Source: an uncultured Candidatus Saccharibacteria bacterium | GTDB lineage: Bacteria > Patescibacteriota > Minisyncoccia > Minisyncoccales > 2-12-FULL-40-12 | Reading direction: 5' to 3' | Assembly (NCBI GenBank): GCA_964518135.1 | Contig: CAZFEY010000001.1 | Coordinates: forward strand, 2,856-66,855 | Length of the DNA: 64,000 nt | Shown here: in pieces, positions 1 through 64,000 of the stretch | Position numbering within the stretch: the first letter of the stretch is position 1 | Layout: the number at the start of each line of letters is the position of its first letter | Made by a program: the position numbers and the translations under genes | Notes under the pieces: model-generated | The model's database searches: none | Told to the model about the DNA's origin: nothing | Seen by the model: the letters and a program-made list of their open reading frames with translations, nothing else

Positions 1-47
1 AGTTTTTATTGCCTTAACCAACATTTTCGTTATATCAAGGATTTCTG

Positions 48-80
48 CTACCTGGCGTACCAGGTAGTGAAAGTTCAACT
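48..80. repeat. left boundary of GIY-YIG cassette: 12-bp direct repeat 'ctacctggcgta' (48-59) followed by inverted-repeat arm 'ccaggtagtgaaagttcaac'
   Basis: Same 12-mer recurs at 375-386; 48-67 forms perfect hairpin ctacctgg-cgta-ccaggtag; arm is imperfect inverse of 360-382. Confidence 0.5.
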
Positions 81-352
81 TAATTTTTCAGCTTATTTTC
101 GTAGAAATGTTCTTTCAACGTGCGCTTCAACAATCTAGACCCTTGGTTCGTTTTAAGATATTCTTCTCTACGCTTAGCATCTTTATCGTTAAGATACGCC
201 TCATAATGAATCAACTGCCATGGTCTATGTGATTTTGTTGAAAAATTCAATCCGCGATTATGTTCTAAAAACCGTTCTTTTAACTTGGTAGTATAGCCGA
301 TATACAAATCTAAATAATTTCTACTCGACAAAACGTAAACATAATGAAACAT
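80..352 (-). CDS. small GIY-YIG nuclease-domain protein (90 aa)
   Basis: N-terminal 'YVYVL...YIGYT' GIY-YIG motif; size and sequence typical of stand-alone GIY-YIG catalytic-domain proteins; paralog of 14399..14647. Confidence 0.75.
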   Translation of the reverse strand: MFHYVYVLSSRNYLDLYIGYTTKLKERFLEHNRGLNFSTKSHRPWQLIHYEAYLNDKDAKRREEYLKTNQGSRLLKRTLKEHFYENKLKN

Positions 353-359
353 AATCGCT

Positions 360-386
360 GGTGTCGAATTTCTACTACCTGGCGTA
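360..386. repeat. right boundary of GIY-YIG cassette: inverted-repeat arm 'gtcgaatttctactacctgg' + 12-bp direct repeat 'ctacctggcgta' overlapping rny stop codon
   Basis: Reverse complement 'ccaggtagtagaaattcgac' matches left arm 'ccaggtagtgaaagttcaac' (about 16/20); 12-mer encodes YAR* of RNase Y and is duplicated at 48-59. Confidence 0.5.
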
Positions 387-1904
387 TTCTATAATTTTCT
401 TTTCTCGAATCAAATTAACTTTTATTTCACCCGGGTACTTCAACTCATCTTGAATTCTGTCAGCTATCTCTCGAGCCATTTTCTTGGCAGCGTAATCATC
501 AATTTCATCCGGCCTTACAAAAATCCTGATTTCGCGCCCCGCTTGAATAGCATAACTTTTATCAACACCCGAAAAAGAATTGGCAATGGCTTCCAAATCG
601 CCCAGTCTCTTTAGATAATTTTCAGCAGTATCTTTCCTTGCGCCAGGCCTTGCTCCAGAAATTGCATCTGCTGCATGCACGAGAACTGCTTCTAGATTAC
701 CGTAGGGATATGTTTCGTGATGAGATCTCATTGCTAAGATTATATCCTCTTCAACGTGGAACTTTTCTAAAATTTTCATTCCAATCTCAAGGTGAGATCC
801 TTCGACCTGATGATCAACTGCCTTTCCGATATCGTGCAGAAGTCCTGCTTTTTTAGCCACCTTTACGTTTCCTCCAAGATCAGCCGCCAGAGCCCCGGCA
901 AGGAAGCCCACCTCCATAGAATGCAACAAAACGCTTTGGCCATAGCTTGTGCGAAAGCGTAGTCTGCCAAGCAACTGCACTAATTTTGGGTCAAGATCTA
1001 AAATACCCATTTCGTAAACCGCTTGCTCGCCAGCTTCTTTCATTTGAGAATTTATTTCCTGCTCTGCCCAAACAACCACATCTTCGATCCTGGCAGGTTG
1101 AATTCGACCGTCTTTAATGAGTTTCTCCAAGGCCAACCTTGCTACTTGGCGACGTACTGGGTCAAAAGAAGAAATAATAACTGTCTCTGGCGTATCATCA
1201 ACCATTAACTCCACACCGGTCAACTTTTCAAAAGTTCTAATATTTCTTCCTTCCTTACCGATTATTCTTCCTTTTATTTCCTCTGACGGCAAGCTAATGG
1301 TAGTAGTTGAAAGCTCCTGCGCCTGATGAGCAGAATACCTTTGAATAGCTGTTGCTAACAATTCTTTTGATTTCTTTTCGTAAGCTTCGGCTCCAGCCGT
1401 TTCTAATTTTTTCATTCTTTCCAAGATGTCTTTTTGGTGGTCTTCTTCTATTTTTTCAAATAATTCTTTTTTCGCTTCGTTTTTGGACAATCCAGCTATT
1501 TTTTCCAGCTTCGCCCCTACCCTTTGTTCAGCACCCTCCAGGTTGGCTTTGATTTCTTTTAGCTTCTCTACTTTTTGATTGAAATCAACTTCTTTTCTTT
1601 CAAAGCCGGTTATCTTCTCGCCCAAAAGACTCTCTCTTTCTGTGAGGATTTTTTCTGTTTTGAGAAATTCGTCTCTTTTTACGTCTATCTCTTTTCTAGT
1701 GTCTTCTAGAACCTTACTGGCTTTTTCTTTGGCAGAAGCCAAAATAGATTCAGCTTCTTCTCTTGTTAGCTGAATTTTCTTCTGTAGTTTCGCCTCTATT
1801 GTGCGATGATCTCTTCTGGCTAGTGTTTGACGAGCGTAATAACCGGCAAAGACTCCCACAATTACAAAAGCCGTGCCTAAAAACGACAAAATTAATGGAT
1901 TCAT
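375..1904 (-). CDS. rny: ribonuclease Y (N-terminal TM, KH and HD domains)
   Basis: N-terminal membrane helix, coiled-coil, KH motif 'IGKEGRNIRTFEKLTGVEL', HD domain 'LLHDIGK'; length 509 aa. Confidence 0.9.
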   Translation of the reverse strand: MNPLILSFLGTAFVIVGVFAGYYARQTLARRDHRTIEAKLQKKIQLTREEAESILASAKEKASKVLEDTRKEIDVKRDEFLKTEKILTERESLLGEKITGFERKEVDFNQKVEKLKEIKANLEGAEQRVGAKLEKIAGLSKNEAKKELFEKIEEDHQKDILERMKKLETAGAEAYEKKSKELLATAIQRYSAHQAQELSTTTISLPSEEIKGRIIGKEGRNIRTFEKLTGVELMVDDTPETVIISSFDPVRRQVARLALEKLIKDGRIQPARIEDVVVWAEQEINSQMKEAGEQAVYEMGILDLDPKLVQLLGRLRFRTSYGQSVLLHSMEVGFLAGALAADLGGNVKVAKKAGLLHDIGKAVDHQVEGSHLEIGMKILEKFHVEEDIILAMRSHHETYPYGNLEAVLVHAADAISGARPGARKDTAENYLKRLGDLEAIANSFSGVDKSYAIQAGREIRIFVRPDEIDDYAAKKMAREIADRIQDELKYPGEIKVNLIREKKIIEYAR

Positions 1905-2076
1905 GAGTGAATTTTAGAGTTTGGGTATCTGACATTTAAGAAAATTGATTATGTTAATACCAAAAACTAATTAAAACAACTTGATAATTTCGATAAATAA
2001 ATCTTAGCAAAAAAAGGCGGGGGAGTCTACCCGGTAGTAGCCCCGCCATCTTTCGCACTATGCTTGCTATTTTCTA

Positions 2077-2658
2077 TTATTTTATCTTAATAACTTCATC
2101 AATGATCCCGTAGTCCTTAGCTTCTGGTGCTGATAAATAAAAATCTCTGTCAGTATCTTTTTCAATCTTATCGAGTGGCTGATTTGTGTGTTTTGCCAGA
2201 ATTTTATTGAGTTTTTCTTTGATTTTAACTATTTGCTTAGCCGTAATTTCAATTTCTATTGCCGCTCCCGTAGCCCCTCCCATAACTTGATGTAAAAGAA
2301 TCTCAGAGTTAGGTAGGGCGAAGCGCTTACCTTTTTGACCAGCTGCCAATATGGTGGCTGACATGGAAGCTGCCATACCTATGCAAACCGTTGAAACATC
2401 TGGTTTCACATATTGCATCGTATCATAAACCGCCAATCCCGCTGTTACCGACCCTCCCGGGCTATTAATATACAGTCTGATATCTTTATTAGGATCTTGA
2501 CTTGAGAGAAAAAGCAATTGAGCGATGACTGAATTCGCCAAGACATCTGTAACCGGTCCTGCCAAAAAAATAATTCTTTCTTTTAAAAGCCTGGAATAAA
2601 TATCGTAAGCTCTTTCTCCGTATTGGCCTTTTTCAATAACCGTAGGGATTAAATTCAT
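2077..2658 (-). CDS. clpP: ATP-dependent Clp protease proteolytic subunit
   Basis: Conserved ClpP core 'RIIFLAGPV...[20 protein letters not shown]...MGMAASMSA'. Confidence 0.9.
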
Positions 2659-2711
2659 ATAGTAAATATATAATTAATATAGCAGCAAATTTGATACAGG
2701 TAAAATTTTTA

Positions 2712-4031
2712 TTACTTCTCGGCTATGGCTTCTTTGTTATCTTTATCTTCTTTTTTCTTCTCTGATTTTTTCTTGGTTGTAGTTTTTTTGGTTTTTTTCT
2801 TTTCTGTGGTCTTCTCTTCTTTTTCTATCTTTTCTTTTTTTTCTTTCTCTGCTTCCTCTTCCTCTATTTCTTCTTCTATGTCTCCTGCCTGCTCTGCAGA
2901 TCTTACATCAATTTTCCAACCAGTTAATTTTGCGGCCAAACGAACGTTCTGCCCATCTCTACCAATAGCTAAGGACAACTGATCATCTGGCACAATCACC
3001 AAAGCCTTATTTCTTGGCAAGATTTTTACCTCTAAAACTTTGGCTGGGGCAATAGAATTAGCTATGAATTTTTCCGGATCGTCCGAATACTCAATGATGT
3101 CTATTTTTTCTCCACCCAATTCGCTTATTATGGCAGTAACCCTGGCTCCCCTCTGACCAACGGCGGAGCCAATTGGGTCTATGCTTTCTTCTGTAGAAAA
3201 CACGGCTATTTTTGATCTAAATCCAGCCTCCCTTGCGATGGCTCTTATTTGTACTTGACCGGCTGAAATTTCCGGTACTTCCAATTCGAAAAGTTTTGAA
3301 ACAAGTTTTGGATAAGCCCTGGACAAGAAAATCACGGGGCCTTTCGGGCTTTCTTCTGCTTTTAACAAAAATAATTTCAATCGCTGTCCTTGTCTGTAAA
3401 ATTCTCCCGGAACCTGTTCTTCTTTGGTCAAAATGCCTAAAGTTTTTCCAATATCTAAAAATATATTTCTTCCTTCAATTCTCTGTACAATCCCGGAAAC
3501 TATTTCTCCTTCCTTAGAGCGATATTCACCCAAAATAGTTTCTCTTTCAGCTTCTTTTATTTTCTGCAGAATTACCTGTTTGGCCGTTTGAGCAGCGATT
3601 CTACCATAATTACCTTTGGATTCTAGGGAACTTTCCAATTCTTCTCCTGGTTTAATTTTGGGATTAATTTTCTTTGCCTCGTCTAGCATTATATGTCTTT
3701 CGGGATTAAACCTAACCTTTTTAGCAACTCCTTCCTCCTCTTCTCTTGTTTCCATTCTTTCGTCTTGATCTAATTCTTGGGACATCTGTTCGAGTTCCTC
3801 TTCAGAATAAATCATTGATTCGTCAACCACGATTTTCACCTGCCAAAATTTAACGTCCCCAGTTTCCATATTCATCTTTGCCTTTACGATCTGTCCTTTT
3901 TTGCCGTAATCTTTTTTGTAAGCCACAGCCAAAGCCGACTCAATTGTTTCAATGATTTTCTCTGTGGGAATTTCTTTTTCCTCTGCGATCTGCGCAATAG
4001 CAGAAATGAATGCTTTAATGTCTAATTCCAT
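2712..4031 (-). CDS. nusA: transcription termination/antitermination factor NusA with K/E-rich C-terminal tail
   Basis: NusA N-terminal domain, S1 and tandem KH regions ('GEIVSGIVQRIEGRNIFLDIG', 'IGRDGQNVRLAAKLTGWKIDV'); low-complexity lysine tail. Confidence 0.9.
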   Translation of the reverse strand: MELDIKAFISAIAQIAEEKEIPTEKIIETIESALAVAYKKDYGKKGQIVKAKMNMETGDVKFWQVKIVVDESMIYSEEELEQMSQELDQDERMETREEEEGVAKKVRFNPERHIMLDEAKKINPKIKPGEELESSLESKGNYGRIAAQTAKQVILQKIKEAERETILGEYRSKEGEIVSGIVQRIEGRNIFLDIGKTLGILTKEEQVPGEFYRQGQRLKLFLLKAEESPKGPVIFLSRAYPKLVSKLFELEVPEISAGQVQIRAIAREAGFRSKIAVFSTEESIDPIGSAVGQRGARVTAIISELGGEKIDIIEYSDDPEKFIANSIAPAKVLEVKILPRNKALVIVPDDQLSLAIGRDGQNVRLAAKLTGWKIDVRSAEQAGDIEEEIEEEEAEKEKKEKIEKEEKTTEKKKTKKTTTKKKSEKKKEDKDNKEAIAEK

Positions 4032-4235
4032 ATTTTCTAATTTTCGTTTTATTATTAAATCTTTTTTAAGAATAATCTCCCTGTTATTTTTGGGACAAAG
4101 TTCGAAAAAAAGAATAAATCTCTGCGTTGTTTTTTTTGAAACTTCGTTTCAAAAAAAATAGCTCTCTATTTATGAGCTACTGTTATAATAACATCTTATT
4201 AAACAAGTAACTACCTGTCAACTGGCGCAAATTAA

Positions 4236-4268
4236 AAAGCCTCCTTTTAAAGGGAGAGCTTTTTTACT
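4236..4268. terminator. putative bidirectional hairpin terminator
   Basis: 'ctccttttaaagggag' short stem followed by T-run on + strand; A/T-rich run on both sides; downstream of minus-strand lipoprotein gene. Confidence 0.3.
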
Positions 4269-4282
4269 GGCCGAACAAGAGG

Positions 4283-5080
4283 TTATTCTCTAGCGGGCAC
4301 GGAGGCTGTGGAAAGATATTCCACCATCTGCGACAGAGCGTCATCGAAAGCTATCATCCAGATACTACGGATATCATAGCTCGCATCGCCCAATACAGGA
4401 CCTGTACGCTCCTGAACCGCTGCCTCTACGTAGAATGCTTTTTCAACATCGCCAGAATAGATTTCCTCTAAGGCAAAATCTATTCTGATAGAAGCGTGGC
4501 GCATTCTCACGCCCTGAATCTCAAAGGTAATTGGTCCAAATTGAGGATCGTTCTCGCTTGCCTCATAAAGGGTGACTGTTGCCGAGAAAGTATGAGTCAC
4601 CGGTCGCAGATGTCCCATTCTAGGAGCAGCGACAGGATCAATAAAACCTTCTCTGATCAAATCTTCTTGACGTTGAACATTTCCAAGAAACCTATCCTCC
4701 ATCGATTTAGCAATGACTATATCCATACCCGCGTTATACAGCGCTGTCACCAACATCGCATACAGAACGTCTTTACCGACTCCGGGAATTTCTACTCCCT
4801 CTACCGGCATCACGCCGACGACACGGATTGCTTCTGGCTGATTACGATCTGCGCGCAAAAGCGCGAGCTCGTCGCTTAACTGACCTACCTGGTCAGTAAG
4901 CGCCTGAATTTGCCCCAAGAGCTGCGAGTTGATTCCATCCTCCGAAGTGGAAACCTGAACCGATTCCTGGATCGTCTCGGACGTCGATTCCTCGGCCGAT
5001 TCTTCTCCGTCGGCCCTGGCGGGACAAGCCATAATCATGATTACAATAATCACGACCAATACTAGCACGATACTTTTCAT
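4283..5080 (-). CDS. hypothetical lipoprotein (signal peptide with lipobox-like '...IMAC'), compositionally GC-rich
   Basis: Hydrophobic N-terminus then acidic Ser/Glu-rich linker; no recognisable catalytic motif; GC visibly about 50% vs about 37% in neighbours. Confidence 0.5.
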   Translation of the reverse strand: MKSIVLVLVVIIVIMIMACPARADGEESAEESTSETIQESVQVSTSEDGINSQLLGQIQALTDQVGQLSDELALLRADRNQPEAIRVVGVMPVEGVEIPGVGKDVLYAMLVTALYNAGMDIVIAKSMEDRFLGNVQRQEDLIREGFIDPVAAPRMGHLRPVTHTFSATVTLYEASENDPQFGPITFEIQGVRMRHASIRIDFALEEIYSGDVEKAFYVEAAVQERTGPVLGDASYDIRSIWMIAFDDALSQMVEYLSTASVPARE

Positions 5081-5093
5081 TGTTATCGCGCCT

Positions 5094-5150
5094 CCTTATT
5101 TAGATTTAGGTTACTATATTAATTATAGCACACTTTATTAATTGATGTCA
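5094..5150 (-). promoter_or_regulatory. sigma70-like promoter (TTGACA-N17-TATAAT) with conserved downstream motif TTAATATAGTAACCTAA
   Basis: Minus strand reads TTGACATCAATTAATAAAGTGTGCTATAATTAATATAGTAACCTAA then AGGAGG RBS and ATG; near-identical arrangement upstream of SPFH gene at about 38990-39060. Confidence 0.45.
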
Positions 5151-5153
5151 AGC

Positions 5154-5546
5154 CTACTGGTAAGCATCGGCATTTTCGAAAAAAGAGATCTCTTGCTGTT
5201 TTTGATTATCGTCAAGCTCAATCGCAATAATATCAATTTGCCAAGGATTATCTAACGCAATTTTGTTTTGTATTAACCAGCACTCGGCGGCTTTTGCGAT
5301 TTTTTTTCTCTTTATCAAATCAACTCTATCTTCTGGAAAGAAAACATTTTCCCTGTTAGTAAAAGAGGTTTTTACCTCAACAAAATTAATGACATCATCT
5401 TTTTTACAGACGATGTCAATTTCCCCGGTTTGAGGACCGGCCAAAAAACCAACCTTAAAATTTTTATCTAAAATTTTATATCCCTTACCTTGAAGATAAT
5501 CCAAAGCAATTTTTTCGCCCAGAATACCAATTTCTTTTCCATTCAT
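5154..5546 (-). CDS. YraN/UPF0102 family endonuclease-like protein
   Basis: 'GEIDIVCKKDDVINFVEVKT' matches UPF0102 core (GE-D..VEVK); probable true start MNGKEIG (ORF as listed overlaps giant gene). Confidence 0.65.
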   Translation of the reverse strand: MNGKEIGILGEKIALDYLQGKGYKILDKNFKVGFLAGPQTGEIDIVCKKDDVINFVEVKTSFTNRENVFFPEDRVDLIKRKKIAKAAECWLIQNKIALDNPWQIDIIAIELDDNQKQQEISFFENADAYQ

Positions 5547-5553
5547 AACACAA

Positions 5554-8500
5554 CTAAATCGCGAATCTATTCTGAATGACTCCCGATTTAACATTCATGA
5601 CTTTCGAAGTAAAGATGTGGGAATAAGAGCCGTCGTCATTTTTCTTTTCGATCTTAAGGTAATATTTGCCTGGCGGAACAAGAATATAATATCTTCCATA
5701 TTGATTAGCGACTCTTTTTACCATCTCTTTGTCAACATCGGCATTAAATATTCTTAATATCGCAAATGACAAGGGAAGTCCGGTATCTTTTTCCGATAAA
5801 GTTCCAAAGGTTCTTGTTTTGATATTTAAAGATATAAGCACGCCCAAAAGCATATACAAAAGAACCACGATCAGGTTTGCGCGCTCGGGAGCCAAAAGAA
5901 CGCTTACTATTGCCGAGGCAAAACCAACAACAAATAAAATATCTGCCAACTGCCTAAAAGTAATTTCTGTTTGAGAATAAAGTTTCATCAAATTCTTTTG
6001 CTTTTTGGCAAATTCATTCCAGTCGAACTTTTCTCTATCTAACGGAATGTCTCTCGCGACAACGTCTCCTTTTTCACCCACCTCAACTTCGCCACCAAAA
6101 TAAAGATTACTATATATTTCATCGTTGCTTCTGCCGTAAAGTGCTTTTGATGGGAATTTATAGTGGGTTTTATTGGCTACCATGGTGTATTTACCAGGTT
6201 CTGCCAAAAATCCATACCGACCATCCAAATCAGTAATCGACGTGGTTACCTCCTCGCCTTTTTCGTTCTGTAACATTACATAGGCTGGGTCTAATGGCTG
6301 TTTTGTGATTGAGTCATAAACGGTACCCCAACCTTTGCTCTTACGCTTTAATCCAAACGCAATCATAAGCGATGACAGTAATCTTAGAAGTTGCAAGCCC
6401 CAATTAGCCGGTGAAATCGGTATAAACCCAATTAATCCCAACCCACTCACAATCAATCCAGTCATTGCAATTGCCTTGGCAGTATCCTCTGCTGCGGGAC
6501 TATTTAACCAGCCACGGACAATATCAATAATACCTTTCTGCTCTTCTTCCTCTTCTGGAACTGCTGGCACGCATCTCTCCTCGGTCCATTCTTCTATGGA
6601 AATATATTCTTGTTCGATCTCACACCATTGAGTACCCGGAGGAACACATCTGTCCACCGTCCACTCTTCTTCTGGCATATATCTTTGTTCAACTTCGCAC
6701 CATCTCGCTCCGTCGGTAACACATCTCCTTTCGGTCCAATCTTGTTCTGGTATATACTGCCTTTCTTTCATGCACCACTTAAGAATAGGAGTTATACACC
6801 TTCCTTCGGTCCACTGTTCTATCGGTATGTATTGTTTTTCCGCTCCGCACCATTTGGTGCCCGGGGGAGTACAACGTTCTTCTGTCCAATCTTGCTCTGG
6901 AATAAAATGCTGTTCAAACTCACACCACTTAGCGCCTTCGGGCACGCATCTCTCCTCGGTCCATTCGTCTTGAGGTATAAACCTTTGTTCGTCTTCGCAC
7001 CATACTGTTAATGGCGGAGGGACGCATCTATCAACGCTCCATTCTTCTTCGGGTATGAATTGCTGCTCGGCTTCGCACCAAAGAGTTCCGTCAGGCGCGC
7101 ATCTTTCCTCGGTCCATTCGTCTTGAGGTATAAATTGTTGTTCTTTCTCACACCATTGATTTACCGGCCCTCCACCACCTCCAGGGACATCACACCTTGC
7201 GCTTGTCCATTCTCCTTGAGGTATAAAAGCATTTTCTTTGACGCACCAGGTCATCACCGCAGCTGGGAACCAATTAATGTTATTGCCATTATCTACAAAA
7301 TGAACTGGATCAATCGGCAGAGCCGCTTGGTTAACCGAATTCCCAACGTTCACGAAATCAACATTCCAAGCAGCAGGATTAATATTCCATTGGTCAGCTC
7401 CGGCTCCTCCTGCTCTCTCAAGGTTAATATTGTTTCCAGCCGCTCCAGCAATTTCCCAACTAGCCGGGCTTGTAATTGTTTGAGTGGAGTCTGATTGGAA
7501 AGCCAAAGTTTTGCCCGGTGTCGTGCAGCTAAAATTCCAAAAAGTAGAGTTACCACTGATGGTTGAGGTTTGGGTCGCATCATTAAAGGTAACTGTGTTA
7601 TTGCTATGAGAAAATATTCCATTCTTAGTCCAATTACTACCCAAAGTGATATTTTTACCATCGGCATTAAGATTTGCGGCGGCATCTATTGTTAGACTGC
7701 CAGTTAAAGCATTGGCTCCGGTCAGATTTCCCACCGGAACATATGTTTCAGCTCCGGAAAACTGAATTGAATTATAGGTGGTGGTTGTAACATTAATATT
7801 TCCCGCAGCATTCGTTGCTGAATACTGAACAGTGGAATTAGTTCCAGGAGTCAAAGTGCCATTAACAGTTAAAACTGTTGCTACGGCTCCGGCATTGGCA
7901 AGGTTCAATATGTACCCATTAGAGGCGAGATCCAACGTATTGTTAGCATTAACGGTCATTATGTCCGCAGTCATTGAGGAAGCCAAGGTCAGCTCATTTC
8001 CTGCTCCTCCGCCAATAACTACTGCTCCAATATTTTGCTTAACCGCTGTGGAGTCGGTGTAGTTATTGTCTTCGACTCCATCAAAAGTTAAAGTTCCTCC
8101 TTTAGTGTAGGTAGTGCCTGCGTCTAAAGTAAAGTTGCCGGCATAATTCTGGCTCAAAGCATTGGTGTCAAAAGTACCAGCTGATTGTAAAAAATTTCCA
8201 TCAACATCTAAAGCATTGTTGGTTAATTGTAGGATTCCGGCTCCGGAGTGGGTTAGATGATTGAAAAGGAATCCCGCTCCTACTCCTCCGGAGTCCAGGG
8301 CTTGGGTGCCGGCGGCAGCGCTAAAAGTAACAAGACCCTCTCTTGGAGTAAATGTTCCATTATTATCCCAATTACCGGCCAGAGTAATATTATAATCACC
8401 ACCAAAAACAGCATCTAGGGTAGCGCCGTTATCAATGGTTAAGCTTCCCGTTAAAGCATTTGCGCCAGTATGATTACCTTCTAAAATATAAGTTTCAGCG

Positions 8501-11500
8501 CCAGAAAGTTGTAAGCTACTATAGGGCGTAATGGTAACGGTTATATTTATAGCGCCATTCACTCCTGAATATTGTACCGTAGAGGTGCCAGGATTAAGAG
8601 TCCCGGTTACTCTTAGTACGTGTGCGATTTCTGCAGGGTCAGCCCAAATACCACTAGATCCGCCTGCTAAATTTAAAGTATAGCTACCTACACCTAGATT
8701 TAAGGTAGTGCTAACATCTAAGGAATTCACGGTCATCGAAGAAGCCAATGTAATTTCCTTTCCAACGCCACCCCCAATAATAACCTCTCCGATATCTTGT
8801 TTTACAGCTGTTGAGTCCGTATAAATTGCCGTATCTGTTGCTCCATCAAAAGTTAGAGTTCCGCCTTTGGTATAAGTAGTGTCTGCATCAAGAGTAAAAC
8901 TGCCAGCGTAGTTTTGGTCTAAAGCGTTAGTATTAAAGGTACCTGCCTGAAGGCGAAAATTGCCATCCACATCAAGAGGACTGTTGGCAAGAGTTAACAT
9001 CCCGCCTCCTGTATAATCTATGGTTAGATTCCAAAAAGCGCTTGCTCCAGGGTCTAGGAGTGGAAAGGGCGGAGGAGCGCCGGGATAATCAAAAACAACT
9101 GTATTGTTGCCATGGGTGAAAATAGCTGAATTTGCCCAACCGCTACCACCACCAACATACATATCCTGCCCGTTAGCATTAAATATGCCTGCCGAATTAA
9201 TAAAACCACCATCTATGTCAACCGCATTCGTAATGAGTCTCAATGTTCCATCGCCAGAGTGAGTAAGACCATTAAAAGATTTGCCAGCGCCCACTCCTCC
9301 GGAATTCAAATCTTGAGTTCCAACTCCGGCATTAAAAGTAACAGTATTAGACCTTGGGGTAAATGTTCCGGCATTAGACCAATTACCAGCCAAAGTAATG
9401 TTGTAGTTTTGACCATCAACAGCGTCTAAGGTAGCGCCACTATCAATTGTTAAACTTCCAGTCAAAGCATTGCCGCCCGTAAGATTACCTAAAAGTTCAT
9501 AGGTTTCAGCTCCAGAAAACTGCAAAGAGTTATAAGTCGTAGTAGTAACCTCGATATTGTTGCCTACGATAACTCCGGAATATTTCACCGTGGAAGTACC
9601 CGGCGTAAGAGTACCTATTACGATTAGTGAATCCCCGACCCCATCCCCATGAACAGCAGCCGTAAGAACACCTTGTAAATCTAAGGTGTAGTTATTAGAA
9701 TTTAAATCTAAAACATTGTCTATGTTGATAGTCATCGTATCCACGGTCATACTGGATAGTAAAGTAAGCTGATTGTCTGGAGGGGCGGCGGCGGCGGACA
9801 ACAACCTAACCGTCCCTATGTTTTGTTTTGTGTCATTGGAATCAGTATAGGTTATCCCGAGACCATGATTAAAGGTAACTGTTCCGCCCTTAGTGTAAGT
9901 AGTGTTGGCTAAAAGCTCAACATCGCCAGAAAAAACTTGGCTCAATCCATTAGCATCGAAAGTTCCTCCTTGAAGCGAAAAAGTCCCATCTACATCTAAT
10001 AAGTTGGTGTCAAGTTGTTTAATTCCAGCGTTGCTTAAAGTAAGGTTATAAAAACTACTATTTGGACCGTTGTCTATGGTTTGAGTTCCAGCTGCGGCGT
10101 TGAAGGTAACTGTGCCACTTCCGGGAGTAAAAACCCAATTATTATCCCAATTGCCAGCTAAAGTAATTCCGTAGTTTTGAACGACATCAGCGCTCAAAGT
10201 TGAAACATTATCTATGGTTATATTTCCGGTTAAAGCGTTGGCGCCTGTTAAATTGCCCAATAATACATAAGTCTCGGCGCCAGAAACCTGAAGAGAATTG
10301 TAGGTGGTATTGGTAACTAGCATATTGCCCCCTCCAAAAACCGCTGAATACTTCACCGTGGAGGTTCCGGGAGTAAGGGTTCCGTCAACACGCAGCGAAT
10401 CCCTCTCGGCTGGATGCCCTGGCAGGGGCACTAAAAACACATCTTTTAAATCTAAAACATAACTATTCGAACCTAAATCGAGAGTGTTGTCGGCATCAAT
10501 CAACATTGTGTCCACGGTCATATTAGACGCAAGAGTAATCTTTTTCCCTGCTCCGCCACCGATAACAACGGTCCCAATATTTTGTGTCGCGGCCGTGGAA
10601 TCGGTATAAATCGCAGTATCTGTCGCTCCATCAAAGGTTAAAGCACCTCCTTTGGTATAACCAGTACCCAAATCCAAAGTAAAGCCACCTGCGTAATTTT
10701 GGTTTAGAGCGTTAGCGTTAAAGGTTCCATCCTGGAGACGGAAGTTGCCATCTACATCGAGATTATTGGTATCGAGAGCTATACTTCCACCTGCTCCGCT
10801 AAGATTTATGGTAAGATGCCAAAAAGAACTTGAACCGTTATTTAAGGTGTATACTGCGATTTCTGTACCATTGAATTCAACTGTGCTTGAACCGGGAGTA
10901 AAGGTACCGGAATTAGACCAGTTTCCTGAAAGAGTAGCAGTATAAGTTTCAGCGTTAAAATTTGCGCCGGCCTGGATAGTAACATCGTCAGAAATTAAGT
11001 TACCGCCCGGGGTATAAGTTTTATTCGTCCAGACAATAAAATCAACTCCCGCATCTAATGTTAGATCGCTACCAGCCACCGAAAAAGGAACTGCTAGCCC
11101 GCCTTCGCCAGTAGAAAAATCTGCATTTGTTATTGGCCCCGCTGTTTCATGTCTGGCAGTAACAGTATCAAGGCTGGAAACTGTAAAATCAGCTATGTTT
11201 GTGGTAGTCGTTGCAACAGTAACTATAGCCACATCTTCGCCAGCGCCGCCCGAGTAAAAAGTAATAATATCGCCATCGCTAAAATAATGCTGCATTGTAA
11301 AGGTAATGTTGGCGCCTGCCAATATATCGGATGTTGCTGGCACCAAGCTAGTGGGTAAACCCCCATTTATCGCTATTGTCGTGTCATTTAAATTATCTCC
11401 GCTATTATTAAATACAGTAATGTCTATCTGAAAAAGCCAATTGGTATTATTGTCAGAGTTAGTTGAGGTAATAGCCGTAACGGTTCCACCATTAATACTG

Positions 11501-12726
11501 TTAGAATCTTTAACGTCTACGTATGTAACCGAGACAGATGCGGCAGCGACAACATCTACCTCCCATTGACTTCCTGGCGTAGTACTCCTTAAGACAATTT
11601 GGTTGGCGCCGGCACCTCCAGTTAAAAGAAGATTGGTAATAGTCTGGGTTGTACCATCGGTGAAGGTAATTTGTTTGGCAGCGGTTATAGAAGTAAAGTT
11701 TTCGAATGTCGTAGAGCCAGAGATTGTTGACACCTTGCCACTGTCGTTAAAAGTCACCGAAGGATTTGCTCCATTAAAAGAACCACTCGTAAAAGCCCAA
11801 CTGCCAGATAATGCTATGGTACCGCCTACATTATATGTGGCGCCATTCAAAGTAAAATTCCCTGAAATAGTTAGTACGCTGGGATCGTTGAAGATCCCGC
11901 TAGTCAAATCAACATTACCAGTAACGCTCAATCTGTTGCCGAATACTTCTAAGACATTGTAAGTTCCGCCGGATTGGGTAAAATTACCACCGACAATAAG
12001 GTTTACAGCCACACTCAATCCTCCTCCAGATAAATCAACATTGCCAGTGGTCTCTGTATTCCCAGTACTTGTAAATGTTCCTCCTGCCACACTTAACGAA
12101 CTAGCCGTGATAGCATTACCCCCATCAGAAAAAGCAGCGATGCTGTTGGCACCAGCCATCGCGAAAGCTCCCATACCCGGTATTGCCACCGTCAAAGATA
12201 TTGAGCCGTCATATCCGTCTGTGGCACCCGCGTCGCCCGTAATAGTTAATGATTCTCCAGCTGATCCCCAAGTGCCGAGATTGTCAATGGTGACATTTTT
12301 ATCATTGGTGCTGTTAAAAGTTACTGTGTCTCCAGCGGCTGGGGCGCCATCTGGCAACCAGTTAAGATCATCTGACCAGTTTTCTGTTAATCCTTCACCG
12401 TCCCAAACTTTTGCTTCGGCCTTGACTAAAAAAGGAATAGAGGAAAACAATACCAGAATCAACAAAAATAATGTTCCAAATAAAGAAAGCCAGTGGGTAA
12501 TCTGGGCGTAAGGATTCAGATGCCAACGGTAATACGCAACTGATTTTCGTAATAAGTATCTATGCAAAGGAGCCAACTGCGGAATAGTGGTTTTTTTGGC
12601 AGAGTATGGAATCAGAAAAAGCCATTCGTTGAGCTCTTGGACTTTTTTTGAACGTTCCCTTTTCTCTTTCTCCATTTTAGCGATTCGCCTTTCTTCTTTT
12701 GTTTGAAAAATCCGCCCAAAGGCCAT
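5554..12726 (-). CDS. giant (2390 aa) membrane-anchored surface protein: N-terminal signal-anchor, long parallel beta-helix/autotransporter-like repeat region, 9x 25-aa Cys-pair repeats, C-terminal TM helices with two carboxypeptidase-regulatory-like beta-sandwich domains
   Basis: Repeated 'GNLTGANALTGSLTIDN...NITLAGNW.N.GTFTP...TVTFNA..GTQ' units; tandem WCE.EQ.FIP..EWTEERC.P repeats; 'GTVYDSITKQPLDPAYVMLQNEKGEEVTTSITDLDGRYGF...GKYTMV' CarboxypepD_reg-like; several hydrophobic helices near C-terminus. Confidence 0.8.
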   Translation of the reverse strand: MAFGRIFQTKEERRIAKMEKEKRERSKKVQELNEWLFLIPYSAKKTTIPQLAPLHRYLLRKSVAYYRWHLNPYAQITHWLSLFGTLFLLILVLFSSIPFLVKAEAKVWDGEGLTENWSDDLNWLPDGAPAAGDTVTFNSTNDKNVTIDNLGTWGSAGESLTITGDAGATDGYDGSISLTVAIPGMGAFAMAGANSIAAFSDGGNAITASSLSVAGGTFTSTGNTETTGNVDLSGGGLSVAVNLIVGGNFTQSGGTYNVLEVFGNRLSVTGNVDLTSGIFNDPSVLTISGNFTLNGATYNVGGTIALSGSWAFTSGSFNGANPSVTFNDSGKVSTISGSTTFENFTSITAAKQITFTDGTTQTITNLLLTGGAGANQIVLRSTTPGSQWEVDVVAAASVSVTYVDVKDSNSINGGTVTAITSTNSDNNTNWLFQIDITVFNNSGDNLNDTTIAINGGLPTSLVPATSDILAGANITFTMQHYFSDGDIITFYSGGAGEDVAIVTVATTTTNIADFTVSSLDTVTARHETAGPITNADFSTGEGGLAVPFSVAGSDLTLDAGVDFIVWTNKTYTPGGNLISDDVTIQAGANFNAETYTATLSGNWSNSGTFTPGSSTVEFNGTEIAVYTLNNGSSSFWHLTINLSGAGGSIALDTNNLDVDGNFRLQDGTFNANALNQNYAGGFTLDLGTGYTKGGALTFDGATDTAIYTDSTAATQNIGTVVIGGGAGKKITLASNMTVDTMLIDADNTLDLGSNSYVLDLKDVFLVPLPGHPAERDSLRVDGTLTPGTSTVKYSAVFGGGNMLVTNTTYNSLQVSGAETYVLLGNLTGANALTGNITIDNVSTLSADVVQNYGITLAGNWDNNWVFTPGSGTVTFNAAAGTQTIDNGPNSSFYNLTLSNAGIKQLDTNLLDVDGTFSLQGGTFDANGLSQVFSGDVELLANTTYTKGGTVTFNHGLGITYTDSNDTKQNIGTVRLLSAAAAPPDNQLTLLSSMTVDTMTINIDNVLDLNSNNYTLDLQGVLTAAVHGDGVGDSLIVIGTLTPGTSTVKYSGVIVGNNIEVTTTTYNSLQFSGAETYELLGNLTGGNALTGSLTIDSGATLDAVDGQNYNITLAGNWSNAGTFTPRSNTVTFNAGVGTQDLNSGGVGAGKSFNGLTHSGDGTLRLITNAVDIDGGFINSAGIFNANGQDMYVGGGSGWANSAIFTHGNNTVVFDYPGAPPPFPLLDPGASAFWNLTIDYTGGGMLTLANSPLDVDGNFRLQAGTFNTNALDQNYAGSFTLDADTTYTKGGTLTFDGATDTAIYTDSTAVKQDIGEVIIGGGVGKEITLASSMTVNSLDVSTTLNLGVGSYTLNLAGGSSGIWADPAEIAHVLRVTGTLNPGTSTVQYSGVNGAINITVTITPYSSLQLSGAETYILEGNHTGANALTGSLTIDNGATLDAVFGGDYNITLAGNWDNNGTFTPREGLVTFSAAAGTQALDSGGVGAGFLFNHLTHSGAGILQLTNNALDVDGNFLQSAGTFDTNALSQNYAGNFTLDAGTTYTKGGTLTFDGVEDNNYTDSTAVKQNIGAVVIGGGAGNELTLASSMTADIMTVNANNTLDLASNGYILNLANAGAVATVLTVNGTLTPGTNSTVQYSATNAAGNINVTTTTYNSIQFSGAETYVPVGNLTGANALTGSLTIDAAANLNADGKNITLGSNWTKNGIFSHSNNTVTFNDATQTSTISGNSTFWNFSCTTPGKTLAFQSDSTQTITSPASWEIAGAAGNNINLERAGGAGADQWNINPAAWNVDFVNVGNSVNQAALPIDPVHFVDNGNNINWFPAAVMTWCVKENAFIPQGEWTSARCDVPGGGGGPVNQWCEKEQQFIPQDEWTEERCAPDGTLWCEAEQQFIPEEEWSVDRCVPPPLTVWCEDEQRFIPQDEWTEERCVPEGAKWCEFEQHFIPEQDWTEERCTPPGTKWCGAEKQYIPIEQWTEGRCITPILKWCMKERQYIPEQDWTERRCVTDGARWCEVEQRYMPEEEWTVDRCVPPGTQWCEIEQEYISIEEWTEERCVPAVPEEEEEQKGIIDIVRGWLNSPAAEDTAKAIAMTGLIVSGLGLIGFIPISPANWGLQLLRLLSSLMIAFGLKRKSKGWGTVYDSITKQPLDPAYVMLQNEKGEEVTTSITDLDGRYGFLAEPGKYTMVANKTHYKFPSKALYGRSNDEIYSNLYFGGEVEVGEKGDVVARDIPLDREKFDWNEFAKKQKNLMKLYSQTEITFRQLADILFVVGFASAIVSVLLAPERANLIVVLLYMLLGVLISLNIKTRTFGTLSEKDTGLPLSFAILRIFNADVDKEMVKRVANQYGRYYILVPPGKYYLKIEKKNDDGSYSHIFTSKVMNVKSGVIQNRFAI
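6540..7290. repeat. about 9 diverged tandem about 75-bp repeats (encode 25-aa WCE...ERCVP units on minus strand)
   Basis: Periodic recurrence in protein and in spurious plus-strand ORFs (repeated '...LSSVHSS...'). Confidence 0.7.
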
Positions 12727-12882
12727 TTTAAAGATTATTAATTAATACCTATCTAAAGATTTGACCACGAACACAAAACAAATCTCAATCTCGAAACTTT
12801 ATCTATATTATAAAATAATAACACAACGCAAGATAAAAAAAACGGCATTTCTGCCGTTCTTAAAGTCGCGCTCTTGGCAAGA

Positions 12883-13353
12883 TCATCCGTCGTCCAACAA
12901 TCTTGCATCGATTGGACCATCGAGAGAATCTTTGAATTTTAACAACTCTTCATCCCCTTGATCAAATCTCTCTTCTATGCTTCTTGCGACCTCTGCCATC
13001 AGCATAGAGACAACGATTTTCTTCACCACTTCTTCGCGCTTTCTCTTGTTGCTGTCGTCAACAAAAGAGCTGCCCGTTATCAACCTGCATAGCACAGCAT
13101 CCTCCTCCAGAACCTTTCTGATCGCAGGATAATTACCCCACACAAAGAACTCCGTAAATGCCCTATAACTTTCGAGGTCCAAGGAGCCCCTATTGAGGAC
13201 GTCGCACAGACGAAGTAGCGTTTCTCTGCAGCGCAGCAAATGATCTCTGGCGGCTTCGGGACTACCCTTCTCATTGGGGAAATGGTCTTCTTTTCTGTTT
13301 TTTCTATTTTTTGCCACTGGCGCACCTCTTTTAGACGTTAAAGTTACTAACAC
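12883..13353 (-). CDS. hypothetical protein, GC-rich (about 50%)
   Basis: No recognisable motifs; composition departs from neighbours. Confidence 0.4.
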   Translation of the reverse strand: MLVTLTSKRGAPVAKNRKNRKEDHFPNEKGSPEAARDHLLRCRETLLRLCDVLNRGSLDLESYRAFTEFFVWGNYPAIRKVLEEDAVLCRLITGSSFVDDSNKRKREEVVKKIVVSMLMAEVARSIEERFDQGDEELLKFKDSLDGPIDARLLDDG

Positions 13354-13412
13354 AAATCATACCAAAGGCTAGCGCAAAAACAATCCAATACGCTATTTGA
13401 CACGATTAATGT

Positions 13413-14126
13413 TTAATTACGGTCTCGAAGAAAATAAATGCCGACATAAGACAAAGGAGTATAAACAGCTCCCATTGCTACCTTATAAAGCCACCAAGTA
13501 ATAATAATGCTTATGAGCGTAGGCGTTGAATACACTCCCGCAAACGCTATTACCATAAAAATTACCGTATCTAGAAATTGCGACCAAAGATTAGAAAGCA
13601 TTGATCTTAACCAGAAAAATTTCACGCCCATTTTTTCTCGCAAAAAGAAAAACGAAAATACATCTTGATATTCTGCAATTAGGAATGCAGCCAAAGAAGC
13701 TACGGCAATACGAACAGAAACACCAAAGACCTGATTATATCCTTCTTTTACCCATTCACCGTCAGCAGACCATGGTAGCGCAATCGAAAGAAGAGAATAA
13801 ACAATAAACAATGCCGTACTGATAAAACCGGCTAAAACAAAAAACTTTGCAGTTTTCTTTCCATAAACTTCTCCAATAACATCTGTCATCAAAAAAACAA
13901 CCGGAAAAGAAAATACAGCCACAGACAAATGAGAACCGAACAAAAATGGCATTATTTTCAACCCCAAAGTATTTGCCGCAAACAAAGAAGTAAGATAAAT
14001 CGCAAGAGCAATAAGAATTTTTTTGAATGATTTTTCAGGAAATTGAAACATAAAAATAAATAATTTAGTTGATAATAAATAAGTTTGTTTTTTCAAATAA
14101 AAAACCGCCTGATAGGGCAGAAACAA
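13413..14126 (-). CDS. YhhQ/VUT-family (queuosine-precursor transporter-like) integral membrane protein
   Basis: 6-7 TM helices, 'FPVVFLMTDVIGEVYGKK' resembles YhhQ/DUF165 signature (F..TD.I.E.YG...A); real start probably later Met. Confidence 0.55.
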   Translation of the reverse strand: MFLPYQAVFYLKKQTYLLSTKLFIFMFQFPEKSFKKILIALAIYLTSLFAANTLGLKIMPFLFGSHLSVAVFSFPVVFLMTDVIGEVYGKKTAKFFVLAGFISTALFIVYSLLSIALPWSADGEWVKEGYNQVFGVSVRIAVASLAAFLIAEYQDVFSFFFLREKMGVKFFWLRSMLSNLWSQFLDTVIFMVIAFAGVYSTPTLISIIITWWLYKVAMGAVYTPLSYVGIYFLRDRN

Positions 14127-14246
14127 ACTAATTCAAAATCTACCCTACGGTCTAAAAGAATGAAACTTCATATACAAACCCAGACCAAGTTTTAATCCTA
14201 TAGTTATGAAGCATATATTTTAGTTGTAGTTAAACATATTTAATCT

Positions 14247-14289
14247 TGATGGACCTAGCCAGAATCGAACTGGCGACTGATTAATGTCC
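14247..14289 (-). pseudogene. tRNA-like 3' fragment (T-arm GCCAG-TTCGATT-CTGGC + acceptor 3' strand TAGGTCC)
   Basis: Reverse complement gives canonical T-arm and acceptor strand but no complete 5' half; lies immediately 3' of tRNA-Ala. Confidence 0.35.
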
Positions 14290-14385
14290 CGACAGTTCTG
14301 GTGGACCCAGGCGGACTCGAACCGCCGTTTCCGCAATGCGAATGCGACGTCTTACCGCTGGACCATGGGCCCGCCAGAACTGTCG
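14290..14385. repeat. perfect 12-bp inverted repeat (cgacagttctgg / ccagaactgtcg) bracketing tRNA-Ala
   Basis: Arms at 14290-14301 and 14374-14385; arms include the CCA end; would form 12-bp leader/trailer stem around the pre-tRNA. Confidence 0.7.
14299..14372 (-). tRNA. tRNA-Ala (anticodon CGC), CCA encoded
   Basis: RC: GGGCCCA-TG-...-TCGCA-TTCGCAT-TGCGG-AAAC-GGCGG-TTCGAGT-CCGCC-TGGGTCC-A-CCA; G3:U70 alanine identity pair present. Confidence 0.85.
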
Positions 14386-14398
14386 AGGATCCTCGTAT

Positions 14399-14647
14399 TT
14401 ATAAATTTTTTGAAATTAATCCTTCGATCGCACGTCTCTTTTTCCAAGATTTAATCTGCAACTCTCTTTCTTTGGCATCTTTTAATAATCTATACTCTTC
14501 TTTATGCACAATTTCCCAGGGAATATATCTTTTCGTAGATTTAACTAGGCCTTTGTTATGTAAGCTAATTCTTATTTCCAAATCTTCACAACTACCGATA
14601 TAAAATGAATTATTTTTCTCAGATTTTAAAATGTATGTATAAAACAT
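14399..14647 (-). CDS. small GIY-YIG nuclease-domain protein (82 aa)
   Basis: 'MFYTYILKSEKNNSFYIGSCEDLEIRISLHNKG' GIY-YIG motif; paralog of 80..352. Confidence 0.75.
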   Translation of the reverse strand: MFYTYILKSEKNNSFYIGSCEDLEIRISLHNKGLVKSTKRYIPWEIVHKEEYRLLKDAKERELQIKSWKKRRAIEGLISKNL

Positions 14648-14715
14648 TTTAAAAAATTTATAAATCGGGACGAATGCGCCGTTCTGCCATTTAACTACAG
14701 GCCCTACTATATATA

Positions 14716-14812
14716 TGTCGGGGTGCCGGGAATTCCCGCCTGCCTATCACTATCGCTTTAGGCGATGGCGGGCAGGGAACCCGAATTACTGACTTTCACC
14801 TACCGTCGCCTT
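14716..14812 (-). other. tRNA-like conserved element (acceptor-like stem + T-arm-like CGGG-TTCCCTG-CCCG); uninterrupted copy of the element that hosts tRNA-Arg at 16795-16945
   Basis: Shares 'GGGTTCCCTGCCCGCCAT...AGGCAGGCGGG' with 16821-16931; contains 'GGTAGGTGAAAGT' similar to GIY-YIG cassette inverted repeat; the spurious ORFs beginning 'MAGREP' are its translation. Confidence 0.35.
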
Positions 14813-14820
14813 ATTTTGTC

Positions 14821-14893
14821 GGGGTACCCAGATTCGAACTGGGGTCACACGAACCCGAATCGTGTATACTACCACTGTACTATACCCCGTATC
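14821..14893 (-). tRNA. tRNA-Pro (anticodon CGG), no encoded CCA
   Basis: RC: CGGGGTA-TA-GTAC..GTAT-A-CACGA-TTCGGGT-TCGTG-TGAC-CCCAG-TTCGAAT-CTGGG-TACCCCG-A; fully Watson-Crick acceptor, U8, G37. Confidence 0.8.
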
Positions 14894-14894
14894 A

Positions 14895-15160
14895 GGCTTA
14901 TGGCGGACGAGGCCGAAGCCAGCGTAATACCGTTATACCACACCCCGAAAAACTCCCCCAGACAAGATAATATGGATTTTGGGACAATCCGCAACCTTCA
15001 ACAAAACAAATCCTCAAGAGCAAGGGATTTTATTGCTTGGGGAACATCCGCAGGCAAATTGCATGGTTCCGCGAAGCGGAAATTTGCCGAGGAACCGAGC
15101 TTGTCCCGCGCTGGCGGGACAGGGCGTATCCCCAAATATAAAATCCTTGAAGCTCCCCCC
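14895..15160. ncRNA. candidate structured non-coding RNA (GC-rich, nested hairpins and a pseudoknot), family unknown
   Basis: GGCAAATT...AATTTGCC 8-bp inverted repeat enclosing CCGC-GAAG-GCGG hairpin; loop GGTTCC pairs with downstream GGAACC; GTCCCGC-GCTG-GCGGGAC hairpin; GC about 48%; no convincing ORF. Confidence 0.3.
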
Positions 15161-16692
15161 TAACTCACCCAATACTTTTTCTTCGTCATCTCATCCTTTT
15201 TTACTATCAATTGTTCTTTGTCTTTCCTAGATTTTTTAACTAAAGACGTTAATTCTTTATCGGACAACTTACCTAGCTTTTCAGTTTCTTTTTTTAAAAA
15301 CGCTTTTTTGTTGTTTTTTGGATCTTCCAAGATAATCCCCAATAAAATATCCAAAATTTGTCCAACTTTCGGTCCTGGTTTCATTTTCAGAATTTTCATA
15401 ACATCATTCCCTGAAACCTTCAGCATTTTTGCCGAAATCGGGTCTTGCGAGACTTTATCAATGATATATTTAAGATGTCTTAATTTGTATGGTTCGGCCT
15501 TGGGAACGCCAGAACCAATTCTATCTGCCATTCTTAATTGCAAAAGTTCTTCCATATTTTCTATTCCTACCTGACGAACCAGCCTGCGCACAGACGACTC
15601 TCCAACCTCGTCCACATTATAATAAAATAGGTGATAACGAACTAGTTTTGTTATTTTCTCAATGTCTTTATTGGAAAATCTAAGACGATCTAGAATCTGA
15701 CGAGCCATTTTGGCCCCGACAATTTCGTGCCCATAAAAAGTTGAATCTGACCCTTCGCCATGCTTAACTCTTGGCTTTGCAATATCGTGCAACAAAGAGG
15801 CTATTCTTACGTTCTTGTTAAAATTTTTCTTTGCGGCAAAGTCGAGCGCCCTCATATTATGCTCATAACAAGAGTATATATGATGTTTATTCTGACCAAT
15901 ATTATAACCCTCTTCAAGTTCTGGCAAGATATGTTTCAAGAGCGAAAGTTCTCTTAACAACTCTATCCCGCCCATTGCACTTTCTGACATTATAATTTTC
16001 GAAAACTCGTCTCTTATTCTTTCTTGCGAAATATACCTAATCAAATCAGAGTTTTCCTTAATGGCTTTGGCCGTTTCATTTTCTATGTTCCAACCCATTG
16101 TGGTCGCAAAACGAACAGCCCTCATCATTCTCAAAGCGTCTTCTGAAAACCTTTCTCTGGGATTTCCAACGGCTCTAATCAGCTTTTGTTGTAAATCTTC
16201 CTGCCCATTAAAAAGATCTACGACCTTAAAACCTAAATCTTGAAGCTTAAAATCTGAATCTTTTTTTGTCGGTGCTTTAAGCTTTAAGCTTCGCGCTTCA
16301 AGGCCTAACGCTATTGCGTTTACTGTAAAATCGCGCCTAGCTAAATCTTCTTCAAGATTTTTAGCAAAACCGATGTTGTCTGGATGGCGCTTGTCCGTGT
16401 ATTTCGCTTCTTTTCGGAAGGTAGTAATTTCAACTTCTTTCAGTGAAACTTTTTTGCTGCCAGTTTGAACTGTTACCGTAAGAAATTTATTTTCACAAAA
16501 ACTATCTGGGAATATCTTTTGTATCTCTTCTGGCTTAGCATCGGTAGTTATGTCCCAATCCTCGGGATCTGCTCCTCGTAAAATATCCCTAACACACCCT
16601 CCTACAACATAGGCACCATATCCGCTTTTATGAAGTTTTTGGATAATATTCTTTATTTCCTTCGGTATTTCTATTTTTACCATTAAAATCAT
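15160..16692 (-). CDS. cca: CCA-adding enzyme / poly(A) polymerase family nucleotidyltransferase with HD domain
   Basis: 'GAYVVGGCVRDILRG...DWDITT' Pol-beta NT motif, 'RDFTVNAIA', HD domain 'LLHDIAKP'. Confidence 0.85.
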   Translation of the reverse strand: MILMVKIEIPKEIKNIIQKLHKSGYGAYVVGGCVRDILRGADPEDWDITTDAKPEEIQKIFPDSFCENKFLTVTVQTGSKKVSLKEVEITTFRKEAKYTDKRHPDNIGFAKNLEEDLARRDFTVNAIALGLEARSLKLKAPTKKDSDFKLQDLGFKVVDLFNGQEDLQQKLIRAVGNPRERFSEDALRMMRAVRFATTMGWNIENETAKAIKENSDLIRYISQERIRDEFSKIIMSESAMGGIELLRELSLLKHILPELEEGYNIGQNKHHIYSCYEHNMRALDFAAKKNFNKNVRIASLLHDIAKPRVKHGEGSDSTFYGHEIVGAKMARQILDRLRFSNKDIEKITKLVRYHLFYYNVDEVGESSVRRLVRQVGIENMEELLQLRMADRIGSGVPKAEPYKLRHLKYIIDKVSQDPISAKMLKVSGNDVMKILKMKPGPKVGQILDILLGIILEDPKNNKKAFLKKETEKLGKLSDKELTSLVKKSRKDKEQLIVKKDEMTKKKYWVS

Positions 16693-16781
16693 TCTATCTT
16701 AAAAATTGATTTTTTCAATCTTTTGAGTTAGGCTTAAAAACAGCATAACGGTTAATATTTCCTAGCAAAATTATCTTATGC

Positions 16782-16950
16782 CCCCGTGGCAAGGCGCCTC
16801 GCTTCGGACGAGAAAATTGAGGGTTCCCTGCCCGCCATATTTGCCTCCATAGTGAAACGGATATCATACATGGCTTCGGACCATGAGTTCCGGGTTCGAA
16901 TCCTGGTGGAGGTACGGCAAGGCAGGCGGGGAGTCCTTTTGGGGGTACGA
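16782..16950 (+). other. degenerate tRNA-Arg-like outer element (acceptor GCCCCCG/TGGGGGT, anticodon-loop CTTCGGA) interrupted by intact tRNA-Arg
   Basis: Outer sequence has anticodon stem-loop CTCG-CTTCGGA-CGAG identical in loop to inner tRNA; halves 'GGGTTCCCTGCCCGCCAT' and 'AGGCAGGCGGG' are contiguous in the 14716-14812 copy. Confidence 0.3.
16843..16914 (+). tRNA. tRNA-Arg (anticodon TCG), no encoded CCA
   Basis: GCCTCCA-TA-GTGA..TCAT-A-CATGG-CTTCGGA-CCATG-AGTT-CCGGG-TTCGAAT-CCTGG-TGGAGGT-A; G1:U72 wobble. Confidence 0.8.
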
Positions 16951-17035
16951 TTATTTATTTTTGAGCGTAGCGAGAAAACATTTATTTTTATCGTAAAATG
17001 ATATATAATCCGAGAAGAATAATCCATATTGCAAG

Positions 17036-17455
17036 ATGAAAAAGATAATCCTAAATATAATTTTATTGTCTTTTATAATCGGCCTACCCTACATTGCTAA
17101 CGCACAACCAGTTGGCTTAGTGCCTTGCGGTAACATTGGCGAACCACCCTGTCAACTCTGCCACATATTTATTCTCTTTAATAACATTATCTCATTCTTG
17201 CTTGTTCCTGGTAATCCCTTTGGGGGATTCCCTGTGGTACTTGCTATCGCTGGACTAATGATATTATGGTCAGGATTCTTATATATAATGAGCTTTGGGG
17301 ACCCTAAGAACCTAATCAAATCAAGAGAAATACTAAAAGCAACGGGCCTTGGATTGTTAATAGTTTATGGCGCTTGGGCTGCTGTTAACACATTGTCATG
17401 GTTCGGCATTATTCCGAATAACTGGTTTACGATTAACTGCCCTATTATTCCTTAA
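17036..17455 (+). CDS. secreted VirB2/TrbC-like pilin-like protein (stand-alone, 139 aa)
   Basis: Sec signal peptide, then hydrophobic helices separated by short polar loop 'SFGDPKNLIKSREILKATG'; paralogous to N-termini of 27978.. and 33753.. proteins. Confidence 0.45.
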   Translation: MKKIILNIILLSFIIGLPYIANAQPVGLVPCGNIGEPPCQLCHIFILFNNIISFLLVPGNPFGGFPVVLAIAGLMILWSGFLYIMSFGDPKNLIKSREILKATGLGLLIVYGAWAAVNTLSWFGIIPNNWFTINCPIIP

Positions 17456-17462
17456 AAAACAA

Positions 17463-17496
17463 CGCGCCCGTAGCTCAATTGGCCCCGCACCCTCCA
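17463..17496 (+). pseudogene. tRNA 5' fragment (acceptor GCGCCCG + D-arm GCTC-AATTGG) directly abutting tRNA-Lys
   Basis: Canonical acceptor/D-arm start without remainder; partial complementary strand 'TAGGCGC' found 3' of tRNA-Lys (17590-17597). Confidence 0.35.
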
Positions 17497-17570
17497 TGCC
17501 CCCATAGCTTAATTGGTAAAGCAGGAACCTCTTAAGTTCAAGAGTCCAGGTTCGAGCCCTGGTGGGGGCA
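17497..17570 (+). tRNA. tRNA-Lys (anticodon CTT), no encoded CCA
   Basis: GCCCCCA-TA-GCTT-AATTGGTA-AAGC-A-GGAAC-CTCTTAA-GTTCA-AGAGT-CCAGG-TTCGAGC-CCTGG-TGGGGGC-A. Confidence 0.8.
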
Positions 17571-17655
17571 TAGAGCGTACGGGGCAAACCTAGGCGCAAT
17601 ACAATAATCAAGTCGAGATAATTAAGGTATTACTGTTAAACAACATACATTATAT

Positions 17656-17922
17656 ATGCTAAGCAACGAGGAAAAAGGAAAGATAATATCAAAACACAAA
17701 ATCCACGAGAAAGACACTGGATCTGCCGAGGTGCAAATCGCTTTACTTTCCGAGGAGATAGATAAGCTTCTTTTGCATCTTAAAAGCCACGCAAAAGATT
17801 TTCATTCAAAGCGGGGTCTTTTGAAAATGGTATCAAGAAGAAGGAAGCTTTTGAGCGTCTTGAAAGAAGAAGACGAAAAAAGATATAATAGTATTATAAA
17901 AAAAGTTGGTCTTAAAAAATAG
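17656..17922 (+). CDS. rpsO: 30S ribosomal protein S15
   Basis: '[50 protein letters not shown]' S15 signature. Confidence 0.9.
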
Positions 17923-18030
17923 CAACCGTTTCGTTGTTTTTTCTGGTGCGATTCTAAAAATAACCCGCCGGTCATCACGAACATTCATTAGTTTTTAAAG
18001 TTTATTCATAGTGATCGGTAGTATCTATTT

Positions 18031-18615
18031 GTGATCATAAAACATTTAGGACAAAGAGTTGGAGTATTTATAGATATTCAAAACCTTTATCATTCTGCTA
18101 AAAATCTTTACCAGTCTAGGGTTAATTTTGAAGAAGTTCTCAAATTCGCCATTGGCGGACGTAGCCTGATAAGGGCTTTTGCTTATGTGGTTAGAACCAA
18201 AACGGGCGAAGAAAGGCCTTTTTTTGACGCGCTAGTGAGTCTCGGCATTGAAACACGTATCCGCGATTTACAAGAGTTTTTTGGCGGTCAAAAAAAAGCC
18301 GACTGGGACGTTGGTATTGTAATTGACGCCATACGAATAGCTCCAAGCGTTGATACTATCGTTCTGGCATCGGGAGATGGAGATTTTATATCTCTCGTTG
18401 AATACTTAAAAAACCAGGGGAAAAGAGTAGAAGTTATTGCTTTCGACAGATCAGCATCAAAAGGATTAAAGGAAATAGCTGATGAATTTATTGATATGGA
18501 AAAAAATACGGATAAATATCTTTTACACGCAAAACGCAATTTGTTTAATCTCAAAATTGGCAAAATTAATATAAGAAAAACTGACCCGAAACCAAAATGG
18601 AAAAATTCAAATTAA
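18031..18615 (+). CDS. NYN-domain (LabA-like/DUF88) putative RNase
   Basis: 'VGVFIDIQNLY' N-terminal Asp motif and 'LASGDGDFISLVEYLKNQGKRVEV' typical of NYN/LabA fold. Confidence 0.65.
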   Translation: MIIKHLGQRVGVFIDIQNLYHSAKNLYQSRVNFEEVLKFAIGGRSLIRAFAYVVRTKTGEERPFFDALVSLGIETRIRDLQEFFGGQKKADWDVGIVIDAIRIAPSVDTIVLASGDGDFISLVEYLKNQGKRVEVIAFDRSASKGLKEIADEFIDMEKNTDKYLLHAKRNLFNLKIGKINIRKTDPKPKWKNSN

Positions 18616-20711
18616 AACTGGGTGAACGCGAACTCGTGGTTGAAATTAAAAATCTCGCCGAACAAGCCAATGGTTCTTTATTAATAAGATACGGCGATAC
18701 CTTGATTCTAGCTACTTGCGTAATGTCAAAATTAGAAAAAGAAAATCTTGATTTCTTCCCCTTGATTGTTGATTACGAAGAAAGATACTATGCTGCCGGA
18801 AAAATTAGGGGTGGAAGATTTATGAAGAGAGAAGGAAAACCTTCAGACGAAGCAATATTGGTATCGAGACTGATCGATCGCCCAATCAGGCCGCTGTTTC
18901 CAAAAAATCTTAATCGCGAAGTCCAAGTACTCCTAACTTGTCTTTCTTGGGACGCAGAGAATGATCCAGACATAATAGGTATTATTGGTGCATCTCTCTC
19001 TCTTTCGATATCTGATATTCCCTGGTCTGGGCCAATATCATCTGTCAGAGTGGCAAGAATCGACGATCGGTTCGTCATAAATCCAACCTATCAACAAAGA
19101 GAACAAAGCCAATTCGATTTAGTTCTTACGGGGGTAGAGCAAAAAGGAGAAATCTTAACAAATATGATCGAGGGTGGATTTGATGAAACATCAGAAGAAT
19201 TGCTTTCTGGCGCTTTCGAATTTGCTATTCCTTATTTAAAACAAGCTATTGATTTTCAAAAAGAAATTATGGAAACAGTAGGGAAAACGAAAGTTACCAT
19301 CCAAGAAAAACAAAAAGATACGGAGCTAGAAGAAGAAGTGCGATACATTATAAAGGATAGATTAGAGGAAGCGCTATACCAAACCAATAAGGCGAAAAGG
19401 ATTGCCAGTGTTGATGAAATCAAGCAAGAAGTTTCTACCATTATCGGAGAAAAAGATCCTTATAAAATCAAAAGTGCATTGGCTTTGGTAGATGACGAAA
19501 TCGAAAAAATAATACATAACAATATAGTCCAGAACGGAAAAAGGCCCGACGGCAGAAAAATTGACGAAATTAGACAGCTTCATGTCGAGGCAGGATTACT
19601 CCCAAGAACTCATGGCTCCGGCCTTTTCGAAAGAGGGCAGACTAAAAGTTTGTCTATTTTAACTTTAGGATCGCCTGGCGACCAGCAGCTTTTAGAAGGA
19701 ATGGAAATAGTTGGTAAAAAACGTTTTATGCACCATTATAATTTCCCTCCTTATTCCGTAGGAGAGATAAAACCAATGAGGGGACCTGGTAGAAGAGAAA
19801 TTGGACATGGCATGCTCGCTGAAAAAGCTTTGCTTCCTCTTATTCCTTCTTTTGAGGAATTTCCCTACACCATCAGAGTAGTATCTGAAATACTCTCCTC
19901 TAATGGTTCTAGCTCTATGGCTGCTGTTTCTTCTTCTTCTCTCGCATTAATGGATGCGGGCGTACCTATTAAAGGACCCGCCACCGGCATCGCCATTGGG
20001 TTAATGACTGATCAATCTTCTATTGTTGATAACCCCAATAAAAAATATAAAATTTTAGCAGATATCCAAGGGCCAGAAGATCACTATGGCGATATGGATT
20101 TTAAAATCGCTGGCACAAGAAACGGCATCACAGCTATTCAAATGGATGTTAAAATAAAGGGAATCAGCCACAATATATTTAAAGAGGCTTTAAGTCTTGG
20201 TCAAAAAATAAGAGCGCAGATTCTAGACGAAATAGAAAAAACGCTCGCAAAACCCAGAGAAAATCTCTCCCCCTACGCTCCCCGCATAATAACAATTAAA
20301 ATCAACCCAGAAAAAATTAGAGAAGTAATAGGACCCGGGGGCAAGGTAATCAATGAAATTATAGCGAACACCGGAGCCGCAATAGATATTGACCAATCCG
20401 GATTGGTTTTTATTACATCAGAAAACCAAGAGGGTGCGCAAAAAGCCGCTGACATAATCGAAGGAATAACCAGAGAAGTGCAAATCGGAGAAACTTTTAA
20501 TGGCAAGGTAAAACGCTTGATAGACTTTGGCGCATTTGTAGAAATACTGCCCAATCAAGAAGGATTAATACATATATCTCAATTATCAACAAATAGGGCA
20601 AAAAAAATAAACGAGCTCGCCAAGGTAGGAGATGTTATACCGGTAAAGGTCATAAGTATAGACGAGCAGGGAAGAATCAATCTTGCTCCGGAAAAATCAG
20701 CAAAGAGATAA
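18597..20711 (+). CDS. pnp: polynucleotide phosphorylase
   Basis: Two RNase PH domains, KH and S1 domains; classic rpsO-pnp arrangement. Confidence 0.95.
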   Translation: MEKFKLKLGERELVVEIKNLAEQANGSLLIRYGDTLILATCVMSKLEKENLDFFPLIVDYEERYYAAGKIRGGRFMKREGKPSDEAILVSRLIDRPIRPLFPKNLNREVQVLLTCLSWDAENDPDIIGIIGASLSLSISDIPWSGPISSVRVARIDDRFVINPTYQQREQSQFDLVLTGVEQKGEILTNMIEGGFDETSEELLSGAFEFAIPYLKQAIDFQKEIMETVGKTKVTIQEKQKDTELEEEVRYIIKDRLEEALYQTNKAKRIASVDEIKQEVSTIIGEKDPYKIKSALALVDDEIEKIIHNNIVQNGKRPDGRKIDEIRQLHVEAGLLPRTHGSGLFERGQTKSLSILTLGSPGDQQLLEGMEIVGKKRFMHHYNFPPYSVGEIKPMRGPGRREIGHGMLAEKALLPLIPSFEEFPYTIRVVSEILSSNGSSSMAAVSSSSLALMDAGVPIKGPATGIAIGLMTDQSSIVDNPNKKYKILADIQGPEDHYGDMDFKIAGTRNGITAIQMDVKIKGISHNIFKEALSLGQKIRAQILDEIEKTLAKPRENLSPYAPRIITIKINPEKIREVIGPGGKVINEIIANTGAAIDIDQSGLVFITSENQEGAQKAADIIEGITREVQIGETFNGKVKRLIDFGAFVEILPNQEGLIHISQLSTNRAKKINELAKVGDVIPVKVISIDEQGRINLAPEKSAKR

Positions 20712-20736
20712 AATTCAGTTTTAAAAATTAGAAAGT

Positions 20737-23616
20737 ATGGTACAAGGCCAACAACAAACGGATAACCAAGATATTCTTAAGAAGGCCGAGATAAAAACAA
20801 TGCAGGCTGATATTTTGGCTGCCCAAAAAATATCTGACAAGAACGACCTAGCTACTCGAGAAAGAGAAATGGCAAGAAAAATAACAGAACAGAAAAGGGC
20901 CGAGGAAGAACGTAAAAAGATTGCCGCTCAAACCATAAAGAAAACTTTACCGACGCAAACTAAAAAAATTGACGAAAAAAAAGTGATCAATGATGGAGAA
21001 GAAGCTATTAAAAAATTTGAGGCGGATAGGAGGAAAGAAGAATCAGATGTTATAGCGAAAACAAACGTAAAAATCCAAGAAGAACAAAGAAAAAAAGAAA
21101 TAGCCGAACGGAAGGCCGCTGAAGAAAGGCGTCTCGAAGAAGAAAAAAAACAGAGAAATGCAGAAAAAGAAAAATTAAAACAAATAGAAGAAGCCCGAAA
21201 AAAAGAGATCGTAGCAATACGACAAAGAGAAGAAGCGATACTCGCGGCCAAAGAAGCAAGACGCATCAGGGAAAGGGAAATACTGCAATTAGAAGAAGAA
21301 AAAATATTATTAGAAAAAGGGCTTCAAGATATTTTGAGCAGAAGAGTTCCGCTAGAAACAGAAATAAACCAGCTTGCCAAGCGAGAATCTCAATTGCAGG
21401 AAAATTTGAATGAAGTCTCGAAAAGAGAAGATGAGGTTGAAAGAGAAGTAAAAACAATTGAAGCTAAGGAAAAATCGGCCGACACAGAAGAGAAGAAGAA
21501 ACTTGAACAACAAAGATGGGAAATTGAAGAGAAGAGAAGGAGAGTAGAGAAAGAAAGGTGGGAATGGGAGGCAGAAATCGGTAAAGTAAAGGACCAAAAA
21601 AGAGAGGTTAGTTTAAGGTATAATAGACTTTTGACTAACGAAGAGGAAATCCTAGAGAGAAAAAGGGCAATCGCTGACAAACAAGAAGAAATTAAAATAG
21701 AAAATGAGAAAATAGAATTAGAAAAAGAATTACAAAGGTTAAAAGAGAAAAAATCTCCCCTAGAGATAGAGATTAATGCCATTTTGGAGAGAGAATCTCA
21801 ACTCCAAGCGAAACTAGACAGCGTTTCGAGTAAAGAGAATGACATTGAAAGAGAAATAAGCTCAATTGAAGACAGAGAAAAATCTACTGGCGTGACCGAG
21901 GGGAAAAAAGAGCTTGAACAACAAAGATGGGAGATTGAAGAGAAAAGAAGGGGAGTGGAAAAAGAGAGGTGGGAATGGGAGGCAGAAATCGGAAAAGTAA
22001 AGGACGACCTAAAAAGAATAGAAAATGAGTATCAAAAAATTCTCTTAAGAGAAAAGGAATTATTATTAAAACTACACCCAGAACAAATAACTAATTTATC
22101 TAACCGATTGGAAGAGGAAGAGAAAGCTACAATACCTACAAAAACAACACCTCCCTTACAAAAAAGAGAAAGGGCAGATGTTAAAATTTCCGAAAACAAA
22201 CCCGTAAAACCAGAACCCCAGAACAAGGAAGAAAACCTTGCCGACTCGACTATTTCTCAAAAGACAGCCGCGCCAGAAAAAACGCAACTGGACAACCATC
22301 AAGAGAAACAACATCTAGACGAGACAATAAATAGACAAATGGAAGTGCTAAAAGAGATCGAACGTCTTAAGGCAGAAACAGAAAAAGAAAAACAACAGAC
22401 AAGAAACGAAGGAGAGGTAGCGCAAACACAGGTAAATATAACCGTTGAATCAGCCCACGAGCAAGAGTCTGGGCAGACAACAACCATCCAATCCCAACCA
22501 GAACCGGCACTAGATCAGGAAGAGATAACCACGCATCAAGTACCACCCCAACCAATACCCATTAAACCGCAGAAATTCTGGATGAAAGAAGAGGCTAAAG
22601 CATTTGAAACGCAAACCAGAGATCCTCAAAAAGAAAGCGAGATTAAAAAGCGACTTGATGAAATCCAACAACAAGAAGAAATAGAAAGAAAAGAATTTTT
22701 AGAAAGGATTCAAGGAAGTGAATCGAAAAAATCGACCATTGGAAGAATTAATAAAGAAAATATTCCTATCAAGCCTCAACCAGAAACACCTGAAATTATT
22801 ACATCTATAGCGCCTCGGCCCTCTGCTTTTGGTAAATTCTGGTCAAGAATTTTAGCAACAATGATAGTTGTCGCCATCTTCGCTGGTGTGTTTTGGTTAA
22901 TTTACTGGACATTCTTTATCCGAAAAGCGCAAATCAAAACAACCTGGTGTGAAAACGAAAAAGTCCAGATACCGCAATCTGAATTCTCTCCAGAAAGATG
23001 CGTTCCGCCACCCATCGTGATTCCTGAAATTCGCGTTCCGCCAGATTTAATTAGTATTGCAACCAGAAAGGAAATTGTTGTTCCGGAAAAAGGAGATCCA
23101 TTAAAGGAGCTGGCAAGATTTTTAGAGGAAAATGGCGAAGAACTAGAACAAAATAAGCCTACCAGGATAGTAATAAAGAGCCTCGATAAAAAGGAAGTGC
23201 TTGGTTTTGAGGATTTTTTCAATCTTTTTAAGGCAACTGTGCCAGATGGTTTTTATTCTAAAATCAACAAAGACTTTAATCTTCTTATCTACCCACAGAA
23301 AGAAGGACGAAGATGGGGCATAATAAGCCAAATTACAACCCAAGAAGGCGTTGATGTTGTTGGCGAAACAGTAACTATGCTTCGGCTTTGGGAAGACAAA
23401 ATGGATCAAAATCTCCAAACTCTTTTTGTATTTTTTGGAAAAACAGAACCAGCCATAAATGATTTCTTCACCAGAGTGCCGTATGGAAACATAAACATAC
23501 GTTGCCAGACTTTCAGCAAAGAGGATTTTGGCGATTGCTACGCTATAAAAGGAAACAGTTTCGTTTTAACCACCTCCTTAGAAAGTATAAAAAAAATATT
23601 AGACGAAATAAAATAA
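20737..23616 (+). CDS. K/E-rich coiled-coil membrane protein (959 aa) with internal about 136-aa duplication, one TM helix, and C-terminal domain bearing the WCENE...ERCVPPP Cys-pair motif
   Basis: Heptad-like charged repeats; 'QQRWEIEEKRR.VEKERWEWEAEIGKVKD' present twice; TM 'ILATMIVVAIFAGVFWLIYWTFFI' followed by motif shared with giant protein. Confidence 0.65.
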   Translation: MVQGQQQTDNQDILKKAEIKTMQADILAAQKISDKNDLATREREMARKITEQKRAEEERKKIAAQTIKKTLPTQTKKIDEKKVINDGEEAIKKFEADRRKEESDVIAKTNVKIQEEQRKKEIAERKAAEERRLEEEKKQRNAEKEKLKQIEEARKKEIVAIRQREEAILAAKEARRIREREILQLEEEKILLEKGLQDILSRRVPLETEINQLAKRESQLQENLNEVSKREDEVEREVKTIEAKEKSADTEEKKKLEQQRWEIEEKRRRVEKERWEWEAEIGKVKDQKREVSLRYNRLLTNEEEILERKRAIADKQEEIKIENEKIELEKELQRLKEKKSPLEIEINAILERESQLQAKLDSVSSKENDIEREISSIEDREKSTGVTEGKKELEQQRWEIEEKRRGVEKERWEWEAEIGKVKDDLKRIENEYQKILLREKELLLKLHPEQITNLSNRLEEEEKATIPTKTTPPLQKRERADVKISENKPVKPEPQNKEENLADSTISQKTAAPEKTQLDNHQEKQHLDETINRQMEVLKEIERLKAETEKEKQQTRNEGEVAQTQVNITVESAHEQESGQTTTIQSQPEPALDQEEITTHQVPPQPIPIKPQKFWMKEEAKAFETQTRDPQKESEIKKRLDEIQQQEEIERKEFLERIQGSESKKSTIGRINKENIPIKPQPETPEIITSIAPRPSAFGKFWSRILATMIVVAIFAGVFWLIYWTFFIRKAQIKTTWCENEKVQIPQSEFSPERCVPPPIVIPEIRVPPDLISIATRKEIVVPEKGDPLKELARFLEENGEELEQNKPTRIVIKSLDKKEVLGFEDFFNLFKATVPDGFYSKINKDFNLLIYPQKEGRRWGIISQITTQEGVDVVGETVTMLRLWEDKMDQNLQTLFVFFGKTEPAINDFFTRVPYGNINIRCQTFSKEDFGDCYAIKGNSFVLTTSLESIKKILDEIK

Positions 23617-23984
23617 TGATCAAAGATAAAAAGTTTATCCAACGACAAAAAGAAAAATTAGAACAAGAAAAAAGTGATATCGAGAATTCTTTGAAGAGTT
23701 TCGCTACGAAAGACAAAAAATTAACGGGCGACTGGGATACTAAATTTCCTCAATTTAATAGCTCTGACCTGGAAGATTCTTCCGACGAGGTAGAAGAGTA
23801 CGAAAACCTCTTACCAATTGAATTCTCGCTGGAGAAAAGATTAAATGCAGTAAATACGGCATTAAATAATATAAAAGAAGAGAAATACGGCTATTGCATA
23901 AAATGCGAAAAAGAAATTCCCGTAGAAAGACTAGAAGCTCATCCTTCTGCCCAAACTTGTAATCAGTGCGATTCTAAAAAGTAA
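23616..23984 (+). CDS. DksA/TraR-family C4 zinc-finger protein
   Basis: C-terminal 'CIKCEKEIPVERLEAHPSAQTCNQCD' four-Cys finger after coiled-coil; probable start ATG overlapping upstream stop (listed ORF extends upstream). Confidence 0.65.
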   Translation: MIKDKKFIQRQKEKLEQEKSDIENSLKSFATKDKKLTGDWDTKFPQFNSSDLEDSSDEVEEYENLLPIEFSLEKRLNAVNTALNNIKEEKYGYCIKCEKEIPVERLEAHPSAQTCNQCDSKK

Positions 23985-24015
23985 TTTTCTATGCCTAAAT
24001 TAAGTTTTAAAAAAT

Positions 24016-25572
24016 ATGCCGTCTAAGGTTTTCTCGGCAGCTATCTGCGGGCTGGATGCCCAAATTATAGAGGTGGAGGTTGATTGCAGTTATGGCCTCC
24101 GCTATTTTAATATAGTCGGATTACCAGATAAAAGCGTAGAAGAAGCAAGAGAAAGAGTGGGGTCTGCGATAAAAAGCATTAAGCTTTCTTCCCCACAACA
24201 AAAACCTCTGCGCGTTTTAGTAAATCTGGCTCCAGCCGACCTAAAAAAAGAAGGGAGCTTATACGACCTACCTATTGCTTTAGGATTTTTACTTGCGTCA
24301 AAACAAACTAATTTTAACCCAGAACAAAGAATATTCATGGGTGAATTATCGTTAGACGGAAAACTAAGGCCGATAAAAGGCGCCTTGTCTGTTGCCTTGA
24401 TGGCACAAGGTAAATTCTCCGAAATAATTCTTCCGAAGGATAATGCCGCAGAGGCTGCTATCATACTAAGTGATAAACCAGATCAAAAAATAAACAAGTT
24501 TGTTCCTAACGGAATAAAGATTATTGGAGCCGAAACGTTAAGCGAGGTTCTAGCGCACATAGAAGGGAGGAAAGAAATCGCACCTACTGTCGCAGATTTT
24601 TCAAATTATGCGCCAAAAGATAATTTCTCTTCCGAAATCAACTTCATAAAAGGACAGGAATATGCAAAAAGAGCATTGGAGATAGTGGCCGGAGGCAGTC
24701 ATAATTTATTAATGATTGGCCCGCCAGGATCCGGTAAGACATTACTGGCCAAAGCACTGCCTTATTTAATGCCACCCCTCACATTTAAAGAGGCTTTGGA
24801 GGTAACGAAAATTTACAGCGTTGCCGGTATATTACCAAAAGAACAACCAATTATCGGATTAAGGCCGTTTAGAAGCCCTCACCATACGACGTCCGAAACG
24901 GCTCTTATCGGAGGCGGCAATCCGCCAAGGCCTGGAGAAATAACTTTAGCCCATAAAGGCGTGCTTTTTCTGGATGAATTTCCAGAATTTCACCGCGATG
25001 CGTTAGAAAGTTTACGGCAACCAATAGAAGAGGGAAGAATTACTATTTTGCGCGCAAAGCACTCTTTAACATTGCCTGCCAGATTCACCTTGGTATCGGC
25101 AGCAAATCCTTGTCCTTGCGGCCATTTTAATAACCCAGACAGGGAATGCGTGTGCAATAGTTCTCAAATACAATCCTACAGAAGAAAACTGTCTGGTCCT
25201 TTGATGGATAGGATAGATCTTGTGGTTGAGGTTCCCCAGATTAAATACGAAAAGTTAGTAGCGCCTGAACAAAATCATCCCTGGAATGAAATTAAACAAA
25301 AAATCAAAAACGCACGAGTCATACAACAACAAAGATTCGGCAAAGACTCAACGAATGCTGAAATGACAATGCAACACATAAAAAAGTTTTGCGAAATTGA
25401 TAGTAAGTCTCAAAATCTTTTAAGGAAATACGTTGATTCTGGTAAGTTGTCGGCAAGGGGATACCATAGAATACTTAAAATTGCTAGAACCATTGCCGAT
25501 CTAGAGGTAACCGAAAAAATATCCTACGAACACATAGGTGAAGCCTTAATATATAGAACAAAAGAGGTGTAA
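24016..25572 (+). CDS. YifB/ComM-family Mg-chelatase-like AAA+ ATPase
   Basis: Lon-like N-domain, Walker A 'GPPGSGKT', 'FLDEFPEF' Walker B, C-terminal MgChelatase domain. Confidence 0.85.
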   Translation: MPSKVFSAAICGLDAQIIEVEVDCSYGLRYFNIVGLPDKSVEEARERVGSAIKSIKLSSPQQKPLRVLVNLAPADLKKEGSLYDLPIALGFLLASKQTNFNPEQRIFMGELSLDGKLRPIKGALSVALMAQGKFSEIILPKDNAAEAAIILSDKPDQKINKFVPNGIKIIGAETLSEVLAHIEGRKEIAPTVADFSNYAPKDNFSSEINFIKGQEYAKRALEIVAGGSHNLLMIGPPGSGKTLLAKALPYLMPPLTFKEALEVTKIYSVAGILPKEQPIIGLRPFRSPHHTTSETALIGGGNPPRPGEITLAHKGVLFLDEFPEFHRDALESLRQPIEEGRITILRAKHSLTLPARFTLVSAANPCPCGHFNNPDRECVCNSSQIQSYRRKLSGPLMDRIDLVVEVPQIKYEKLVAPEQNHPWNEIKQKIKNARVIQQQRFGKDSTNAEMTMQHIKKFCEIDSKSQNLLRKYVDSGKLSARGYHRILKIARTIADLEVTEKISYEHIGEALIYRTKEV

Positions 25573-25576
25573 ACAA

Positions 25577-25600
25577 AAAATCCCTCGCAGGGATTTTTAC
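25577..25600. terminator. bidirectional Rho-independent terminator
   Basis: AATCCCT-cgc-AGGGATT stem followed by TTTTT; A-run on opposite side; between convergent genes. Confidence 0.6.
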
Positions 25601-25662
25601 TTTTTACTTCCTATTTTCCAGATTCTATTTCCTATTTCCTATATCTTAAGTCCTAAATCCCA

Positions 25663-26790
25663 TTACCTAGCGAATGGGTTTGTCCCTCCTCTCACTTCAA
25701 AGTGCAAGTGACAACCAGTTGAAATTCCTGCACCACTCATTCCTGGCTTACCGCCCGTTAAGGCTATAACCTGACCTTGCGAAACTTGCTCGCCCGGACC
25801 CACCATGCTTGTAGCTAAGTGACCATAAAAAGTAACTAGTCCATTGGGATGTAAAATCATAATGTAATTTCCTGCTCCACCGTTCCAGCCATATCTTACT
25901 CTTTGTACTTGTCCTCCGGCCGCTGCATAGATTGGACTATTGCATTTACTGGCAAAATCAACGGCGTTGTGCCAGTGTAAACCTTGAGTTAAAGAGCAAG
26001 ACCCAACAACAGGACATATAAAATAGCTTGAACCGACCGGTATTTGATTCGATGGAACTATTGGCTTGGCAGCTACTGATTGTGACGGCATTTTTCCGCC
26101 CGGCACAACCAAGATGTCTCCTATATAAATATCTTCTTCTTCGGCTAACTCGTTAAAAGCAATAATATCATTCGTCTCTACTTTATAGGTTTTAGCAATA
26201 GCGGCCAAAGTATCGCCCTTTTTAACATAATGTGCCACGCCAGAAATAGGCAAGATGATCAATGACTGGCCCGGCTTTATCTTTGCGCCCCTGCCTAGCT
26301 CATTAGCCCAAAGCAATGTTTCTAAAGTGATATCGAACTTTTCGGCTATACTATTCAAGCTATCTCCATCTTCAACAATATACTCAACAATTTCTGCTCT
26401 GTCGCTCGAAAAATCTTCTTCTTCTCCGATTATCGCACCAAGCGTCTGGCCCGTTGTCATTACCGGAGGAGTAAAAGCCACCAAGCTGTTATTTTGCACA
26501 AATAGCGTATCTGGAGTTTCTTTAACTGCATCGGTCGTCGCCAGACCAACAAAAAGATCGGTTTTATTAACCGAACTTTTTATATCTTCATCCAATAATA
26601 TATTTAACAAATCAACGTTTAATAACGATGCTTGTAAATTATCCTTGACCAATAAGGCGCTTGTTTTCCGCGCAGAAAAAACATTGAAAACAGTAGCGAA
26701 TAAAAGCAAAATTACTACCACCAGCCATAAATGGGAAAAAGGGTCTTTGGCAGATCCTTTTCTCTTAAGCAAACTGATTGTTTTTCTCAT
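25663..26790 (-). CDS. LysM-domain M23 family peptidoglycan endopeptidase
   Basis: Two LysM repeats ('GDSLNSIAEKFDITLETLLWANEL', 'GDTLAAIAKTYKVETNDIIAFNEL'); M23 core 'HNAVDFA...GNYIMILHPNGLVTFYGHL...GCHLHFEV'; start taken at MRKTISLL signal anchor. Confidence 0.85.
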   Translation of the reverse strand: MRKTISLLKRKGSAKDPFSHLWLVVVILLLFATVFNVFSARKTSALLVKDNLQASLLNVDLLNILLDEDIKSSVNKTDLFVGLATTDAVKETPDTLFVQNNSLVAFTPPVMTTGQTLGAIIGEEEDFSSDRAEIVEYIVEDGDSLNSIAEKFDITLETLLWANELGRGAKIKPGQSLIILPISGVAHYVKKGDTLAAIAKTYKVETNDIIAFNELAEEEDIYIGDILVVPGGKMPSQSVAAKPIVPSNQIPVGSSYFICPVVGSCSLTQGLHWHNAVDFASKCNSPIYAAAGGQVQRVRYGWNGGAGNYIMILHPNGLVTFYGHLATSMVGPGEQVSQGQVIALTGGKPGMSGAGISTGCHLHFEVRGGTNPFAR

Positions 26791-26935
26791 TAAAGAGGCT
26801 AAAGCCTCAAAAGAGATTTGTTGTCTAGGAATATTTCTTAAAAATCTTTCAAAAAAATCTTTCCCGACTAGCCTAAGTGGCACGACGCACCACCGGCAAA
26901 CTATGTTTATTAGTTTATCACTACCAGGCATTAAG

Positions 26936-27060
26936 TCAACCCCGTTAGAAACCATCTGTGAAAATTTGCTTACTAAGCATAGAAGCCGTGAGGCGACTCC
27001 GTCTCATAGCTCTCTGTAAAATCGATGGCCATCGCGGGCTTCTAACGGGGTCAACTCCGA
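26936..27060. promoter_or_regulatory. structured element: perfect 11-bp inverted repeat (ccccgttagaa / ttctaacgggg) closing about 100 nt containing 12-bp palindrome cgatggccatcg; candidate riboswitch/leader or small RNA
   Basis: Arms at 26940-26950 and 27040-27050; internal hairpins (gcttagtaagc); lies in 5' leader region of M23 peptidase (minus) and upstream of rsmA (plus). Confidence 0.35.
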
Positions 27061-27118
27061 TAGTGGAAAGCGATTGTGGTCTTATTTTGCATGATTTTCT
27101 GTTAAGATATATTAAGTA

Positions 27119-27955
27119 ATGACATCATCCATATTAAGGGAAACCGAAAAACTGTTAAAAGAGTCTAGAATAAGACCATCTAAAGGGTTGGGGCAGAATT
27201 TTCTGATTAGCGAAGCTGTCATCGAAAACATAATACAAACTGCCGACCTAGGACCAAATGACATCGTGCTAGAAATAGGTGCTGGCACAGGCATTCTAAC
27301 CAAAGAGCTAGCCAAGAAAGCTAAAAGAGTAATTACTATAGAAAAAGACGCTAGGATGGTAGCAATTTTACAAAAAGAGTTAGAGAAATTTAAAAATGTT
27401 AAGGTAGTTCATGGCGATACTTTGAGAATCCGCGACGACGAACTACCGACCATTAGCTACAAGCTGATTGCCAATTTACCCTACTATATAACAACTCCTG
27501 TAATCAGGAAGTCCCTAGAGTCAAGTAGGCCGCCAAAAACAATGGTTTTAATGGTTCAAAAAGAGGTTGCGCAAAAAATCGTAGCCAAGCCGCCAAAAAC
27601 AAACCTACTGGCAGTATCTGTGCATATATATGCGCGCCCTAAGATTGTATCGTTCGTCTCTAAAGAATCTTTCTGGCCAAAACCAAGAGTTGATTCCGCG
27701 ATCCTCCAAATTACTCCACTAATTAACGCTGATAAAAAACTAATAAACACTAATGCATTTTTCAAAATACTGAAGGCAGGATTCTCCCAGCCAAGGAAAC
27801 AGCTTCTTAATAATTTTTCAAATGTGTTAAAATTAAAAAAGGAAGTGACAAAAAACTTATTAATAAAACAAGGGATAGACCCAACAAGAAGAGCGGGAAC
27901 CATAACTATAGAAGAGTGGATCCAGTTGACAGAAAACTTCTCTAGTATTTTATAA
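27119..27955 (+). CDS. rsmA: 16S rRNA (adenine1518/1519-N6)-dimethyltransferase
   Basis: 'LGQNFLISEAVIENI...VLEIGAGTGILTKELA' SAM-binding motif; length 278 aa. Confidence 0.9.
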   Translation: MTSSILRETEKLLKESRIRPSKGLGQNFLISEAVIENIIQTADLGPNDIVLEIGAGTGILTKELAKKAKRVITIEKDARMVAILQKELEKFKNVKVVHGDTLRIRDDELPTISYKLIANLPYYITTPVIRKSLESSRPPKTMVLMVQKEVAQKIVAKPPKTNLLAVSVHIYARPKIVSFVSKESFWPKPRVDSAILQITPLINADKKLINTNAFFKILKAGFSQPRKQLLNNFSNVLKLKKEVTKNLLIKQGIDPTRRAGTITIEEWIQLTENFSSIL

Positions 27956-27977
27956 TTCGTTGCTATAAAATATATCA

Positions 27978-30533
27978 ATGGCTAATAAAAAAATAGTTCT
28001 AGCAATGCTGCTCGCCGTAGTTATTGTTCCTGTATTCTTTTCTTTTGCTTGGGCACAGAACGATAGAGAGCTAGAAGTTGACTACCCGGACATTGGCGGA
28101 ATAGCAGGACCAACCAAAGTTACCGTAGGGCTTCCAGAATACATTAGATATATTTTTAATTTCGTTGTTGGGTTTGCTGGTGTTATTTTATTATACGCCC
28201 TGATAAGGGGAGGCCTTTCTTATTTAGCCTCGGGGGCAAATGTGGCAAAATTAAAAACGGCAAGAGAGCAACTCGGCTCTGTCTTTTTGGGAATAGTAAT
28301 CCTTTTGTCATCTTACATCATCTTAACTACCATTAATCCTCAATTGGCTATTTTAAACCTTCCAATTTTTAGCAATCTGAATTTGGGAGGAGGAACTCCT
28401 GCAACATTCACCACAGACGAAGCGTCTATAATCTATTATGAGATTCCGATTGGACAAATGATAAAAAATGGGGTCTGGAAAACGAGCGCGATAGAAGCAA
28501 TGACCAACATAGATGAAACGGGAATATTAGACGAATTTGAAAAATTTATTACAAGCGAAATTACCACAAGAGATGGAATTTCTATTAAAAGAATCTCTGA
28601 TTTAAATAAATACCTTAAAACATTAGCCGAGAGTTGTAGCTGTAGTGAGATGTCTCCGATCTGTACCAAGCCTAAAAACTTTACCATTGATGTTGGCTGT
28701 ACCGGAGATCCTTGTGAAAAAAATAGAGACAAAATAGAAGACGTCCTAGACATCAATAGCAAGCTAATAGAAAATCCTGACGAGCCAATAAATAGCCTTA
28801 AAGAATTCAATGACAAAATAAAGGATAATCCTGATGAGCCAATAAATAGCCTTAAAGAATTCCTAGAAGAACAAGATAAATTTTTTAACAATCTTGATGT
28901 CCAAGAAAAATTTTCTGAGTGCTTAGAGACTGGGTTTTTAATAACACAGGGTGAATATTTACAATCCGTACGCTACTACGAAGATCAAGGAATTAAAACA
29001 GAGGTCGTCCAGAGCTATATGCCTTCTAAAGGCGACCCATTTACATTTTATTGCACCGTTGGCGGCACAATGATGGATATACCGATAAAGCAAGACGAAC
29101 TTTCCGTACCTATATCGGGTGGAACTGGGTTTGACTTACCGCCATCCGCAACAGAAGAGCCTGAACCATTGAGCTGTCCCGGCGTGGTGCCTATTGGCGA
29201 AATAATAGACGTTGTTGGATCTGCTTCTGTGATATCGAATGAAAACTTAACAGGGCTTACGGAGTTAATCGACGAACTAACAATCGAGATGAGAGATATG
29301 GCCGATAGAATATCGGAGTGCAACGAAGACAGTTGCAAATCACCACAGACTGGCAAGAATGCTGCTAATTGTAAGTGCTTTCCTAATCCTTGTTATATAC
29401 CTCCCGGCGTCCCCTGTCCTCCCGGTTTGGGATTTTGCGTTGGACAGATGTGCATGACCCCTTGTCTCAAGCCATCTCCTGGTAGTTGTGAGGCTAAAAA
29501 TTTTGATGCCCCAAACTATGGCTCACCATGCCCTTTGGGAAGATTGGCTGAATCTTCTGAACCAGGAGATCCCCCAGACATAAAGTCAATGGAAAAAACC
29601 ATTAAAGACATTAAGAGAACTGAAAATACAATTCTTGAAGCTATCGAAGGGCTAAGGCAAGGCTTTTCCAATACGCCCTACGTTGTTGAAACTCCGCAAC
29701 AAATCCCAATAGACTTAGTAGAGGGAGTCAAATGGGTTATGGGATTTTGTAGAAATGAAGATATTGTCAATCCAACCTGGGCAATGGTAAATTGCGGCTT
29801 GGCTACCGGCAATATAGGACCTGATGGCAATGAAATTGCTGGATGCGATCTGCGAAGTTTCTTTTGCTGTACTGGCGATAGGGCAGCAGCAGAAAACGCA
29901 AGACTATCATATTCTAGCGGTGGAGGTGGAGGCGGGGGTGGACAATATGCCGCAACCTATTACACCCCATACGTTGGTCCACCAGTAGCGACTGATGGCG
30001 CATGCAACCAAAGAATCATTACGCAAGCATCAAAATATGACGGAATACTTTATAGTCAAGGATGGAATAAGTCAACATATCCTGCTGAATGCCGAACTCG
30101 AAGTAGGGGCCATTGTTACACGGCTGCGGAAAATAAAGGACCAGAAGGAGTACAATGCCTAGATTGTTCTGGTTTCGCTAGTCGCGTTTATAGAGATCTT
30201 GGTATTCTCCCGCTAGCACCAACTGACCCGAGCGCAGGATGGTGTCATCATGTAGCAGCAATAATAGCCAATAGGTCATATTTCTACGAAATATCAGCGC
30301 AAGATATATTACCAGGAGATTTAGTTACGAATGGCTCTGGTTCTGAAGGAGACCCTATGCATGTTGTTATTTATGAAAGCGGTGATGCCTCAAGAAGATT
30401 TTGGACGTGGCAAGAAGGAGGCGGAGGCGGTGGTGGCCTTCCCGGCTGTAATGGTAAAGTATGTAGAACAGAAAGGACCGCGCGAAGCAATCAGCGATAC
30501 TGGAGAAGAGTAAATGAATGCGATACGTTCTAA
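27978..30533 (+). CDS. secreted fusion protein: VirB2/TrbC-like two-helix pilin-like N-domain + Cys-rich ectodomain + C-terminal NlpC/P60 peptidoglycan hydrolase domain flanked by Gly8 runs
   Basis: Signal peptide; 'YIRYIFNFVVGFAGVILLY...ASGANVAKLKTAREQLGSVFLGIVILLSSYI..TINPQL'; NlpC/P60 Cys 'CLDCSGFASRVY' and His 'GDLV...HVVIY'; GGGGGGGG at aa about 650 and about 815. Confidence 0.6.
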   Translation: MANKKIVLAMLLAVVIVPVFFSFAWAQNDRELEVDYPDIGGIAGPTKVTVGLPEYIRYIFNFVVGFAGVILLYALIRGGLSYLASGANVAKLKTAREQLGSVFLGIVILLSSYIILTTINPQLAILNLPIFSNLNLGGGTPATFTTDEASIIYYEIPIGQMIKNGVWKTSAIEAMTNIDETGILDEFEKFITSEITTRDGISIKRISDLNKYLKTLAESCSCSEMSPICTKPKNFTIDVGCTGDPCEKNRDKIEDVLDINSKLIENPDEPINSLKEFNDKIKDNPDEPINSLKEFLEEQDKFFNNLDVQEKFSECLETGFLITQGEYLQSVRYYEDQGIKTEVVQSYMPSKGDPFTFYCTVGGTMMDIPIKQDELSVPISGGTGFDLPPSATEEPEPLSCPGVVPIGEIIDVVGSASVISNENLTGLTELIDELTIEMRDMADRISECNEDSCKSPQTGKNAANCKCFPNPCYIPPGVPCPPGLGFCVGQMCMTPCLKPSPGSCEAKNFDAPNYGSPCPLGRLAESSEPGDPPDIKSMEKTIKDIKRTENTILEAIEGLRQGFSNTPYVVETPQQIPIDLVEGVKWVMGFCRNEDIVNPTWAMVNCGLATGNIGPDGNEIAGCDLRSFFCCTGDRAAAENARLSYSSGGGGGGGGQYAATYYTPYVGPPVATDGACNQRIITQASKYDGILYSQGWNKSTYPAECRTRSRGHCYTAAENKGPEGVQCLDCSGFASRVYRDLGILPLAPTDPSAGWCHHVAAIIANRSYFYEISAQDILPGDLVTNGSGSEGDPMHVVIYESGDASRRFWTWQEGGGGGGGLPGCNGKVCRTERTARSNQRYWRRVNECDTF
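28773..28863 (+). repeat. two 36-bp near-identical direct repeats (aatcctga[c/t]gagccaataaatagccttaaagaattc) 55 bp apart, in-frame (ENPDEPINSLKEF x2)
   Basis: Direct reading of sequence; 1 mismatch. Confidence 0.8.
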
Positions 30534-30592
30534 AAAATCTTAGCGGAAATATTTTAATAACCCCACTTTGAGTTGTTGATAAAATATTATTT

Positions 30593-33500
30593 ATGAATAA
30601 AAAAAGTATTTATAATGTATTTAAAAAAACTAGCGGCCTGACCATCCCTCTTTTCGCATTAATCTTAGCCACGATTGCGATCTTGTTAGTTGCAACCAAA
30701 AGTGCGGCTCAAATACCATCTCTTTTTCTGCCAAATTTTCCAAGCAGATTAATGTATTTATCGGACGCGATAGCTAATACTAGCCAAGAATTAATCAGTC
30801 CAAATCAAGACATGATAGATCTTGTTAATGAATGTAGCTGCGAATTCTCACAATCCCAATGCAAACAAATTATAACAAATGGACAACCGTCTGGCTGTGT
30901 AACGATTGGGGCTATCGGTAAACCTTGTTCTTTGGTATCTCCAGGAGAAGAAACAGAACCTACGATCCGCAGTTTACAGCGAAAATCTCGTAATTTGGCA
31001 TTGGATTTATCTTACTTGCGAAAACTTCTAATTAAAGAAAAAGAGGCGGGACTAGAAAGACAACTTGAAACATTAAGAAAAGATCCAAGTGCGGGCATTG
31101 ACGACGCTCAAGACCTAAGAGATGCAATTAATATCATCCTTGGAACTTCTGCCGATTACGCAGACGGCGCCCTTTCTAAGGTCATAACAAAAGCGGAGGC
31201 TAATCTAGAAAGACCAAAACAGTGCTCGACCAATGCTTGTACCCCTCATTGCGGCCCAGGAGATAGTTTCTCTTTAAGTGAGTATATGTGTTTACCAGCT
31301 CTTACCTTCGAACTTGGCGAGGTAAAACCAACCGTTATTAATTTCCATGCTGGAATTGAGATTGAGGATTGGGAGCTTGGCAAGATAGAAATAACCAATG
31401 TTAAATTAAATCTTCCAGAGTCAATTGACATACCCGAACTTCCGGGACTAAAAATGCCATCTTTTTCGATATCTGTGCCGGAAATCAAAATTGACTGTCC
31501 AACCAAAAAACAAGAAATTTCCTTCCAAACTCCACAACCCTCTCTGCCAAAAACACCGACGATGAAATTATCCTGCCCAACCTATAATACGACTGCTAGC
31601 TATCAATACCCATCAGACCTTCAACCGGGCAGTGAAAAGTATCGAGAATTCGAATGGTTTTTGGAAACTTTCTCTTGGTTATCGGGCATATGTATGGATG
31701 CGGTATGGGGAGATGGAGATTTACCGGATAGCCAAAAAATGCAATACCCCGATAAATTCAATCAGTCTTTAACTACTTGTTTCGACCCATTTAATGTTGC
31801 TAATAAATTAATACAGGAGTGTAACGAACAGTATGCGAACTATCATCCATCCAACCCACCAAGCGGTCCACCGCCAGTTTATCCTGCCTGTGAATATTGG
31901 GTTAACAAACAACCGGCCGAGTTTGGCAGTATAACAGAAGAACATTGTTTTAAATTTTTTGAAGGATTTGCCGATCCATCAGGAACGCAGGGGTGGGAAG
32001 ATATCGACGGAAACCCTGCAACGAACGATCCAAAAACATTTGACCCTGGAACAAAAGATAAAATATATGACTATCTCGAGCAAAAATACGGAATCACAAT
32101 AGACGACGAACCCCAAGACCAATGTCGTGATAAACTAGACCCTCTACCAACCCTTATTGATTCTTGCAATAAACTTCGCGAGCTACATCCCCAGAAACAA
32201 GCTATAGAATTCCCCGATCAATGTAAGATCTTACCAATATTTTACAATCTTCCAGACTATATCCCTCCCCATCAAATTGCTAGTCCAGAAGTTCTTGAGT
32301 TATTTGCTCAATCTCAATTATTATCAGGGCAACAAATGAACGACCTGCCAAGCAAATCGATTTCCGGTTGCCCCTCTATTGGAGCTCCTTCAATACCTAA
32401 AATACCATTATCTAAGTACTCGATAATTATTCCCGATATCAAGCTACCAACTTTTAAATTGGGTCCGTTCTTCAGAATAAAATTACCTAGTCTAATTTTT
32501 GAGGATTTGATATTTGAAGATATTGAACTATGCAATCTGGATGATTGCCAATTCAAATTCCCCAATTTAAACTTTGAAGCACCAACGTTAACAATACCTC
32601 AAATAGACGTTCCATCGATTAAGCTTGAGAGCTTTAACGTACCTGGCATTCCTAACGATATCGGCAAGGGCATAGAGATAAGTATAAGCCCTATGGAATT
32701 TCAGCCATTTGATTTTGACTTTTCACAGCTGATTAATTTAAATTCTCTGGTTTCTCCAGAATTCCAGACTCCCGATATTTCTCTCCCCAAACCGAAACTG
32801 ACGTTTGGCTTTGAGGGACTTGATATTGATTTCACAAGTTTGCTATCTGGATTATTTGATTTTAACCTTCCGCCAAACCCTGGTCTCGCATGCCTCCCAG
32901 AATTTTGGAATATAGATGGCATACCTATCGCATTCGACTTCCCTGACTATATTTTTTCTTGGCCTGCATTCCCAGATATCCCTGAAATTCCTGGCTGCGC
33001 GGATGCTAAAAAATTCTGCAAAGACATCAATGGTTCTATTCAGAAAATAACTGAACAGGCTGGAGAAATTCAAGAAGTTGTTAATGGCACTATCCAAACT
33101 GAAATCCAAGGCGTTCTTAATATGTTCAAAAATGAGATAGAAAACCAATTAACGGGCGCTATCGAAAGCAAGCTTAACGATATCGCAACAGAAATTAAAA
33201 AAGAAATTTACAATTGGATCCAAAGCAATGCTCCACCATCAACAAGCCTACCCTCAGCTCCGATACCGGGAGTATTCCCAGTAGCTGATGGGCTTTCTTG
33301 TCAAGGACTACCGCCTTTAACTATTGACCTAAAAGATATTCTTGGCGACCTATATATTAACACGATAGAATTGGAAGATTATTTACCACCGGGGTTGAAT
33401 CTGGAAAAAATTTCTATTCCCTGGCCAGATGAGTTAAAAAACTTAGATCTTTCAACGATAAACAATCCTCTATGCTCGGACTGTAAAGGATTAAGTTATG

Positions 33501-33766
33501 AACTACCAACCGTTCCTCTCTCTGGTCTTAAATATGAAAAAAGTGTACCAATTGAGCTCCCCGGATTCCAATATCCTTCTCCACAAATTAATTTCGGGAG
33601 TCCTTTACCAAATGCAACTGCCTGTGTTAGCCAACCGCCGACTGGGAACGCTTGCGGCGCAGCTCCTGGCGACATGCAAACCGACCTTACTGGTTCTGAT
33701 GGCATACAAGAGCTCAGCCAAAAACTTAACGATGCTTCTAAAAAGATAAGGGATGTATTACAATAA
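30593..33766 (+). CDS. large (1057 aa) N-terminally membrane-anchored Cys-rich extracellular protein
   Basis: Single N-terminal TM; shares 'ECSC...C...GC...PC' module with 27978.. protein; many Pro/Cys; no catalytic motif recognised. Confidence 0.55.
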   Translation: MNKKSIYNVFKKTSGLTIPLFALILATIAILLVATKSAAQIPSLFLPNFPSRLMYLSDAIANTSQELISPNQDMIDLVNECSCEFSQSQCKQIITNGQPSGCVTIGAIGKPCSLVSPGEETEPTIRSLQRKSRNLALDLSYLRKLLIKEKEAGLERQLETLRKDPSAGIDDAQDLRDAINIILGTSADYADGALSKVITKAEANLERPKQCSTNACTPHCGPGDSFSLSEYMCLPALTFELGEVKPTVINFHAGIEIEDWELGKIEITNVKLNLPESIDIPELPGLKMPSFSISVPEIKIDCPTKKQEISFQTPQPSLPKTPTMKLSCPTYNTTASYQYPSDLQPGSEKYREFEWFLETFSWLSGICMDAVWGDGDLPDSQKMQYPDKFNQSLTTCFDPFNVANKLIQECNEQYANYHPSNPPSGPPPVYPACEYWVNKQPAEFGSITEEHCFKFFEGFADPSGTQGWEDIDGNPATNDPKTFDPGTKDKIYDYLEQKYGITIDDEPQDQCRDKLDPLPTLIDSCNKLRELHPQKQAIEFPDQCKILPIFYNLPDYIPPHQIASPEVLELFAQSQLLSGQQMNDLPSKSISGCPSIGAPSIPKIPLSKYSIIIPDIKLPTFKLGPFFRIKLPSLIFEDLIFEDIELCNLDDCQFKFPNLNFEAPTLTIPQIDVPSIKLESFNVPGIPNDIGKGIEISISPMEFQPFDFDFSQLINLNSLVSPEFQTPDISLPKPKLTFGFEGLDIDFTSLLSGLFDFNLPPNPGLACLPEFWNIDGIPIAFDFPDYIFSWPAFPDIPEIPGCADAKKFCKDINGSIQKITEQAGEIQEVVNGTIQTEIQGVLNMFKNEIENQLTGAIESKLNDIATEIKKEIYNWIQSNAPPSTSLPSAPIPGVFPVADGLSCQGLPPLTIDLKDILGDLYINTIELEDYLPPGLNLEKISIPWPDELKNLDLSTINNPLCSDCKGLSYELPTVPLSGLKYEKSVPIELPGFQYPSPQINFGSPLPNATACVSQPPTGNACGAAPGDMQTDLTGSDGIQELSQKLNDASKKIRDVLQ

Positions 33767-33776
33767 CATAACATCA

Positions 33777-35465
33777 ATGAAGCAGGAAAAAGATAAAATT
33801 AATAAAACCGTCTTTCTTGTGATCGCAATTTTGTTTTTGTCTTTTTCTTTTAGCGATTATGCAGTAGCGGCATTAGCTAAAAAATGTGGCCCCGATAATC
33901 CTAGCGACCCCGCTTGTCTCCCCGGACAAAAGTGCGTAGAACAAGAATTGGGATCACCACCCGAAACAGAGTGGAGGTGTGCCAGGCCATTGGAAATTAT
34001 TTACCCTCAAATCCCAGGACAACCTGCGACAACAACGCCAGAAACGGTTGCTACTGGCCTCTCTCAATACTTTAGATATATTTTCCTATTTGCAGTTTTT
34101 CTTATCGGATTAGTAATCCTGGCCGTTTTTGTTTATTACGGAACAAGATATATGTCGTTGGCTTCGACCGGAAACGTGTCCGGACTCGCCGATGCCAAGC
34201 AAGGTATTAGCGCGGCTCTATTAGGAACTGCAATCTTGGTGTGCTCCTATGTTATATTTAATACTATAAATCCACAACTAACTATCCTTTCATTGCCAAG
34301 CGCGGCAATCTTAGAACAAGTAATCCCACCCGGCGTTTACGTCTGCAATTACGAATACAGCGGTAATTCAGTTACAAGCAAGGCTGTCAGTGAAAATCTT
34401 ATAGCCGATGACAGTATTGGCACTATTCTGTCTGCTTACATTTCTAAAGCAGGGGAAGAGCAAATCGAGATTGTTAAATTAATGCAAAGCATATTTGTTG
34501 ATCCGGACAATAATGATCATACCTGTCCAAAGGTCAATTTTTCTGGTAATTTCCAAAACTTTGCAGTCGAAGAAAAGAATACAATGTTTGTTGTCCCATC
34601 TATAAGATTTTCTGCTCAACTTAAAGCTGGTAGTACCGACGAATACGAGTATGTAAAAAAACCGTCCTACGAATACGGCTTGATTTTACACGAGAAAGAT
34701 GATTTAAGAGGTAAATGTTTAGAATATCCGAATATTAACGATTACGGTGGACAAATTTACACCGAGGTCACGTTTGAAAATGGAAGAATGATGATTGGCG
34801 ATACTCCTTATAGCACCGGAGGGACATATGTGAATCCAATAAAGGACTTTGAGGCGGGGGTGGGAATTCCAAACAATAACTTTTCCAAGAATCGCGCCAG
34901 ATCAATAACAATTTTTAAAAGACCAGAAATAAAACCATCCTCAACAGCCCAAGGATTAACATTACATATGTGCGCTGATTACGACAGAACCGGAATGTGT
35001 CCACAGTCTCTGTATGATGCTGGGGCAATAGACACGACAACGGGGGAACCTAAATATCCAGCTAGTGCTAATTTCCCACCTAACTTAGCACCGCCAGCAG
35101 ACCCTAAAGATACAGACGTTTATTCTCTTTATTCCAGTGATCCCAATTTGCCCATCGACCCTCGCTTAGAGAACGTAGCTCCGGGGACAGGAAACGGTTA
35201 TGGTATACGATCAACTCGAATCGATCCCGACAATTCAGTATTCGCGATTTTAATGGATGCCGAGAATAATTGCTCGATTCTTAAAGGCGATAATCCCGAT
35301 ATTGGAAATATAGCAATCAATAAATGTGATTTTGACGTCGATCAACAGGTAGGCGGTCGCTGTGACTCAAAACACGGTCTTTTGTGGTGGCACTGGGGCG
35401 GATTCACTGATAAATGCGTGCCCTGCGTTACCACAATACAAGTTTTTGAAGGTAAAGTATTGTAA
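33777..35465 (+). CDS. secreted fusion protein: VirB2/TrbC-like pilin-like domain + about 400-aa C-terminal ectodomain
   Basis: Signal peptide, 'YFRYIFLFAVFLIGLVILAVFVYY...ASTGNVSGLADAKQGISAALLGTAILVCSYVIFNTINPQL' aligns with 27978.. N-domain; start taken at MKQEKDK. Confidence 0.55.
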   Translation: MKQEKDKINKTVFLVIAILFLSFSFSDYAVAALAKKCGPDNPSDPACLPGQKCVEQELGSPPETEWRCARPLEIIYPQIPGQPATTTPETVATGLSQYFRYIFLFAVFLIGLVILAVFVYYGTRYMSLASTGNVSGLADAKQGISAALLGTAILVCSYVIFNTINPQLTILSLPSAAILEQVIPPGVYVCNYEYSGNSVTSKAVSENLIADDSIGTILSAYISKAGEEQIEIVKLMQSIFVDPDNNDHTCPKVNFSGNFQNFAVEEKNTMFVVPSIRFSAQLKAGSTDEYEYVKKPSYEYGLILHEKDDLRGKCLEYPNINDYGGQIYTEVTFENGRMMIGDTPYSTGGTYVNPIKDFEAGVGIPNNNFSKNRARSITIFKRPEIKPSSTAQGLTLHMCADYDRTGMCPQSLYDAGAIDTTTGEPKYPASANFPPNLAPPADPKDTDVYSLYSSDPNLPIDPRLENVAPGTGNGYGIRSTRIDPDNSVFAILMDAENNCSILKGDNPDIGNIAINKCDFDVDQQVGGRCDSKHGLLWWHWGGFTDKCVPCVTTIQVFEGKVL

Positions 35466-35486
35466 TATTGAATATTTAAAAAACCG

Positions 35487-37070
35487 ATGATAGAGCGTCT
35501 TATCGCCGTATTCACGGCTATCCCAACCCTTATAATTGCGGCTATCTATCTGCTCTTTATTTTGATTACTGGGTTTTTTGTGTCTGTGGCAAGTGGTCTT
35601 TTAGAATGGATAATCAGCCCAAACTTTATTTCTTTAAGCTATACCAAGCCCTGTCTAGCAATCAACAATTACCAGCCTACCGGATCCGCAGATACTTGCA
35701 ACCCCGTAATTGGGCTTGGTTTAGATACTATCCAGCAATTTGTTAACATGTTATTGGTGTTGATACTAATATATATAGCGCTCTCAATAGCCCTTAGAGC
35801 TGGCGGAGGCAAAGCTGAAAAATTATTTCCGCAACTAATCATTGTGGCTCTCTTAGTCAATTTCGCTCCAGTTTTCATAGGTTTAGTTGTTGATGCGGCC
35901 AATATTTTAATGAATTATTTCTTAACCCCTTTACAGGGCGGATTTAGCCAGATCGGGGCTCAGTTATCTGTATTTTGGGATGCGATAGTAAAAAACTTCT
36001 CGAAAATATGGTCTGACCTACCAAGCCAAATGACGCTATTGGGCATGGGATCTGTAATAGTATTTGTAAATATTACCGTGGCGACGATCTTATTCTTGTT
36101 CGCAGGAATCCTTTTTGTCAGGTTTATAGCTATCTGGGTAATTGTCATCTTGTCTCCTCTGGCTTTTGTCTTTTCGATCCTACCTCAAACCAATAATCTG
36201 TATAAAATGTGGGAAAAACAGCTAGTCCAGTGGTCATTTGTAGGAATACCGATCGCGTTTTTTATGTATCTCGGCGTTTCAAGCCTATCTGTACTAACGC
36301 AGAACTTTAATGCCGCCTCGATACAAGCCCCGAATTTAAATTCTTCAGTATCGCAGCTTTTGAGTCAATTACTCCCTTATTTCACTGTGGTTATTTTCTT
36401 GGTAATAGGACTCTTTGTGGGAATTTCCATGTCGGCGATGGGCGCTAACGCTGTCGTAAAAGGTATGGGAAAGGGAGCCGCTGCGGTTGGGAACTGGAGC
36501 AAAGGAAAGATTGGCGACTTAGGAAACAGGGTCAGGCAAGGCGCAAAGAATCGGGCAGGGCAATTCACATTTGCTCAAAGACAATCTATGAATGCCGGAA
36601 GAACAAAATTACAAGCCTTTACGTCTGGAACAATGGCAGCGGCTGGTTGGACTCATTCGAAACAGAAAAGCACCGGTATGGTATACCGTGCCGCAAGAAA
36701 AACAGGCTACGGAAAATTGCGCGCAGCATGGGCAACTACCGCTGCGACCACTGGTCTCAATAGAGGTATAAATACTGCTTTAAGAGGTCAAATTAAGCTT
36801 CAAGCATATAAAAAGGGACTGGCGCAAGGCATGACCAAAAAACAAGCAGTTAAGTACGCCCAACAATACACCGCGCTCTTGCAAAAACTACCTCAAAAAC
36901 GAAAAGATAGTGCGAAAAAGGCATTTAAGAAGGGAGCTGGAACAATATTATGGAGAGCTCCCATGGCGGTAACTAGAGGAATGAGTGGCGCTATCTTATT
37001 GGCTTTAAAAGAAATATATAAAGAATTAAGCAAAAAGAAGAAAACAAAAAAAACGAAAAAAAAGCCATAA
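35487..37070 (+). CDS. polytopic membrane protein, VirB6/TrbL-like by architecture (6-7 TM + basic hydrophilic C-tail)
   Basis: Multiple hydrophobic helices then long Lys/Ala/Gly-rich tail ending KKKTKKTKKKP; position within T4SS-like locus. Confidence 0.4.
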   Translation: MIERLIAVFTAIPTLIIAAIYLLFILITGFFVSVASGLLEWIISPNFISLSYTKPCLAINNYQPTGSADTCNPVIGLGLDTIQQFVNMLLVLILIYIALSIALRAGGGKAEKLFPQLIIVALLVNFAPVFIGLVVDAANILMNYFLTPLQGGFSQIGAQLSVFWDAIVKNFSKIWSDLPSQMTLLGMGSVIVFVNITVATILFLFAGILFVRFIAIWVIVILSPLAFVFSILPQTNNLYKMWEKQLVQWSFVGIPIAFFMYLGVSSLSVLTQNFNAASIQAPNLNSSVSQLLSQLLPYFTVVIFLVIGLFVGISMSAMGANAVVKGMGKGAAAVGNWSKGKIGDLGNRVRQGAKNRAGQFTFAQRQSMNAGRTKLQAFTSGTMAAAGWTHSKQKSTGMVYRAARKTGYGKLRAAWATTAATTGLNRGINTALRGQIKLQAYKKGLAQGMTKKQAVKYAQQYTALLQKLPQKRKDSAKKAFKKGAGTILWRAPMAVTRGMSGAILLALKEIYKELSKKKKTKKTKKKP

Positions 37071-37095
37071 AATAATAAATTTAAAATAAAAAACT

Positions 37096-37566
37096 ATGCC
37101 CGAAGAATTTGATATTCAAAAAGTAAAAGAAAATTACCCTGAAATACTAGAGATAATACCATCAGAAATCATAGACCTAGCCACTTCGGAAGATACTCAA
37201 AATAGCATCGCTGGTATTTGTATTGATAACGACATAGAAAGCGAAGAGATCATTGAAAATATTGCTTATTATATAGGTCTATCTTTGTTGGGCGAGTTGC
37301 CTATTCAACAATTAACAGACACTCTTGTTGAGAAAGTAGGATTAGAGCATGGCTTAGCGGAAAAAATATATACAGAAATCGATCAGGTAATATTTGATAA
37401 GGTTCGAAGTTCTTTGGAAGAATTATACAAGAAAAGAGATCAAGAAATAACAGAAGGAGAAATCGATGAATTATCCGAAGAACAAGAAGATTCTAGCGCG
37501 CCAGAAACGCAAAAAGCAGGAGATCAAGAATCAACAAAAGACACTTACCGAGAAAATATTGAATAA
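37096..37566 (+). CDS. acidic hypothetical protein
   Basis: pI clearly acidic, no motifs. Confidence 0.45.
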   Translation: MPEEFDIQKVKENYPEILEIIPSEIIDLATSEDTQNSIAGICIDNDIESEEIIENIAYYIGLSLLGELPIQQLTDTLVEKVGLEHGLAEKIYTEIDQVIFDKVRSSLEELYKKRDQEITEGEIDELSEEQEDSSAPETQKAGDQESTKDTYRENIE

Positions 37567-37634
37567 GTAAACTCAATTCCTCCGGAATTAAACAGGCTTG
37601 ATTCTGACGAATAAAAAAGAGGGCGAGATTCCTC

Positions 37635-37997
37635 TCACCCTTCTTCATCTTCATCCTCCTCTTCGTCTTCATCCTCCTCCTCTTTTCTTCGAGGTTTAGG
37701 TTTAGACGATTTGAACTTAGATCGTTTTTTGTTGGTACCTTTCTTGGGTTTCTCATCGATCTCTACCTGGAAAACAGCTTCTAGGAAACCGATGATTATC
37801 ATCCAAATAATGTACCAAATTGCCATGATCGCGATCAGTAAACCGCTACCTATCGCGATCAAAATATTACCACCCATTTTCCAGCCAGAACCATTTCTGG
37901 TTGTTCTGCGAGGGATACGTCCGTAACGAGACTTTCTTCTATTGACGCGTCCACCGACATCAACAATGTCCTCCCCAAACTGTTCTTCATCCGTCAT
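37635..37997 (-). CDS. small membrane protein with poly-Glu/Asp tail (possible NfeD-like partner of SPFH protein)
   Basis: Two TM helices; translationally coupled (overlap) with upstream SPFH gene. Confidence 0.4.
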   Translation of the reverse strand: MTDEEQFGEDIVDVGGRVNRRKSRYGRIPRRTTRNGSGWKMGGNILIAIGSGLLIAIMAIWYIIWMIIIGFLEAVFQVEIDEKPKKGTNKKRSKFKSSKPKPRRKEEEDEDEEEDEDEEG

Positions 37998-38974
37998 TAT
38001 TTGCCTCCCTTAGCTAAGGAAATGAGCTGGGCAAGCGTAGCATCTACACCTTGCCCACCAGCGAATTCGACTCTCTGGCCGGCATTTGCAGCATATGCTA
38101 TCTGGGCCGGAGTGAGATCGATAGCCGCCTTGTAAAGCATCTGCTTAAGCGCTGGATCCTTGTTAATCTCTTTTTGCAGATCGATTGTCGACTTGCCAGA
38201 GATTTTTTCCAGGGCTCGCATTATTGCCCCAACTCCACCCTTAGTAATAGCTTCTGCTTCATGTTCAGCGGCATCGGCTTTACGCAAAGCAGTCTGAACG
38301 AGGGCTCGTGCCTCTAATAGATCTTCGCTTAGGTCAAAATCACGAATAGTGATTTGTTCCAGGTGAATACCTATTTTATCGAGAGCCTCAATGATTTTCG
38401 CGAGCTCTCCTTGCGGTAGCTGATTTTTCAAATCAACCCCAGAACCCTTCATTGTTAAGCCTTCATCTAAGTGCAGTGTGTTGAGGTAGGCTCGGATAGC
38501 GTTTTCGAAAAGATTTCGAGCAACACTCATCCAATTCTCAACAGAGTAGGTTGCTCTGTACGCGCCTGACCAAGAGTTGCCAGTTGCGTCTTCGTACGCT
38601 TCATCTGGACTTTTGACCCGTACTTGCGCTATCACACCGCGAGGTGTCGCGCTCCCATCTTTGAAATCTACCTCAATCGAAGTATCTCCTTCGAAAAGTT
38701 TGACCTCTTGGATCCAAATCGGAATAATATTCCGAATTGTTTCTATGCCCGGAATGATCCATTGCAACCCGGGACGAAGTGATCGGAAAAATTTTCCAAA
38801 TAGCTCCGTTACAAATCTCTCTTCTTCGCCGATTGATCTGAATCCATAGAAAACCGAGATCAACACAACGGTCAAGATACCACCGCCCCAATAATGACCG
38901 GCTCGAAACAGCACAAGGTCGATGATCGCACCAATAATGATAGCGATAATCATAAAGACAGTTAGAGTAGGCAT
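37997..38974 (-). CDS. SPFH/band-7 (stomatin/HflK-like) membrane protein
   Basis: N-terminal TM then band-7 core 'VTELFGKFFRSLRPGLQWIIPGIETIRNI...IEVDFKD'. Confidence 0.8.
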   Translation of the reverse strand: MPTLTVFMIIAIIIGAIIDLVLFRAGHYWGGGILTVVLISVFYGFRSIGEEERFVTELFGKFFRSLRPGLQWIIPGIETIRNIIPIWIQEVKLFEGDTSIEVDFKDGSATPRGVIAQVRVKSPDEAYEDATGNSWSGAYRATYSVENWMSVARNLFENAIRAYLNTLHLDEGLTMKGSGVDLKNQLPQGELAKIIEALDKIGIHLEQITIRDFDLSEDLLEARALVQTALRKADAAEHEAEAITKGGVGAIMRALEKISGKSTIDLQKEINKDPALKQMLYKAAIDLTPAQIAYAANAGQRVEFAGGQGVDATLAQLISLAKGGK

Positions 38975-38989
38975 TGTTTTCTCCTTATC

Positions 38990-39062
38990 GGTGTATTTTA
39001 CCTATTAGGTACTATATTAAGTATAGCACCTTATGGTTTTTTTGTCAATACCAAGTGGGGCA
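38990..39062 (-). promoter_or_regulatory. sigma70-like promoter (TTGACA-N17-TATACT) with conserved downstream TTAATATAGTACCTAA motif
   Basis: Minus strand: TTGACAAAAAAACCATAAGGTGCTATACTTAATATAGTACCTAATAGG...AAGGAG...ATG; near-identical to 5094-5150 element. Confidence 0.45.
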
Positions 39063-39114
39063 TACTTAAAACTGGCTTTTTTGAATGTATTTTGTGTTAT
39101 AATTTAAGAAGTGA

Positions 39115-39180
39115 TAAACTTATAGAACAAGTTTGTTCCTGATGAAATAGAATAAGTTTGTTATTAGCGCAATAAAGCAA
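39115..39180. promoter_or_regulatory. three 25-bp-phased direct repeats with core AAGTTTGTT inside short palindromes (gAACAAGTTTGTTc / aatAAGTTTGTTatt / agcAAGTTTGTTgct); candidate operator array
   Basis: Cores at 39119, 39144, 39169 (exact 25-bp spacing); same palindrome family at 63066-63098. Confidence 0.5.
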
Positions 39181-39205
39181 GTTTGTTGCTAATGCAATAA
39201 AGCAT

Positions 39206-39622
39206 ATGCAATTTGATGTCCCTCAATTTGTTGAGTCTGAAACCAAAATAGCTGGATCTTTAACATTTAGACAGGTTTTATATCTTGCTGCTGCTGGTAT
39301 TGTCGTAATGGTTTCTTATTTCGGCCTGGCCAAAACCAACCTTGGTTTATTTATATTTATTACTGTTTTGGCAATCGTTTTTGGTTTGGCGTTCGCATTC
39401 CTTAAGATTGGTGGATTCTCTCTGGCAGTCTTTCTGAAGAATCTAATATTTTTCTTGATATCTTCCAAGGTTTATCTGTGGAGAAAACCTGCTGTGGCAC
39501 CCAAGGTTATCCAGAAAAGAATCGCTTCACCAGCAGAAGCAGAGAAAGAGAAAACCCTTAAAATGGGTGGAGAAAGCCGACTTAACAAGCTTTCAACCCA
39601 AATAGAAACAAACACCCAATAA
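39206..39622 (+). CDS. PrgI/VirB3-like small two-TM protein
   Basis: 'LTFRQVLYLAAAGIVVM' then second TM; size and position immediately upstream of VirB4 as in Gram-positive T4SS. Confidence 0.45.
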   Translation: MQFDVPQFVESETKIAGSLTFRQVLYLAAAGIVVMVSYFGLAKTNLGLFIFITVLAIVFGLAFAFLKIGGFSLAVFLKNLIFFLISSKVYLWRKPAVAPKVIQKRIASPAEAEKEKTLKMGGESRLNKLSTQIETNTQ

Positions 39623-39627
39623 CAACT

Positions 39628-40272
39628 ATGGCCGAACTTACTACGCAAAAGTTTTTAGAAATATCTCAAATCAAGGAAGGTGTTATCGTTCTGCGAAATA
39701 AAGCTCTGCGAGGAATCTTAATGGTGTCTTCGGTTAACTTCGCGTTGAAGTCTACTGACGAACAAAGCGCTATCCTGTATCAATTCCAAAGTTTTTTAAA
39801 TGCGCTCGATTTTTCGTGTCAAATAGTTGTTCAATCAAGAAGATTAAATATCACCGGTTATTTAGAAAAGTTGGAAGAACTAGAACAAAAACAAAAAAAT
39901 AAACTTTTAAAATTACAAACGAAAGAGTATAAAGATTTTATTAAACAATTGGTTGAAGAGAAAGAAATACTAACTAAAAGTTTCTTTGTGGTTGTACCAT
40001 ATTCTATTTCGGAAATGATTGGTCCTGAATCTTCCCAGAAAGGATTATTAGCGCAAGCTAAATTGCCAACTTTGACAGAAGAAAATTTCCAAAGATGCAA
40101 AACGCAACTATGGCAAAGGATGGAGTATGTGGCTCTAGGATTAAGAAGGTGCGGACTTCAATCTGTCCCCCTGACAACGCCCGAAATCGTCGAGCTTTTT
40201 TGGAGCTTACATCATCCTAAAGAAGCAGAAGTGGGATTTTACCCGGAATTTCCAATGGAATTAATTGTGTAA
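39628..40272 (+). CDS. VirB4/TrbE N-terminal-domain-like protein (separate ORF)
   Basis: 'LRGILMVSSVNFALKSTDEQSAILYQFQSFLNALDFSCQIVVQS' resembles N-terminal region of VirB4-family ATPases. Confidence 0.45.
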   Translation: MAELTTQKFLEISQIKEGVIVLRNKALRGILMVSSVNFALKSTDEQSAILYQFQSFLNALDFSCQIVVQSRRLNITGYLEKLEELEQKQKNKLLKLQTKEYKDFIKQLVEEKEILTKSFFVVVPYSISEMIGPESSQKGLLAQAKLPTLTEENFQRCKTQLWQRMEYVALGLRRCGLQSVPLTTPEIVELFWSLHHPKEAEVGFYPEFPMELIV

Positions 40273-40279
40273 TCCAATA

Positions 40280-42067
40280 ATGAAACTACCATTTTTTAAA
40301 AAAAGAGGTGAAGACCAATTAGTCGCTGAGGTTGCGCTACCAGAAACAGTGGGAATTAGCGACATTATAGCACCTTCTTCGATCGAGGTATCTCCTAATT
40401 ATGTAAAGATAGGAGAAAGATTAGCCAAAACATTTTTTATCTTTTCTTATCCTAGCTCCTTAACAACTGGGTGGTTTTCGCCAATTATCAATTTAGACAC
40501 AACAATGGATATTGGTATTTTTATTCACCCAGTAGATATGGCGCAGGTTCTTAAGCAGTTAAGGAAAAAAGTTACCGAAGTGCAGGCCGATATAATAGAA
40601 AGAGAGGAAAAAGGTTTAATTCGAGACCCTCAAACAGAAATGGCATTCCGTAATTTAGAAGAATTGCGAGAAAAATTCATATCAGCGCAAGAAAGAATGT
40701 TTAGGGTGGGTATATATATAACAATTTATGCCGACAGCGAAAAACAACTTACCGAAACCGAAGTGTTCTTAAGATCGGCGATAGAGGGTAGATTGGTTTA
40801 TTCAAAACCTGCAACGTTCCAGCAAAAAAAAGGCTTTATTTCAACTTCTCCTTACGGGATAGACGCTTTGCAAATTACCACCTCAATGAATACAGCTCCG
40901 GTATCTAGTGCTTTTCCGTTTGTATCTTTCGATTTGAGCTCGAACGACGGTATTTTATACGGAATCAACCAGCATAATAATTCCTTAATTTTATTCGATA
41001 GATTTACGCTGGAAAACTCCAACGCTGTTATCTTCGGAACTTCAGGCTCTGGAAAAAGCTATTTGGTAAAGTTGGATGCCTTACGATCTCTAATGATTGG
41101 CGCTAATGTTATTATTATTGACCCCGAAAATGAATACAAGGCCTTAGCTGATACGGTCGGAGGTTCTTTCTTTAACATTTCCCTATCTTCTAATGACCGA
41201 ATTAACCCATTTGACTTACCCCCACCAAGAGAAGGAGAAAGACCGGAAGACGTCTTAAGGTCTAACACAATGAATTTGGTCGGATTATTAAGGATTATGC
41301 TAGGAGGATTAACGCCCGAAGAAGATGCAATAATAGACAGAGCCCTTACTGAAACTTATGCCGCCAAAGACATCACGCCAGATAGTGATTTTTCTGCGGC
41401 TACACCTCCATTACTTTCGGACTTAGAAGATGTTCTATCGACAATGGAGGGTGCAGAAAACTTAACTATAAAGCTAAGAAAGTTTACTCAAGGCACTTAC
41501 TCATCGTTCTTTAATCAGCACTCTAATGTTTCTATGGATAACAATATGATCGTTTTTGGCATAAGAGACATGGAAGAACAATTAAGGCCGATTGCGATGT
41601 ATATAATTATGAGGTATATCTGGAATCAGGTTAGATCTATACTAAAAAAAAGGGTTTTGATTATAGATGAAGCATGGTGGCTTATGCAAACAGAAGATGG
41701 TGCATCTTTCTTGTATGGATTAGTAAAAAGGTCTAGAAAGTACTGGCTAGGAGTCACAACAATAACTCAAGACGTTGGCGATTTTATGAAGTCAGAATAT
41801 GGAAAACCTATCATTACCAACTCTGCATTGAAGATTTTGATGAAGCAATCTCCGGCCACAATCAATCTTGTTCAACAAACGTTTAACCTTACAGAAGAAG
41901 AAAAATATATTCTGCTTGAACCGTCTGTGGGAGAGGGCATATTCTTTGCCGGGCAAAAACATGTAGCCATAAAAGTTATGGCATCTTACACTGAAGACCA
42001 AATTATAACTACGGACCCGGGGCAATTAGCGAAAATCAAAAGAGCAAAAGCAGATTTAACCGAATAA
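40280..42067 (+). CDS. VirB4/TrbE/CagE-family type IV secretion ATPase (ATPase domain)
   Basis: Walker A 'GTSGSGKS', Walker B/'DEAW' hallmark 'VLIIDEAWWLM'; start at internal ATG. Confidence 0.85.
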   Translation: MKLPFFKKRGEDQLVAEVALPETVGISDIIAPSSIEVSPNYVKIGERLAKTFFIFSYPSSLTTGWFSPIINLDTTMDIGIFIHPVDMAQVLKQLRKKVTEVQADIIEREEKGLIRDPQTEMAFRNLEELREKFISAQERMFRVGIYITIYADSEKQLTETEVFLRSAIEGRLVYSKPATFQQKKGFISTSPYGIDALQITTSMNTAPVSSAFPFVSFDLSSNDGILYGINQHNNSLILFDRFTLENSNAVIFGTSGSGKSYLVKLDALRSLMIGANVIIIDPENEYKALADTVGGSFFNISLSSNDRINPFDLPPPREGERPEDVLRSNTMNLVGLLRIMLGGLTPEEDAIIDRALTETYAAKDITPDSDFSAATPPLLSDLEDVLSTMEGAENLTIKLRKFTQGTYSSFFNQHSNVSMDNNMIVFGIRDMEEQLRPIAMYIIMRYIWNQVRSILKKRVLIIDEAWWLMQTEDGASFLYGLVKRSRKYWLGVTTITQDVGDFMKSEYGKPIITNSALKILMKQSPATINLVQQTFNLTEEEKYILLEPSVGEGIFFAGQKHVAIKVMASYTEDQIITTDPGQLAKIKRAKADLTE

Positions 42068-42074
42068 TAAGACC

Positions 42075-42473
42075 ATGCCAGAAGAAATCGAGGAATCGCA
42101 AGAACCACAAGAAACAGAAGAAATCCAGGAGAGTGGCGGAGCAATGAACCTTTTAAGCCCAGAAGGGCTTGTAATGATGTCTGTGGCAGTAGTTATTGAC
42201 TTGATCGGCTTGATTATAGTGTGCGTAGGATTAGATGATTTTGGCATCACCGATATAATAGGTATGATTTTTATAGGCTCTTGGATGTTTTTCAGGTCTG
42301 GCGCAATGCCAGAAAGAAAAACTCCCTCGAAAAAATCGAAGGGAGCTGGGAAAACGGCAGAGCGAAATGTATTAAAAAGATTCGGCCTAACAGGGCTAGC
42401 CGAGCTAATCCCGTACTTAGGCGCACTACCTTGGTGGACTATAATGGTTTATAAAGAATTAACCGAAAGCTAA
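42075..42473 (+). CDS. small acidic-N-terminus membrane protein
   Basis: Two hydrophobic helices; last gene of plus-strand block. Confidence 0.45.
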   Translation: MPEEIEESQEPQETEEIQESGGAMNLLSPEGLVMMSVAVVIDLIGLIIVCVGLDDFGITDIIGMIFIGSWMFFRSGAMPERKTPSKKSKGAGKTAERNVLKRFGLTGLAELIPYLGALPWWTIMVYKELTES

Positions 42474-42979
42474 CCTGCTAAAGCGCCCGACTTAAGCCTT
42501 ATAGCTATTCTTCTGTTCGGATTTTCTCCAATGCTTTCGGTAATAATATTTTCGTTATTGGATAATTCCATATGAACAACCCTTCTTTCGTAAGCCGACA
42601 TCTGTGGTAAAACTATTTCCTTTTTGGATAAAATAACTTCTTCTGCTGAAAGCCGAGCTAGCTCTTTTAAGTACTCGGATTTTTTCTTTTTATAGCTATT
42701 GATGTCTAATTCGAATAAAAACTGTTTATCCGTTTTCTTTCTCAACACGCACCTAATCAAGTGTTGGATCTCCATTAGCGCCTGGCCACGCTCGCCAATC
42801 AAAACCTGTGGCTCCTGGGCATGGACGTCAACCGAAACAACATCTGCCGGGACAGCATTTTTGTCTTGCGCAGAAGTACTGCCTAGCACCAAAGAGCCAA
42901 GTTCAACTTCAAATCCTGTTTTTTGGAAAAATTCTTGGATTAAGTTTTTTATTATTTTTAATTCGTTGCTGTTTATCAT
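42470..42979 (-). CDS. Jag/KhpB-like RNA-binding protein (KH + R3H)
   Basis: R3H motif 'ERRVVHMELSNNENI', conserved synteny downstream of yidC. Confidence 0.8.
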   Translation of the reverse strand: MINSNELKIIKNLIQEFFQKTGFEVELGSLVLGSTSAQDKNAVPADVVSVDVHAQEPQVLIGERGQALMEIQHLIRCVLRKKTDKQFLFELDINSYKKKKSEYLKELARLSAEEVILSKKEIVLPQMSAYERRVVHMELSNNENIITESIGENPNRRIAIRLKSGALAG

Positions 42980-43701
42980 TTTGTATTATTTTTTAATAAA
43001 CTTTTTTGTTGAAAAGTAGAAAATAAAGAAGTTACTATCCAATATAATGCCAGAGCAGACGGCAACTTCCAAAGTATCATAACAGTAAATAAAGGGAAAA
43101 AATAAAGCATTTGTTTCTGCATCATTGAAGACATTTGTGCCTGGGCGTCTTTTTTATTTCTGCCGGTATTTTTTGTGGCAGGGGTCATTGTTTTAGCCTG
43201 GAAAAATTGGCCTATACCAGCCATCAATGCCAATGCGACTGATGGTTCTCCGAGGTTTAATATGCCCAGAAACATCGGGTCAATAAAATCGGGGGCCGGC
43301 AAAAAGGAATAAATATCATTTAGCTGTTCCGGCTGAAATCCTCTCCAAAAAATACGCCAAAGAGCAATCAATATCGGTACCTGGACCAACGAAAGAACTA
43401 ACCCGGAAAAAGGATTTACCCTTGCTTGTTTGTAAAGATCCATTACCTCCGTCGCTTGTTTTTGCTTATCGTTTTTGTATTTTTCTTGCAATTCTTTCAC
43501 CTTAGGCTGGAGATCCTGCACTGCCTTTTGAATTTTAATAGCTTCCGACCCCAATGGGTAAAGCGCTAATTTGATCAAAATAGTTAAAGCGACGATGGCT
43601 ATCCCAAAATCTTTACCCGGTAAAAATTGATACAATAAAATCAAAAGATTAAATAATGGCTGATAAAGTGCTACGTGAAAAAAATTTATTAATACATCCA
43701 T
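42976..43701 (-). CDS. yidC: membrane protein insertase YidC (short form)
   Basis: YidC/Oxa1 core helices 'LYPLGSEAIKIQKAVQDLQPKVKELQEKYKND...MDLYKQARVNP'. Confidence 0.85.
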   Translation of the reverse strand: MDVLINFFHVALYQPLFNLLILLYQFLPGKDFGIAIVALTILIKLALYPLGSEAIKIQKAVQDLQPKVKELQEKYKNDKQKQATEVMDLYKQARVNPFSGLVLSLVQVPILIALWRIFWRGFQPEQLNDIYSFLPAPDFIDPMFLGILNLGEPSVALALMAGIGQFFQAKTMTPATKNTGRNKKDAQAQMSSMMQKQMLYFFPLFTVMILWKLPSALALYWIVTSLFSTFQQKSLLKNNTK

Positions 43702-43719
43702 AATAATCTACCTTTAGTT

Positions 43720-44043
43720 TTAAACTGCTTTTTTCAATAGTTGCTCAACGATTTTTTTTAAATCTGCAAAGCTTTTACGCTCTAATCCTGATTGAGCCAC
43801 AAAAACCATATCAAAACCATTGTCGCTACTTAATTCCGCCAACGTTTTCAATCTCCTTCTTAAGCGATTGCGAACAACCGCTTTTTTTGAAACATCCTTA
43901 CTTATAACAAAGCCTTGGCGGTTATAACCAAGACGATTGGCAGCAACTTGAAGAAACAAACAATCTCCCTTAGTTCTCTTTCCTTTCTTAAAAACAATTC
44001 CAAAATCTCTCTTTCGCCTTAACCGATTAATTTTTGACAACAT
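43720..44043 (-). CDS. rnpA: ribonuclease P protein component
   Basis: 'LRRKRDFGIVFKKGKR' and 'RNRLRRRLK' RnpA signatures; start set at MLSKINRL. Confidence 0.8.
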   Translation of the reverse strand: MLSKINRLRRKRDFGIVFKKGKRTKGDCLFLQVAANRLGYNRQGFVISKDVSKKAVVRNRLRRRLKTLAELSSDNGFDMVFVAQSGLERKSFADLKKIVEQLLKKAV

Positions 44044-44065
44044 TAATTGGGTTGTAAAAACAAAA

Positions 44066-44199
44066 TCACGCAACCAGTCGCTGCCTTCCCTTTCTTCTAC
44101 GCCTAGCTACAACCTTTCTTCCTCCCTTAGTCGACTTCCTTTTTCTAAAGCCGTGTGTTTTTTTTCTTTTTCTTTTCTTTGGTTGATATGTAATACTCA
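44066..44199 (-). CDS. rpmH: 50S ribosomal protein L34
   Basis: Translates to [44 protein letters not shown]; not in ORF track (<60 aa). Confidence 0.85.
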
Positions 44200-44459
44200 T
44201 AGACCCTACGTAATACACTTGTGGATTATGTAATACTTATAAATTTCAAACAACACCCTTAAAACCTTAGACAACTCTGTTTTAGAATAACAAAAAAATG
44301 ACCCCAAGTCAAACCCGCGCCAATAATTATTTATATACACAGCTTTTGCCCAGTTTCTTAACAGTGAAATTAGCTTTTGCCTTAATTTACCTTAAATTTG
44401 CACTTAATTTTCTTTTTGATGGCCCTGTGATATAATCAAAAATCTTAAATCTAACCCTT

Positions 44460-45806
44460 ATGAGCAAAGAAGAGCTTTGGCAAGCTGTTTTGGCCCAAAT
44501 ACAACTAAACATATCTCCTGCCAATTTCAATACGTGGTTTAAAAGCACCTCGATTATTTCCTTGGAAGAGGGACAAGTTACGGTTTCTGTCCCAAGTTTA
44601 TTTGTTAAGGGTTGGTTAGAGCAAAAATACAACAAAACCATATTTAAAATATTGAGAGATCTCAATCCTGAAATCCGAGATGTAAAATACATTGTGGGAA
44701 GTTTTAAGCCAAAAGTCGCAAAAAAAGAATACTCAACCCCTGAAACCAGCGAACAATCTGGTTTTTTTGAGTTAAAAACAAACAAAGAAACAAACCTCAA
44801 CCCTAGATACACCTTTGAAAGTTTTGTGGTGGGATCTTTTAATGAACTATCTCACGCAGCAGCTTTAGCCACGGCGGAAAGCCCGGGTAGTATGTATAAT
44901 CCTCTTTTTATATATGGGGGGGTGGGGCTTGGAAAAACACATCTTTTGCAGGCGACGGGCAACGAGATTACGCAAAAGTTTCCCAACAAAAAAATAAAGT
45001 ATGTTTCTTCTGAAAAATTCACCTCTGAGGTTGTAGCCTCTATGAGAAACAAGACTATGGATAACATTAAGTCGAAATACAGGACGGTTGACGTCTTAAT
45101 TATAGATGATGTTCAGTTTTTATCAGGAAAAGAAAGAACGCAAGAAGAATTTTTTCACACATTTAACCATCTTTACGAAAAAAACAAGCAAATAATATTA
45201 TCTTCTGACAGACCTCCTAAAGCCATCTCGTCTCTTACCGAAAGATTAAGATCTAGGTTTGAAGGGGGTATGATTACTGATATTAGCTACCCAGACCTTG
45301 AAACAAGAATGGCTATTTTAAAACAAAAAGCTCAAGAAAAAAATATTGTCTTGCCAGACGAAATCATCGCCTTAGTGGCAACAAAAATACAAAAAAACAT
45401 CAGAGAATTAGAGGGCGCTCTTAATAGACTTTTGGTTCATTATAAAGTTAACAGCGCGTTTGGGACAGACGACGCAATGGTTGTTTTAAAAAAGACCCTT
45501 ATCGCCCCAACAAGAACCACCACCCCTAAAAAAATAATCCAGGCAGTGGCTGATTTTTACGACATTAAAGAAAAAATACTTTCCACAACATCTCGTAAAA
45601 AAGAAATAGTAAAACCAAGACAAGTAGCGATGTTTTTGTTGCGAGAAGATTTAAAATGTTCCTTCCCTTTTATTGGGCAAAAATTTGGGGGGAAGGATCA
45701 CACAACAGCGATACATTCTTACGAAAAAATTAATAAAGAATTTTTAATAAACAACGACCTAAAAGAGGAAATTGAGTTAATAAGGCAAAACGTATCTAAT
45801 TTATAA
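44460..45806 (+). CDS. dnaA: chromosomal replication initiator protein DnaA
   Basis: AAA+ 'GGVGLGKTHLL', 'LIIDDVQFL', C-terminal DNA-binding domain 'VAMFLLRE...'. Confidence 0.95.
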   Translation: MSKEELWQAVLAQIQLNISPANFNTWFKSTSIISLEEGQVTVSVPSLFVKGWLEQKYNKTIFKILRDLNPEIRDVKYIVGSFKPKVAKKEYSTPETSEQSGFFELKTNKETNLNPRYTFESFVVGSFNELSHAAALATAESPGSMYNPLFIYGGVGLGKTHLLQATGNEITQKFPNKKIKYVSSEKFTSEVVASMRNKTMDNIKSKYRTVDVLIIDDVQFLSGKERTQEEFFHTFNHLYEKNKQIILSSDRPPKAISSLTERLRSRFEGGMITDISYPDLETRMAILKQKAQEKNIVLPDEIIALVATKIQKNIRELEGALNRLLVHYKVNSAFGTDDAMVVLKKTLIAPTRTTTPKKIIQAVADFYDIKEKILSTTSRKKEIVKPRQVAMFLLREDLKCSFPFIGQKFGGKDHTTAIHSYEKINKEFLINNDLKEEIELIRQNVSNL

Positions 45807-45960
45807 TCTGTGTAAAACCAATTATTGACTTGTGGAAAAATAAATAATTTAAAATTAAATTTATTATCCACAAAAAATAAACAACAAAAAACATCAAAAA
45901 AAACAACTTTTAAAGCTTAATAATAATTAAAGATTATTATCCACACAAACAACTATAATA
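45807..45960. promoter_or_regulatory. oriC-type region: two perfect DnaA boxes TTATCCACA (45868-45876, 45941-45949) plus degenerate box, AT-rich
   Basis: Exact consensus 9-mers read in sequence; classical dnaA-dnaN intergenic location. Confidence 0.7.
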
Positions 45961-47097
45961 ATGAAAATAACTATTTTAAAAGAAAAATTACAAGAAGGAC
46001 TCAACGCCATTTCTAGAATTGTCGGAAAAAACACATCATTGCCAATACTTTCTAATGTTTTAATTGAATCAGATAGCAACACAATAATTCTTTCCGCGAC
46101 AGACTTGGAGATTGGTATAAAATATCGAATTCTTTCTCGGGTGGATAAAAAAGGGAAGGTGGCTATTCCCTTGGTAACTTTTCTTGGTGTTGTAGGAGCA
46201 TTGCCCAAAAAACCAATCAATATTGAATCTGAATCTACACTTTTGATTGTTAAGTCTGAAAATTTTGAAATAAACATAAAAGGATTGCCGGTCGAAGATT
46301 TTCCAATTATCCCCAACTTAATAAATGGCGAGACGGTTAATATCTCCGCTAGTGTTTTTTGCGACGCCATATCTTCTGTTTGTGATTTAGCCTCAACGTC
46401 TTCTATTAGGCCAGAAATATCAGGGGTTTTAGTTTCTTTTCTTGGTAAGACGCTAAAAACCGTTGCGACAGACAGCTTTCGCTTAGCAGAAAAAAGCGTT
46501 TCTTGTGGAATTGATCTTGGTAGCCATTCTTTTATTTTGCCACAAAGATCAGCGAAAGAGGTTGTTGGTATTTTTGGGGGGAAGGATAGCGTTGGAGAAT
46601 TAAAAATTACACTTGACCAAAACCAAATATCTATAGAGTCTTTGCCTTCCGGGGCTGACCAATCAACAATATATTTAACCTCAAAAATTATCGACGGAGA
46701 GTACCCTAATTATAAAGAAATTATTCCATCTTCTGGCGAGGCACAAGTTGTGTTGGACAGGGGTGGTTTTTTGGACCAAATTAAACTTGCTTCGTTTTTT
46801 TGCGGCAAAACGGGGGAAGTTAGGTTGGGCATTGACAACAAGCGAGGCGGATTAAGTATCTATAGCCAAAACCAAGAATCGGGAGAACATTCGTCTTTTT
46901 TGCCCGGACAAGTAAAGGGTAAGGGAGATGAGGCCTCTTTTAATTGCAGGTTTTTACTTGATGGGCTTTCAAAAATCAAGAGTTCGGAGGTTGTTTTTGA
47001 GCTAACTAAGCGTAATGGTGATTTGGGCCCAGGAGTTTTAAAACCAATAGGAGATCAGAGTTTTATTTATATTTTAATGCCTCTTAATTTGGGATAG
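45961..47097 (+). CDS. dnaN: DNA polymerase III beta sliding clamp
   Basis: Three-domain beta-clamp pattern, 378 aa, follows dnaA. Confidence 0.9.
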   Translation: MKITILKEKLQEGLNAISRIVGKNTSLPILSNVLIESDSNTIILSATDLEIGIKYRILSRVDKKGKVAIPLVTFLGVVGALPKKPINIESESTLLIVKSENFEINIKGLPVEDFPIIPNLINGETVNISASVFCDAISSVCDLASTSSIRPEISGVLVSFLGKTLKTVATDSFRLAEKSVSCGIDLGSHSFILPQRSAKEVVGIFGGKDSVGELKITLDQNQISIESLPSGADQSTIYLTSKIIDGEYPNYKEIIPSSGEAQVVLDRGGFLDQIKLASFFCGKTGEVRLGIDNKRGGLSIYSQNQESGEHSSFLPGQVKGKGDEASFNCRFLLDGLSKIKSSEVVFELTKRNGDLGPGVLKPIGDQSFIYILMPLNLG

Positions 47098-47098
47098 G

Positions 47099-49012
47099 CT
47101 AAAGAGTTTTTATTATCGCCTTTTCTATAAACGCTCTCCATATTGGCCCGGCAACAATAATGCCTGGCTCTTTTAGCATTGGAGTGTTGTCATTGTTTCC
47201 AACCCAAACACCGGCGACTATAGAAGGTGTGTAGCCGATTATCCACCCGTCTTTATAGTCTTGAGTTGTTCCTGTTTTTGCCGCGACCTGGTAATTTTCA
47301 AAATACATTGGGGATCTCCACCCAAAAACAGGCGCTCTAGCATTGTTATCTGATAAGATCGATGTAATAAGTCGTGTTATTTTTGAATCCAAAACTCTTT
47401 TTGGAGTGTTAATATTCTCTTCTATTGTATTATCATCTGAATCTAGTATTTTTATCACTGCCATTGGTGGCAACCTGAGGCCATCAGTAGAGAATACTCC
47501 ATAAACCGAGACCATATCTAAAAGCTTCACACTTCCACCCCCTAATACAAGTGGTAGCCCGTAAAATGTTGATGGTTCGGTAAGACTTGTTATGCCAAGT
47601 CTTTGGGCCATTTGGATGCTGTATTCTAGGCCTGCCAAATTCGCTAAAACCTTAACTGAAGGAATATTAAGCGATTGTGCTAGGGCTTGTCTTAAAGTTA
47701 CTGGCCCACGAAAAAAACCGTCATAATTTTGTGGCGTATATGGATTAGACAATGTGCCAAAATTTGTGAACTCATCAACTACAACCGTTTCGTCGTTATA
47801 TCCTTTTTCAAATGCAGCGGCGTAAACTATCGGCTTAAAAGATGATCCCGGTTGACGAACACGGATAGACACATTAGGATGTGGTTCAAAAAAACAGTTC
47901 TTTCCAGGAGAGCATCCTTTCGGCAATGACTCACCAAAGTAATCAACAGACCCAACCATCGCCATTATCTCTCCGGTCTTAGGATCTATCGCGACCAAAC
48001 TAGCATTAAAAGCTCGATAATAGCTTCTATTAGCTATAATTCCTTCTTTAACAGCCTGCTCAGCCGCTTTCTGTAGGTCCCAATCCAGGGAGGTATATAC
48101 TTTTAGCCCTTTTTCTTGTAAAAATTGTTCCCCATATTTATTCTCAAGATATTCTTTAACATACATCACAAAATGTGGCGCTTGAATAAGTTGCGATGGT
48201 TTTGCAAAAGCTATTTCAGTGTTTTTGGCTTTTTGCCATTCTTCCTCTAGGATAAATTGCGCTGTCTTCATCCGATCCAAGATACTGTCTTTTCTTTGCA
48301 ATAATTCTTCCTTGTGTTCGCCATAGGGAGATAGAAAGCTGGGAGCCTTAATAATGGCGGCCAAAACCGCTGCCTCTTCGAGAGACGCCTCGGATACCGG
48401 TTTTTTAAAATAAGTTAACGATGCCGCTTGGACTCCGTAAGTATTTGATCCAAATGGTACCTGGTTGAGATAGAATTCCAATATTTCTTCTTTTGAGTAT
48501 TGTCTTTCTAGCTCTATGGTTAGTATCAGCTCTCTTATTTTTCTTCCGATTGTTTTCTCTCTAGTTAACAAAGAAGAGCGAATAAGTTGTTGAGATATAG
48601 TTGATGCTCCTTGGGTTGGGCTCAATAGCCTCAAATTTGTTAAAATCGCCCTCGTAACGCCTTTAAAATCCACACCAGCATGTTTGTAAAAATTAATATC
48701 TTCAGCCGCGAGTACTGCCTTAATAACATTTTCGGGAACTCTGTCTATCGGGATGATTTCTCTTTTTTCTTCTCCATACATTTCATATAATAATACCTCT
48801 CCTGTTTTGTCGTAAATTTTCGTAGATTCGGTAAATGGTCTTTCGGTGAATTTTTCAGGTCTGGGCAAGTCTTTTGCATAATACACAAACAAAGACAAAA
48901 CAATTAAAGCAAAAAACAAAAAACAAAGCCCCACAAGGCCCAAAACCGATAAAAAGAGACCTAACTTGGTACTCTTTTTAAATATTTGACGATGAAACCT
49001 CCTTCTTGGCAT
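47099..49012 (-). CDS. class A penicillin-binding protein (glycosyltransferase GT51 + transpeptidase)
   Basis: GT51 'EDINFYKHAGVDFKGV...GASTISQQL', TP 'SSFKP' and 'KTGTT'. Confidence 0.9.
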   Translation of the reverse strand: MPRRRFHRQIFKKSTKLGLFLSVLGLVGLCFLFFALIVLSLFVYYAKDLPRPEKFTERPFTESTKIYDKTGEVLLYEMYGEEKREIIPIDRVPENVIKAVLAAEDINFYKHAGVDFKGVTRAILTNLRLLSPTQGASTISQQLIRSSLLTREKTIGRKIRELILTIELERQYSKEEILEFYLNQVPFGSNTYGVQAASLTYFKKPVSEASLEEAAVLAAIIKAPSFLSPYGEHKEELLQRKDSILDRMKTAQFILEEEWQKAKNTEIAFAKPSQLIQAPHFVMYVKEYLENKYGEQFLQEKGLKVYTSLDWDLQKAAEQAVKEGIIANRSYYRAFNASLVAIDPKTGEIMAMVGSVDYFGESLPKGCSPGKNCFFEPHPNVSIRVRQPGSSFKPIVYAAAFEKGYNDETVVVDEFTNFGTLSNPYTPQNYDGFFRGPVTLRQALAQSLNIPSVKVLANLAGLEYSIQMAQRLGITSLTEPSTFYGLPLVLGGGSVKLLDMVSVYGVFSTDGLRLPPMAVIKILDSDDNTIEENINTPKRVLDSKITRLITSILSDNNARAPVFGWRSPMYFENYQVAAKTGTTQDYKDGWIIGYTPSIVAGVWVGNNDNTPMLKEPGIIVAGPIWRAFIEKAIIKTL

Positions 49013-49076
49013 TATAAAAATAATACTAGATTAAAAGCCGATTTGCAACCAAGCTCTTGTTTGTTATGATTAAAAA

Positions 49077-50285
49077 ATGAATAGTTCCAAAGACCGAAAA
49101 ATTAAAAATATTTTAACAAGGGGCGTGGAAAAGATCTACCCTAATAGCGCTGCTCTAGAGGCGGTTTTGAGATCTAGTAAGAAAATCCGGCTTTACAATG
49201 GAATTGACCCGACTGGTCATTTGCACTTAGGCCACTTATCTGTTTTGAAAAAATTACGCCAATTTCAGGATTTAGGTCATGAGGTTATTGTTTTGATAGG
49301 TGATTTCACCGCGACAATTGGTGATCCTACCGATAAATATGCGGCCAGAAAGCCTCTAACTAGGAAACAAGCACTGGAAAATGCCAAAAATTATAAAATC
49401 CAAATTGGTAAAGTCCTAGATTTTAAAAAACCCAACGTCAGATTTTTGCATAATGCAAAATGGATTAATAAATTAAAACCAAACGATTTGCTTAAAATAT
49501 TTTCCCAGTTTACTGTGGCTCGGCTCTTGGAAAGAGATATGTTTCAAAAGAGAATAAGTGAGGGCAGAGATATTTTATTGCATGAATTTGTGTATCCGGT
49601 TTTTCAGGCTTATGACGGCTTGGTTATGAGCGTGGATTTAGAGATTGGCGGTAACGACCAAACCTTTAATATGCTTCGCGGCAGAGATTTAATGAAAAAA
49701 ATCAAAAACAAGGAAAAATTTATAATGGCCTTAAAATTACTAACCGATTCTACTGGCAAAAAAATGGGCAAAACCGATGGTAACTTTGTGTCTTTGTCTG
49801 AAGGCCCAGAAGAGATATTTGGTAAAATTATGGCTTGGCCAGATTCTTTATTGGCAAGCGGCCTTGAGCTTTTAACAGATATTTTTCAAGAAGAGATAGA
49901 AAAAATCCTAACCAACCCTAAAAAAGCAAAGGTTTTATTGGCAAAAGAGATTGTCCGAATTTGTCATAGCGACAAAGAGGCAAATTTGGCCGAAAAAGAG
50001 TTTAAAAGGGTTTTTGAAGACAAGCAGGTTCCTTTCAAAGTGCCAGAAGTTAGAATTGCCCAAAATACACTTTCAATCCTAGATTTATTGGTAAAAATCA
50101 AACTAGCCTCATCAAAATCAGAAGCGAAGAGATTGATTTTACAAGGAGGGGTAAAAATAGACGGAGTTTTACAAAAAGACTGGAAAGAAATAATTGAAAC
50201 AAAAAAAGCCGCCGGAGGCGAGTCTCGTAATAAGCGGGGACAAATTGTCCAAGTTGGCAAGAGAAAGTTTGCAAAAATAATTTAA
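49077..50285 (+). CDS. tyrS: tyrosyl-tRNA synthetase
   Basis: HIGH 'HLGHL', KMSKS 'KMGKT', C-terminal S4-like domain. Confidence 0.85.
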   Translation: MNSSKDRKIKNILTRGVEKIYPNSAALEAVLRSSKKIRLYNGIDPTGHLHLGHLSVLKKLRQFQDLGHEVIVLIGDFTATIGDPTDKYAARKPLTRKQALENAKNYKIQIGKVLDFKKPNVRFLHNAKWINKLKPNDLLKIFSQFTVARLLERDMFQKRISEGRDILLHEFVYPVFQAYDGLVMSVDLEIGGNDQTFNMLRGRDLMKKIKNKEKFIMALKLLTDSTGKKMGKTDGNFVSLSEGPEEIFGKIMAWPDSLLASGLELLTDIFQEEIEKILTNPKKAKVLLAKEIVRICHSDKEANLAEKEFKRVFEDKQVPFKVPEVRIAQNTLSILDLLVKIKLASSKSEAKRLILQGGVKIDGVLQKDWKEIIETKKAAGGESRNKRGQIVQVGKRKFAKII

Positions 50286-50767
50286 GCTTCTTTTATTGCA
50301 TAAGTTAGAGCTACGGCTAAGGCGTCGGCAACGTCATCTGTTCGAAGCTGTTCTTTTCTGGGATTGAGCAGTTTTTTTATTTTTTTTTGGATTTCTTTCT
50401 TTTCAGCCCTTCCGAATCCAGTCATGGTCATTTTGACTTGTAGAGGTGTGAAGCTGAAAACAGGAATTTTATTTTTAGCCGCTGTTAATAATATTACGCC
50501 ACTTGCTTGGCTTACCGGTATAGCGGTTTTTAAGTTTTTGAAAAAATAAATATTTTCTATGGCCATAACGTTTGGTTTGTGTCTTTTAATCAGTCTGCTA
50601 AGGTCGTTATTTATTTTTTTTAATCTGTCTGGTCTCTCTAATTTTGGGGTGGTTGTAATAAGCCCACACTCTAAACATTTAAAAGGCAATTTATTGTTGC
50701 CTTTATTGTGCTTTACTACGCCATATCCGATACTTGCTAGTCCCGGATCGATTCCCAGAATAATCAT
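50282..50767 (-). CDS. ruvC: Holliday junction resolvase RuvC
   Basis: 'ILGIDPGLASIGYGVV' RuvC N-terminal catalytic motif. Confidence 0.9.
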   Translation of the reverse strand: MIILGIDPGLASIGYGVVKHNKGNNKLPFKCLECGLITTTPKLERPDRLKKINNDLSRLIKRHKPNVMAIENIYFFKNLKTAIPVSQASGVILLTAAKNKIPVFSFTPLQVKMTMTGFGRAEKKEIQKKIKKLLNPRKEQLRTDDVADALAVALTYAIKEA

Positions 50768-50769
50768 AA

Positions 50770-51504
50770 TTAATTTTTAAGATTGGAGTACACCTCTTGG
50801 ACCGAATCTAGTTCATCTAAACCTTCAAAAAGCTTTTGGCAAGCGTTTTTCTTTTCTGGGTCTATGTCGATTTCTTCTTTAGCTACCCAATCGAGAGACA
50901 TGGAATTTGTTTTTATTCCTTGGCTTTCGAGTTTATTCTTTACCTGGTTTAACTCCTCGGGATTTGTATATACATAAAACTCATCATCGTTCTGCTTAAA
51001 ATCTTGAGCCCCAGATTCTATCGCTGCTATTTCCAACTTTTCTTTATCTTGAAAATCTTTTTCTTGTTCTTCGACGCTTAAAACAATACAACCTTTCTTT
51101 TCAAACATCCACCTTACAGCGCCCTCGCTTGCTAATTTGGAATTATTCTGGTTAATAACCTGTTTAATCTCTCCCAATGACCGGTTTTTGTTATCGGTTA
51201 TACCTTCAATAATGACAGCAATCCCCCCTGGCCCGAAAAGTTCAAAAGTCATCGCTTCTAGTTGTTCTCCAGCCAACTCTCCCGTGCCTTTCTTGATTGC
51301 CCTTTCGATATTGTCTTTGGGCATATTACATTCCTTAGCTTTTTCAATAGCCAGTCTCAATCCCGCATTAGTTATGGGGTCTCCCCCTCTTTCTTTTGCT
51401 GCGATAGATATGGCCTTGGAGAGTTTAGAAAAAATCTTGCCGCGCTTATTGTCGGCAATCTCTTTTTTGTATTTAATTGTTTTAAAATGCGAATGACCAG
51501 ACAT
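50770..51504 (-). CDS. yebC: YebC/PmpR family transcriptional regulator
   Basis: 'MSGHSHFKTIKYKKEIADNKRGKIFSKL' characteristic N-terminus. Confidence 0.9.
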   Translation of the reverse strand: MSGHSHFKTIKYKKEIADNKRGKIFSKLSKAISIAAKERGGDPITNAGLRLAIEKAKECNMPKDNIERAIKKGTGELAGEQLEAMTFELFGPGGIAVIIEGITDNKNRSLGEIKQVINQNNSKLASEGAVRWMFEKKGCIVLSVEEQEKDFQDKEKLEIAAIESGAQDFKQNDDEFYVYTNPEELNQVKNKLESQGIKTNSMSLDWVAKEEIDIDPEKKNACQKLFEGLDELDSVQEVYSNLKN

Positions 51505-51556
51505 GTTGCAGGCTTATTCTATTGCAATTACAAGAATAAAACAAGCATTATTTAAT

Positions 51557-52798
51557 TCAAGAATCCTTTTGAGGCGCGGATCTGCTTAAGATTAGTATTA
51601 TAATGCTGGAGATAATCGCTATAATTAGGGCGATAATTGCAGTAGAGAATATACCCCCATTGTTGAAAAACAGAGAACCAACAGTTGCGAGACTAGCTTG
51701 GTTATTGTCCGTATTTCTTACCGTCGATTTTTCGTTCGTGTCGTTTTTTACCACGCTGTCGGTATTAGTTTTTCCAGGGGTTAAATCTTGGCTCCACGCC
51801 CAATCATCGCTAAAACGATTGAACGATTTTCCCTTGGGAGCCGATAAATACTCAACTTTATCAACGGCTGTGCTATTGGGAGAAAACAAAATTAACCCAT
51901 CAGAATCGTTGTTAAGAGTAATTTTTGTTTGTGATTTTGGTAATAACAGAAATTCTTGGGCTGGGATAATGGCTCCTGTTGGTATTTTGTATTTGATAAT
52001 TTTGCCCTCTATGTCTTGGATCAGCCAGCCAGACACATTTGCGTCAAAAACATTTTGATTAAAAAGTTCAATCCATTCTTCCTGTTGAGTAGACGAATCG
52101 GGGGCCGGTAAAAATTCGTTGATTATAATACCGTTTTCTGTATTACTTCCCGCCACCACTTCGTTATCGAGATTAATACTTAATTCTGTTTTGATTTGTA
52201 AGTTCTCGATCACGCCGCTGCTGTTTTGTATTTTTGGCGTGCCCCCAGGGCTTTGGCTGGTTTGCCAATTAACGCCATCGGAACCTGCCATAAGCGGGCT
52301 TTTTCGCTCCATTGTTTGTTTTGTAGAATTGTCTCCCATAAGCCACTCGCCAGAGCCATTGATCTCATCAACAATTGCCTCCGAAGCGTCCTGTAATTGC
52401 AGATACTCGCCATTATTACTTAAGGATCCGGTATATATTTGGTCCGCGACAATACCAATAACGGAATTGTCATCTGTTCTTTCGAGCAAGAAGTATCCGT
52501 TTGCCGGGATAACTCCAGAAAGCTTGATGAGCGGGGTTTTGTCTGTTGATTTTAATATCCAACCCGTAATATCAATATTGGAGGAGGTATTATTATAAAG
52601 CTCTATCCATTCGTCATTTGCCGATGTGGTTGTGCCCATCCATGCTATTTCATTGATAACAACGCTTGTAGTGGCAAGAATTGGCATTGGCAACACAACA
52701 AGACACATTGCCCCAAAAAATAATTTTACATACTTTGCATTCATTTTTGCGTATTGTATCAGAAAGGGTTGGGTTGGGCGAGAATCTGGTTTAACCAC
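51557..52798 (-). CDS. secreted protein with two lamin-tail domains and C-terminal TM anchor
   Basis: 'VVINEIAWMGTTTSANDEWIELYN' and 'IIINEFLPAPDS...EEWIELFN' LTD signatures; hydrophobic C-terminus. Confidence 0.7.
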   Translation of the reverse strand: MVKPDSRPTQPFLIQYAKMNAKYVKLFFGAMCLVVLPMPILATTSVVINEIAWMGTTTSANDEWIELYNNTSSNIDITGWILKSTDKTPLIKLSGVIPANGYFLLERTDDNSVIGIVADQIYTGSLSNNGEYLQLQDASEAIVDEINGSGEWLMGDNSTKQTMERKSPLMAGSDGVNWQTSQSPGGTPKIQNSSGVIENLQIKTELSINLDNEVVAGSNTENGIIINEFLPAPDSSTQQEEWIELFNQNVFDANVSGWLIQDIEGKIIKYKIPTGAIIPAQEFLLLPKSQTKITLNNDSDGLILFSPNSTAVDKVEYLSAPKGKSFNRFSDDWAWSQDLTPGKTNTDSVVKNDTNEKSTVRNTDNNQASLATVGSLFFNNGGIFSTAIIALIIAIISSIIILILSRSAPQKDS

Positions 52799-53122
52799 TC
52801 TCCCTTGTTTTTATCTTGAAAATAGAATAGCATTGAAAGATATTGGGTTTAGAAACTGGAAAAATGATGTTATGGGAAATAAAAAACTACCAAAAAGCGT
52901 AAAGATATATATCAGAAAAGAAAAAGCGCGTATCCGCCGTGAAATTTTTGATACACAAAAACAAAAAGAGTTGATAAAAAAGATTTATCAGGACTTGCAA
53001 TCAGTAGGGTCCGCAAAAGGACACAGTATCTCTAATTAGAGGTTCGAATCCGTTTAGTTACCTCTTCAGTGAATTTAGGGCAAGGTCTGACAATGCTTGT
53101 CAAAATCTAAGATATCAAATAA

Positions 53123-53146
53123 TCGCCTTCTGGGCGGTTTTTTGGT
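53123..53146 (+). terminator. Rho-independent terminator (cgcc-ttct-ggcg + TTTTTT)
   Basis: Read directly. Confidence 0.55.
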
Positions 53147-53159
53147 AAATTAGAATAAT

Positions 53160-54065
53160 ATGCCATTTATTACTCAAGGTAAAACTAACTGGAAATTTAT
53201 TTTAGTCGTAGTTGCGTTGGCTTTGGTTGCCGCTGGTGGGATTCTAGTTCATCAGAATCAATGGTCTCGAGAAAAATACGTGAACATATCCAACGTTACT
53301 ACGAATTGCGCTAACGAAGGTGAGCGGGTCAGGGTTGATGGACAAGGTTTTCCTGCAATTTGCTGTTTGAATTTAAAGCCTATGTACGGTTCTGACAGAG
53401 AGGACTGTGCCTTACCAGATATGCCTGGCGATATCGGGGTTTGTAGTAATTGCGGTGATGGCGTTTGCGAACCACAGAATAATGAAAATAAATGTAATTG
53501 CTCGCAGGATTGTTCAGGCATCGAAACAATTAATTGGAAAACTTATAAAAACGAAGAATTTGAATTTGAGTTTAATTATCCAAATGATTGGATGAAAACA
53601 GGAGAGCCTTGCGATTGGCGGCCGTTTTGTCTCTATGTCATTGCTTATAACAAATTACCAGACGAGAGCGAAGAAGGTATTTGTCTTGGAGGAATCGATA
53701 TATGTTACAAGAAAGGATTTGATAGTTATAAAAATGCTTTTTCAGAGAGCCGCCTACCACCTAATTATTCCAAAGACAGTTTAATGAAATTCATTAATAT
53801 TGACGGAAAGAATGCAGGCCAATTAATCAGTTACGATGTTCACGGAGGCGATTATGTAATTGAAACACTACTTTTTACTGACGATGTTCGTATTCAGCTT
53901 TCACTTGTGTTACCCGTTGAACCATATAAGCCTCTTCCTGATAACCTTGAGAAGAACCAGGACAGAGAGAAAGATTTGAACAGAGGCATATTTCCCGACG
54001 AAGAAACAAAGGAAATGGTGTTAATATATAATCAGATGTTAAAGAGTTTTCGATTCTTACCTTAG
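53160..54065 (+). CDS. secreted Cys-rich hypothetical protein
   Basis: N-terminal TM/signal anchor; Cys cluster 'CSNCGDGVCEPQNNENKCNCSQDCSG'. Confidence 0.55.
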   Translation: MPFITQGKTNWKFILVVVALALVAAGGILVHQNQWSREKYVNISNVTTNCANEGERVRVDGQGFPAICCLNLKPMYGSDREDCALPDMPGDIGVCSNCGDGVCEPQNNENKCNCSQDCSGIETINWKTYKNEEFEFEFNYPNDWMKTGEPCDWRPFCLYVIAYNKLPDESEEGICLGGIDICYKKGFDSYKNAFSESRLPPNYSKDSLMKFINIDGKNAGQLISYDVHGGDYVIETLLFTDDVRIQLSLVLPVEPYKPLPDNLEKNQDREKDLNRGIFPDEETKEMVLIYNQMLKSFRFLP

Positions 54066-54172
54066 AAACAGGTTCTAATATTATCCGATATCCGCAGTAT
54101 GTTGAAATTAATTAAAATAATTGGTCGCTCTTGTCGAGCAACCAATTGTTTATGTGTTGTTTTTCCAGTCTA

Positions 54173-54496
54173 TCATTTTCTGGTTTGGTTTGGCCTGTAG
54201 CCTTCTTTTTTCCATCCCATCATTTCTTCGAACATGGGATCTTTTTCAGTGGCTGAAGGTTTTTTGGCCGGAGATTGGCCTGGTGGTTGTTTAGGCTTAT
54301 TTTCGCCTTTTTTGAAATTCTCGCTGACAGAAAGTCTTGCGCCGTAATCCGATGGCAAATCGGATGTTGGAGTGGTGGTTGGCGGTTTGGGTACCGCATC
54401 TTTCTTGTGCGGATCGTGCATAGATGGTCCTCTATTGGCTATTTTTGCCACAACAATAATAGCTACTATTATTGCGCCTATGATTAACCATGTCAT
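54173..54496 (-). CDS. small Pro/Lys-rich membrane protein
   Basis: Single N-terminal TM. Confidence 0.45.
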   Translation of the reverse strand: MTWLIIGAIIVAIIVVAKIANRGPSMHDPHKKDAVPKPPTTTPTSDLPSDYGARLSVSENFKKGENKPKQPPGQSPAKKPSATEKDPMFEEMMGWKKEGYRPNQTRK

Positions 54497-54887
54497 AGCG
54501 GGTCTCCTTTTTTTTGCGTACTTTGGACTATGGTGAGCTGATTTTATTTATACCTTAGAGAGATTTTTTGTCAATTAAAGGGTTTGACAAGGTACTAGAT
54601 TTTGATAAATTTAGATTGAGGGGGGTGCGGCATTGATTGCCTAAGGGCGCGGAATTTAATAAAGGAGGATAGAAAAGACGCGTCGCCAGCGATGCCCAAG
54701 CTGACAAGCTTATTCTAGTCGATTTTATTAAGTCCGATCTCCCCTTACCAAAGAAGAGATTTTTCGCTAGTTGGAAGAGGTTAAAAGACCTCTTTTTTGG
54801 TTGGCGAGAATGTATTATAATAAAATAAAGGTCGCACTTTTATTTTCTAGCACTGGGAGAAAGCATTTATTTGTATTTTTTACCTTT

Positions 54888-55157
54888 ATGGACAAAGAGA
54901 ATCTTCCAAAAGAAAAGGACTTGATCGGGAAAATAACGCACTATTTTGACCATATAGGGGTAGCGGTTATTGAACTTTCAAACCCTCTTAATGTTGGAGA
55001 TAACGTAAGAGTGGTTGGTGGCGAGACCGACTTTACCCAACAAATAGAATCCATAGAGCATGACCATAAAAAGATTGATAAGGCCATGCCTGGCGATTCT
55101 ATCGGTATTGCGATCGGTCAGAAGGTTAGAGATGGGTATAGAGTTTACAGGGTATAA
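54888..55157 (+). CDS. small beta-barrel hypothetical protein (EF-Tu domain-2-like pattern)
   Basis: 'GKITHYFDHIGVAVIELSNPLNVGDNVRVVGG...GDSIGIAIG' resembles translation-factor beta-barrel; start at MDKEN. Confidence 0.3.
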   Translation: MDKENLPKEKDLIGKITHYFDHIGVAVIELSNPLNVGDNVRVVGGETDFTQQIESIEHDHKKIDKAMPGDSIGIAIGQKVRDGYRVYRV

Positions 55158-55197
55158 AGATTTTAAATTCTAATAAATTTTAACTTCCCCATTTTTT

Positions 55198-55656
55198 ATG
55201 GAGCTTTTAAATAATTTTTCAATAGAGATTTTGTGGCAACTATTCTTCGCTGCGGCGTTAGGCGCCTTGATTGGAACAGAGAGAGAATACAAAAGAAAGG
55301 GTGCTGGGTTGCAAACTTATAGCCTGGTTGCTTTGGGATCTTGTCTTTTTACTGTCGTTTTTGTAACTATGTCTTCTTCCGTAGATTCAACAGGAAGTTC
55401 TACTGCGTATGAATCAGCTCGCTTGATTCAAGCCATTGCTACTGGTATTGGTTTTATAGGGGCGGGAGGGATTTTTAGGCAGGCGTCTGGCCCAATAGGG
55501 TTAACTACAGCTACTGGACTGTGGGTTGTGGCTGCGATTGGGGTTGCGGCGGGGTTTCAACTTTACTTTTTGGCAATAATAGTAGCTATTTTAACCATCG
55601 CTATTTTGTTGGGGCTTGGAAGAATAGAAGAAAAATTTTTTAAATCAAGAGAATAA
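55198..55656 (+). CDS. MgtC/SapB family membrane protein
   Basis: 'LGALIGTEREYKRKGAGLQTYSLVALGSCLFT' MgtC signature. Confidence 0.8.
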   Translation: MELLNNFSIEILWQLFFAAALGALIGTEREYKRKGAGLQTYSLVALGSCLFTVVFVTMSSSVDSTGSSTAYESARLIQAIATGIGFIGAGGIFRQASGPIGLTTATGLWVVAAIGVAAGFQLYFLAIIVAILTIAILLGLGRIEEKFFKSRE

Positions 55657-55660
55657 ATTT

Positions 55661-56017
55661 GTGCAAGGTCAAAAGATAATTGGTTTGATTCTATTAATAC
55701 TTGGCATGGCAATTATAGTTTATATTCTTTGGTATTCGTTTAATATTTTTACCGCAAAGATATCGCCTCCAGAGATTTTTAAGACCACAACAGAAAGTAA
55801 TGATAATATTCCTGCGCCCTCTTTAAATTTACAAGGACTAGGAATTGATTTAGAAAAATTAGCAGGAGAACAAATCCAAAAACAGATAGAATCTGTTATG
55901 CCAATGAACGCCGTCCCAAGACTGCTCAACTTGATAAGTTGGTCCATTCTTGCCGGGATTTTCATTTTGGGTGGAAGCCAGATTGCCAACATGGGCATAA
56001 ATTTGATTAAGAAATAG
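55661..56017 (+). CDS. small membrane protein
   Basis: Two hydrophobic helices. Confidence 0.45.
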   Translation: MQGQKIIGLILLILGMAIIVYILWYSFNIFTAKISPPEIFKTTTESNDNIPAPSLNLQGLGIDLEKLAGEQIQKQIESVMPMNAVPRLLNLISWSILAGIFILGGSQIANMGINLIKK

Positions 56018-56032
56018 GTTGTTGGAAAATAT

Positions 56033-57283
56033 ATGCAATTTGTTGCGGATCTTCATATTCATAGTAAATATTCAAGGGCAACGAGTAGAAGTTTAGACTT
56101 AGAAAATTTAGATAAGTGGGCACGCATTAAGGGTATCAAGGTGTTGGCCACGGGCGACTTTACCCATCCGGAATGGTTCAAGGTCCTTAAGGATAAATTA
56201 CGGCCATCGGCTCCGGGTCTTTACTGTTTGAAAACACAACCAGGGGATTCTGGTACTTTTTTTATCTTGAGTGTTGAGATCAGTTGCATCTATTCAAAAG
56301 GCGGCAAGGTAAGAAAGATTCACATTGTAGTATTGGCTCCATCTCTTGAGATTTGCGAGAAAATAAATGCCCGTTTGGGATTTATCGGGAATTTAAAAGC
56401 AGATGGTCGGCCGATTTTGGGGCTTGATGCCAAGGAATTAGTGAAAATAGTTCTAGGCGTTTCTCCAGAGTGCCTAGTGATACCGGCGCACGCTTGGACT
56501 CCTTGGTTTTCCATTTTTGGTTCTCGCTCCGGGTTCGATACTATCGAAGAGTGTTTCGAAGAATATTCTAAATATATCTATGCGATCGAGACTGGGCTAT
56601 CAAGCGATCCGGCAATGAACTGGCGGCTCTCGGCCCTAGACAAAATAACTCTAATCAGTTGTTCAGATGCTCACTCTCCGGCAAAAATAGGCAGAGAGGC
56701 AACAGTTTTTAATTCTGAAATTAGTTATAGCGCAATAATAGAAGCTATTAAAACAAAAGATTTAAACCGCCTTTTGTATACTATCGAATTTTTCCCAGAA
56801 GAAGGAAAATATCATTATGATGGCCATCGTCTTTGCGATGTAAGTTTTCATCCAGGTGAAACAAAAAAATATAATAATATTTGTCCAAAATGCAAAAAGC
56901 TTTTAACAATAGGGGTGCTAAGTAGGGTTAATGAATTGGCCGACAGGAAAGAAGGATTTAAGCCGGAGAATACAGTCCCTTTTAAAAGCCTGATTCCACT
57001 AGAGGAAGTTATTGCTAGTTCTTTTGGCGTAACTGTTGCCTCGAAAAGAGTTCAGAATGAGTATGAAAATCTAATTAAAAAAATTGGCAGCGAATTCAAA
57101 ATTTTACTGTCAGCCTCGGTAGAAGATTTGAATTCTGTTACTTTCCCCGAGGTTTCAGAAGGTATTTTAAAGGTAAGAGATGGAAAAGTTGATATTATTC
57201 CGGGGTATGATGGTGTTTTTGGAAGAATTAATATTCCAAGATCTGCAGGAGAAGCCTTGCTTGATCAAAAAAGCTTATTCTAG
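56033..57283 (+). CDS. PHP-domain protein, endonuclease Q (EndoQ/TIGR00375)-like
   Basis: 'ADLHIHSKYSRATS...VLATGDFTHPEW' PHP N-terminus and 'CPKCKK' zinc-finger-like element as in EndoQ. Confidence 0.55.
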   Translation: MQFVADLHIHSKYSRATSRSLDLENLDKWARIKGIKVLATGDFTHPEWFKVLKDKLRPSAPGLYCLKTQPGDSGTFFILSVEISCIYSKGGKVRKIHIVVLAPSLEICEKINARLGFIGNLKADGRPILGLDAKELVKIVLGVSPECLVIPAHAWTPWFSIFGSRSGFDTIEECFEEYSKYIYAIETGLSSDPAMNWRLSALDKITLISCSDAHSPAKIGREATVFNSEISYSAIIEAIKTKDLNRLLYTIEFFPEEGKYHYDGHRLCDVSFHPGETKKYNNICPKCKKLLTIGVLSRVNELADRKEGFKPENTVPFKSLIPLEEVIASSFGVTVASKRVQNEYENLIKKIGSEFKILLSASVEDLNSVTFPEVSEGILKVRDGKVDIIPGYDGVFGRINIPRSAGEALLDQKSLF

Positions 57284-57303
57284 TTGAAGAGATTTGAATA
57301 GGG

Positions 57304-57380
57304 GTTGACAAGTTTAATACAGGGAGTATTATGAAAATAGGAAACTATAGTATTGACATGCGAATCGCTAGACACTACAA
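57304..57380 (+). promoter_or_regulatory. tandem sigma70-like promoters upstream of greA (TTGACA-N17-TATTAT; TTGACA-N17-TACAAT) followed by about 160-nt structured leader
   Basis: Hexamers read directly; leader contains hairpins (ctgccctttgcatcaaggcag). Confidence 0.45.
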
Positions 57381-57544
57381 TAGACCAACCGAAAAAGAAG
57401 TACTTACAACTAAGGTATGGTTTTTTTCTGCCCTTTGCATCAAGGCAGATTACCAACACGAGGGGGTCTAGAAGAAATGAAACACCAGCTTATGGCCAAA
57501 AAAGATGATCTTCGCCTCCTCGCCCAGGGAGGCCTTTTACTCCT

Positions 57545-58024
57545 ATGATGAATCAAAAAAAGTTTTATTTAACAAAAGATGGGTTGGAAAAGATCAAAAA
57601 AGAGTACGATAAGCTCAAAAATCTTCGATTGATGAAGATTAAAAATGAAGCGCCCCGTACTTGGCAGTCAGAAGATTTAAATCCTGAATACCTTGCTTTT
57701 CAGGAAGATTTGAGTTTCTTTGAATCTAGGATTTACGAGCTAGAACACGTTCTAAAAAATGTAGAACTAATCAAAACCCCTCCAAAAGCGACGCAAGACG
57801 CAGTTCAACTGGGGGCCACGGTGACTCTTGAGGAAGAAGGAGGTAGAGTTAACGAGTTCGTAATCGTTGGGATGCTTGAAGCAAGTCCTGGAGAGGGAAA
57901 AATCTCTTCCGATTCTCCTGTTGGCAAAGCTTTGATAAATAAAAAGAAAGGAGAGGAGGTGGTTATTACTTCTCCTATCAGAGTGGTTTATAGAATTAAG
58001 AATATAAAATATCATCTTTCTTAG
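57545..58024 (+). CDS. greA: transcription elongation factor GreA
   Basis: 'YLTKDGLEKIKKEYDKL' coiled-coil N-domain and FKBP-like C-domain. Confidence 0.9.
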   Translation: MMNQKKFYLTKDGLEKIKKEYDKLKNLRLMKIKNEAPRTWQSEDLNPEYLAFQEDLSFFESRIYELEHVLKNVELIKTPPKATQDAVQLGATVTLEEEGGRVNEFVIVGMLEASPGEGKISSDSPVGKALINKKKGEEVVITSPIRVVYRIKNIKYHLS

Positions 58025-58047
58025 ATCGGTCGTCTAGTTTGAAAATG

Positions 58048-58086
58048 TGTTAAAATGAGCTTACTTAAATAGTGAGCTCATTTTCT
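58048..58086 (+). terminator. hairpin (AATGAGCTT / GAGCTCATT, 9 bp) followed by TTTTCT
   Basis: Read directly; weak U-tract. Confidence 0.4.
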
Positions 58087-59436
58087 ATGAAAGCCATTAT
58101 TGATTTATTATTAAAGACCAAGAAGATAGAAGAGCTGCGTCGAGTAGGTTGGGTTTTGATGCGGGTTAAAGACCCAGAAACCGTCACTGAGCACACCTTC
58201 CGTCTTTCCATACTTACAACTTTATTTGCAGAGATGATGGGATTAAACGTTGAAAAGGCGATTAAGATTGCCATTTTCCATGATCTTTGCGAAATTCACA
58301 GCGGAGACATTACCACGCTTCTTTATCATCCCGAATTCCGTAATGTTAAAAACGCAAAAGATCGAAAAAAGATCGAAATGAAATGGGCCCGACTTTCTGC
58401 ACGGGAAAAGAAAAAGATAGGCGGATTAAAGTTTAGAAAAGAGAAAAATGCCCTAGAGAAATTAATAAAATATTTACCAAACAAGATAAGGCACGAAATT
58501 TTTTCTTATTGGGTAGAATATGAAAAGGGTGTCTCAAAAGAAGGTCGGCTGGTAAGACAGCTTAATAGCGTAGAAACCCTGATTCAGTCTATTGAGTATT
58601 TTGGAGCAAACGAGAAGAAATCTGGCAGTACGTGGTGGGAATCAACTGAAGAAATCGCAGAGGACCATTTAGTGCTGGAATTTTTAGAGGTGATACAAGA
58701 AAAGTTATATCATGGCAAAAGAGTAAAGACAAAAAAGAACTTGGAAGGCATTTTAGATTTTATTATGGCGGTTGGTAAATTAAAAAAGATCCCGCGCAAG
58801 GGATGGGTTTTGAGAGGAGTCAAAAACCCGGAAACAGTAGCGGCACACAGCTTTAGCATGTCTTTGATGGCGTGGTTGATTTTAAGATCCAGAAACTTAA
58901 AATTACACCAAGAGAAATTGCTGAAAATGGTGCTTTATCATGAGCTTTCCAGGGTTTATTCAGAAGAAATGACGCCCTACGATAGCGTGTTGACGGGTAG
59001 AAATGCCAAGACCAAAAAGGATATTTTAAAACAATGGGTTCGATTATCCAGAAAAGAGAAATCAGAAACCTTCCTTAGGGATTATCGTAAAGAAAAAATT
59101 GCTATAAAGAAATTAGCATCCATTTTGGATGATAAGCGCAGAGAAGAAATAATGCTACTTTGGGAAGAATTTAAAGCCGGTAGTTCTTCGGAGGGATATT
59201 TCTTAAACCAAATAGAGGCCGTATCTACTCTTTTTAAGTCTCTAGTGTATTTTAGTGAAAAAAATAGTTCTTTTGTTGGACCGTTTTGGGAGTGGGCTTT
59301 TGAATCAGTTGACAATCCTGCGATTATTGAATTTATGGATGAATTAAAGAAAAAATTCAACAAAAAAAATCTATTTTCTGCTCCTCTCGTTTTCCTGTCT
59401 TTTTTGCAGGAGCGTTTCAATAAAAAAATAAAATGA
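58087..59436 (+). CDS. tandem HD-domain protein (two YfbR-like 5'-deoxynucleotidase-type HD domains)
   Basis: Two copies of 'RVGWVLMRVKDPETV.EHTFR' / 'RKGWVLRGVKNPETVAAHSF' and H..D metal motifs. Confidence 0.65.
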   Translation: MKAIIDLLLKTKKIEELRRVGWVLMRVKDPETVTEHTFRLSILTTLFAEMMGLNVEKAIKIAIFHDLCEIHSGDITTLLYHPEFRNVKNAKDRKKIEMKWARLSAREKKKIGGLKFRKEKNALEKLIKYLPNKIRHEIFSYWVEYEKGVSKEGRLVRQLNSVETLIQSIEYFGANEKKSGSTWWESTEEIAEDHLVLEFLEVIQEKLYHGKRVKTKKNLEGILDFIMAVGKLKKIPRKGWVLRGVKNPETVAAHSFSMSLMAWLILRSRNLKLHQEKLLKMVLYHELSRVYSEEMTPYDSVLTGRNAKTKKDILKQWVRLSRKEKSETFLRDYRKEKIAIKKLASILDDKRREEIMLLWEEFKAGSSSEGYFLNQIEAVSTLFKSLVYFSEKNSSFVGPFWEWAFESVDNPAIIEFMDELKKKFNKKNLFSAPLVFLSFLQERFNKKIK

Positions 59437-59508
59437 AATTCCCAATCTCAACCAAAAGGGATAACGACGTAATTGATATAATGGTTAACATAATAAAAAC
59501 CGTCTAAA

Positions 59509-60153
59509 ATGCAGCAACTAATTAATAAAGTAATAAAAGTTTTGATTTTGTCTGATATTGTTCTATTGACTGGTTTTGGTTTCGTGACACCAATTTTCGC
59601 AATTTTCTTAAGCGAGAATATCAGAGGGGGTAACGTTGAGGTTGCTGGTTTTGCCTCCGCGGTTTATTGGATAGTGATGTCGATAGTTGTTATTCCGCTT
59701 GGTAAATATTTAGACAGTTCTCGTGGAGAAAAAGATGACCTTTGGTTTGTGGTAATAGGTAATCTTCTAGCTGCTTTTGCTGTCTTTGGATACATCTTTT
59801 CTAAGCTTCCTTGGCACATCTATTTTTTGCAGGCTATTTATGCTATTGGAATGGGGATGAATGTACCCGGTTACTCTGCTATCTTCACTAGACACATTGA
59901 TAAGGGAAGAGAGGCTTTGGGCTGGAGCGTAAGAACGGCTTTAGTTGGGATGGGTGCGGGTGCAGCAGGAGCTCTAGGAGGAATGATTGCCTCCCGTCTC
60001 GGCTTTACATTTCTTTTTGTGATAGTAGGGATAATTATTCTTATTAGCGCCATTTTGCCTCTTTTAATTTCAAAAGAGATATTTTCTAAAGATGGAATAA
60101 TGCCGAGTATTCATAAAATTACAACAATCCAACCGCCATCTCCAAAAGAATGA
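59509..60153 (+). CDS. polytopic membrane protein (transporter fragment-like, 6 TM)
   Basis: Hydrophobicity pattern only. Confidence 0.45.
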   Translation: MQQLINKVIKVLILSDIVLLTGFGFVTPIFAIFLSENIRGGNVEVAGFASAVYWIVMSIVVIPLGKYLDSSRGEKDDLWFVVIGNLLAAFAVFGYIFSKLPWHIYFLQAIYAIGMGMNVPGYSAIFTRHIDKGREALGWSVRTALVGMGAGAAGALGGMIASRLGFTFLFVIVGIIILISAILPLLISKEIFSKDGIMPSIHKITTIQPPSPKE

Positions 60154-61874
60154 AAAATCAGGTATTAGCCAAAATACTTAACGAGATTGCAGATTATCTA
60201 TCAACAGAGGAAACTGCATTTAAGCCATATGCTTACCAAAGAGCTGCTTTATCTATAGAGTCTCTTAAGGATGACGTAGGGGATATTTACCGCGCAGGAG
60301 GAATAAAGGCTCTAGAGGAAATTCCGGGCGTTGGTAAAAGTATTGCCGAGAAAATAGAAGAATATATAAAGACTGGAAAAATAAAATATCATCAACAACT
60401 TAAAAAACGTTTACCTTTAGATATCGAAGGAATTATTGCGGTCGAGGGCATGGGTCCTAAAAAAGCAAAGGCGCTTTATCAAAAATTGGGGGTGCGAGAC
60501 GTTAAAGATTTAGAAAAAGCGGCGAAACAACATAAGATAGCGTCGCTTTTTGGTTTTGGCGAAAAAACGGAAAAGAATATTTTAGAAAGCATAACTTTCC
60601 TCAAGAGAAACAAGGGTAGATTTCTGTTAGGTGAAATTTTCCCCAAGGTGAAAGAAGTATTCGATGAATTATCAGTATTAGAAGACGTAGAAAATATATC
60701 TTTGGCGGGATCTGTTAGGCGCAGAGAAGAAACAATTGGCGATGTAGATTTTTTGGTTATTTCCAAAAATCCCGAGAGAATAATGGATTATTTTGTATCT
60801 CTGCCGGGCGTAGTTAAAATTTGGGGCAAGGGTCGGACAAAATCATCTGTAAGAACGGCAGAAGGATTCGATATGGATATTAGGGTGGTACCAGCTAAAT
60901 CTTATGGCGCAGCCCTACAGTATTTTACCGGCTCCAAAGAGCATAATATCGTTGTTCGTACTATTGCCATGAATAAAGGGTTGAAGCTTTCAGAGTACAG
61001 TCTTTTTAAGGGTCAAAGAATGATCGCCAGCGAAACAGAAGAAGAGATTTATAAGATTTTGGGCATGCAAACGCCTCCGCCAGAAATAAGGGAAAACAAG
61101 GGGGAAATAGAAGCTGCTATCCAGGGTAAATTACCAAAATTGATAGAACAAAGAGATATAAAAGGAGATTTGCATTGTCATTCTGATTGGGACGGTGGGG
61201 CTAATTCTGTTTTAGAATTAGCAAAAGCCGCTAAAGAGATGAGCTATGAGTATATTGGGATTTCCGACCATACCAAATTCTTGCGGATCGAAAAAGGCCT
61301 TAACGAACAACAATTACTGCGCCAGAGCAAGGAAATAAAAAAAATCAATGATAAATTTCGTACTTCTAGGTCCAAATTTTGTATTTTGCACGGCTGCGAA
61401 GCTAATATTATGCCTAATGGTTCAATAGATATCAAGGATGAAGTTTTACAAGGATTAGATTATGTTATTGCAGGGGTCCACTCTAGCTTGAAAATGGATA
61501 AAACAAAAATGACAGATAGAATTATTAATGCCATGAAGAATCCAAACGTAGATATTATTTCTCATCCCACGGGGAGACTCATCAATAGAAGGGATGAGTA
61601 TCGGATGGATTTTGATAAAATTCTTAAGGTTGCAAAAGAAACGGAAACGATTTTAGAAATTAACTCCTCGCCAGTCAGACTGGATTTAAAAGATCAGGAC
61701 ATCCGTTACGCCAAAGAGGTTGGTGTTAAAATGATTATCAATACGGATTCGCATCATAAAGACCAACTGCGATTTATGGAGTTTGGCGTATCTCAAGCTA
61801 GGCGCGGTTGGGCAGAGAAAAAAGATATTATAAATACTAATTCAGTAGAAGAATTGCTTAAATTTTTTGAATAA
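60150..61874 (+). CDS. polX: family X DNA polymerase with C-terminal PHP domain
   Basis: HhH motifs, 'GSVRRREETIGDVDFLV' Pol-beta palm, PHP 'GDLHCHSDWDGG'. Confidence 0.85.
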   Translation: MKNQVLAKILNEIADYLSTEETAFKPYAYQRAALSIESLKDDVGDIYRAGGIKALEEIPGVGKSIAEKIEEYIKTGKIKYHQQLKKRLPLDIEGIIAVEGMGPKKAKALYQKLGVRDVKDLEKAAKQHKIASLFGFGEKTEKNILESITFLKRNKGRFLLGEIFPKVKEVFDELSVLEDVENISLAGSVRRREETIGDVDFLVISKNPERIMDYFVSLPGVVKIWGKGRTKSSVRTAEGFDMDIRVVPAKSYGAALQYFTGSKEHNIVVRTIAMNKGLKLSEYSLFKGQRMIASETEEEIYKILGMQTPPPEIRENKGEIEAAIQGKLPKLIEQRDIKGDLHCHSDWDGGANSVLELAKAAKEMSYEYIGISDHTKFLRIEKGLNEQQLLRQSKEIKKINDKFRTSRSKFCILHGCEANIMPNGSIDIKDEVLQGLDYVIAGVHSSLKMDKTKMTDRIINAMKNPNVDIISHPTGRLINRRDEYRMDFDKILKVAKETETILEINSSPVRLDLKDQDIRYAKEVGVKMIINTDSHHKDQLRFMEFGVSQARRGWAEKKDIINTNSVEELLKFFE

Positions 61875-61876
61875 TC

Positions 61877-62323
61877 ATGCCCATTAGAAAATCTGCTGGA
61901 GCAATAATTTTTCATAAAGAGAATAATCAGGTTTATTATCTGCTTTTAGAATATCCATCTTCTTTGAGAAATGACAAAAAATATTGGGGATTTTCCAAGG
62001 GTACGATGGAGCAAGGAGAAGAAGAGATGGATACGATAATAAGAGAAATTAAAGAAGAGACAGGTCTCGAAGACTTAGATTTCGTAGAAGGATTTAAAGA
62101 GACAGAAAAATATTTTTTCAAAGAAGAGGGTAAAACTATTTTTAAAACAGTTAGCTATTTATTGGCAGAAACAAGGACTAAAGAGGTTAAAATTTCCCAC
62201 GAGCATTTAAGTTTTACTTGGTTATCCTATGAAGAAGCGTTGAAGAAATTAACATTTAAAAATGCCAAAGAAATTCTCAAAAAAGCCAATTCATACTTGA
62301 CAGATTGTAGTAGCAGTCCATAA
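61877..62323 (+). CDS. NUDIX hydrolase
   Basis: Nudix box 'GTMEQGEEEMDTIIREIKEETGL'. Confidence 0.8.
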   Translation: MPIRKSAGAIIFHKENNQVYYLLLEYPSSLRNDKKYWGFSKGTMEQGEEEMDTIIREIKEETGLEDLDFVEGFKETEKYFFKEEGKTIFKTVSYLLAETRTKEVKISHEHLSFTWLSYEEALKKLTFKNAKEILKKANSYLTDCSSSP

Positions 62324-62373
62324 TATAAATTATAATTATTTTGGAAAGAACCTTGGAGAAAGGAGGTATTAAA

Positions 62374-62547
62374 ATGAAAAAAGTGTTCCAAGGATTGAAG
62401 AACCCCTTCGCGCAAGGAGCCGTAATAATCATTATCTGTCTTGTTTTGGGAATATGGGATCCGGTGGGGTTCTTTGTTGGGATGATTGCCTTTATGGGTC
62501 TCGTTGCCATCTTCTGTGCAAAGAAAGCCGGATTAATCGATCTTTAA
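62374..62547 (+). CDS. small membrane protein (57 aa)
   Basis: AGGAGG RBS 8 nt upstream of ATG; two hydrophobic helices. Confidence 0.4.
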   Translation: MKKVFQGLKNPFAQGAVIIIICLVLGIWDPVGFFVGMIAFMGLVAIFCAKKAGLIDL

Positions 62548-62569
62548 CCCGGAGAATTCGCGAGATCAT

Positions 62570-62605
62570 TAAGCTTTCAGTATCTTGCTGAAAGCTTTTT
62601 CTTTT
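62570..62605 (+). terminator. Rho-independent terminator (aagctttcag-N7-ctgaaagctt + TTTTCTTTTCT)
   Basis: 10-bp perfect stem read directly. Confidence 0.65.
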
Positions 62606-62706
62606 CTAAAATTTTAAGAAATAAGATAAAATAAATTGACAAAAAAGGGTTATGATCAATAAAACTGCCGGGTGGCAGTTTTATTGTTAATTCTAGGGTT
62701 TAATTA

Positions 62707-63054
62707 TTATTTTTTAACTTCTTTGACGATTTTCTCAAAGATATCCGGATGTTTTTCTACGAGTTCTGATAGTATTTTTCGATTCAGCTCTATTTTTGCA
62801 TCTTTAAGGTTTTTTATGAATTTGCTATAGCTTAAACCGTATTTTTTACAAGTGGATCCGATTTTTGTTTGCCAAAGCTGTCTAGATGTTCTCTTTTTGA
62901 CCTTTCTATCGCGATAAGAATAAGTCCAAGCATGCTGCATTGCATCTTTTGCTAGTTTGTATTTTGATTTTCTACCCCAGCGAAAACCCTTGGCGTGTTT
63001 CAAAATGTTTTTTCTCCTCTTGTTGGCTGTTTTCCCTCTTTTTACTCTAGTCAT
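62707..63054 (-). CDS. rplT: 50S ribosomal protein L20
   Basis: 'MTRVKRGKTANKRRKNILKHAKGFRWGRK' L20 signature. Confidence 0.95.
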   Translation of the reverse strand: MTRVKRGKTANKRRKNILKHAKGFRWGRKSKYKLAKDAMQHAWTYSYRDRKVKKRTSRQLWQTKIGSTCKKYGLSYSKFIKNLKDAKIELNRKILSELVEKHPDIFEKIVKEVKK

Positions 63055-63065
63055 ATTATTTACGC

Positions 63066-63098
63066 AACAAGCTTGTTTATTGACATAACAAACTTGTT
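63066..63098. promoter_or_regulatory. two 12-bp palindromes AACAAGCTTGTT (63066-63077) and AACAAACTTGTT (63087-63098) between rpmI and rplT
   Basis: Second is exact reverse complement of AACAAGTTTGTT found at 39117-39128. Confidence 0.45.
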
Positions 63099-63286
63099 CA
63101 CTTTAAACTGATAAGTTTTTTGATTTTTTTCATCTCTGATTTTGATAATTGTATCCATTTTCTGCCTTTTCTGACAGCTTCTCCGGATTTTTTTGCGCGA
63201 TAATGGTCTTGTCCGGTGGGTCGTCTTAGAATCTTACCGGTCTTGGTTATTTTAAATCTTTTCGTGATCGATTTTCTTGTTTTCAT
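63098..63286 (-). CDS. rpmI: 50S ribosomal protein L35
   Basis: 'MKTRKSITKRFKITKTGKILRR' L35 signature. Confidence 0.9.
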   Translation of the reverse strand: MKTRKSITKRFKITKTGKILRRPTGQDHYRAKKSGEAVRKGRKWIQLSKSEMKKIKKLISLK

Positions 63287-63303
63287 GTTGTTTCTAATGG
63301 TAA

Positions 63304-63810
63304 TTATGTTTTTGATACTATAACGGTAAAACCCCTCGCCTCTCTTTTTAATTCTCTTTCTGTCTTAATTGGAACTAAATTTCCGAGACTATTGAGAAAT
63401 TGATTCATTTTTTCTTTTCCGATATCGGATAGCGATTTCTCTCTACCTCTTAAAACCAGTTCTACTCTTACCTTATGCCCTTTTTTTAAAAATTTTTCAG
63501 CCAATTTAACTTTGATTTCGGTATCGTGTTGAGAGGTTTTAAACCCTAGTCTTATATTCTTGATTTCATTATGTGTCCTTCCGACCGTCTTCTCTCTTTG
63601 TTTGACACGATATAAATATTTTCCGTAATTTCCTATCTTGCAAACTGGCGGATCAACCTTTTCTGTTACCTGTATTAAATCTAAATTGCGCTCCATCGAT
63701 ATGCGGAGCGCCTCTTGTGTTAATAGTACGCCTAACTGTTCGCCTAACTCGTCTACCACTCTTACCTTCTCTGCTCTTATTTGATTATTTACCAAGGGTC
63801 GTTTTATCAA
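63304..63810 (-). CDS. infC: translation initiation factor IF-3
   Basis: 'IRAEKVRVVDELGEQLGVL' N-domain, C-domain 'RELKREARGF'. Confidence 0.9.
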   Translation of the reverse strand: MIKRPLVNNQIRAEKVRVVDELGEQLGVLLTQEALRISMERNLDLIQVTEKVDPPVCKIGNYGKYLYRVKQREKTVGRTHNEIKNIRLGFKTSQHDTEIKVKLAEKFLKKGHKVRVELVLRGREKSLSDIGKEKMNQFLNSLGNLVPIKTERELKREARGFTVIVSKT

Positions 63811-63835
63811 AACTATTTATTTAAAAAATTTTTAT

Positions 63836-63960
63836 AGTGGAGGCGGAGGGGTTGAACCCTCGTCCGAAAATTAATTCAGAAATAAATCTACAAACTTAGC
63901 CAGGTTTGTTTTGGAACGAAAAGTATAAAATCTGGCAAAACCCTTTCGTTCTTTGCCTTT
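63836..63960 (-). promoter_or_regulatory. structured 5' leader of infC-rpmI-rplT operon (8-bp hairpin GAACGAAA/TTTCGTTC; tRNA-like T-arm + ...CCTCCA 3' end); possible L20-type autoregulatory leader
   Basis: RC contains GAGGG-TTCAAC-CCCTC T-arm-like hairpin adjacent to CGCCTCCA; no matching 5' acceptor strand, so not a complete tRNA. Confidence 0.3.
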
Positions 63961-64000
63961 GTTTTTGATAGCTCTCCAGGCACTAGAGTTATCTATCTCG

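Follow-up and report, generated by a model that had tools for sequence, protein, structure and literature searches.

The closest described relatives of the system analysed here are the Ssn proteins, a GIY-YIG family whose members cleave single-stranded DNA site-specifically and whose genes are flanked by hairpin repeats termed NTS/SRM (Chenal et al., Nat Commun 2025, PMC11893778). It was demonstrated that these enzymes recognise the hairpin repeats and cut just outside them, and that cleavage takes place on single-stranded DNA next to the repeat, with no activity on double-stranded DNA or RNA (PMC11893778). The catalytic residues of Nm SsnA are Y6, Y17 and E64 (PMC11893778, Fig. 3 legend), and membership in the family is assigned either by a top CDD match to cd10448 or by a blastp match to Nm SsnA (CAX49033.1) with E<1e-10 and 75% coverage (PMC11893778). 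The repeat-gene-repeat layout was likened by the same authors to that of an insertion sequence, mobility being put forward as a hypothesis only (PMC11893778).

In the 64,000-nucleotide stretch of DNA analysed here, hereafter the window, a copy of a putative mobile element occupies positions 60-382, at the 3' end of rny. This copy comprises 323 bp and consists of two 20-bp terminal inverted arms and one gene. Its parts, the adjoining host genes and the arms of a second GIY-YIG gene are the following:

1..24, minus strand: start of the downstream host gene, F420-ligase/CofE-like, whose true ATG is at 24-22.
41..55, minus strand: native rny tail CC AGG TAG (48-55) plus 7 nt, CAGAAAT (41-47); similar natural rny ends occur in relatives.
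56..59, minus strand: downstream copy of the target duplication, TACG, matching the copy at 383..386.
60..79, minus strand: right terminal inverted arm, downstream of the ORF, with gene-strand sequence GTTGAACTTTCACTACCTGG ('G-type' as reverse complement).
80..352, minus strand: GIY-YIG nuclease ORF of 90 aa, single domain, from the ORF list (Pfam GIY-YIG E=3e-13).
353..362, minus strand: leader of 10 nt (ACCAGCGATT) between the left arm and the nuclease ATG.
363..382, minus strand: left terminal inverted arm, upstream of the ORF, with gene-strand sequence CCAGGTAGTAGAAATTCGAC ('A-type'), kept in 55 loci.
383..386, minus strand: upstream copy of the target duplication, TACG on the gene strand, where TAC is the Tyr codon and G belongs to the rny Ala codon.
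375..1904, minus strand: rny, host gene for RNase Y, 509 aa (Pfam RNase_Y_N, KH, HD).
14397-14416 and 14646-14665: 20-nt inverted arms of the second GIY-YIG gene, different from those of the first element.

The original prediction described a GIY-YIG cassette inserted exactly at the rny stop codon, with a 12-bp target duplication. The 12-mer behind this description, CTACCTGGCGTA, was indeed found at 48-59 and at 375-386; on the minus strand it reads TAC GCC AGG TAG and encodes Y-A-R-stop of the 509-aa RNase Y, and the 90-aa GIY-YIG frame at 80..352(-) is, as claimed, the sole ORF between both copies. When up to one mismatch was allowed, three matches to the 12-mer were observed in the window versus 0.05 expected, and no shuffle reached three. 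However, the duplication had to be shortened, since most family copies have one matching 4-mer on either side and the family-wide repeat measures 3-4 bp, and the true duplication is therefore one of 4 bp (TACG). The other 8 nt of the 12-mer (CCAGGTAG) belong to the left arm in the 375-382 copy and to the native rny end in the 48-55 copy. The insertion point was also displaced, lying not at the stop codon but 5 nt upstream of it, inside the Ala codon and between its G and CC.

The direct repeat as a whole spans 19 nt (41-59 versus 368-386, 18/19 identical), and segment 41-55 agrees with the left arm at 14 of its first 15 nt. A 19-bp target duplication was likewise rejected, considering the family-wide repeat of 3-4 bp and the identification of the following 8 nt as native rny sequence. 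The extra 7-nt similarity after the octamer (CAGAAAT versus TAGAAAT, 6/7 matching) could be a remnant of an earlier copy or could reflect a preference for arm-like targets, both being possible; in loci L071 and L072, the duplication is likewise followed by a partial arm of ~15 nt.

As regards the host genes, the last 8 nt of rny (CC AGG TAG, 375-382) now come from the element arm. The outer octamer CCAGGTAG of the arm happens to re-encode the lost Ala-Arg-stop and, therefore, RNase Y is unchanged, with a C-terminus, EYAR*, that is the same in 31 relatives. The placement of the rny stop in the 375-386 copy was right insofar as the stop codon now used is 375-377, within the left arm, but this codon is supplied by the arm, the native stop being that at 48-50. 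Among relatives, the natural rny ends TACGCCAGATAA and TATGCCAGGTAA were present. The element occupies the space between rny and the downstream gene and has the same orientation as both. The database call of the downstream gene begins at TTG 78, inside the element arm, instead of at ATG 24-22.

Relatives lacking the insert were found when the empty-site check suggested by the original prediction was carried out. In the first of the two closest relatives (L136, RNase Y 81% identical), GAATACGCGAGATAG is followed by 9 nt and the ATG of the same downstream gene; in the second (L011, RNase Y 66% identical), the site is likewise empty, with rny followed by the same downstream gene, and both carry a single TACG at the rny end. 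The empty rny junction would read GAATACGCCAGGTAGCAGAAATCC. Within 3 kb of rny, a GIY-YIG gene was found in 0/32 rny relatives. A second empty site is provided by an insertion at the trxB start codon (L077) and its empty counterpart from the same metagenome (L142), the two hosts being only 95% identical in TrxB. From these empty sites, insertion of the element into the rny end, with boundaries at the arms, is strongly supported. In the population of the window, no empty allele of the locus was observed, all 20 + 13 contigs with an identical GIY-YIG or RNase Y being occupied. Additionally, the best nucleotide identity between copies in different contexts was 92.7% and there is, therefore, no sign of very recent movement; neither a transposition event nor an excision product or circle junction was seen. 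Phage carriage was also looked for, with 0 matches to the arm in viral contigs.

The imperfect inverted arms announced around the ORF were confirmed. In the window copy, the arms at 60-79 and 363-382 are 80% complementary over 20 nt (16/20), the right arm abutting the TAA stop codon of the GIY-YIG ORF. Judged alone, this pair does not stand out from inverted repeats arising by chance within the same 700 nt; its significance derives from the conservation of the arms in 55 other loci. In the predicted single-stranded DNA fold of the window copy, the partner of the right arm is the native rny tail and not the left arm, and an 8-bp hairpin, CTACCTGG-TACG-CCAGGTAG, is formed at 48-55/60-67 by the right arm with that tail. 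A circle junction between the two ends of a single copy would read CTACCTGG-NNNN-CCAGGTAG, and arm pairs of the family would be matched by CCNGGTAGTRRAAA...TTTYYACTACCNGG.

Homologous ORFs were identified in 70 other distinct metagenomic contexts, both arms being present in 55/70. Family elements measure 306-363 bp (mode 319-320), the ..GCGATT-ATG motif of the leader is conserved among them, and their arms are 18/20 complementary. An identical 4-mer was observed on both flanks in 38/55, and 3 nt were common in seven more; the flanking 4-mers matched on both sides include TATG, TGGA (five times), TGGG, CATG and TACG. Since non-TATG flank pairs also match each other, the repeat originates at the target site, not within the element. 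Moreover, these arms and flanking repeats recur in ORF-less mini elements of 69-131 nt, which frequently stand in tandem with full-length copies. In one further locus (L055), a GC-rich upstream hairpin was considered as an alternative element end and rejected, as it lies inside a likely duplicated FMN-riboswitch region; the copy in this locus is 5'-truncated, and the riboswitch duplication was judged by eye. In 676 kb of Patescibacteria DNA, the arms occurred only beside the GIY-YIG family or as minis adjoining it, and no transposase or integrase was found in the window's neighbourhood or in most family loci. By terminal inverted repeats, target duplication, empty sites and unrelated contexts, the window copy and its family can be classed operationally, on sequence grounds, as a probable transposable element. 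A description of this large Patescibacteria element family was not found in the literature.

The two arms co-vary across the family. Compensatory changes, G-U pairs included, were observed at 10/20 pairs, in 41 cells, a level reached by 0/500 shuffles, and 94% of the arm cells were paired, versus 23-46% when the register was slid. A mismatch at arm positions 10-11 is constant and is retained in the minis. The arms stay 18/20 complementary even though synonymous sites are saturated (dS ~1.8; dN/dS 0.09). Such co-variation is equally compatible with pairing in single-stranded DNA, pairing in RNA, or homogenisation of the two ends. When a canonical family copy was folded as single-stranded DNA, the two arms formed the closing stem, and when it was folded as RNA, the outer 13 bp of the arms were paired (z = -5.1).

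Regarding target choice, the family prefers TATG at host start codons, and most of its members are positioned precisely at the start codon of a housekeeping gene, whereas the window copy lies instead in the last codons of rny. Of the ATG-flanked copies, 37/40 are placed on a host start codon that opens a long host ORF; the hosts include secA, trxB and fba, and alignments to the Pfam models for secA, trxB-like, comM, class-I aaRS, fba and tRNA_bind begin at residues 1-5. In 30/40 of these copies, the nuclease shares its reading frame with the upstream ATG, which accounts for the 'MPGSENSTAI' extensions of database proteins. More than 25 independent insertion contexts were counted in the family, and beyond TATG neither an extended target consensus nor flank-to-element complementarity was detected in 25 independent contexts.

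The Pfam GIY-YIG domain covers residues 3-72 of the 90-aa protein (E=3e-13), with no other domain, and the residues invariant in the family are all present in it (Y4, Y6, Y17, G19, R27, H31, E63 and others). Among these, Y6, Y17 and E63 are invariant in 33 family members and align with the equivalent residues of SRM-flanked homologs. A dN/dS of ~0.09 indicates strong purifying selection on the nuclease ORF across all contexts. The hhalign comparison with the GIY-YIG proteins of SRM-flanked genes, for which the second GIY-YIG protein of the window served as a bridge, returned a probability of 98.4% (E=8e-15) with 35% identity over 71 columns; the partner set consisted of Azospirillum/Sinorhizobium/Rhizobium proteins, of which L139 and L141 had SRM matches in their flanks and L140 had none. 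The nearest solved structures were 1zg2 (E=2e-8), 1ywl and SLX1 chains, UPF0213 and SLX1 having similar scores. No NCBIfam match was obtained for the protein, and tblastn against plasmids returned one weak Enterococcus match only. Taken from profile comparison, the window protein is homologous to the Ssn GIY-YIG nucleases. The SRM motif, HGTCWYN(0-2)YYVSBRHN(0-5)WNVSBRGN(0-2)RNCYNB, was matched neither in the 64-kb window nor in 281 kb of family loci, and the controls of the search were positive (the NTS control was found, as were four sites each around L139 and L141).

The original prediction also pointed to a related arm motif next to the second GIY-YIG gene. The motif exists (GGTAGGTGAAAGT, on the minus strand at ~14793-14805), but as an arm of that cassette it was rejected, the gene having its own, different arms. 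No intron-containing tRNA was found around this gene by ARAGORN with introns up to 600 nt, and an Rfam scan of 14150-15250 returned two tRNAs and nothing else.

Taken together, the locus is probably best explained as a 323-bp transposable element that encodes an Ssn-related nuclease and was inserted at TACG in rny, and a mechanism of movement can be proposed as part of this reading. The two arms would pair in single-stranded DNA to form a 20-bp stem with a conserved G.T + A.C tandem mismatch, and this stem would join the two element ends. The encoded nuclease might recognise the stem and cut at the flanking tetranucleotide, by analogy with Ssn on hairpin repeats, after which host replication or repair enzymes could finish excision or copying and integration at another TAYG. 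An additional role in RNA is compatible with this scheme, in which the stem in the mRNA would loop the element out and bring the host ribosome-binding site near the duplicated start codon. The nuclease itself may be translated from the captured upstream ATG or, in the window copy, by coupling to rny. To our knowledge, GIY-YIG enzymes are hydrolytic and none performs strand transfer; integration would thus need other factors, one of which might conceivably be a separate transposase acting in trans.

This absence of known strand transfer gives some weight to a non-autonomous cassette, whose arms would be recognised by a conventional transposase or recombinase encoded elsewhere in the genome and whose cargo would be the GIY-YIG gene, e.g., one for a nuclease of defence or repair. 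The ORF-less minis show that the ends suffice for propagation, and the arm'-TATG-arm junctions of tandem copies fit recombination at a circle junction or core site. However, we consider such a cassette unlikely, given the confinement of the arms to the GIY-YIG family and its minis in the Patescibacteria DNA searched, the lack of transposase or integrase genes near the window copy and in most loci, and the purifying selection on the ORF in every context; moreover, Ssn-type homologs in other phyla are bracketed by their own cognate repeats (PMC11893778). The original prediction had offered a mobile or a homing cassette, and its first half is favoured by the empty sites, arms, direct repeats and ORF-less derivatives. 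In the homing version, a free-standing endonuclease would cut the empty junction between rny and the downstream gene, and its gene would be copied from an occupied allele by double-strand-break repair ('intronless homing'). The enzyme is a GIY-YIG nuclease, as this would demand, and the rny 3' end is occupied in a second lineage, L085, where GAATATG is followed directly by CCAGGTAG and the native TATGCCCGATAA is kept downstream. Additionally, one subfamily recurs at the ends of homologous genes finishing in ...W-T-G*, where the outer arm octamer mimics the host gene end (m8 = 7-8). On the other hand, the sites are otherwise unrelated (secA, trxB, fba, comM, aaRS), sharing only TATG in 25 independent contexts, the single 90-aa domain has no DNA-binding extension, and conserved inverted termini, tandem copies, minis and a 4-bp duplication dictated by the target are hallmarks of transposons rather than of homing through homologous repair, all of which makes homing quite improbable.

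Similarly small is the chance that the arms act mainly as RNA, as a processing or insulating stem (e.g., an RNase III site or a split ribosome-binding-site device), with the gene spread by ordinary recombination and the duplication incidental. The G-U pairs among the compensatory changes, the canonical RNA fold and the position of the element, always co-oriented with and wedged between co-transcribed host genes, agree with it, as do the GIY-YIG ORFs in CPR rRNA insertions, which resemble neither group I nor group II introns (PMC11270868). However, target-derived 4-bp repeats, exact-boundary empty sites, tandem arrays and minis would be left unexplained, and an A.C mismatch is conserved in the stem; an RNA function is compatible as a second role of the arms beside transposition, not as its replacement. 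Coincidence, a terminator hairpin, or a small local duplication that placed copies of the rny end in tandem on both sides of a gene already present would account for arms that are only 80% complementary and have comparable inverted repeats nearby, but the likelihood of these explanations is negligible in view of the 12-mer expectation, the arms in 55 loci and the existence of empty sites. In particular, the arms as a common terminator, named beforehand as an observation that would speak against a mobile cassette, were ruled out, with no terminator-like call at the hairpin, no T-run following it, and the arm motif absent from all 32 rny-relative loci.

Returning to the transposable element, a broader claim can be made only tentatively, at somewhat less than even chances: that this is the first autonomous family of prokaryotic DNA transposons with a ~90-aa GIY-YIG (Ssn-like) nuclease as its only protein and, at ~320 bp, the smallest known self-encoded mobile element, with ends read as one mismatch-bearing stem and insertion at TATG, preferentially at start codons of essential genes. 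The ATG would thereby be doubled, its upstream copy driving the nuclease from the ribosome-binding site of the host and its downstream copy keeping the host gene alive. Placement on start codons of essential genes, with in-frame capture of host initiation signals, represents an unusual route to tolerance in very compact genomes. The 90-aa protein and two 20-nt arms also offer a minimal system for how a hydrolytic nuclease could drive DNA mobility and, if the nuclease cuts a programmable stem from two separate strands, as Ssn does, would bring new specificities to that tool family. Annotation is affected as well, as gene callers extend the nuclease N-termini ('MPGSENSTAI...') and false starts like TTG 78 may recur elsewhere.

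When compared with classical insertion sequences and MITEs, the family shares terminal inverted repeats, a short duplication, many contexts, miniature ORF-less derivatives and tandem copies with one common duplication. It differs from classical elements in that no DDE, DEDD, Ser, Tyr, HUH or Cas1 transposase is present, the only ORF being the GIY-YIG one, and in that ~320 bp is far below the size of known autonomous insertion sequences; we know of no recognised insertion-sequence family that uses a GIY-YIG nuclease. With IS200/IS605 and REP/RAYT it has in common a very small size, ends recognised as DNA structure, 4-nt target specificity, ORF-less palindromic derivatives and strand- or orientation-biased insertion. 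However, IS200/IS605 rely on an HUH tyrosine (Y1) transposase, whereas a GIY-YIG protein and no HUH protein is found here, and they carry a subterminal hairpin per end, without terminal inverted repeats or target duplication, in contrast to the mutually complementary termini and 4-bp duplication of this family. GIY-YIG homing endonucleases (I-TevI, T4 Seg) share the catalytic domain and the condition of a selfish gene between or at the ends of conserved genes, but they carry DNA-binding domains at the C-terminus, have long specific targets and rely on homologous repair to spread, and their genes lack inverted termini and target duplications. The best solved-structure relatives of the 90-aa protein, UPF0213/YhbQ and Slx1, are encoded by chromosomal genes of the repair type, which lack flanking arms and show no evidence of being mobile. 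Branched and stem-loop DNA is the substrate of Slx1, in keeping with cleavage directed by structure. In contrast to classical insertion sequences, the arm sequences of the present family drift under maintained complementarity, which points to recognition of structure rather than sequence by a protein.

The comparison with Ssn is the closest one. Both have a single-domain GIY-YIG protein of ~90-97 aa with catalytic Tyr/Tyr/Glu at equivalent positions, and in both the gene is bracketed by stem-forming inverted repeats and co-oriented between housekeeping genes (sufB-GIY-YIG-sufC in Azospirillum). They differ in that the published SRM motif is absent from the window and the family loci, that one 20-nt half stands at each end here and pairs across the gene, whereas Ssn repeats are self-contained hairpins of ~28 nt, that the hundreds of dispersed repeat copies are not seen here, and that the C-terminal tail reads ..KT.QGSRLLKR.. 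versus ..KKW.R.WK... Furthermore, the present family provides documented cases of 4-bp duplications derived from the target, of empty sites, of start-codon targeting and of ORF-less minis, whereas mobility was a hypothesis in the Ssn study. The 2025 Ssn study proposed IS-like repeat-ssn-repeat units without insertion evidence (PMC11893778), and such evidence, in the form of exact boundaries, target duplications, empty sites and miniature derivatives, is supplied by the Patescibacteria elements.

The window (G+C 39%) is Patescibacteria (CPR) DNA. At its start, a small GIY-YIG gene is found between rny and an F420-ligase/CofE-like gene, the minus-strand order being rny, GIY-YIG ORF, F420-ligase/CofE-like gene:

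375..1904, minus strand: rny (Pfam RNase_Y_N, KH, HD)
80..352, minus strand: 90-aa GIY-YIG ORF (Pfam GIY-YIG, E=3e-13)
3′ of the GIY-YIG ORF and running past the window start, minus strand: F420-ligase/CofE-like gene
383-386 and 56-59, gene orientation: 4-bp duplication TACG

The original prediction described a mobile GIY-YIG cassette inserted exactly at the rny stop codon with a 12-bp target duplication. The 12-mer was confirmed at 48-59 and 375-386 (expected count 0.05) as a portion of a 19-nt repeat (41-59 and 368-386, 18/19 identical), and the ORF between its copies is enclosed by 20-nt inverted arms (60-79 and 363-382, 80% complementary). However, the target duplication proved to be 4 bp (TACG), to which an 8-nt coincidence of the arm with the native gene end is added, and the element (60-382, 323 bp) lies 5 nt before the native stop, within an Ala codon that is split with G on one side and CC on the other. 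Since the outer octamer of the element, CCAGGTAG, re-encodes (A)la-Arg-stop, RNase Y still ends in EYAR*, like its relatives, while the native tail CC AGG TAG is kept at 48-55, where it can form an 8-bp hairpin with 60-67. This hairpin is followed by no T-run, and a terminator scan makes no call there, which, together with the distribution of the arm motif among relatives, argues against the arm being a common terminator. The match extends 7 nt beyond the octamer (CAGAAAT versus TAGAAAT); in the window (41-55) and in two other loci carrying the element (L071, 2395-2820; L072, 783-826), about 15 nt just past the downstream 4-bp repeat copy the arm start at 13-14 of 15 positions, which may be the footprint of an earlier copy or an arm-like target preference. 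Additionally, the database start of the F420-ligase/CofE-like gene is TTG 78, within the right arm; its homologs show no alignment before the ATG at 24-22, so the N-terminus called from TTG 78 is an artefact that the insertion caused in the annotation.

An RNase Y scan with one genome per species gave 32 relatives, none of them with a GIY-YIG gene within 3 kb of rny or with the arm motif at the rny locus. In the closest of these (L011, RNase Y 66% identical), rny ends in GAATACGCTCGTTAA and the CofE-like ATG follows 25 nt on. A closer relative obtained by protein search (L136, 81% identical) reads GAATACGCGAGATAG-TTTTCTACG-ATG of the same downstream gene, and deleting 60-382 plus one TACG from the window gives exactly this arrangement, with a spacer of 23 nt. 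The empty sites hold a single copy of the 4-mer. It was also verified that rny ends in E-Y/F-A-R/K-stop in 31/31 relatives, with TACG (n=17) or TATG (n=12) at the duplicated position and with TACGCCAGATAA and TATGCCAGGTAA among the natural ends. In a different lineage (L085), an insertion that looks independent of that in the window occupies the same rny position, with TATG, opposite arm polarity and the native end TATGCCCGATAA kept. A second empty site was provided by trxB, which bears the element on its ATG in the metagenomic locus L077; its counterpart L142 (same metagenome; TrxB 95% identical) lacks the element and has a colinear region upstream of trxB with a single ATG. The window copy itself is fixed, being present in all 20 + 13 contigs encoding identical proteins.

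Hundreds of homologs of the GIY-YIG protein were found, at 64-79% identity, and it is better conserved than RNase Y among the same organisms. The neighbourhoods of these homologs are wholly different (rpsO/NYN, trpS/ribE, hypothetical genes), and the same sequence brackets the ORF in all of them. A metagenome scan yielded 80 loci in 70 distinct contexts, and both arms were found in 55 of the 70, which, with the empty sites of L011 and L136, bears out the reading as a mobile cassette. The consensus layout is TATG, CCAGGTAGTGAAAATTCGAC, 7 nt, the ORF from ATG to stop, GTCGAATTTCTACTACCTGG and TATG again, with lengths of 306-363 bp (mode 319-320). Across the family, the arms are complementary at 18/20 positions, and the two unpaired positions are constant (GTGAAAA versus GTAGAAA), giving G.T beside A.C if the stem forms. 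Of the two arm forms, the G-type stands upstream of the ORF in 48 copies, the polarity being reversed in six, including the window copy. Among 34 distinct arm pairs, compensatory double changes were observed at 10/20 positions (41 cells; reached by 0/500 shuffles), and 94% of cells were paired in the true register versus 23-46% with the register slid. Although the ORF has reached saturation at synonymous sites (median dS ~1.8), the arms remain complementary; therefore, complementarity is kept by selection and does not merely reflect recent copying, and a dN/dS of 0.09 places the nuclease under purifying selection as well. When the profile was run against a library clustered at 50% identity, E<=1e-30 was reached by 9 representatives, E<=1e-10 by 4,094 and E<=1e-3 by 17,329, so that the family forms a tight cluster inside a very large assemblage of small GIY-YIG proteins.

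An identical 4-mer flanks the element in 38/55 loci, and 3 nt are common to both sides in seven more. Since 4-mers other than TATG also agree from side to side (TACG in the window, TGGA five times, TGGG, CATG), the flanking repeat is made from the target; no consensus beyond the tetranucleotide was found across 25 independent TATG sites. An ATG directly follows the right arm in 40 loci and opens a long ORF in 37 of them. These are real start codons, as alignments to the Pfam models for SecA, TrxB-like reductase, ComM/Mg-chelatase, class-I aminoacyl-tRNA synthetase, class-II aldolase and tRNA-binding protein begin within the first few residues. The upstream ATG copy shares the reading frame of the nuclease in 30/40 loci, which explains the 'MPGSENSTAI' N-terminal extensions of many database entries.

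In fold predictions for a canonical copy, the two arms form the closing stem as single-stranded DNA, in both the MFE and the centroid, and their outer 13 bp pair as RNA; for the window copy, local pairing of the right arm with the native rny tail is predicted instead. Slx1 performs structure-specific cutting. GIY-YIG enzymes are hydrolases, for which reason an additional partner or a transposase could also take part in the movement. Beyond the insertion, its boundaries and the duplication, which the comparisons established, we infer by analogy with Ssn and Slx1 that the nuclease would recognise the arm stem, which bears the conserved tandem mismatch, and cut at the flanking tetranucleotide, host functions then finishing the movement. 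Ssn enzymes make hairpin-directed cuts immediately beyond the stem, and do so too where two strands make up that stem (PMC11893778). Selection can account for the element strictly sharing the orientation of its host genes and for its placement on start codons: in essential genes, the only tolerated copies would be those that capture host translation signals and permit re-initiation on the duplicated ATG, which an RNA stem looping the element out would aid.

In ORF-less copies of 69-131 nt, the arms are retained together with their mismatch, and the flanking repeats are again TATG or TGGA. One stands alone (L088), and others lie in tandem with a full copy, sharing one repeat (L086, L096, L108, L067, L071); that of L086 retains pieces of both ORF ends. 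A 5′-truncated element (L055, 2150-2560), with its left arm cut to CCAG and its start codon lost, adjoins a riboflavin synthase gene on one side and, judged by eye, an FMN-riboswitch-looking region on the other; this contig includes a run of N, and the latter region appears to be duplicated in it.

The gene-between-arms architecture recurs in the window with an unrelated arm sequence:

14399..14647, minus strand: second GIY-YIG gene, 35% identical to the first
14397-14416 and 14646-14665: its inverted arms, 20 nt, AT-rich, 95% complementary

The arm-related motif GGTAGGTGAAAGT that had been reported near 14790 is present as a single copy at 14793-14805 (minus strand), ~140 nt upstream of this gene and adjoining a GC-rich hairpin (14729-14790). 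It is not an arm of the second gene, which has its own; the motif matches the family arm only with an indel and has no partner. Within 14250-14710, the second gene and an intact tRNA-Ala(CGC) (14299-14372, minus strand), the latter bracketed by its own 20-nt inverted repeat (14290-14309 and 14366-14385), lie between two pieces that resemble a 5′ and a 3′ half from a single tRNA, with acceptor pairing of 7/7 including G3:U70; ARAGORN made no call for this outer tRNA with introns of up to 600 nt allowed. A GC-rich stretch of ~270 nt between tRNA-Pro and the CCA-adding-enzyme gene (14890-15160) has no convincing ORF and drew no Rfam hit at E<=1; it may represent a structured RNA of an undescribed kind. 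At its far end, the window breaks off within a tmRNA gene, of which the 3′ part is present (63835-64000, minus strand; RF00023, 60.5 bits).

Judging from these comparisons, the rny insertion is a real, well-delimited mobile element, belonging to a family for which literature searches found no description. The nearest known system is Ssn, a family of single-domain GIY-YIG proteins (~94 aa; CDD cd10448). These bind only single-stranded DNA, at a hairpin repeat (NTS/SRM), and cleave a few nt upstream of that repeat; ssn genes usually have these repeats on their flanks, a layout likened by the authors to an insertion sequence, with no insertion events shown (PMC11893778). The published SRM pattern gave 0 matches in the window and 0 in 281 kb of family loci; the controls were positive, namely the NTS control and four sites each around the GIY-YIG genes of Azospirillum (between sufB and sufC) and Rhizobium. 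The former locus (L139; Azospirillum lipoferum 4B plasmid AZO_p3, 254918-256327) is a textbook example of the Ssn type, located within an essential operon: its 97-aa GIY-YIG gene has, on either flank, two NTS-like hairpins that form an inverted pair (CGTCATCCCCGCGAAGGCGGGGATCCAG). When the family profile was compared with that of proteins from three alphaproteobacterial loci, two of them SRM-flanked, a probability of 98.4% was obtained (E=8e-15, 35% identity over 71 columns), and solved structures scored comparably (UPF0213 proteins, E=2e-8; SLX1). The family may be filed as Ssn-like, with a homologous protein and the same general repeat-gene-repeat layout. However, its repeat has another sequence, and its two half-sites pair across the gene, whereas Ssn hairpins are self-contained. 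It also has direct comparative evidence of insertion, and in this respect it takes the Ssn story on to bona fide insertion events.

Follow-up and report, generated by a model that had tools for sequence, protein, structure and literature searches.

A 2390-residue protein with a predicted beta-solenoid ectodomain and a conserved C-terminal membrane module of Patescibacteria

The giant protein of 2390 residues encoded in the window, which is the whole stretch of 64,000 nucleotides analysed here, is probably an exported fibre that is held by a conserved anchor in the membrane of the cell itself, with a probability of roughly 0.7. The anchor is a module of ~325 residues at the C-terminus, and this module appears to represent a conserved, unnamed and apparently undescribed family of Patescibacteria. 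Because the same module carries unrelated ectodomains elsewhere, the giant protein is one paralogue of a surface-display family, in which a variable ectodomain is combined with a constant anchor.

Results

Gene and genomic context

The gene for the giant protein (5554..12726, minus strand, as are all its parts given below) consists of 2390 codons and a stop, and starts with ATG. The original prediction, that this region encodes a single mosaic protein, is borne out, and every part listed in it is found. A protein of identical sequence is present on 4 public contigs. The giant protein also falls in a cluster of at least 90% identity with its representative KKP93787.1, which is annotated as a 'hypothetical protein' from a Parcubacteria group bacterium, and its orthologue of 2327 residues (P0324) shows 64% identity and the same architecture. 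These results indicate that the gene is real and conserved, and the public copies and the orthologue rule out an ORF that arose by chance or by faulty assembly. The sequence of NusA encoded in the window is the same as that of KKP93784.1 from Parcubacteria group bacterium GW2011_GWA1_36_12, which points to an ultrasmall groundwater bacterium of the Parcubacteria/Paceibacteria type.

The upstream gene ends with a terminator-like hairpin and T-run detected by sequence scan (12838..12861, minus strand), and a TATAAT box, which was read by eye and is absent from the promoter scan listing, is located after it at ~12807-12812. This arrangement suggests that the gene probably has its own transcript start. 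The YraN/UPF0102 gene (5154..5546, minus strand) is located downstream, 7 nt past the stop codon when the JGI start is used. It is probably co-transcribed with the gene for the giant protein and is not thought to be functionally linked to it. A promoter that matches the consensus at 12/12 positions is detected by the promoter scan beyond the YraN gene, at 5151-5122. The neighbouring genes are housekeeping genes (RNase Y, ClpP, NusA, YraN, Vut_1, tRNAs, CCA-adding enzyme and PNPase), and this context yields no hint of function. The 64-kb window contains no second copy of the module, no M50 gene and no additional beta-helix genes.

N-terminal region

The giant protein begins with a basic tail (residues 1-82; 12481..12726), which is predicted to be cytoplasmic. 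The tail is 70% identical to that of the orthologue and contains the conserved motif PQLAPLHRYLL.KS..YYRWHLNPYAQ..HW. A mis-called start was considered as an explanation of this 82-residue tail and was rejected, because the tail is kept in P0324 and in two other proteins (P0121 and P0122). The tail is followed by a hydrophobic segment (residues 83-105; 12412..12480), which is either a signal anchor or a long signal peptide. Residues 83-101 have a Kyte-Doolittle value of 2.48 and a dG of -3.6 and are directly followed by AEA, so that the segment ends in the signal-peptidase-like sequence P-x-x-V-K-A-E-A. These results agree with the original prediction of an N-terminal tail and a single N-terminal hydrophobic segment. 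If the segment stays uncleaved, each end of the fibre would be fixed in the membrane. The unusually long extension ahead of the signal segment may resemble the ESPR of large autotransporters.

Ectodomain

Residues 106-1826 are rich in T, G and N. The first stretch of T/G/N-rich beta-strand repeats (residues 106-284; 11875..12411) is 53% identical to that of the orthologue, with a 40-residue indel. It is followed by the first copy of a 'cap' domain (residues 285-431; 11434..11874), a least conserved insert (residues 432-552; 11071..11433) that is 39% identical to that of the orthologue, the beta-solenoid (residues 553-1677; 7696..11070) and the second copy of the cap domain (residues 1678-1826; 7249..7695). 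The cap domain of ~140 residues was recognized by chunked self-BLAST, by which its two copies at residues 285-431 and 1678-1820 are 34-37% identical to each other. Its motif, TF.NF...K..TF..GTTQTI..L.LTG..G..I.LRS..PG..W......V.YVDVKDSN....NS..NTNW, is also found at the C-terminal end of a pseudopilin-like protein (P0125) and inside another protein (P0140). The beta-solenoid consists of ~4.5 copies of a unit of ~255 residues, which start near residues 603, 858, 1114 (partial), 1197 and 1451 and are 50-60% identical to one another by the same self-comparison.

The AF2 model of residues 553-1070 (pLDDT 86.9, pTM 0.86) contains only strands of 3-5 residues. When the PDB is searched with this model by Foldseek, nearly all neighbours have a beta-helix or beta-solenoid fold, chiefly passengers of autotransporters and TpsA proteins, a PL6 lyase and RsaA, with GH110 as a further weak one. 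None of these neighbours is significant (best E 0.019, TM <=0.35). This model suggests that ~1700 residues of the giant protein are folded into a predicted beta-solenoid. The original prediction of ~1700 residues of autotransporter-like or parallel beta-helix-like repeats is thus supported by AF2 as to the fold class, but not as to the autotransporter hallmarks, because PATR, a TPS domain and a translocator barrel are not detected by Pfam. A Pfam scan of the giant protein gives no match to PATR (PF12951), pertactin, haemagglutinin-type or other beta-helix models at E<=1, a PDB sequence search with the whole protein gives nothing, and the Pfam, NCBIfam and PDB sequence searches detect no known binding or catalytic domain in the ectodomain. 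A match of the sequence IG.V.IGGG.GK..TLAS to deoxyhypusine synthase in NCBIfam/Pfam was rejected as a spurious low-complexity or repeat artefact. By sequence, the relatives of the repeat unit and the cap domain are found in Omnitrophota, Bacteroidia, Calditrichia and a pseudopilin of Paceibacteria, and some sequence relatives bear G8 domains (PF10162).

The ectodomain is connected to the C-terminal module by Cys-pair repeats (residues 1827-2058; 6553..7248) with the consensus WCExEQxFIPxxEWTEERC, a C-x16-C spacing and a period of ~25 residues. The predicted number of nine is confirmed exactly. The orthologue also has nine copies, with 74% identity, and three copies are located at the same position, before the module, in another protein (P0113). 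From their sequence, these repeats presumably form a disulfide-stapled stalk.

C-terminal module

The module begins with an acidic linker, a short helix and hydrophobic helix 1 at 2086-2105 (together residues 2059-2105; 6412..6552). This part is 47% identical to that of the orthologue, the lowest value in the module. Helix 2 (residues 2106-2128; 6343..6411) contains a conserved Arg and ends with the basic cluster KRKSK. It is followed by beta-sandwich 1 of the transthyretin/CarboxypepD_reg-like type with the FDWNEFAKK helix (residues 2129-2251; 5974..6342), which is the best-conserved part of the protein (86% identity to the orthologue). Helices 3 and 4 (residues 2252-2305; 5812..5973) form a tight hairpin with a three-residue turn and have family median dG values of +0.5 and +0.2 respectively. 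Beta-sandwich 2 (residues 2306-2390; 5557..5811) extends up to the stop codon.

The C-terminal block was modelled by AF2 from an alignment of 121 sequences (pLDDT 84.2). The model contains helices at residues 2077-2099, 2106-2123, 2252-2278 and 2282-2299 and two beta-sandwiches at residues 2134-2231 and 2308-2389. Both sandwiches have a seven-stranded transthyretin-type fold with pLDDT >90 throughout, and helix 1 has a pLDDT of <50. The hydrophobic segments are thus modelled as helices and not as buried beta strands, contrary to the outcome that the original prediction named as its refutation. By Foldseek, the sandwiches match carboxypeptidase D (1qmu and 5aq0), transthyretins and CnaB with a probability of 1.0 over ~85-120 aligned columns, with pilins, SdrD B-repeats and carboxypeptidase D as the nearest structures. 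The whole module has no solved analogue in this search, because its matches are confined to single domains (TMq <=0.21). The giant protein scores 24.7 bits against PF13715 (CarbopepD_reg_2), below the gathering score of 32.2, and its close homologues exceed the threshold of PF13620. The C-terminal block is fairly described as a second membrane anchor, as originally proposed. Of the proposed ~4 transmembrane helices and two sandwiches, the four helices and both sandwiches are present in the model, but the number of four membrane crossings is probably an overcount.

The module as a family

The module of the giant protein gives 228 matches with 40-55% identity (E 1e-97 to 1e-77, 80-100% coverage). 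It is contained in 5271 representatives of 50%-identity clusters at E<=1e-3, in 3629 at 1e-10 and in 2127 at 1e-30, and is present at 446 loci of GTDB species genomes. Among the 80 of these 446 loci listed, all titles that name a taxon name Patescibacteria, except that of one 1.6-kb contig labelled Gammaproteobacteria, and the module is mostly located at the C-terminus, with 0 residues after the match and up to 132 in a few cases. The proteins with this module are 267 to 3040 residues long, and ~85-90% of them have an N-terminal hydrophobic segment of the Sec type. The ectodomains that precede the module are unrelated to one another, and include RCC1, BNR/sortilin, LamG, cohesin, GLUG and Gly-rich beta-helix domains. 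The module itself has the same order of parts throughout the family (helix, helix, sandwich, hairpin, sandwich and stop) and the signature motifs PWG.VYDS.TKQPLDPAYV, TDLDGRYGF, KTNY.FPS, LYFG, NIPLD and FDWNEF. The giant protein has every invariant column of the module alignment. No model of Pfam or NCBIfam spans the module, and no description of it was found in the literature. The original prediction regarded such a module as unusual for a surface adhesin. This is not supported, because in this lineage a C-terminal module of a large family with hypervariable ectodomains is the rule.

The 'core' family member adjoins an M50 protease gene upstream and rpsL-rpsG-fusA downstream. An M50-type gene, which encodes 212 residues with an HEFAHG motif, is located directly upstream on the same strand at 33 of the 80 loci listed. 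Neither the M50 gene nor rpsL-rpsG-fusA is present at these positions at the locus of the giant protein, and none of the family members of at least 1400 residues, including the giant protein, adjoins the M50 gene. Absence of the core neighbourhood indicates that the giant protein is a paralogue and not the core copy. Two stand-alone modules that start at helix 2 (P0010 and L020) were set aside as evidence on topology, because L020, which is located after a family ORF of 613 residues, resembles one part of a split gene, and the contig of P0010 is short.

Membrane topology

Membrane topology was judged by simple scales and residue counts, with the family sequences weighted equally despite their relatedness. 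By this count, the mean number of K and R per member is ~0.01 in the loop between helices 1 and 2 and 0.18 in that between helices 3 and 4, and is ~5 after helix 2, 6.7 before helix 3 and ~4.5 after helix 4, which gives a bias of ~15 to 1 across the family. The ectodomain has an even number of Cys in 183 members and an odd number in 21. Of 275 members, 203 have a single Cys in sandwich 2, which is missing from the giant protein's own sandwich 2. The hydrophobicities of helices 1 and 2 are anticorrelated across the family (Spearman -0.34, p 7e-8). At dG<=1.5, helix 1 alone is hydrophobic in 60 members, helix 2 alone in 54 and both in only 3 of 243. The giant protein has a clearly hydrophobic helix 1 (dG +1.3) and a marginal helix 2 (+3.3), which packs confidently with helices 3 and 4 in the AF2 model. 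Together, the charge bias, the Cys parity and the anticorrelation suggest a single membrane crossing by the pair of helices 1 and 2 and a cytoplasmic location of both sandwiches. From sequence, three crossings, with either helix 1 or helix 2 spanning, are therefore somewhat favoured.

It is possible, but rather unlikely, that the module crosses the membrane four times, such that helices 1-2 and 3-4 both form hairpins and both sandwiches lie outside on the membrane surface. The sandwiches might then form a pedestal or a docking platform for the cell wall or S-layer below the stalk, which is unlikely to the same degree. AF2 gives four helices that are long enough to span the membrane, and helices 1 and 2 of the giant protein are both hydrophobic enough for marginal transmembrane segments. 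CarboxypepD_reg-type domains are usually extracytoplasmic, as are proteins with CnaB-like sandwiches typically, and the nearest structures given above are of this kind. The long loop with sandwich 1 could be translocated by Sec in spite of its flanking charges. However, this arrangement would place ~15 K and R per protein outside and ~1 inside, and would expose sandwiches with one unpaired Cys in proteins whose ectodomains have even numbers of Cys. The rarity of members in which helices 1 and 2 are both hydrophobic also argues against it.

Discussion

We infer export, disulfide formation, adhesion, topology and any cytoplasmic partner of the giant protein as follows. The N-terminal hydrophobic segment would direct the chain to the Sec translocon, and ~2000 residues would be exported and fold outside as a long right-handed beta-solenoid with an estimated length of the order of 25-30 nm. 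The two cap domains would lie on either side of the main region of ~255-residue repeats, and nine small disulfide-stapled repeats would form the stalk beneath the solenoid. Translocation would be halted at the C-terminal module, which would be kept in the cell's own cytoplasmic membrane with one of helices 1 and 2 and then the hairpin of helices 3 and 4 as the net crossings. The cytoplasmic sandwiches would associate with one another or with a conserved partner inside the cell. The module would thus serve as a lineage-specific, general-purpose anchor, which bears unrelated binding domains in thousands of proteins. The role of the ectodomain is likely to be attachment to a polymer or to the surface of a host or partner cell.

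Several other roles were considered. The original prediction allowed insertion of the C-terminal helices into the membrane of a partner or host, for which the sole point is that hydrophobic helices are located far from the N-terminal anchor. This is highly improbable. By Sec/YidC, a polytopic segment behind a Sec substrate should be stop-transferred into the membrane of the producing cell. Insertion into that membrane agrees with the Sec-type signal of most family members, with the charge asymmetry of the ordinary inner-membrane type and with the high conservation of the module, which most of the members examined have at their C-terminus or close to it. The module is also common to proteins of 270-600 residues, whose ectodomains are too small to bridge two cells. 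Less remote, but still improbable, is a role of the module or helix 1 in processing or sorting, in which an intramembrane protease cuts the G/A/S/T-rich helix 1 and the ectodomain is shed or transferred. The site-2-protease-like M50 gene directly upstream at the 33 loci suggests such processing, as does helix 1, which is weakly conserved and has many small residues and a conserved P.G...TK...T.G motif ahead of it, like sorting signals and S2P substrates. However, the M50 adjacency lies within the rpsL-rpsG-fusA block and may be mere synteny, the long members including the giant protein have no such neighbour, and a conserved module of 300 residues far exceeds the needs of a sorting signal. Only a slim chance is given to the view that the beta-helix is not a passive adhesin but a scaffold of an enzyme, such as a polysaccharide lyase or hydrolase, or of toxin delivery, as in a TpsA/CDI-like stick. 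PL6 lyases and GH110 share the fold class as weak Foldseek neighbours and some sequence relatives bear G8 domains, but the sequence searches detect no catalytic family, TPS or toxin domain, the solenoid repeats are nearly identical in length with no obvious active-site insertion, and the C-terminus is a membrane anchor and not a toxin. A further reading, which goes beyond that of a mere anchor and is held only tentatively, is that the module is a transmembrane coupling device specific to Paceibacteria. Hypervariable host-binding ectodomains would then be joined through a three-helix bundle to conserved cytoplasmic transthyretin-like domains, as an integrin-like outside-in link for signalling, clustering or mechanical tethering in episymbiotic ultrasmall bacteria, and the neighbouring M50 intramembrane protease would possibly regulate it.

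With the exported fibre on an anchor in the cell's own membrane as the preferred reading, the giant protein can be compared with known systems. Its relatives in Patescibacteria are annotated as 'carboxypeptidase-like regulatory domain-containing protein' or 'hypothetical protein', for example A2995_00135 of Ca. Nomurabacteria and A2541_01370 of Ca. Taylorbacteria. Whereas typical members have ~600 residues and small ectodomains, the giant protein bears ~2000 residues of beta-helix and is encoded at another locus. Like the passengers of Type V systems (IgA1 protease, EspP, Hbp and Ag43, and the TpsA proteins HMW1 and EtpA), the giant protein is predicted to have a long beta-solenoid, which would serve as a surface fibre. 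It differs from them in its C-terminus, where helices and sandwiches, but neither a 12-strand barrel nor a TPS domain, are found by Pfam, NCBIfam and AF2, and in its anchor, which is helical and probably located in the cytoplasmic membrane. Patescibacteria are not known to have an outer membrane. The logic of MSCRAMMs such as SdrD and of CnaB pilins is the same, with a signal peptide, a variable binding region, a repetitive stalk and a constant C-terminal anchor, and the sandwiches are structurally similar to CnaB and SdrD B-repeats. Unlike LPXTG proteins, the giant protein has no LPXTG sequence ahead of helix 1 and has ~285 residues after it, and unlike that of MSCRAMMs its anchor is a polytopic module with sandwiches that are probably cytoplasmic. 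The giants of Omnitrophota exceed 30,000 residues and have SecA-like and peptidase domains and many transmembrane segments, and beta-strand-repeat giants of Omnitrophota and ultrasmall bacteria have also been proposed to function in attachment (bioRxiv 10.1101/2023.11.21.568195). The giant protein of 2390 residues shows neither SecA-like nor peptidase domains, nor so many transmembrane segments.

For the giant protein alone the result is modest, namely one large paralogue in a module family. An attached life on other microbes is assumed for Patescibacteria, and, with the exception of type IV pili, little is known of the molecules for this contact. The family, with no fewer than about 2000 clusters at 50% identity, has a constant membrane module that would display interchangeable binding domains. 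It provides, with a defined module, a catalogue of candidate host-recognition proteins for Parcubacteria/Paceibacteria. If the sandwiches are cytoplasmic, the module would also provide a handle on how contact at the surface is coupled to the cell interior.

The giant protein and its gene

The 2390-aa protein of mosaic composition, as described in the original prediction, is real. Its ORF (5554..12726) is on the minus strand and has 2390 codons and an ATG start, four public contigs encode the identical protein (e.g. contig Ga0209210_1000762 of JGI metagenome 3300025015), and P0324, a full-length orthologue of 2327 aa with 64% identity, has equal architecture end to end. Its 90%-identity cluster is represented by KKP93787.1, which comes from a Parcubacteria group bacterium and is annotated as a 'hypothetical protein', and NusA of the window is identical to KKP93784.1 (Parcubacteria group bacterium GW2011_GWA1_36_12). 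A terminator-like hairpin (12861-12838) precedes the gene, and its neighbours are all housekeeping genes. YraN starts 7 nt past the stop codon of the giant in the JGI gene call; the longest-ORF start of YraN/UPF0102 overlaps the 3' end of the giant by 41 nt (5546-5594), but both the family profile and the JGI call favour the internal Met (130 aa), which leaves the 7-nt gap. The CCA-adding enzyme gene is interspersed with four tRNA genes (Ala-CGC, Pro-CGG, Arg-TCG, Lys-CTT) at 14299-17571, and a tmRNA gene is represented by its 3' part at the end of the window (63835-64000). The G+C content of the giant gene is 0.43-0.45 (6001-12000), as compared to 0.39 in the flanks; the Gly/Thr/Ala-rich composition could cause this difference, and foreign origin is not required.

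N-terminus and beta-solenoid

Residues 1-82, which contain the motif PQLAPLHRYLL.KS..YYRWHLNPYAQ..HW, form a basic tail. Its 70% identity to the tail of the orthologue argues that it does not result from a wrongly called start codon. The tail is followed by a strongly hydrophobic segment (residues 83-105), which ends with the signal-peptidase-like motif P..VKAEA, and by a T/G/N/A-rich region (residues 106-1826). Chunked self-comparison of this region reveals a unit of ~255 aa in ~4.5 copies, with 50-60% identity between copies, and two copies of a ~140-aa 'cap' domain (residues 285-431 and 1678-1820). The AF2 model of residues 553-1070 (39-row alignment; pLDDT 86.9, pTM 0.86) contains only strands, each of 3-5 residues. 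Nearly all of its 50 listed PDB neighbours in Foldseek are beta-helix or beta-solenoid proteins, including IgA1 protease, EspP, Hbp, Ag43, HMW1, EtpA, PL6 lyase and RsaA, although these matches are weak (none at E<=1e-3; TM at most 0.35). Of the autotransporter/parallel beta-helix-like repeats initially proposed, the parallel beta-helix is thus retained as a probable fold class because of the predicted solenoid and its neighbours, but PATR, barrel or TPS features are not found in Pfam, NCBIfam and PDB sequence searches.

A Pfam match to deoxyhypusine synthase (28.9 bits against a gathering score of 27; 8700-8880, residues ~1284-1346), accompanied by weak NCBIfam dhys matches and a JGI precomputed match marked 'faint', is almost certainly a false positive, as it sits on the repeat motif IG.V.IGGG.GK..TLAS and is found again in two repeats. 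The 'cap' domain (TF.NF...GK.LTF..G.TQT....L.L.G..G..I.LRS...G..W.I......V.YVDVKDS......NS.N.GNN.NW), for which the Pfam scan of the giant gives no model, is also present at the C-terminal end of P0125, a prepilin-type protein of Paceibacteria, within P0140 and in beta-strand-repeat proteins of Omnitrophota.

Cys-pair repeats

Residues 1827-2058 contain exactly nine copies of WCExEQxFIPxxEWTEERC, the number originally counted, and the orthologue also contains nine. Three copies directly precede the C-terminal module in a 560-aa relative (P0113). The mini-repeat seems to be used more than once in the source genome as an element close to the membrane, because one copy (TWCENEKVQIPQSEFSPERC) is also located directly past the single TM segment of a 959-aa ORF (20737-23616, plus strand). 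The N-terminal half of this ORF is long, E/K-rich and coiled-coil-like, and its orphan C-terminal domain, which follows the mini-repeat, has no Pfam match. The region 27978-35465 (plus strand) encodes three large orphan proteins in a row, all Cys-rich (851, 1057 and 570 aa). The 851-aa and 570-aa proteins have a signal peptide and then a hydrophobic pilin-like segment ending in ...TINPQL, and the former has a weak NlpC/P60 match at its C-terminus. The three genes may represent a cluster of the kind typical of CPR genomes, with a role at the surface, in cell-wall remodelling or in a T4SS-like system.

The C-terminal module defines a family

AF2 of residues 2059-2390 (121 sequences; pLDDT 84.2) yields four helices (residues 2077-2099, 2106-2123, 2252-2278 and 2282-2299) and two beta-sandwiches, in agreement with the block of hydrophobic helices and CarboxypepD_reg-like domains first proposed. 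The pLDDT value exceeds 90 for both sandwiches and helices 3-4, is 67-88 for helix 2, is also lower for the linker before helix 3, and is below 50 for helix 1. In Foldseek, the modelled sandwiches align with transthyretins, CnaB domains and the transthyretin-like domain of carboxypeptidase D, and their fold is, as predicted, CarboxypepD_reg/transthyretin. Scans of the giant yield no Pfam or NCBIfam model spanning the whole module, no solved structure resembling all of it is found with Foldseek, and no description of it was found in the literature. Between the orthologues, sandwich 1 is most conserved (86%) and the helix-1 region least (47%).

A search with the C-terminal 325 aa gives 228 proteins with 40-55% identity over nearly full length, annotated only as 'hypothetical' or 'carboxypeptidase-like regulatory domain-containing'. 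At E<=1e-30, a profile search matches 2127 of 1.84 billion cluster representatives, and GTDB species genomes contain 446 module loci. Among the 80 loci listed, the titles naming a taxon are from Patescibacteria (Paceibacterota, Nomura-, Taylor-, Staskawiczbacteria, Minisyncoccia), except for a 1.6-kb contig labelled Gammaproteobacteria; the module reaches the stop codon in most, and complete proteins are 267-2458 aa long (median near 630). The longest in the representative set is 3040 aa. The sequences N-terminal to the module are mutually unrelated: RCC1 propellers (P0255), BNR/sortilin with DUF285 (P0245), six LamG domains (P0267), a Gly-rich beta-helix with fn3-like domains (P0188, L022), GLUG (L018, L019), cohesin (P0016) and, in precomputed matches, fn3, TIG and cadherin. 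In some genomes the module is encoded at least twice, in part by tandem genes.

In 33 of the 80 loci, the module gene directly follows an M50 site-2-protease-like gene and has rpsL-rpsG-fusA downstream. In such loci (e.g. L073, 6471-7109, and L050, 9239-9664), the M50-type gene (212 aa, HEFAHG motif) is on the same strand as the ~600-aa 'core' member, and module proteins in this neighbourhood have a median of 616 aa. This adjacency could be functional, with helix 1 as a substrate of intramembrane proteolysis, or mere synteny. Shedding of the ectodomain of the giant by the M50 protease is argued against by the location of all members of at least 1400 aa, the giant included, outside this neighbourhood. 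By its sequence, the giant is a clear member of this unnamed Patescibacteria family; the conserved module, the unrelated ectodomains and the separate locus therefore identify it as a large paralogue within a 'constant anchor, variable ectodomain' family.

Topology of the module

Both sandwiches should be located on one side of the membrane, because the helix 3-4 turn consists of only 3 residues. This side would be the cytoplasm if helices 1 and 2 cross only once, and the exterior if each of them crosses. The hydrophobicity of helices 3 and 4 clearly identifies them as TM segments (family median dG +0.5 and +0.2). Family-wide, loops 1-2 and 3-4 have mean K+R numbers of 0.01 and 0.18, respectively, as compared to ~5 past helix 2, 6.7 ahead of helix 3 and ~4.5 past helix 4, in agreement with the positive-inside rule. 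Among 275 members, the ectodomain Cys count is even in 183 and odd in 21, which would be expected if these domains are exported and disulfide-bonded, and in 203 the number of Cys in sandwich 2 is exactly one. Hessa-scale hydrophobicities of helices 1 and 2 are anticorrelated (Spearman -0.34, p 7e-8, n=243, uncorrected for phylogeny), with dG<=1.5 for helix 1 alone in 60 members, helix 2 alone in 54 and both in 3. These indicators are crude measures. Nevertheless, charge, Cys and hydrophobicity patterns together favour three crossings, in which helices 1 and 2 cross once and both sandwiches are cytoplasmic, with a probability of roughly 0.6-0.65. The four helices anticipated earlier are thus predicted, but probably not as four crossings; an arrangement in which all four cross and the sandwiches form an external pedestal is rather unlikely, since the same patterns point to a single crossing of helices 1/2.

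Proposed role

In the favoured mechanism, the N-terminal segment would target the giant to Sec, ~2000 residues would be exported and fold into a beta-solenoid fibre, on the order of 25-30 nm long as estimated with 4.8 A for each coil and ~18 coils in 518 aa, and a putative disulfide-stapled stalk would carry it. Stop-transfer at the module would keep the protein in the cell's own membrane, and the conserved sandwiches would probably self-associate or bind a conserved partner at the cytoplasmic face. That the module is a cytoplasmic coupling device, more than an anchor, is unlikely. Insertion of the C-terminal helices into a host or partner membrane, as once suggested, is very unlikely in view of the conservation of the module as a unit, its position at or near the C-terminus, its charge asymmetry, which is that of inner-membrane proteins, and its presence in small proteins too.

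That the beta-helix is an enzyme is an unlikely alternative. Most likely, the ectodomain acts as an adhesin that binds the surface of a host or partner, because of its fold class, the lectin- and propeller-type ectodomains of the family and the lifestyle ascribed to the phylum. Gram-positive wall-anchored adhesins and autotransporter passengers have the same logic of signal, binding region, stalk and constant anchor, but the giant lacks the LPXTG that defines the former and the barrel, TPS domain and PATR of the latter. The giant is a predicted surface adhesin with a hitherto undescribed, lineage-specific polytopic anchor.

What the first reader, a model, noticed from the sequence alone, without database searches (positions are those of the whole stretch)
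6540..7290. Novel 25-aa Cys-pair repeat (W-C-E-x-E-Q-x-F-I-P-x-x-E-W-T-E-E-R-C-V-P) shared by the giant protein (x9) and the 959-aa coiled-coil protein (x1)
Nine tandem copies with a strictly conserved W, two Cys 16-17 residues apart, IP and ERC lie between the beta-helix region and the C-terminal TM block. A single copy, WCENEKVQIPQSEFSPERCVPPP, follows the TM helix of the 20737.. protein at about nt 22940-23020.

A short disulfide-stapled, membrane-proximal repeat shared by two otherwise unrelated envelope proteins suggests a common stalk or interaction module. I do not recognise it as a named family.
Basis: seen in the sequence. Interest (0 to 1): 0.6.

Follow-up and report, generated by a model that had tools for sequence, protein, structure and literature searches.

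The report
New disulfide-loop stalk module in surface proteins
A real, previously uncatalogued 19-residue two-cysteine mini-domain sits just outside the membrane in two envelope proteins of a Parcubacteria (CPR) genome, and about two dozen other rare proteins carry it; it most likely acts as a disulfide-closed stalk or spacer bead.

Summary
The 2390-aa ORF (5554-12726, minus strand) carries nine tandem copies of [WF]-C-x2-E-x3-I-P-x2-E-W-[TS]-x2-R-C (C-x16-C) at nt 6553-7248. A tenth copy lies 8 residues after the TM helix of the 959-aa ORF (nt 22945-23019).

An HMM built only from copies found elsewhere scores all ten at 27-39 bits. The next best hit in the six-frame window scores 5 bits.

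The module matches nothing in Pfam, NCBIfam or PDB sequences. A profile scan of 1.84 billion representative proteins plus DNA-pattern scans gave 25 distinct proteins with 67 distinct copies. These are Parcubacteria orthologues, proteins from MAGs labelled Woesearchaeota, Nanoarchaeota and Bacillota, and ORFan-dense contigs.

In 19 of the 25 proteins the array lies within 45 residues of a TM segment. The rest are flanked by poly-Pro linkers. CarboxypepD_reg or PEGA domains recur among the carriers tested.

AlphaFold2 (pLDDT 83) predicts a beta-hairpin plus short helix per module. There is no significant fold match.

The copies are old: synonymous sites are scrambled. They are under strong purifying selection, and three orthologues keep nine copies in positional register.

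The best reading is an extracytoplasmic, disulfide-closed bead used as a juxtamembrane stalk. A docking role remains possible. I rate this a new domain family of a familiar general kind, of moderate interest.

The parts
5554..12726 (-). Giant 2390-aa envelope protein. It has a basic cytoplasmic N-terminus, a signal-anchor TM (aa 83-101), about 1700 aa of Gly/Thr/Asn-rich repeat units, the nine-module array, and a C-terminal membrane block.
   Evidence: The exact protein is present in public assemblies (Parcubacteria group bacterium, KKP93787-like cluster).
12424..12480 (-). N-terminal hydrophobic signal-anchor of the giant (aa 83-101), followed by VKAEA|K. Everything up to aa ~2085 is therefore expected outside the cell.
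   Evidence: Hydropathy scan. The topology is inferred.
6553..7248 (-). Array of nine WC...RC modules (aa 1827-2058). Net charge is -31, with 18 Cys, 18 Trp and 22 Pro.
7156..7248 (-). Module 1 (31 aa): WCVKENAFIPQGEWTSARC plus linker DVPGGGGGPVNQ
   Evidence: 35.4 bits with the external HMM
7081..7155 (-). Module 2: WCEKEQQFIPQDEWTEERCAPDGTL
   Evidence: 38.7 bits
7003..7080 (-). Module 3 (26 aa): WCEAEQQFIPEEEWSVDRCVPPPLTV
   Evidence: 34.9 bits
6928..7002 (-). Module 4: WCEDEQRFIPQDEWTEERCVPEGAK
   Evidence: 34.1 bits; modelled
6853..6927 (-). Module 5: WCEFEQHFIPEQDWTEERCTPPGTK
   Evidence: 35.0 bits; modelled
6778..6852 (-). Module 6: WCGAEKQYIPIEQWTEGRCITPILK
   Evidence: 31.0 bits; modelled
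6703..6777 (-). Module 7: WCMKERQYIPEQDWTERRCVTDGAR
   Evidence: 26.7 bits
6628..6702 (-). Module 8: WCEVEQRYMPEEEWTVDRCVPPGTQ
   Evidence: 29.6 bits
6553..6627 (-). Module 9: WCEIEQEYISIEEWTEERCVPAVPE, followed by an EEEEQ acidic tail
   Evidence: 30.5 bits
5557..6552 (-). C-terminal membrane block (aa 2059-2390). It has hydrophobic helices at about aa 2086-2104, the weaker, non-threshold LQLLRLLSSLMIAFGL stretch that follows, and aa 2260-2302. Each helix group is followed by a CarboxypepD_reg/transthyretin-like beta domain. The same block follows the module arrays in P0009, P0010, P0015, L008, L010 and L016.
   Evidence: 44-75% identity. The AF2 model is low confidence, so only its secondary-structure order was used.
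20737..23616 (+). 959-aa protein. It has a ~700-aa Lys/Glu-rich coiled-coil with no signal peptide, one TM, one WC...RC module, and a ~200-aa C-terminal domain with a second conserved Cys pair (aa 923/934).
22825..22920 (+). Single hydrophobic TM stretch of the 959-aa protein (aa 697-728)
22945..23019 (+). Module 10: WCENEKVQIPQSEFSPERCVPPPIV. It sits in the Pro-rich juxtamembrane linker. The only detectable orthologue lacks it: P0008 (41% identity) reads FIRKA-PAPSAPPAPPPEIIVVPEI, whereas this protein reads FIRKA-QIKTTWC...RCV-PPPIVIPEI.

Best explanation
The repeat is a genuine, uncatalogued protein module of about 19 core residues plus a 5-7-residue Pro-rich linker. Its consensus is PPGT[KR]-[WF]-C-E-x-E-[QN]-x-[YF]-I-P-x-x-E-W-[TS]-E-x-R-C-V-P-P.

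It lies on the extracytoplasmic side of the membrane. It folds into a tiny beta-hairpin (K-W-C / x-[FY]-I-P) followed by a one-turn helix (T-E-E-R-C). The loop is closed by a C2-C19 disulfide. W1, F/Y8 and W14 form the mini-core, T/S15 caps the helix, and E5 and R18 probably form a salt bridge.

Strung together by PPxxK linkers, the beads form an acidic, protease-resistant and hydrophilic stalk. This stalk holds a passenger domain at a set distance from its membrane anchor. In the giant protein, nine beads separate the ~1700-aa repeat region from the C-terminal TM/CarboxypepD_reg block. In the 959-aa protein, one bead stiffens the juxtamembrane linker between the TM helix and the C-terminal ectodomain.

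Shown here: the module is real, its residues are conserved, it is rare, its architectural position is as described, it is under purifying selection, and its secondary structure is predicted with confidence.

Inferred: the disulfide, the outside topology, and the spacer function.
For: Reality and conservation. There are 67 distinct copies in 25 proteins. C2, E5 and C19 are present in 67/67, R18 in 64/67, W14 in 62, W1 in 61, P10 in 59 and I9 in 58. The Cys spacing is fixed at C-x16-C.

Cysteine bookkeeping. In the giant 18 of 19 Cys are in modules, in the L010 fragment 18 of 18, in P0015 4 of 4, and in P0021 and P0022 2 of 2. This points to an intramodule pair.

Fold. AF2 on copies 4-6 with a 14-row alignment gave mean pLDDT 83. 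Each module shows strand-turn-strand-short helix. A pTM of 0.49 fits beads with flexible joints.

Position. The array lies within 45 aa of a TM in 19 of 25 carriers, on either the N- or the C-side. It is flanked by P-P at positions -5/-4 and +21/+22. In L009 and L012 it acts as a poly-Pro-flanked linker between PEGA domains.

Copy number. It varies between architectures that share the same C-terminal anchor: 2 in P0015, 3 in P0010, at least 3 in L016, at least 6 in L008 and 9 in the giant. Yet it is fixed at nine, with copy-by-copy positional orthology, in three orthologues. That pattern fits a length-setting element.

Selection. Window versus L010 gives module cores pN 0.128 with pS 0.89 (saturated). 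Linkers give pN 0.255. Paralogous copies share few codons.

Conserved versus variable positions. The conserved positions all look like fold determinants. The variable positions (3, 4, 6, 7, 11, 12, 16, 17) are charged or polar, so no conserved binding surface is evident.

Plausibility of disulfides. ORFs with an N-terminal hydrophobic segment (taken as exported) have 1.37% Cys, against 0.58% in the remaining window ORFs, and several reach 2.6-4.7%. CPR bacteria are enriched in MdbA-like oxidoreductases, often adjacent to VKOR (PMC6744442).
Against: No coordinates were available, so the C2-C19 distance in the model was not measured, and AF2 cannot tell a disulfide from a shared metal site. The source organism comes from an aquifer, where oxidative folding is not guaranteed, and no MdbA or VKOR gene was identified in the parts of this 64-kb window that were scanned. 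The topology of the C-terminal block is unresolved: a KRKSK cluster follows the hydrophobic pair, and the AF2 model has pLDDT 49. A passive spacer does not by itself explain why several contigs carry two or three module proteins with complementary anchor topologies. No experiment exists.
Confidence: 0.45

Rival explanations
1. Docking or zipper module. The juxtamembrane beads of separately anchored proteins bind each other, through strand pairing or disulfide exchange. A protein with TM-then-module (the 959-aa coiled-coil protein) would thereby be coupled to one with module-then-TM (the giant), forming an envelope complex.
For: Module genes co-occur on the same contig although the module is extremely rare (about 25 proteins found in scans of 1.84 billion representative proteins, one genome per species and the metagenome contigs). 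The window has the giant plus the 959-aa protein. L005 has adjacent genes, a 461-aa protein with module then C-terminal TM and a 272-aa protein with N-terminal TM then module. L019 has three genes, two with N-TM then module and one with module then C-TM. The 959-aa protein has the module while its only detectable orthologue lacks it.
Against: Any lineage-restricted, shufflable module is expected to co-occur within a genome. Five other contexts of 7-21 kb hold a single carrier (L008, L013, L017, L021, L023). Nine tandem copies are not needed for docking. No conserved surface patch exists beyond the fold-determining residues. No interaction test was possible.
Confidence: 0.22
2. Metal-binding knuckle. 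The two Cys, perhaps with E5, coordinate Zn or Fe. This could occur within a module, or between two modules or two proteins in the manner of a zinc hook, rather than forming a disulfide.
For: The predicted hairpin-helix shape and the best, though non-significant, Foldseek neighbours are zinc-finger arrays (Cep104, Stc1, TRAF-type). The invariant acidic E5 could be a ligand. The habitat is anoxic. An even pairing of modules could supply Cys4 sites.
Against: Each module has only two thiols and no His. Single-module proteins with exactly 2 Cys exist (P0021, P0022). Odd copy numbers occur (9, 3, 1). The location is extracytoplasmic. All structure matches have E > 0.4, so they carry no weight.
Confidence: 0.1
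3. Cell-wall or host-surface ligand-binding repeat. In this reading it is an aromatic-rich short repeat like the choline-binding or cell-wall-binding repeats. It would tether the proteins to a wall polymer or to a host-cell glycan.
For: Each 25 aa holds three conserved aromatic residues. The modules are arranged in tandem. They occur in surface proteins that also carry PEGA or CarboxypepD_reg domains.
Against: There is no hit to CW_binding or any other binding-repeat family. The aromatics are predicted to be core rather than surface residues, although this was not measured. Single copies are common. The exposed positions are variable and strongly acidic.
Confidence: 0.08
4. Chance similarity or a low-complexity artefact, with the tenth copy being coincidental.
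For: The motif is short and rich in E. Three of the 17 hits in the profile scan were false positives (P0013, P0019, P0024).
Against: The external-copy HMM gives 29.1 bits and E = 3.9e-8 for the 959-aa copy, against 4.9 bits for the best noise. The Cys spacing is invariant. Purifying selection is evident. The AF2 model is confident.
Confidence: 0.01

Closest known systems
C2H2-type zinc-finger arrays (beta-beta-alpha beads joined by short conserved linkers)
   Same: Both have a unit size of roughly 25-30 aa. Both are predicted as a hairpin plus helix and are arranged in tandem with a short conserved linker (PPGTK here, TGEKP there). The top Foldseek neighbours, though non-significant, are zinc-finger arrays.
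   Different: There are no His ligands and only two Cys at C-x16-C. The location is extracytoplasmic. No sequence or significant structural match exists. Closure is presumably by a disulfide rather than Zn. The resemblance is one of shape only.
Small disulfide-closed extracellular repeat modules of eukaryotic receptors (LDL-receptor class A, EGF-like, PSI)
   Same: These too are acidic, Cys-stapled mini-domains used in tandem as stalks or spacers of membrane proteins. LRP2, CD320 and plexin appear among the non-significant Foldseek hits.
   Different: Those modules have 6-8 Cys in 35-50 aa and often bind Ca2+. This module has one Cys pair in 19 aa, shows no homology, and is prokaryotic.
Wall-spanning or stalk regions of Gram-positive surface proteins (Pro-rich regions, Rib, and the SasG E/G5 repeats; recalled from general knowledge, not tested here)
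   Same: Both are repeat arrays placed between a functional passenger and the membrane or wall anchor. In both, copy number sets the length. Pro-rich joints are present in both.
   Different: Those repeats are 70-130 aa, lack Cys and belong to established families. The anchor here is a polytopic TM block or a single TM helix rather than LPXTG.
CarboxypepD_reg / PEGA (transthyretin-like) surface domains
   Same: These are the recurrent partners of the module in the carriers tested: the giant, P0016, P0017, P0020, L009 and L012.
   Different: They are separate ~80-aa beta-sandwich domains. The module is not part of them and also occurs without them.

Membership tests
Any Pfam-A or NCBIfam family | hmmscan score at or above the family's curated cut-off on the repeat region | tested here: not met
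   The 250-aa array gave only fn2 (E 0.55) and UCR_14kD (E 0.59) in Pfam, and nothing in NCBIfam. Ten further carriers showed no hit over the module.
Any protein with a solved structure | Sequence-profile match to a PDB chain, or a significant Foldseek match to the AF2 model | tested here: not met
C2H2 zinc finger | C-x2-4-C ... H-x3-5-H ligand set | tested here: not met
   The consensus has exactly two Cys 17 positions apart and no conserved His.
C2H2 zinc finger | beta-beta-alpha fold | tested here: inconclusive
   AF2 secondary structure is E-E-H per module. Coordinates were not inspectable and there is no significant fold match.
Choline-binding / cell-wall-binding repeats (CW_binding_1-like) | Pfam match; ~20-aa Gly/aromatic hairpin repeat lacking Cys | tested here: not met
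   No hit. The module has invariant Cys and no conserved Gly.
C-terminal sorting signals (LPXTG, PEP-CTERM, PGF-CTERM type) | A single short motif immediately before a C-terminal TM helix and basic tail | tested here: not met
   Some carriers end module-TM-KR (P0012, the L005 461-aa protein, the L019 154-aa protein). However, the module also follows N-terminal anchors, occurs internally, and is repeated up to nine times.
Proposed new family ('WC...RC' juxtamembrane module) | [WF]-C-x2-E-x3-[IV]-P-x2-[EDQ]-[WYF]-[TS]-x2-R-C with fixed C-x16-C | tested here: met
   All ten window copies fit, with copy 8 (M-P) and copy 9 (I-S) each departing at one position of the I-P pair. They score 26.7-38.7 bits with an HMM built from unrelated carriers.
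Proposed new family ('WC...RC' juxtamembrane module) | Extracytoplasmic, next to a TM anchor or a Pro-rich linker | tested here: met
   By hydropathy scan only: the giant's array ends 33 aa before a TM and the 959-aa copy starts 8 aa after a TM. Sidedness is inferred from the signal-anchor and the absence of a signal peptide.
Proposed new family ('WC...RC' juxtamembrane module) | Intramodule C2-C19 disulfide | not testable with these tools
   Supported indirectly by Cys bookkeeping and the AF2 model. It needs mass spectrometry or a structure.

The most novel reading that the evidence does not exclude
The module is a cross-domain juxtamembrane coupling device of ultra-small episymbionts. It would be shared by CPR bacteria, DPANN-labelled archaea and ORFan-rich mobile or virus-like elements. 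Under this reading, beads on separately anchored proteins lock together just outside the membrane. In this genome that would tie the cytoplasmic ~700-aa coiled-coil scaffold of the 959-aa protein, through its single TM, to the nine-bead stalk of the giant adhesin-like protein. The result would be a trans-envelope link between an internal scaffold and an external attachment organelle.
Probability: 0.1. Interest if true: 0.75.

Novelty: new variant of a known kind. Interest (0 to 1): 0.5.

Why it matters
CPR and DPANN organisms live attached to other cells, and their large surface proteins are almost entirely unannotated. This work adds one recognisable building block to that dark proteome: a compact, confidently modelled module with a crisp signature. 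The module marks the juxtamembrane stalk and therefore helps parse the topology and domain boundaries of such giants.

It is extremely rare, with about 25 proteins found across scans of 1.84 billion representative proteins, one genome per species and the metagenome contigs. It nevertheless turns up under bacterial and archaeal MAG labels and on ORFan-dense contigs. That spread hints at exchange of envelope parts among ultra-small cells and their mobile elements.

At 19 residues, a disulfide-closed beta-beta-alpha bead would be among the smallest autonomous folds. It could serve as a rigid linker for protein engineering. None of this changes a major paradigm unless the docking reading proves true.

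Tried and rejected
(1) The search for homologous proteins with the 237-aa array and with a 20-row double-unit alignment returned nothing. The word index does not reach these short diverged units, and the query's own cluster is not reported.

(3) The strict DNA pattern found nothing in IMG/VR. A relaxed pattern gave three hits, all chance matches containing stops. tblastn against 50,697 phage records found no match. The 'viral' flavour of some contexts therefore rests only on ORFan density.

(4) PHROGs gave no hit for the module carriers.

(5) AF2 of the last two modules plus the C-terminal anchor gave pLDDT 48.7. It was not used for fold search or for topology.

(8) A recent gene-conversion origin for the 959-aa copy is rejected. 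It is only 49-63% identical at nucleotide level to every giant copy.

(9) A sorting-signal reading, a lipobox and heme CXXCH were considered and rejected on motif and position.

(10) Radical-SAM or RiPP-type crosslinking was considered. The neighbouring genes whose Pfam families were seen are housekeeping (NusA, ClpP, UPF0102, Vut_1, PNPase), and none is a radical-SAM enzyme.

(11) Literature searches for a described equivalent found none.
Full report
WHAT IS IN THE SEQUENCE

The window comes from a Parcubacteria (CPR) genome from the Rifle aquifer data set. The 959-aa protein is identical to KKQ76959/KKP93796, named 'Parcubacteria group bacterium GW2011_GWC1_38_6' and its UR98 relative. The giant protein falls in the KKP93787 cluster.

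ORF 5554-12726 on the minus strand encodes 2390 aa without interruption. Nine tandem units lie at aa 1827-2058, which is nt 6553-7248. Their period is 25 aa, except copy 1 (31 aa) and copy 3 (26 aa). In the ten window copies W1, C2, E5, R18 and C19 are invariant. I9 and P10 are each kept in 9 of 10, and W14 in 9 of 10. The two Cys are always separated by exactly 16 residues.

Of the giant's 19 cysteines, 18 are these pairs. The array is very acidic: net charge -31, with 22 Pro and 18 Trp.

The tenth copy, WCENEKVQIPQSEFSPERCVPPPIV, is at nt 22945-23019 of ORF 20737-23616. It starts eight residues after that protein's only hydrophobic helix.

The + strand ORFs over the array (6610-7011 and 7060-7494) are antisense by-products of the repeat.

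IS IT MORE THAN CHANCE?

I built an HMM from 29 copies found in other proteins. None came from the giant, its orthologues or the 959-aa protein. I searched this HMM against the six-frame translation of the window.

All nine giant copies scored 26.7-38.7 bits. The 959-aa copy scored 29.1 bits (E = 3.9e-8). The next best segment scored 4.9 bits. The window holds no further copies.

At nucleotide level the copies are 49-84% identical. Identical residues mostly use different codons, and TRF detects only 2.6 weak copies. The array is therefore old and is maintained at the protein level.

Against the orthologous fragment L010, the module cores have pN 0.128 with synonymous sites saturated (pS 0.89). 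The linkers between modules have pN 0.255.

Three orthologues all keep nine copies: the window protein, P0009 and L010. Each copy is most similar to the copy at the same position in the other orthologues.

IS IT A KNOWN FAMILY?

- Pfam-A and NCBIfam give nothing on the array.
- A 40-copy profile finds no PDB chain at E<=10.
- A profile of the ten window copies was scanned against 1.84 billion representative proteins and gave 17 hits at E<0.001. Fourteen are true, all carrying the C-x16-C signature. Three are false: P0013, P0019 and P0024.
- A degenerate DNA pattern found one locus among 185,579 species-representative genomes (L005), eleven metagenome loci (L006-L016) and none in IMG/VR.
- A phage tblastn found nothing.

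Together this gives 25 distinct proteins and 67 distinct copies. C2, E5 and C19 are present in 67/67, R18 in 64, W14 in 62, W1 in 61, P10 in 59 and I9 in 58. T or S occupies position 15 in 65. P-P is enriched on both flanks.

WHERE IT OCCURS

Two architectural classes appear.

(a) Tandem arrays of 2-9 units sit directly upstream of one conserved C-terminal membrane block. That block has hydrophobic helix pairs, each followed by a CarboxypepD_reg-like beta domain. It is 44-75% identical to the giant's block. The N-terminal passengers differ: the giant's Gly/Thr/Asn-rich units, a GW-type repeat protein (P0010), and a DUF11 protein (P0015).

(b) One to four units lie next to a single TM anchor. 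They either follow an N-terminal anchor (P0014, P0016, P0018, P0020-23, L011 and the 959-aa protein) or precede a C-terminal anchor with a basic tail (P0012, P0017, the L005 461-aa protein, the L019 154-aa protein).

In 19 of the 25 proteins the array is within 45 residues of a predicted TM. The exceptions place it inside poly-Pro linkers, in L009 and L012 between PEGA domains.

CarboxypepD_reg or PEGA domains recur among the carriers tested.

Names attached by the sources are 'Nanoarchaeota archaeon' (P0015, on a 2-kb contig), 'Candidatus Woesearchaeota' (P0017) and 'Bacillota bacterium' (P0016 and P0027). These labels rest on binning and were not verified here.

Several contexts are dense arrays of small co-directional ORFs with almost no Pfam hits (L005, L017, L019, L021, L023). 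Their nature is unknown. IMG/VR and PHROGs give no support for a viral label.

STRUCTURE

AlphaFold2 was run on copies 4-6 with a 14-row alignment of natural two- and three-copy segments. It gave mean pLDDT 83 and pTM 0.49.

Each module is predicted as strand (A/K-W-C), turn, strand (x-F-I-P), loop, and a four-residue helix (E-E-R-C). This is a beta-beta-alpha bead whose first and last core residues are the two cysteines. The moderate pTM alongside high per-residue confidence fits well-defined beads with flexible joints.

Foldseek finds nothing significant in PDB (best E 2.1) or BFVD (best E 0.45). The non-significant top hits are zinc-finger arrays and LDLR-A, PSI and chitin-binding modules.

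I could not open the coordinates, so the S-S geometry was not measured.

MECHANISM

Shown: a real, conserved, rare module that is extracytoplasmic by position and has a confident mini-fold prediction.

Inferred: the cysteine pair closes the bead as a disulfide. The reasons are as follows.

- Both Cys are invariant at a fixed spacing.
- Carriers exist whose only cysteines are the module pairs (P0021, P0022, P0015 and the L010 fragment).
- The 959-aa ectodomain has a second Cys pair that is conserved in its orthologue.
- ORFs with an N-terminal hydrophobic segment (taken as exported) are 2.4-fold richer in Cys than the remaining ORFs.
- CPR genomes are reported to be enriched in MdbA-like thiol-disulfide oxidoreductases, often adjacent to VKOR (PMC6744442).

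The remaining conserved residues read as fold determinants. There are three aromatics for a mini-core, I-P ending strand 2, a T/S helix cap, and an E5-R18 pair. The exposed positions vary and are charged.

Several features together make a length-setting, hydrophilic, protease-resistant stalk or spacer the most economical function:

- the Pro-rich joints;
- the placement between passenger and anchor;
- a copy number that differs between architectures but is fixed among orthologues.

I put this at about 0.45.

RIVALS

Docking between separately anchored proteins is the main rival, at about 0.22. Module genes co-occur on three of eight multi-gene contexts. The window has the giant plus the 959-aa protein. 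L005 has two adjacent genes. L019 has three genes. In each case the anchor topologies are complementary. Also, the 959-aa protein has the module where its 41%-identical orthologue has only a Pro-rich linker.

However, any lineage-restricted shufflable module would co-occur in this way, and the other five contexts hold one carrier each.

A metal-binding knuckle (about 0.10) and a wall- or ligand-binding repeat (about 0.08) are not excluded. Chance is excluded.

NOVELTY AND SCORE

Small disulfide-closed repeat modules used as stalks are a familiar idea. This one has no detectable sequence or fold relative and no database entry. Its distribution is very narrow and centred on ultra-small groundwater and sediment prokaryotes. 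It is best described as a new domain family, a new variant of a known kind.

Interest is moderate (0.5). The finding is useful for annotating CPR and DPANN surface giants, and it is intriguing because of the cross-label distribution and the paired-anchor co-occurrence. It is not paradigm-changing unless the coupling hypothesis is borne out.

Noticed in passing
window 27978-42473 (+), and 17036-17455 (+): A type-IV-secretion-like cluster. It holds three exported, very Cys-rich proteins: 851 aa with 33 Cys and a weak NlpC/P60 hit, 1057 aa with 30 Cys, and 570 aa with 15 Cys. It also holds a 527-aa polytopic protein and a VirB4/TraG-P-loop ATPase (40265-42067). A T4SS_pilin-like 139-aa protein lies at 17036-17455.
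   Followed up: partly
window, all ORFs: ORFs with an N-terminal hydrophobic segment contain 1.37% Cys, against 0.58% in the others. The 301-aa exported protein at 53160-54065 has 4.65% Cys. This fits routine extracytoplasmic disulfide use in this organism.
   Followed up: partly
window 5557-6552 (-); P0010, P0015, L008, L016: The giant's C-terminal membrane block has hydrophobic helix pairs, each followed by a CarboxypepD_reg-like domain. It is a conserved anchor cassette (44-49% identity) that follows module arrays under quite different passengers. One of those proteins is labelled Nanoarchaeota, on a 2-kb contig. This could reflect inter-domain transfer or mis-binning.
   Followed up: partly
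window 20737-23616 (+), aa 258 and 395: The coiled-coil part of the 959-aa protein contains an internal duplication of about 137 aa. QQRWEIEEKRR...WEWEAEIGKVKD occurs twice.
   Followed up: no
window 8698-8871 (-) (giant aa 1286-1343): Pfam 'Deoxyhypusine synthase' (PF01916) scores 28.9 bits, just above its cut-off of 27, inside the Gly/Thr/Asn-rich repeat region. The NCBIfam equivalogs are far below threshold (18 versus 304 bits). The hit is almost certainly spurious.
   Followed up: partly
window 7846-10368 (-) (giant aa 786-1636): The passenger region is itself built of long repeat units of about 250-340 aa, marked by PGT(S/N)(S)TVxYS at aa 786, 1042, 1379 and 1627. No Pfam family covers the region.
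   Followed up: no
window 14299-17571: Four tRNA genes (Ala-CGC, Pro-CGG, Arg-TCG, Lys-CTT) lie between the two module-bearing genes.
   Followed up: no
L005 2837-4273 (-): The gene next to the two module genes on the 'Bacillota MAG074' contig encodes a 478-aa membrane protein with a JAMM/MPN-like HTHPSGIAKLSKAD motif and a C-terminal Cys-rich tail. Upstream lies an N-TM coiled-coil protein.
   Followed up: no
L019 7959-13823 (+): A 44.5-kb ORFan-dense contig carries three module proteins within 6 kb, together with SLT and SH3-like genes. It could be a mobile element or virus of an uncultured host, but neither IMG/VR nor PHROGs supports that.
   Followed up: partly
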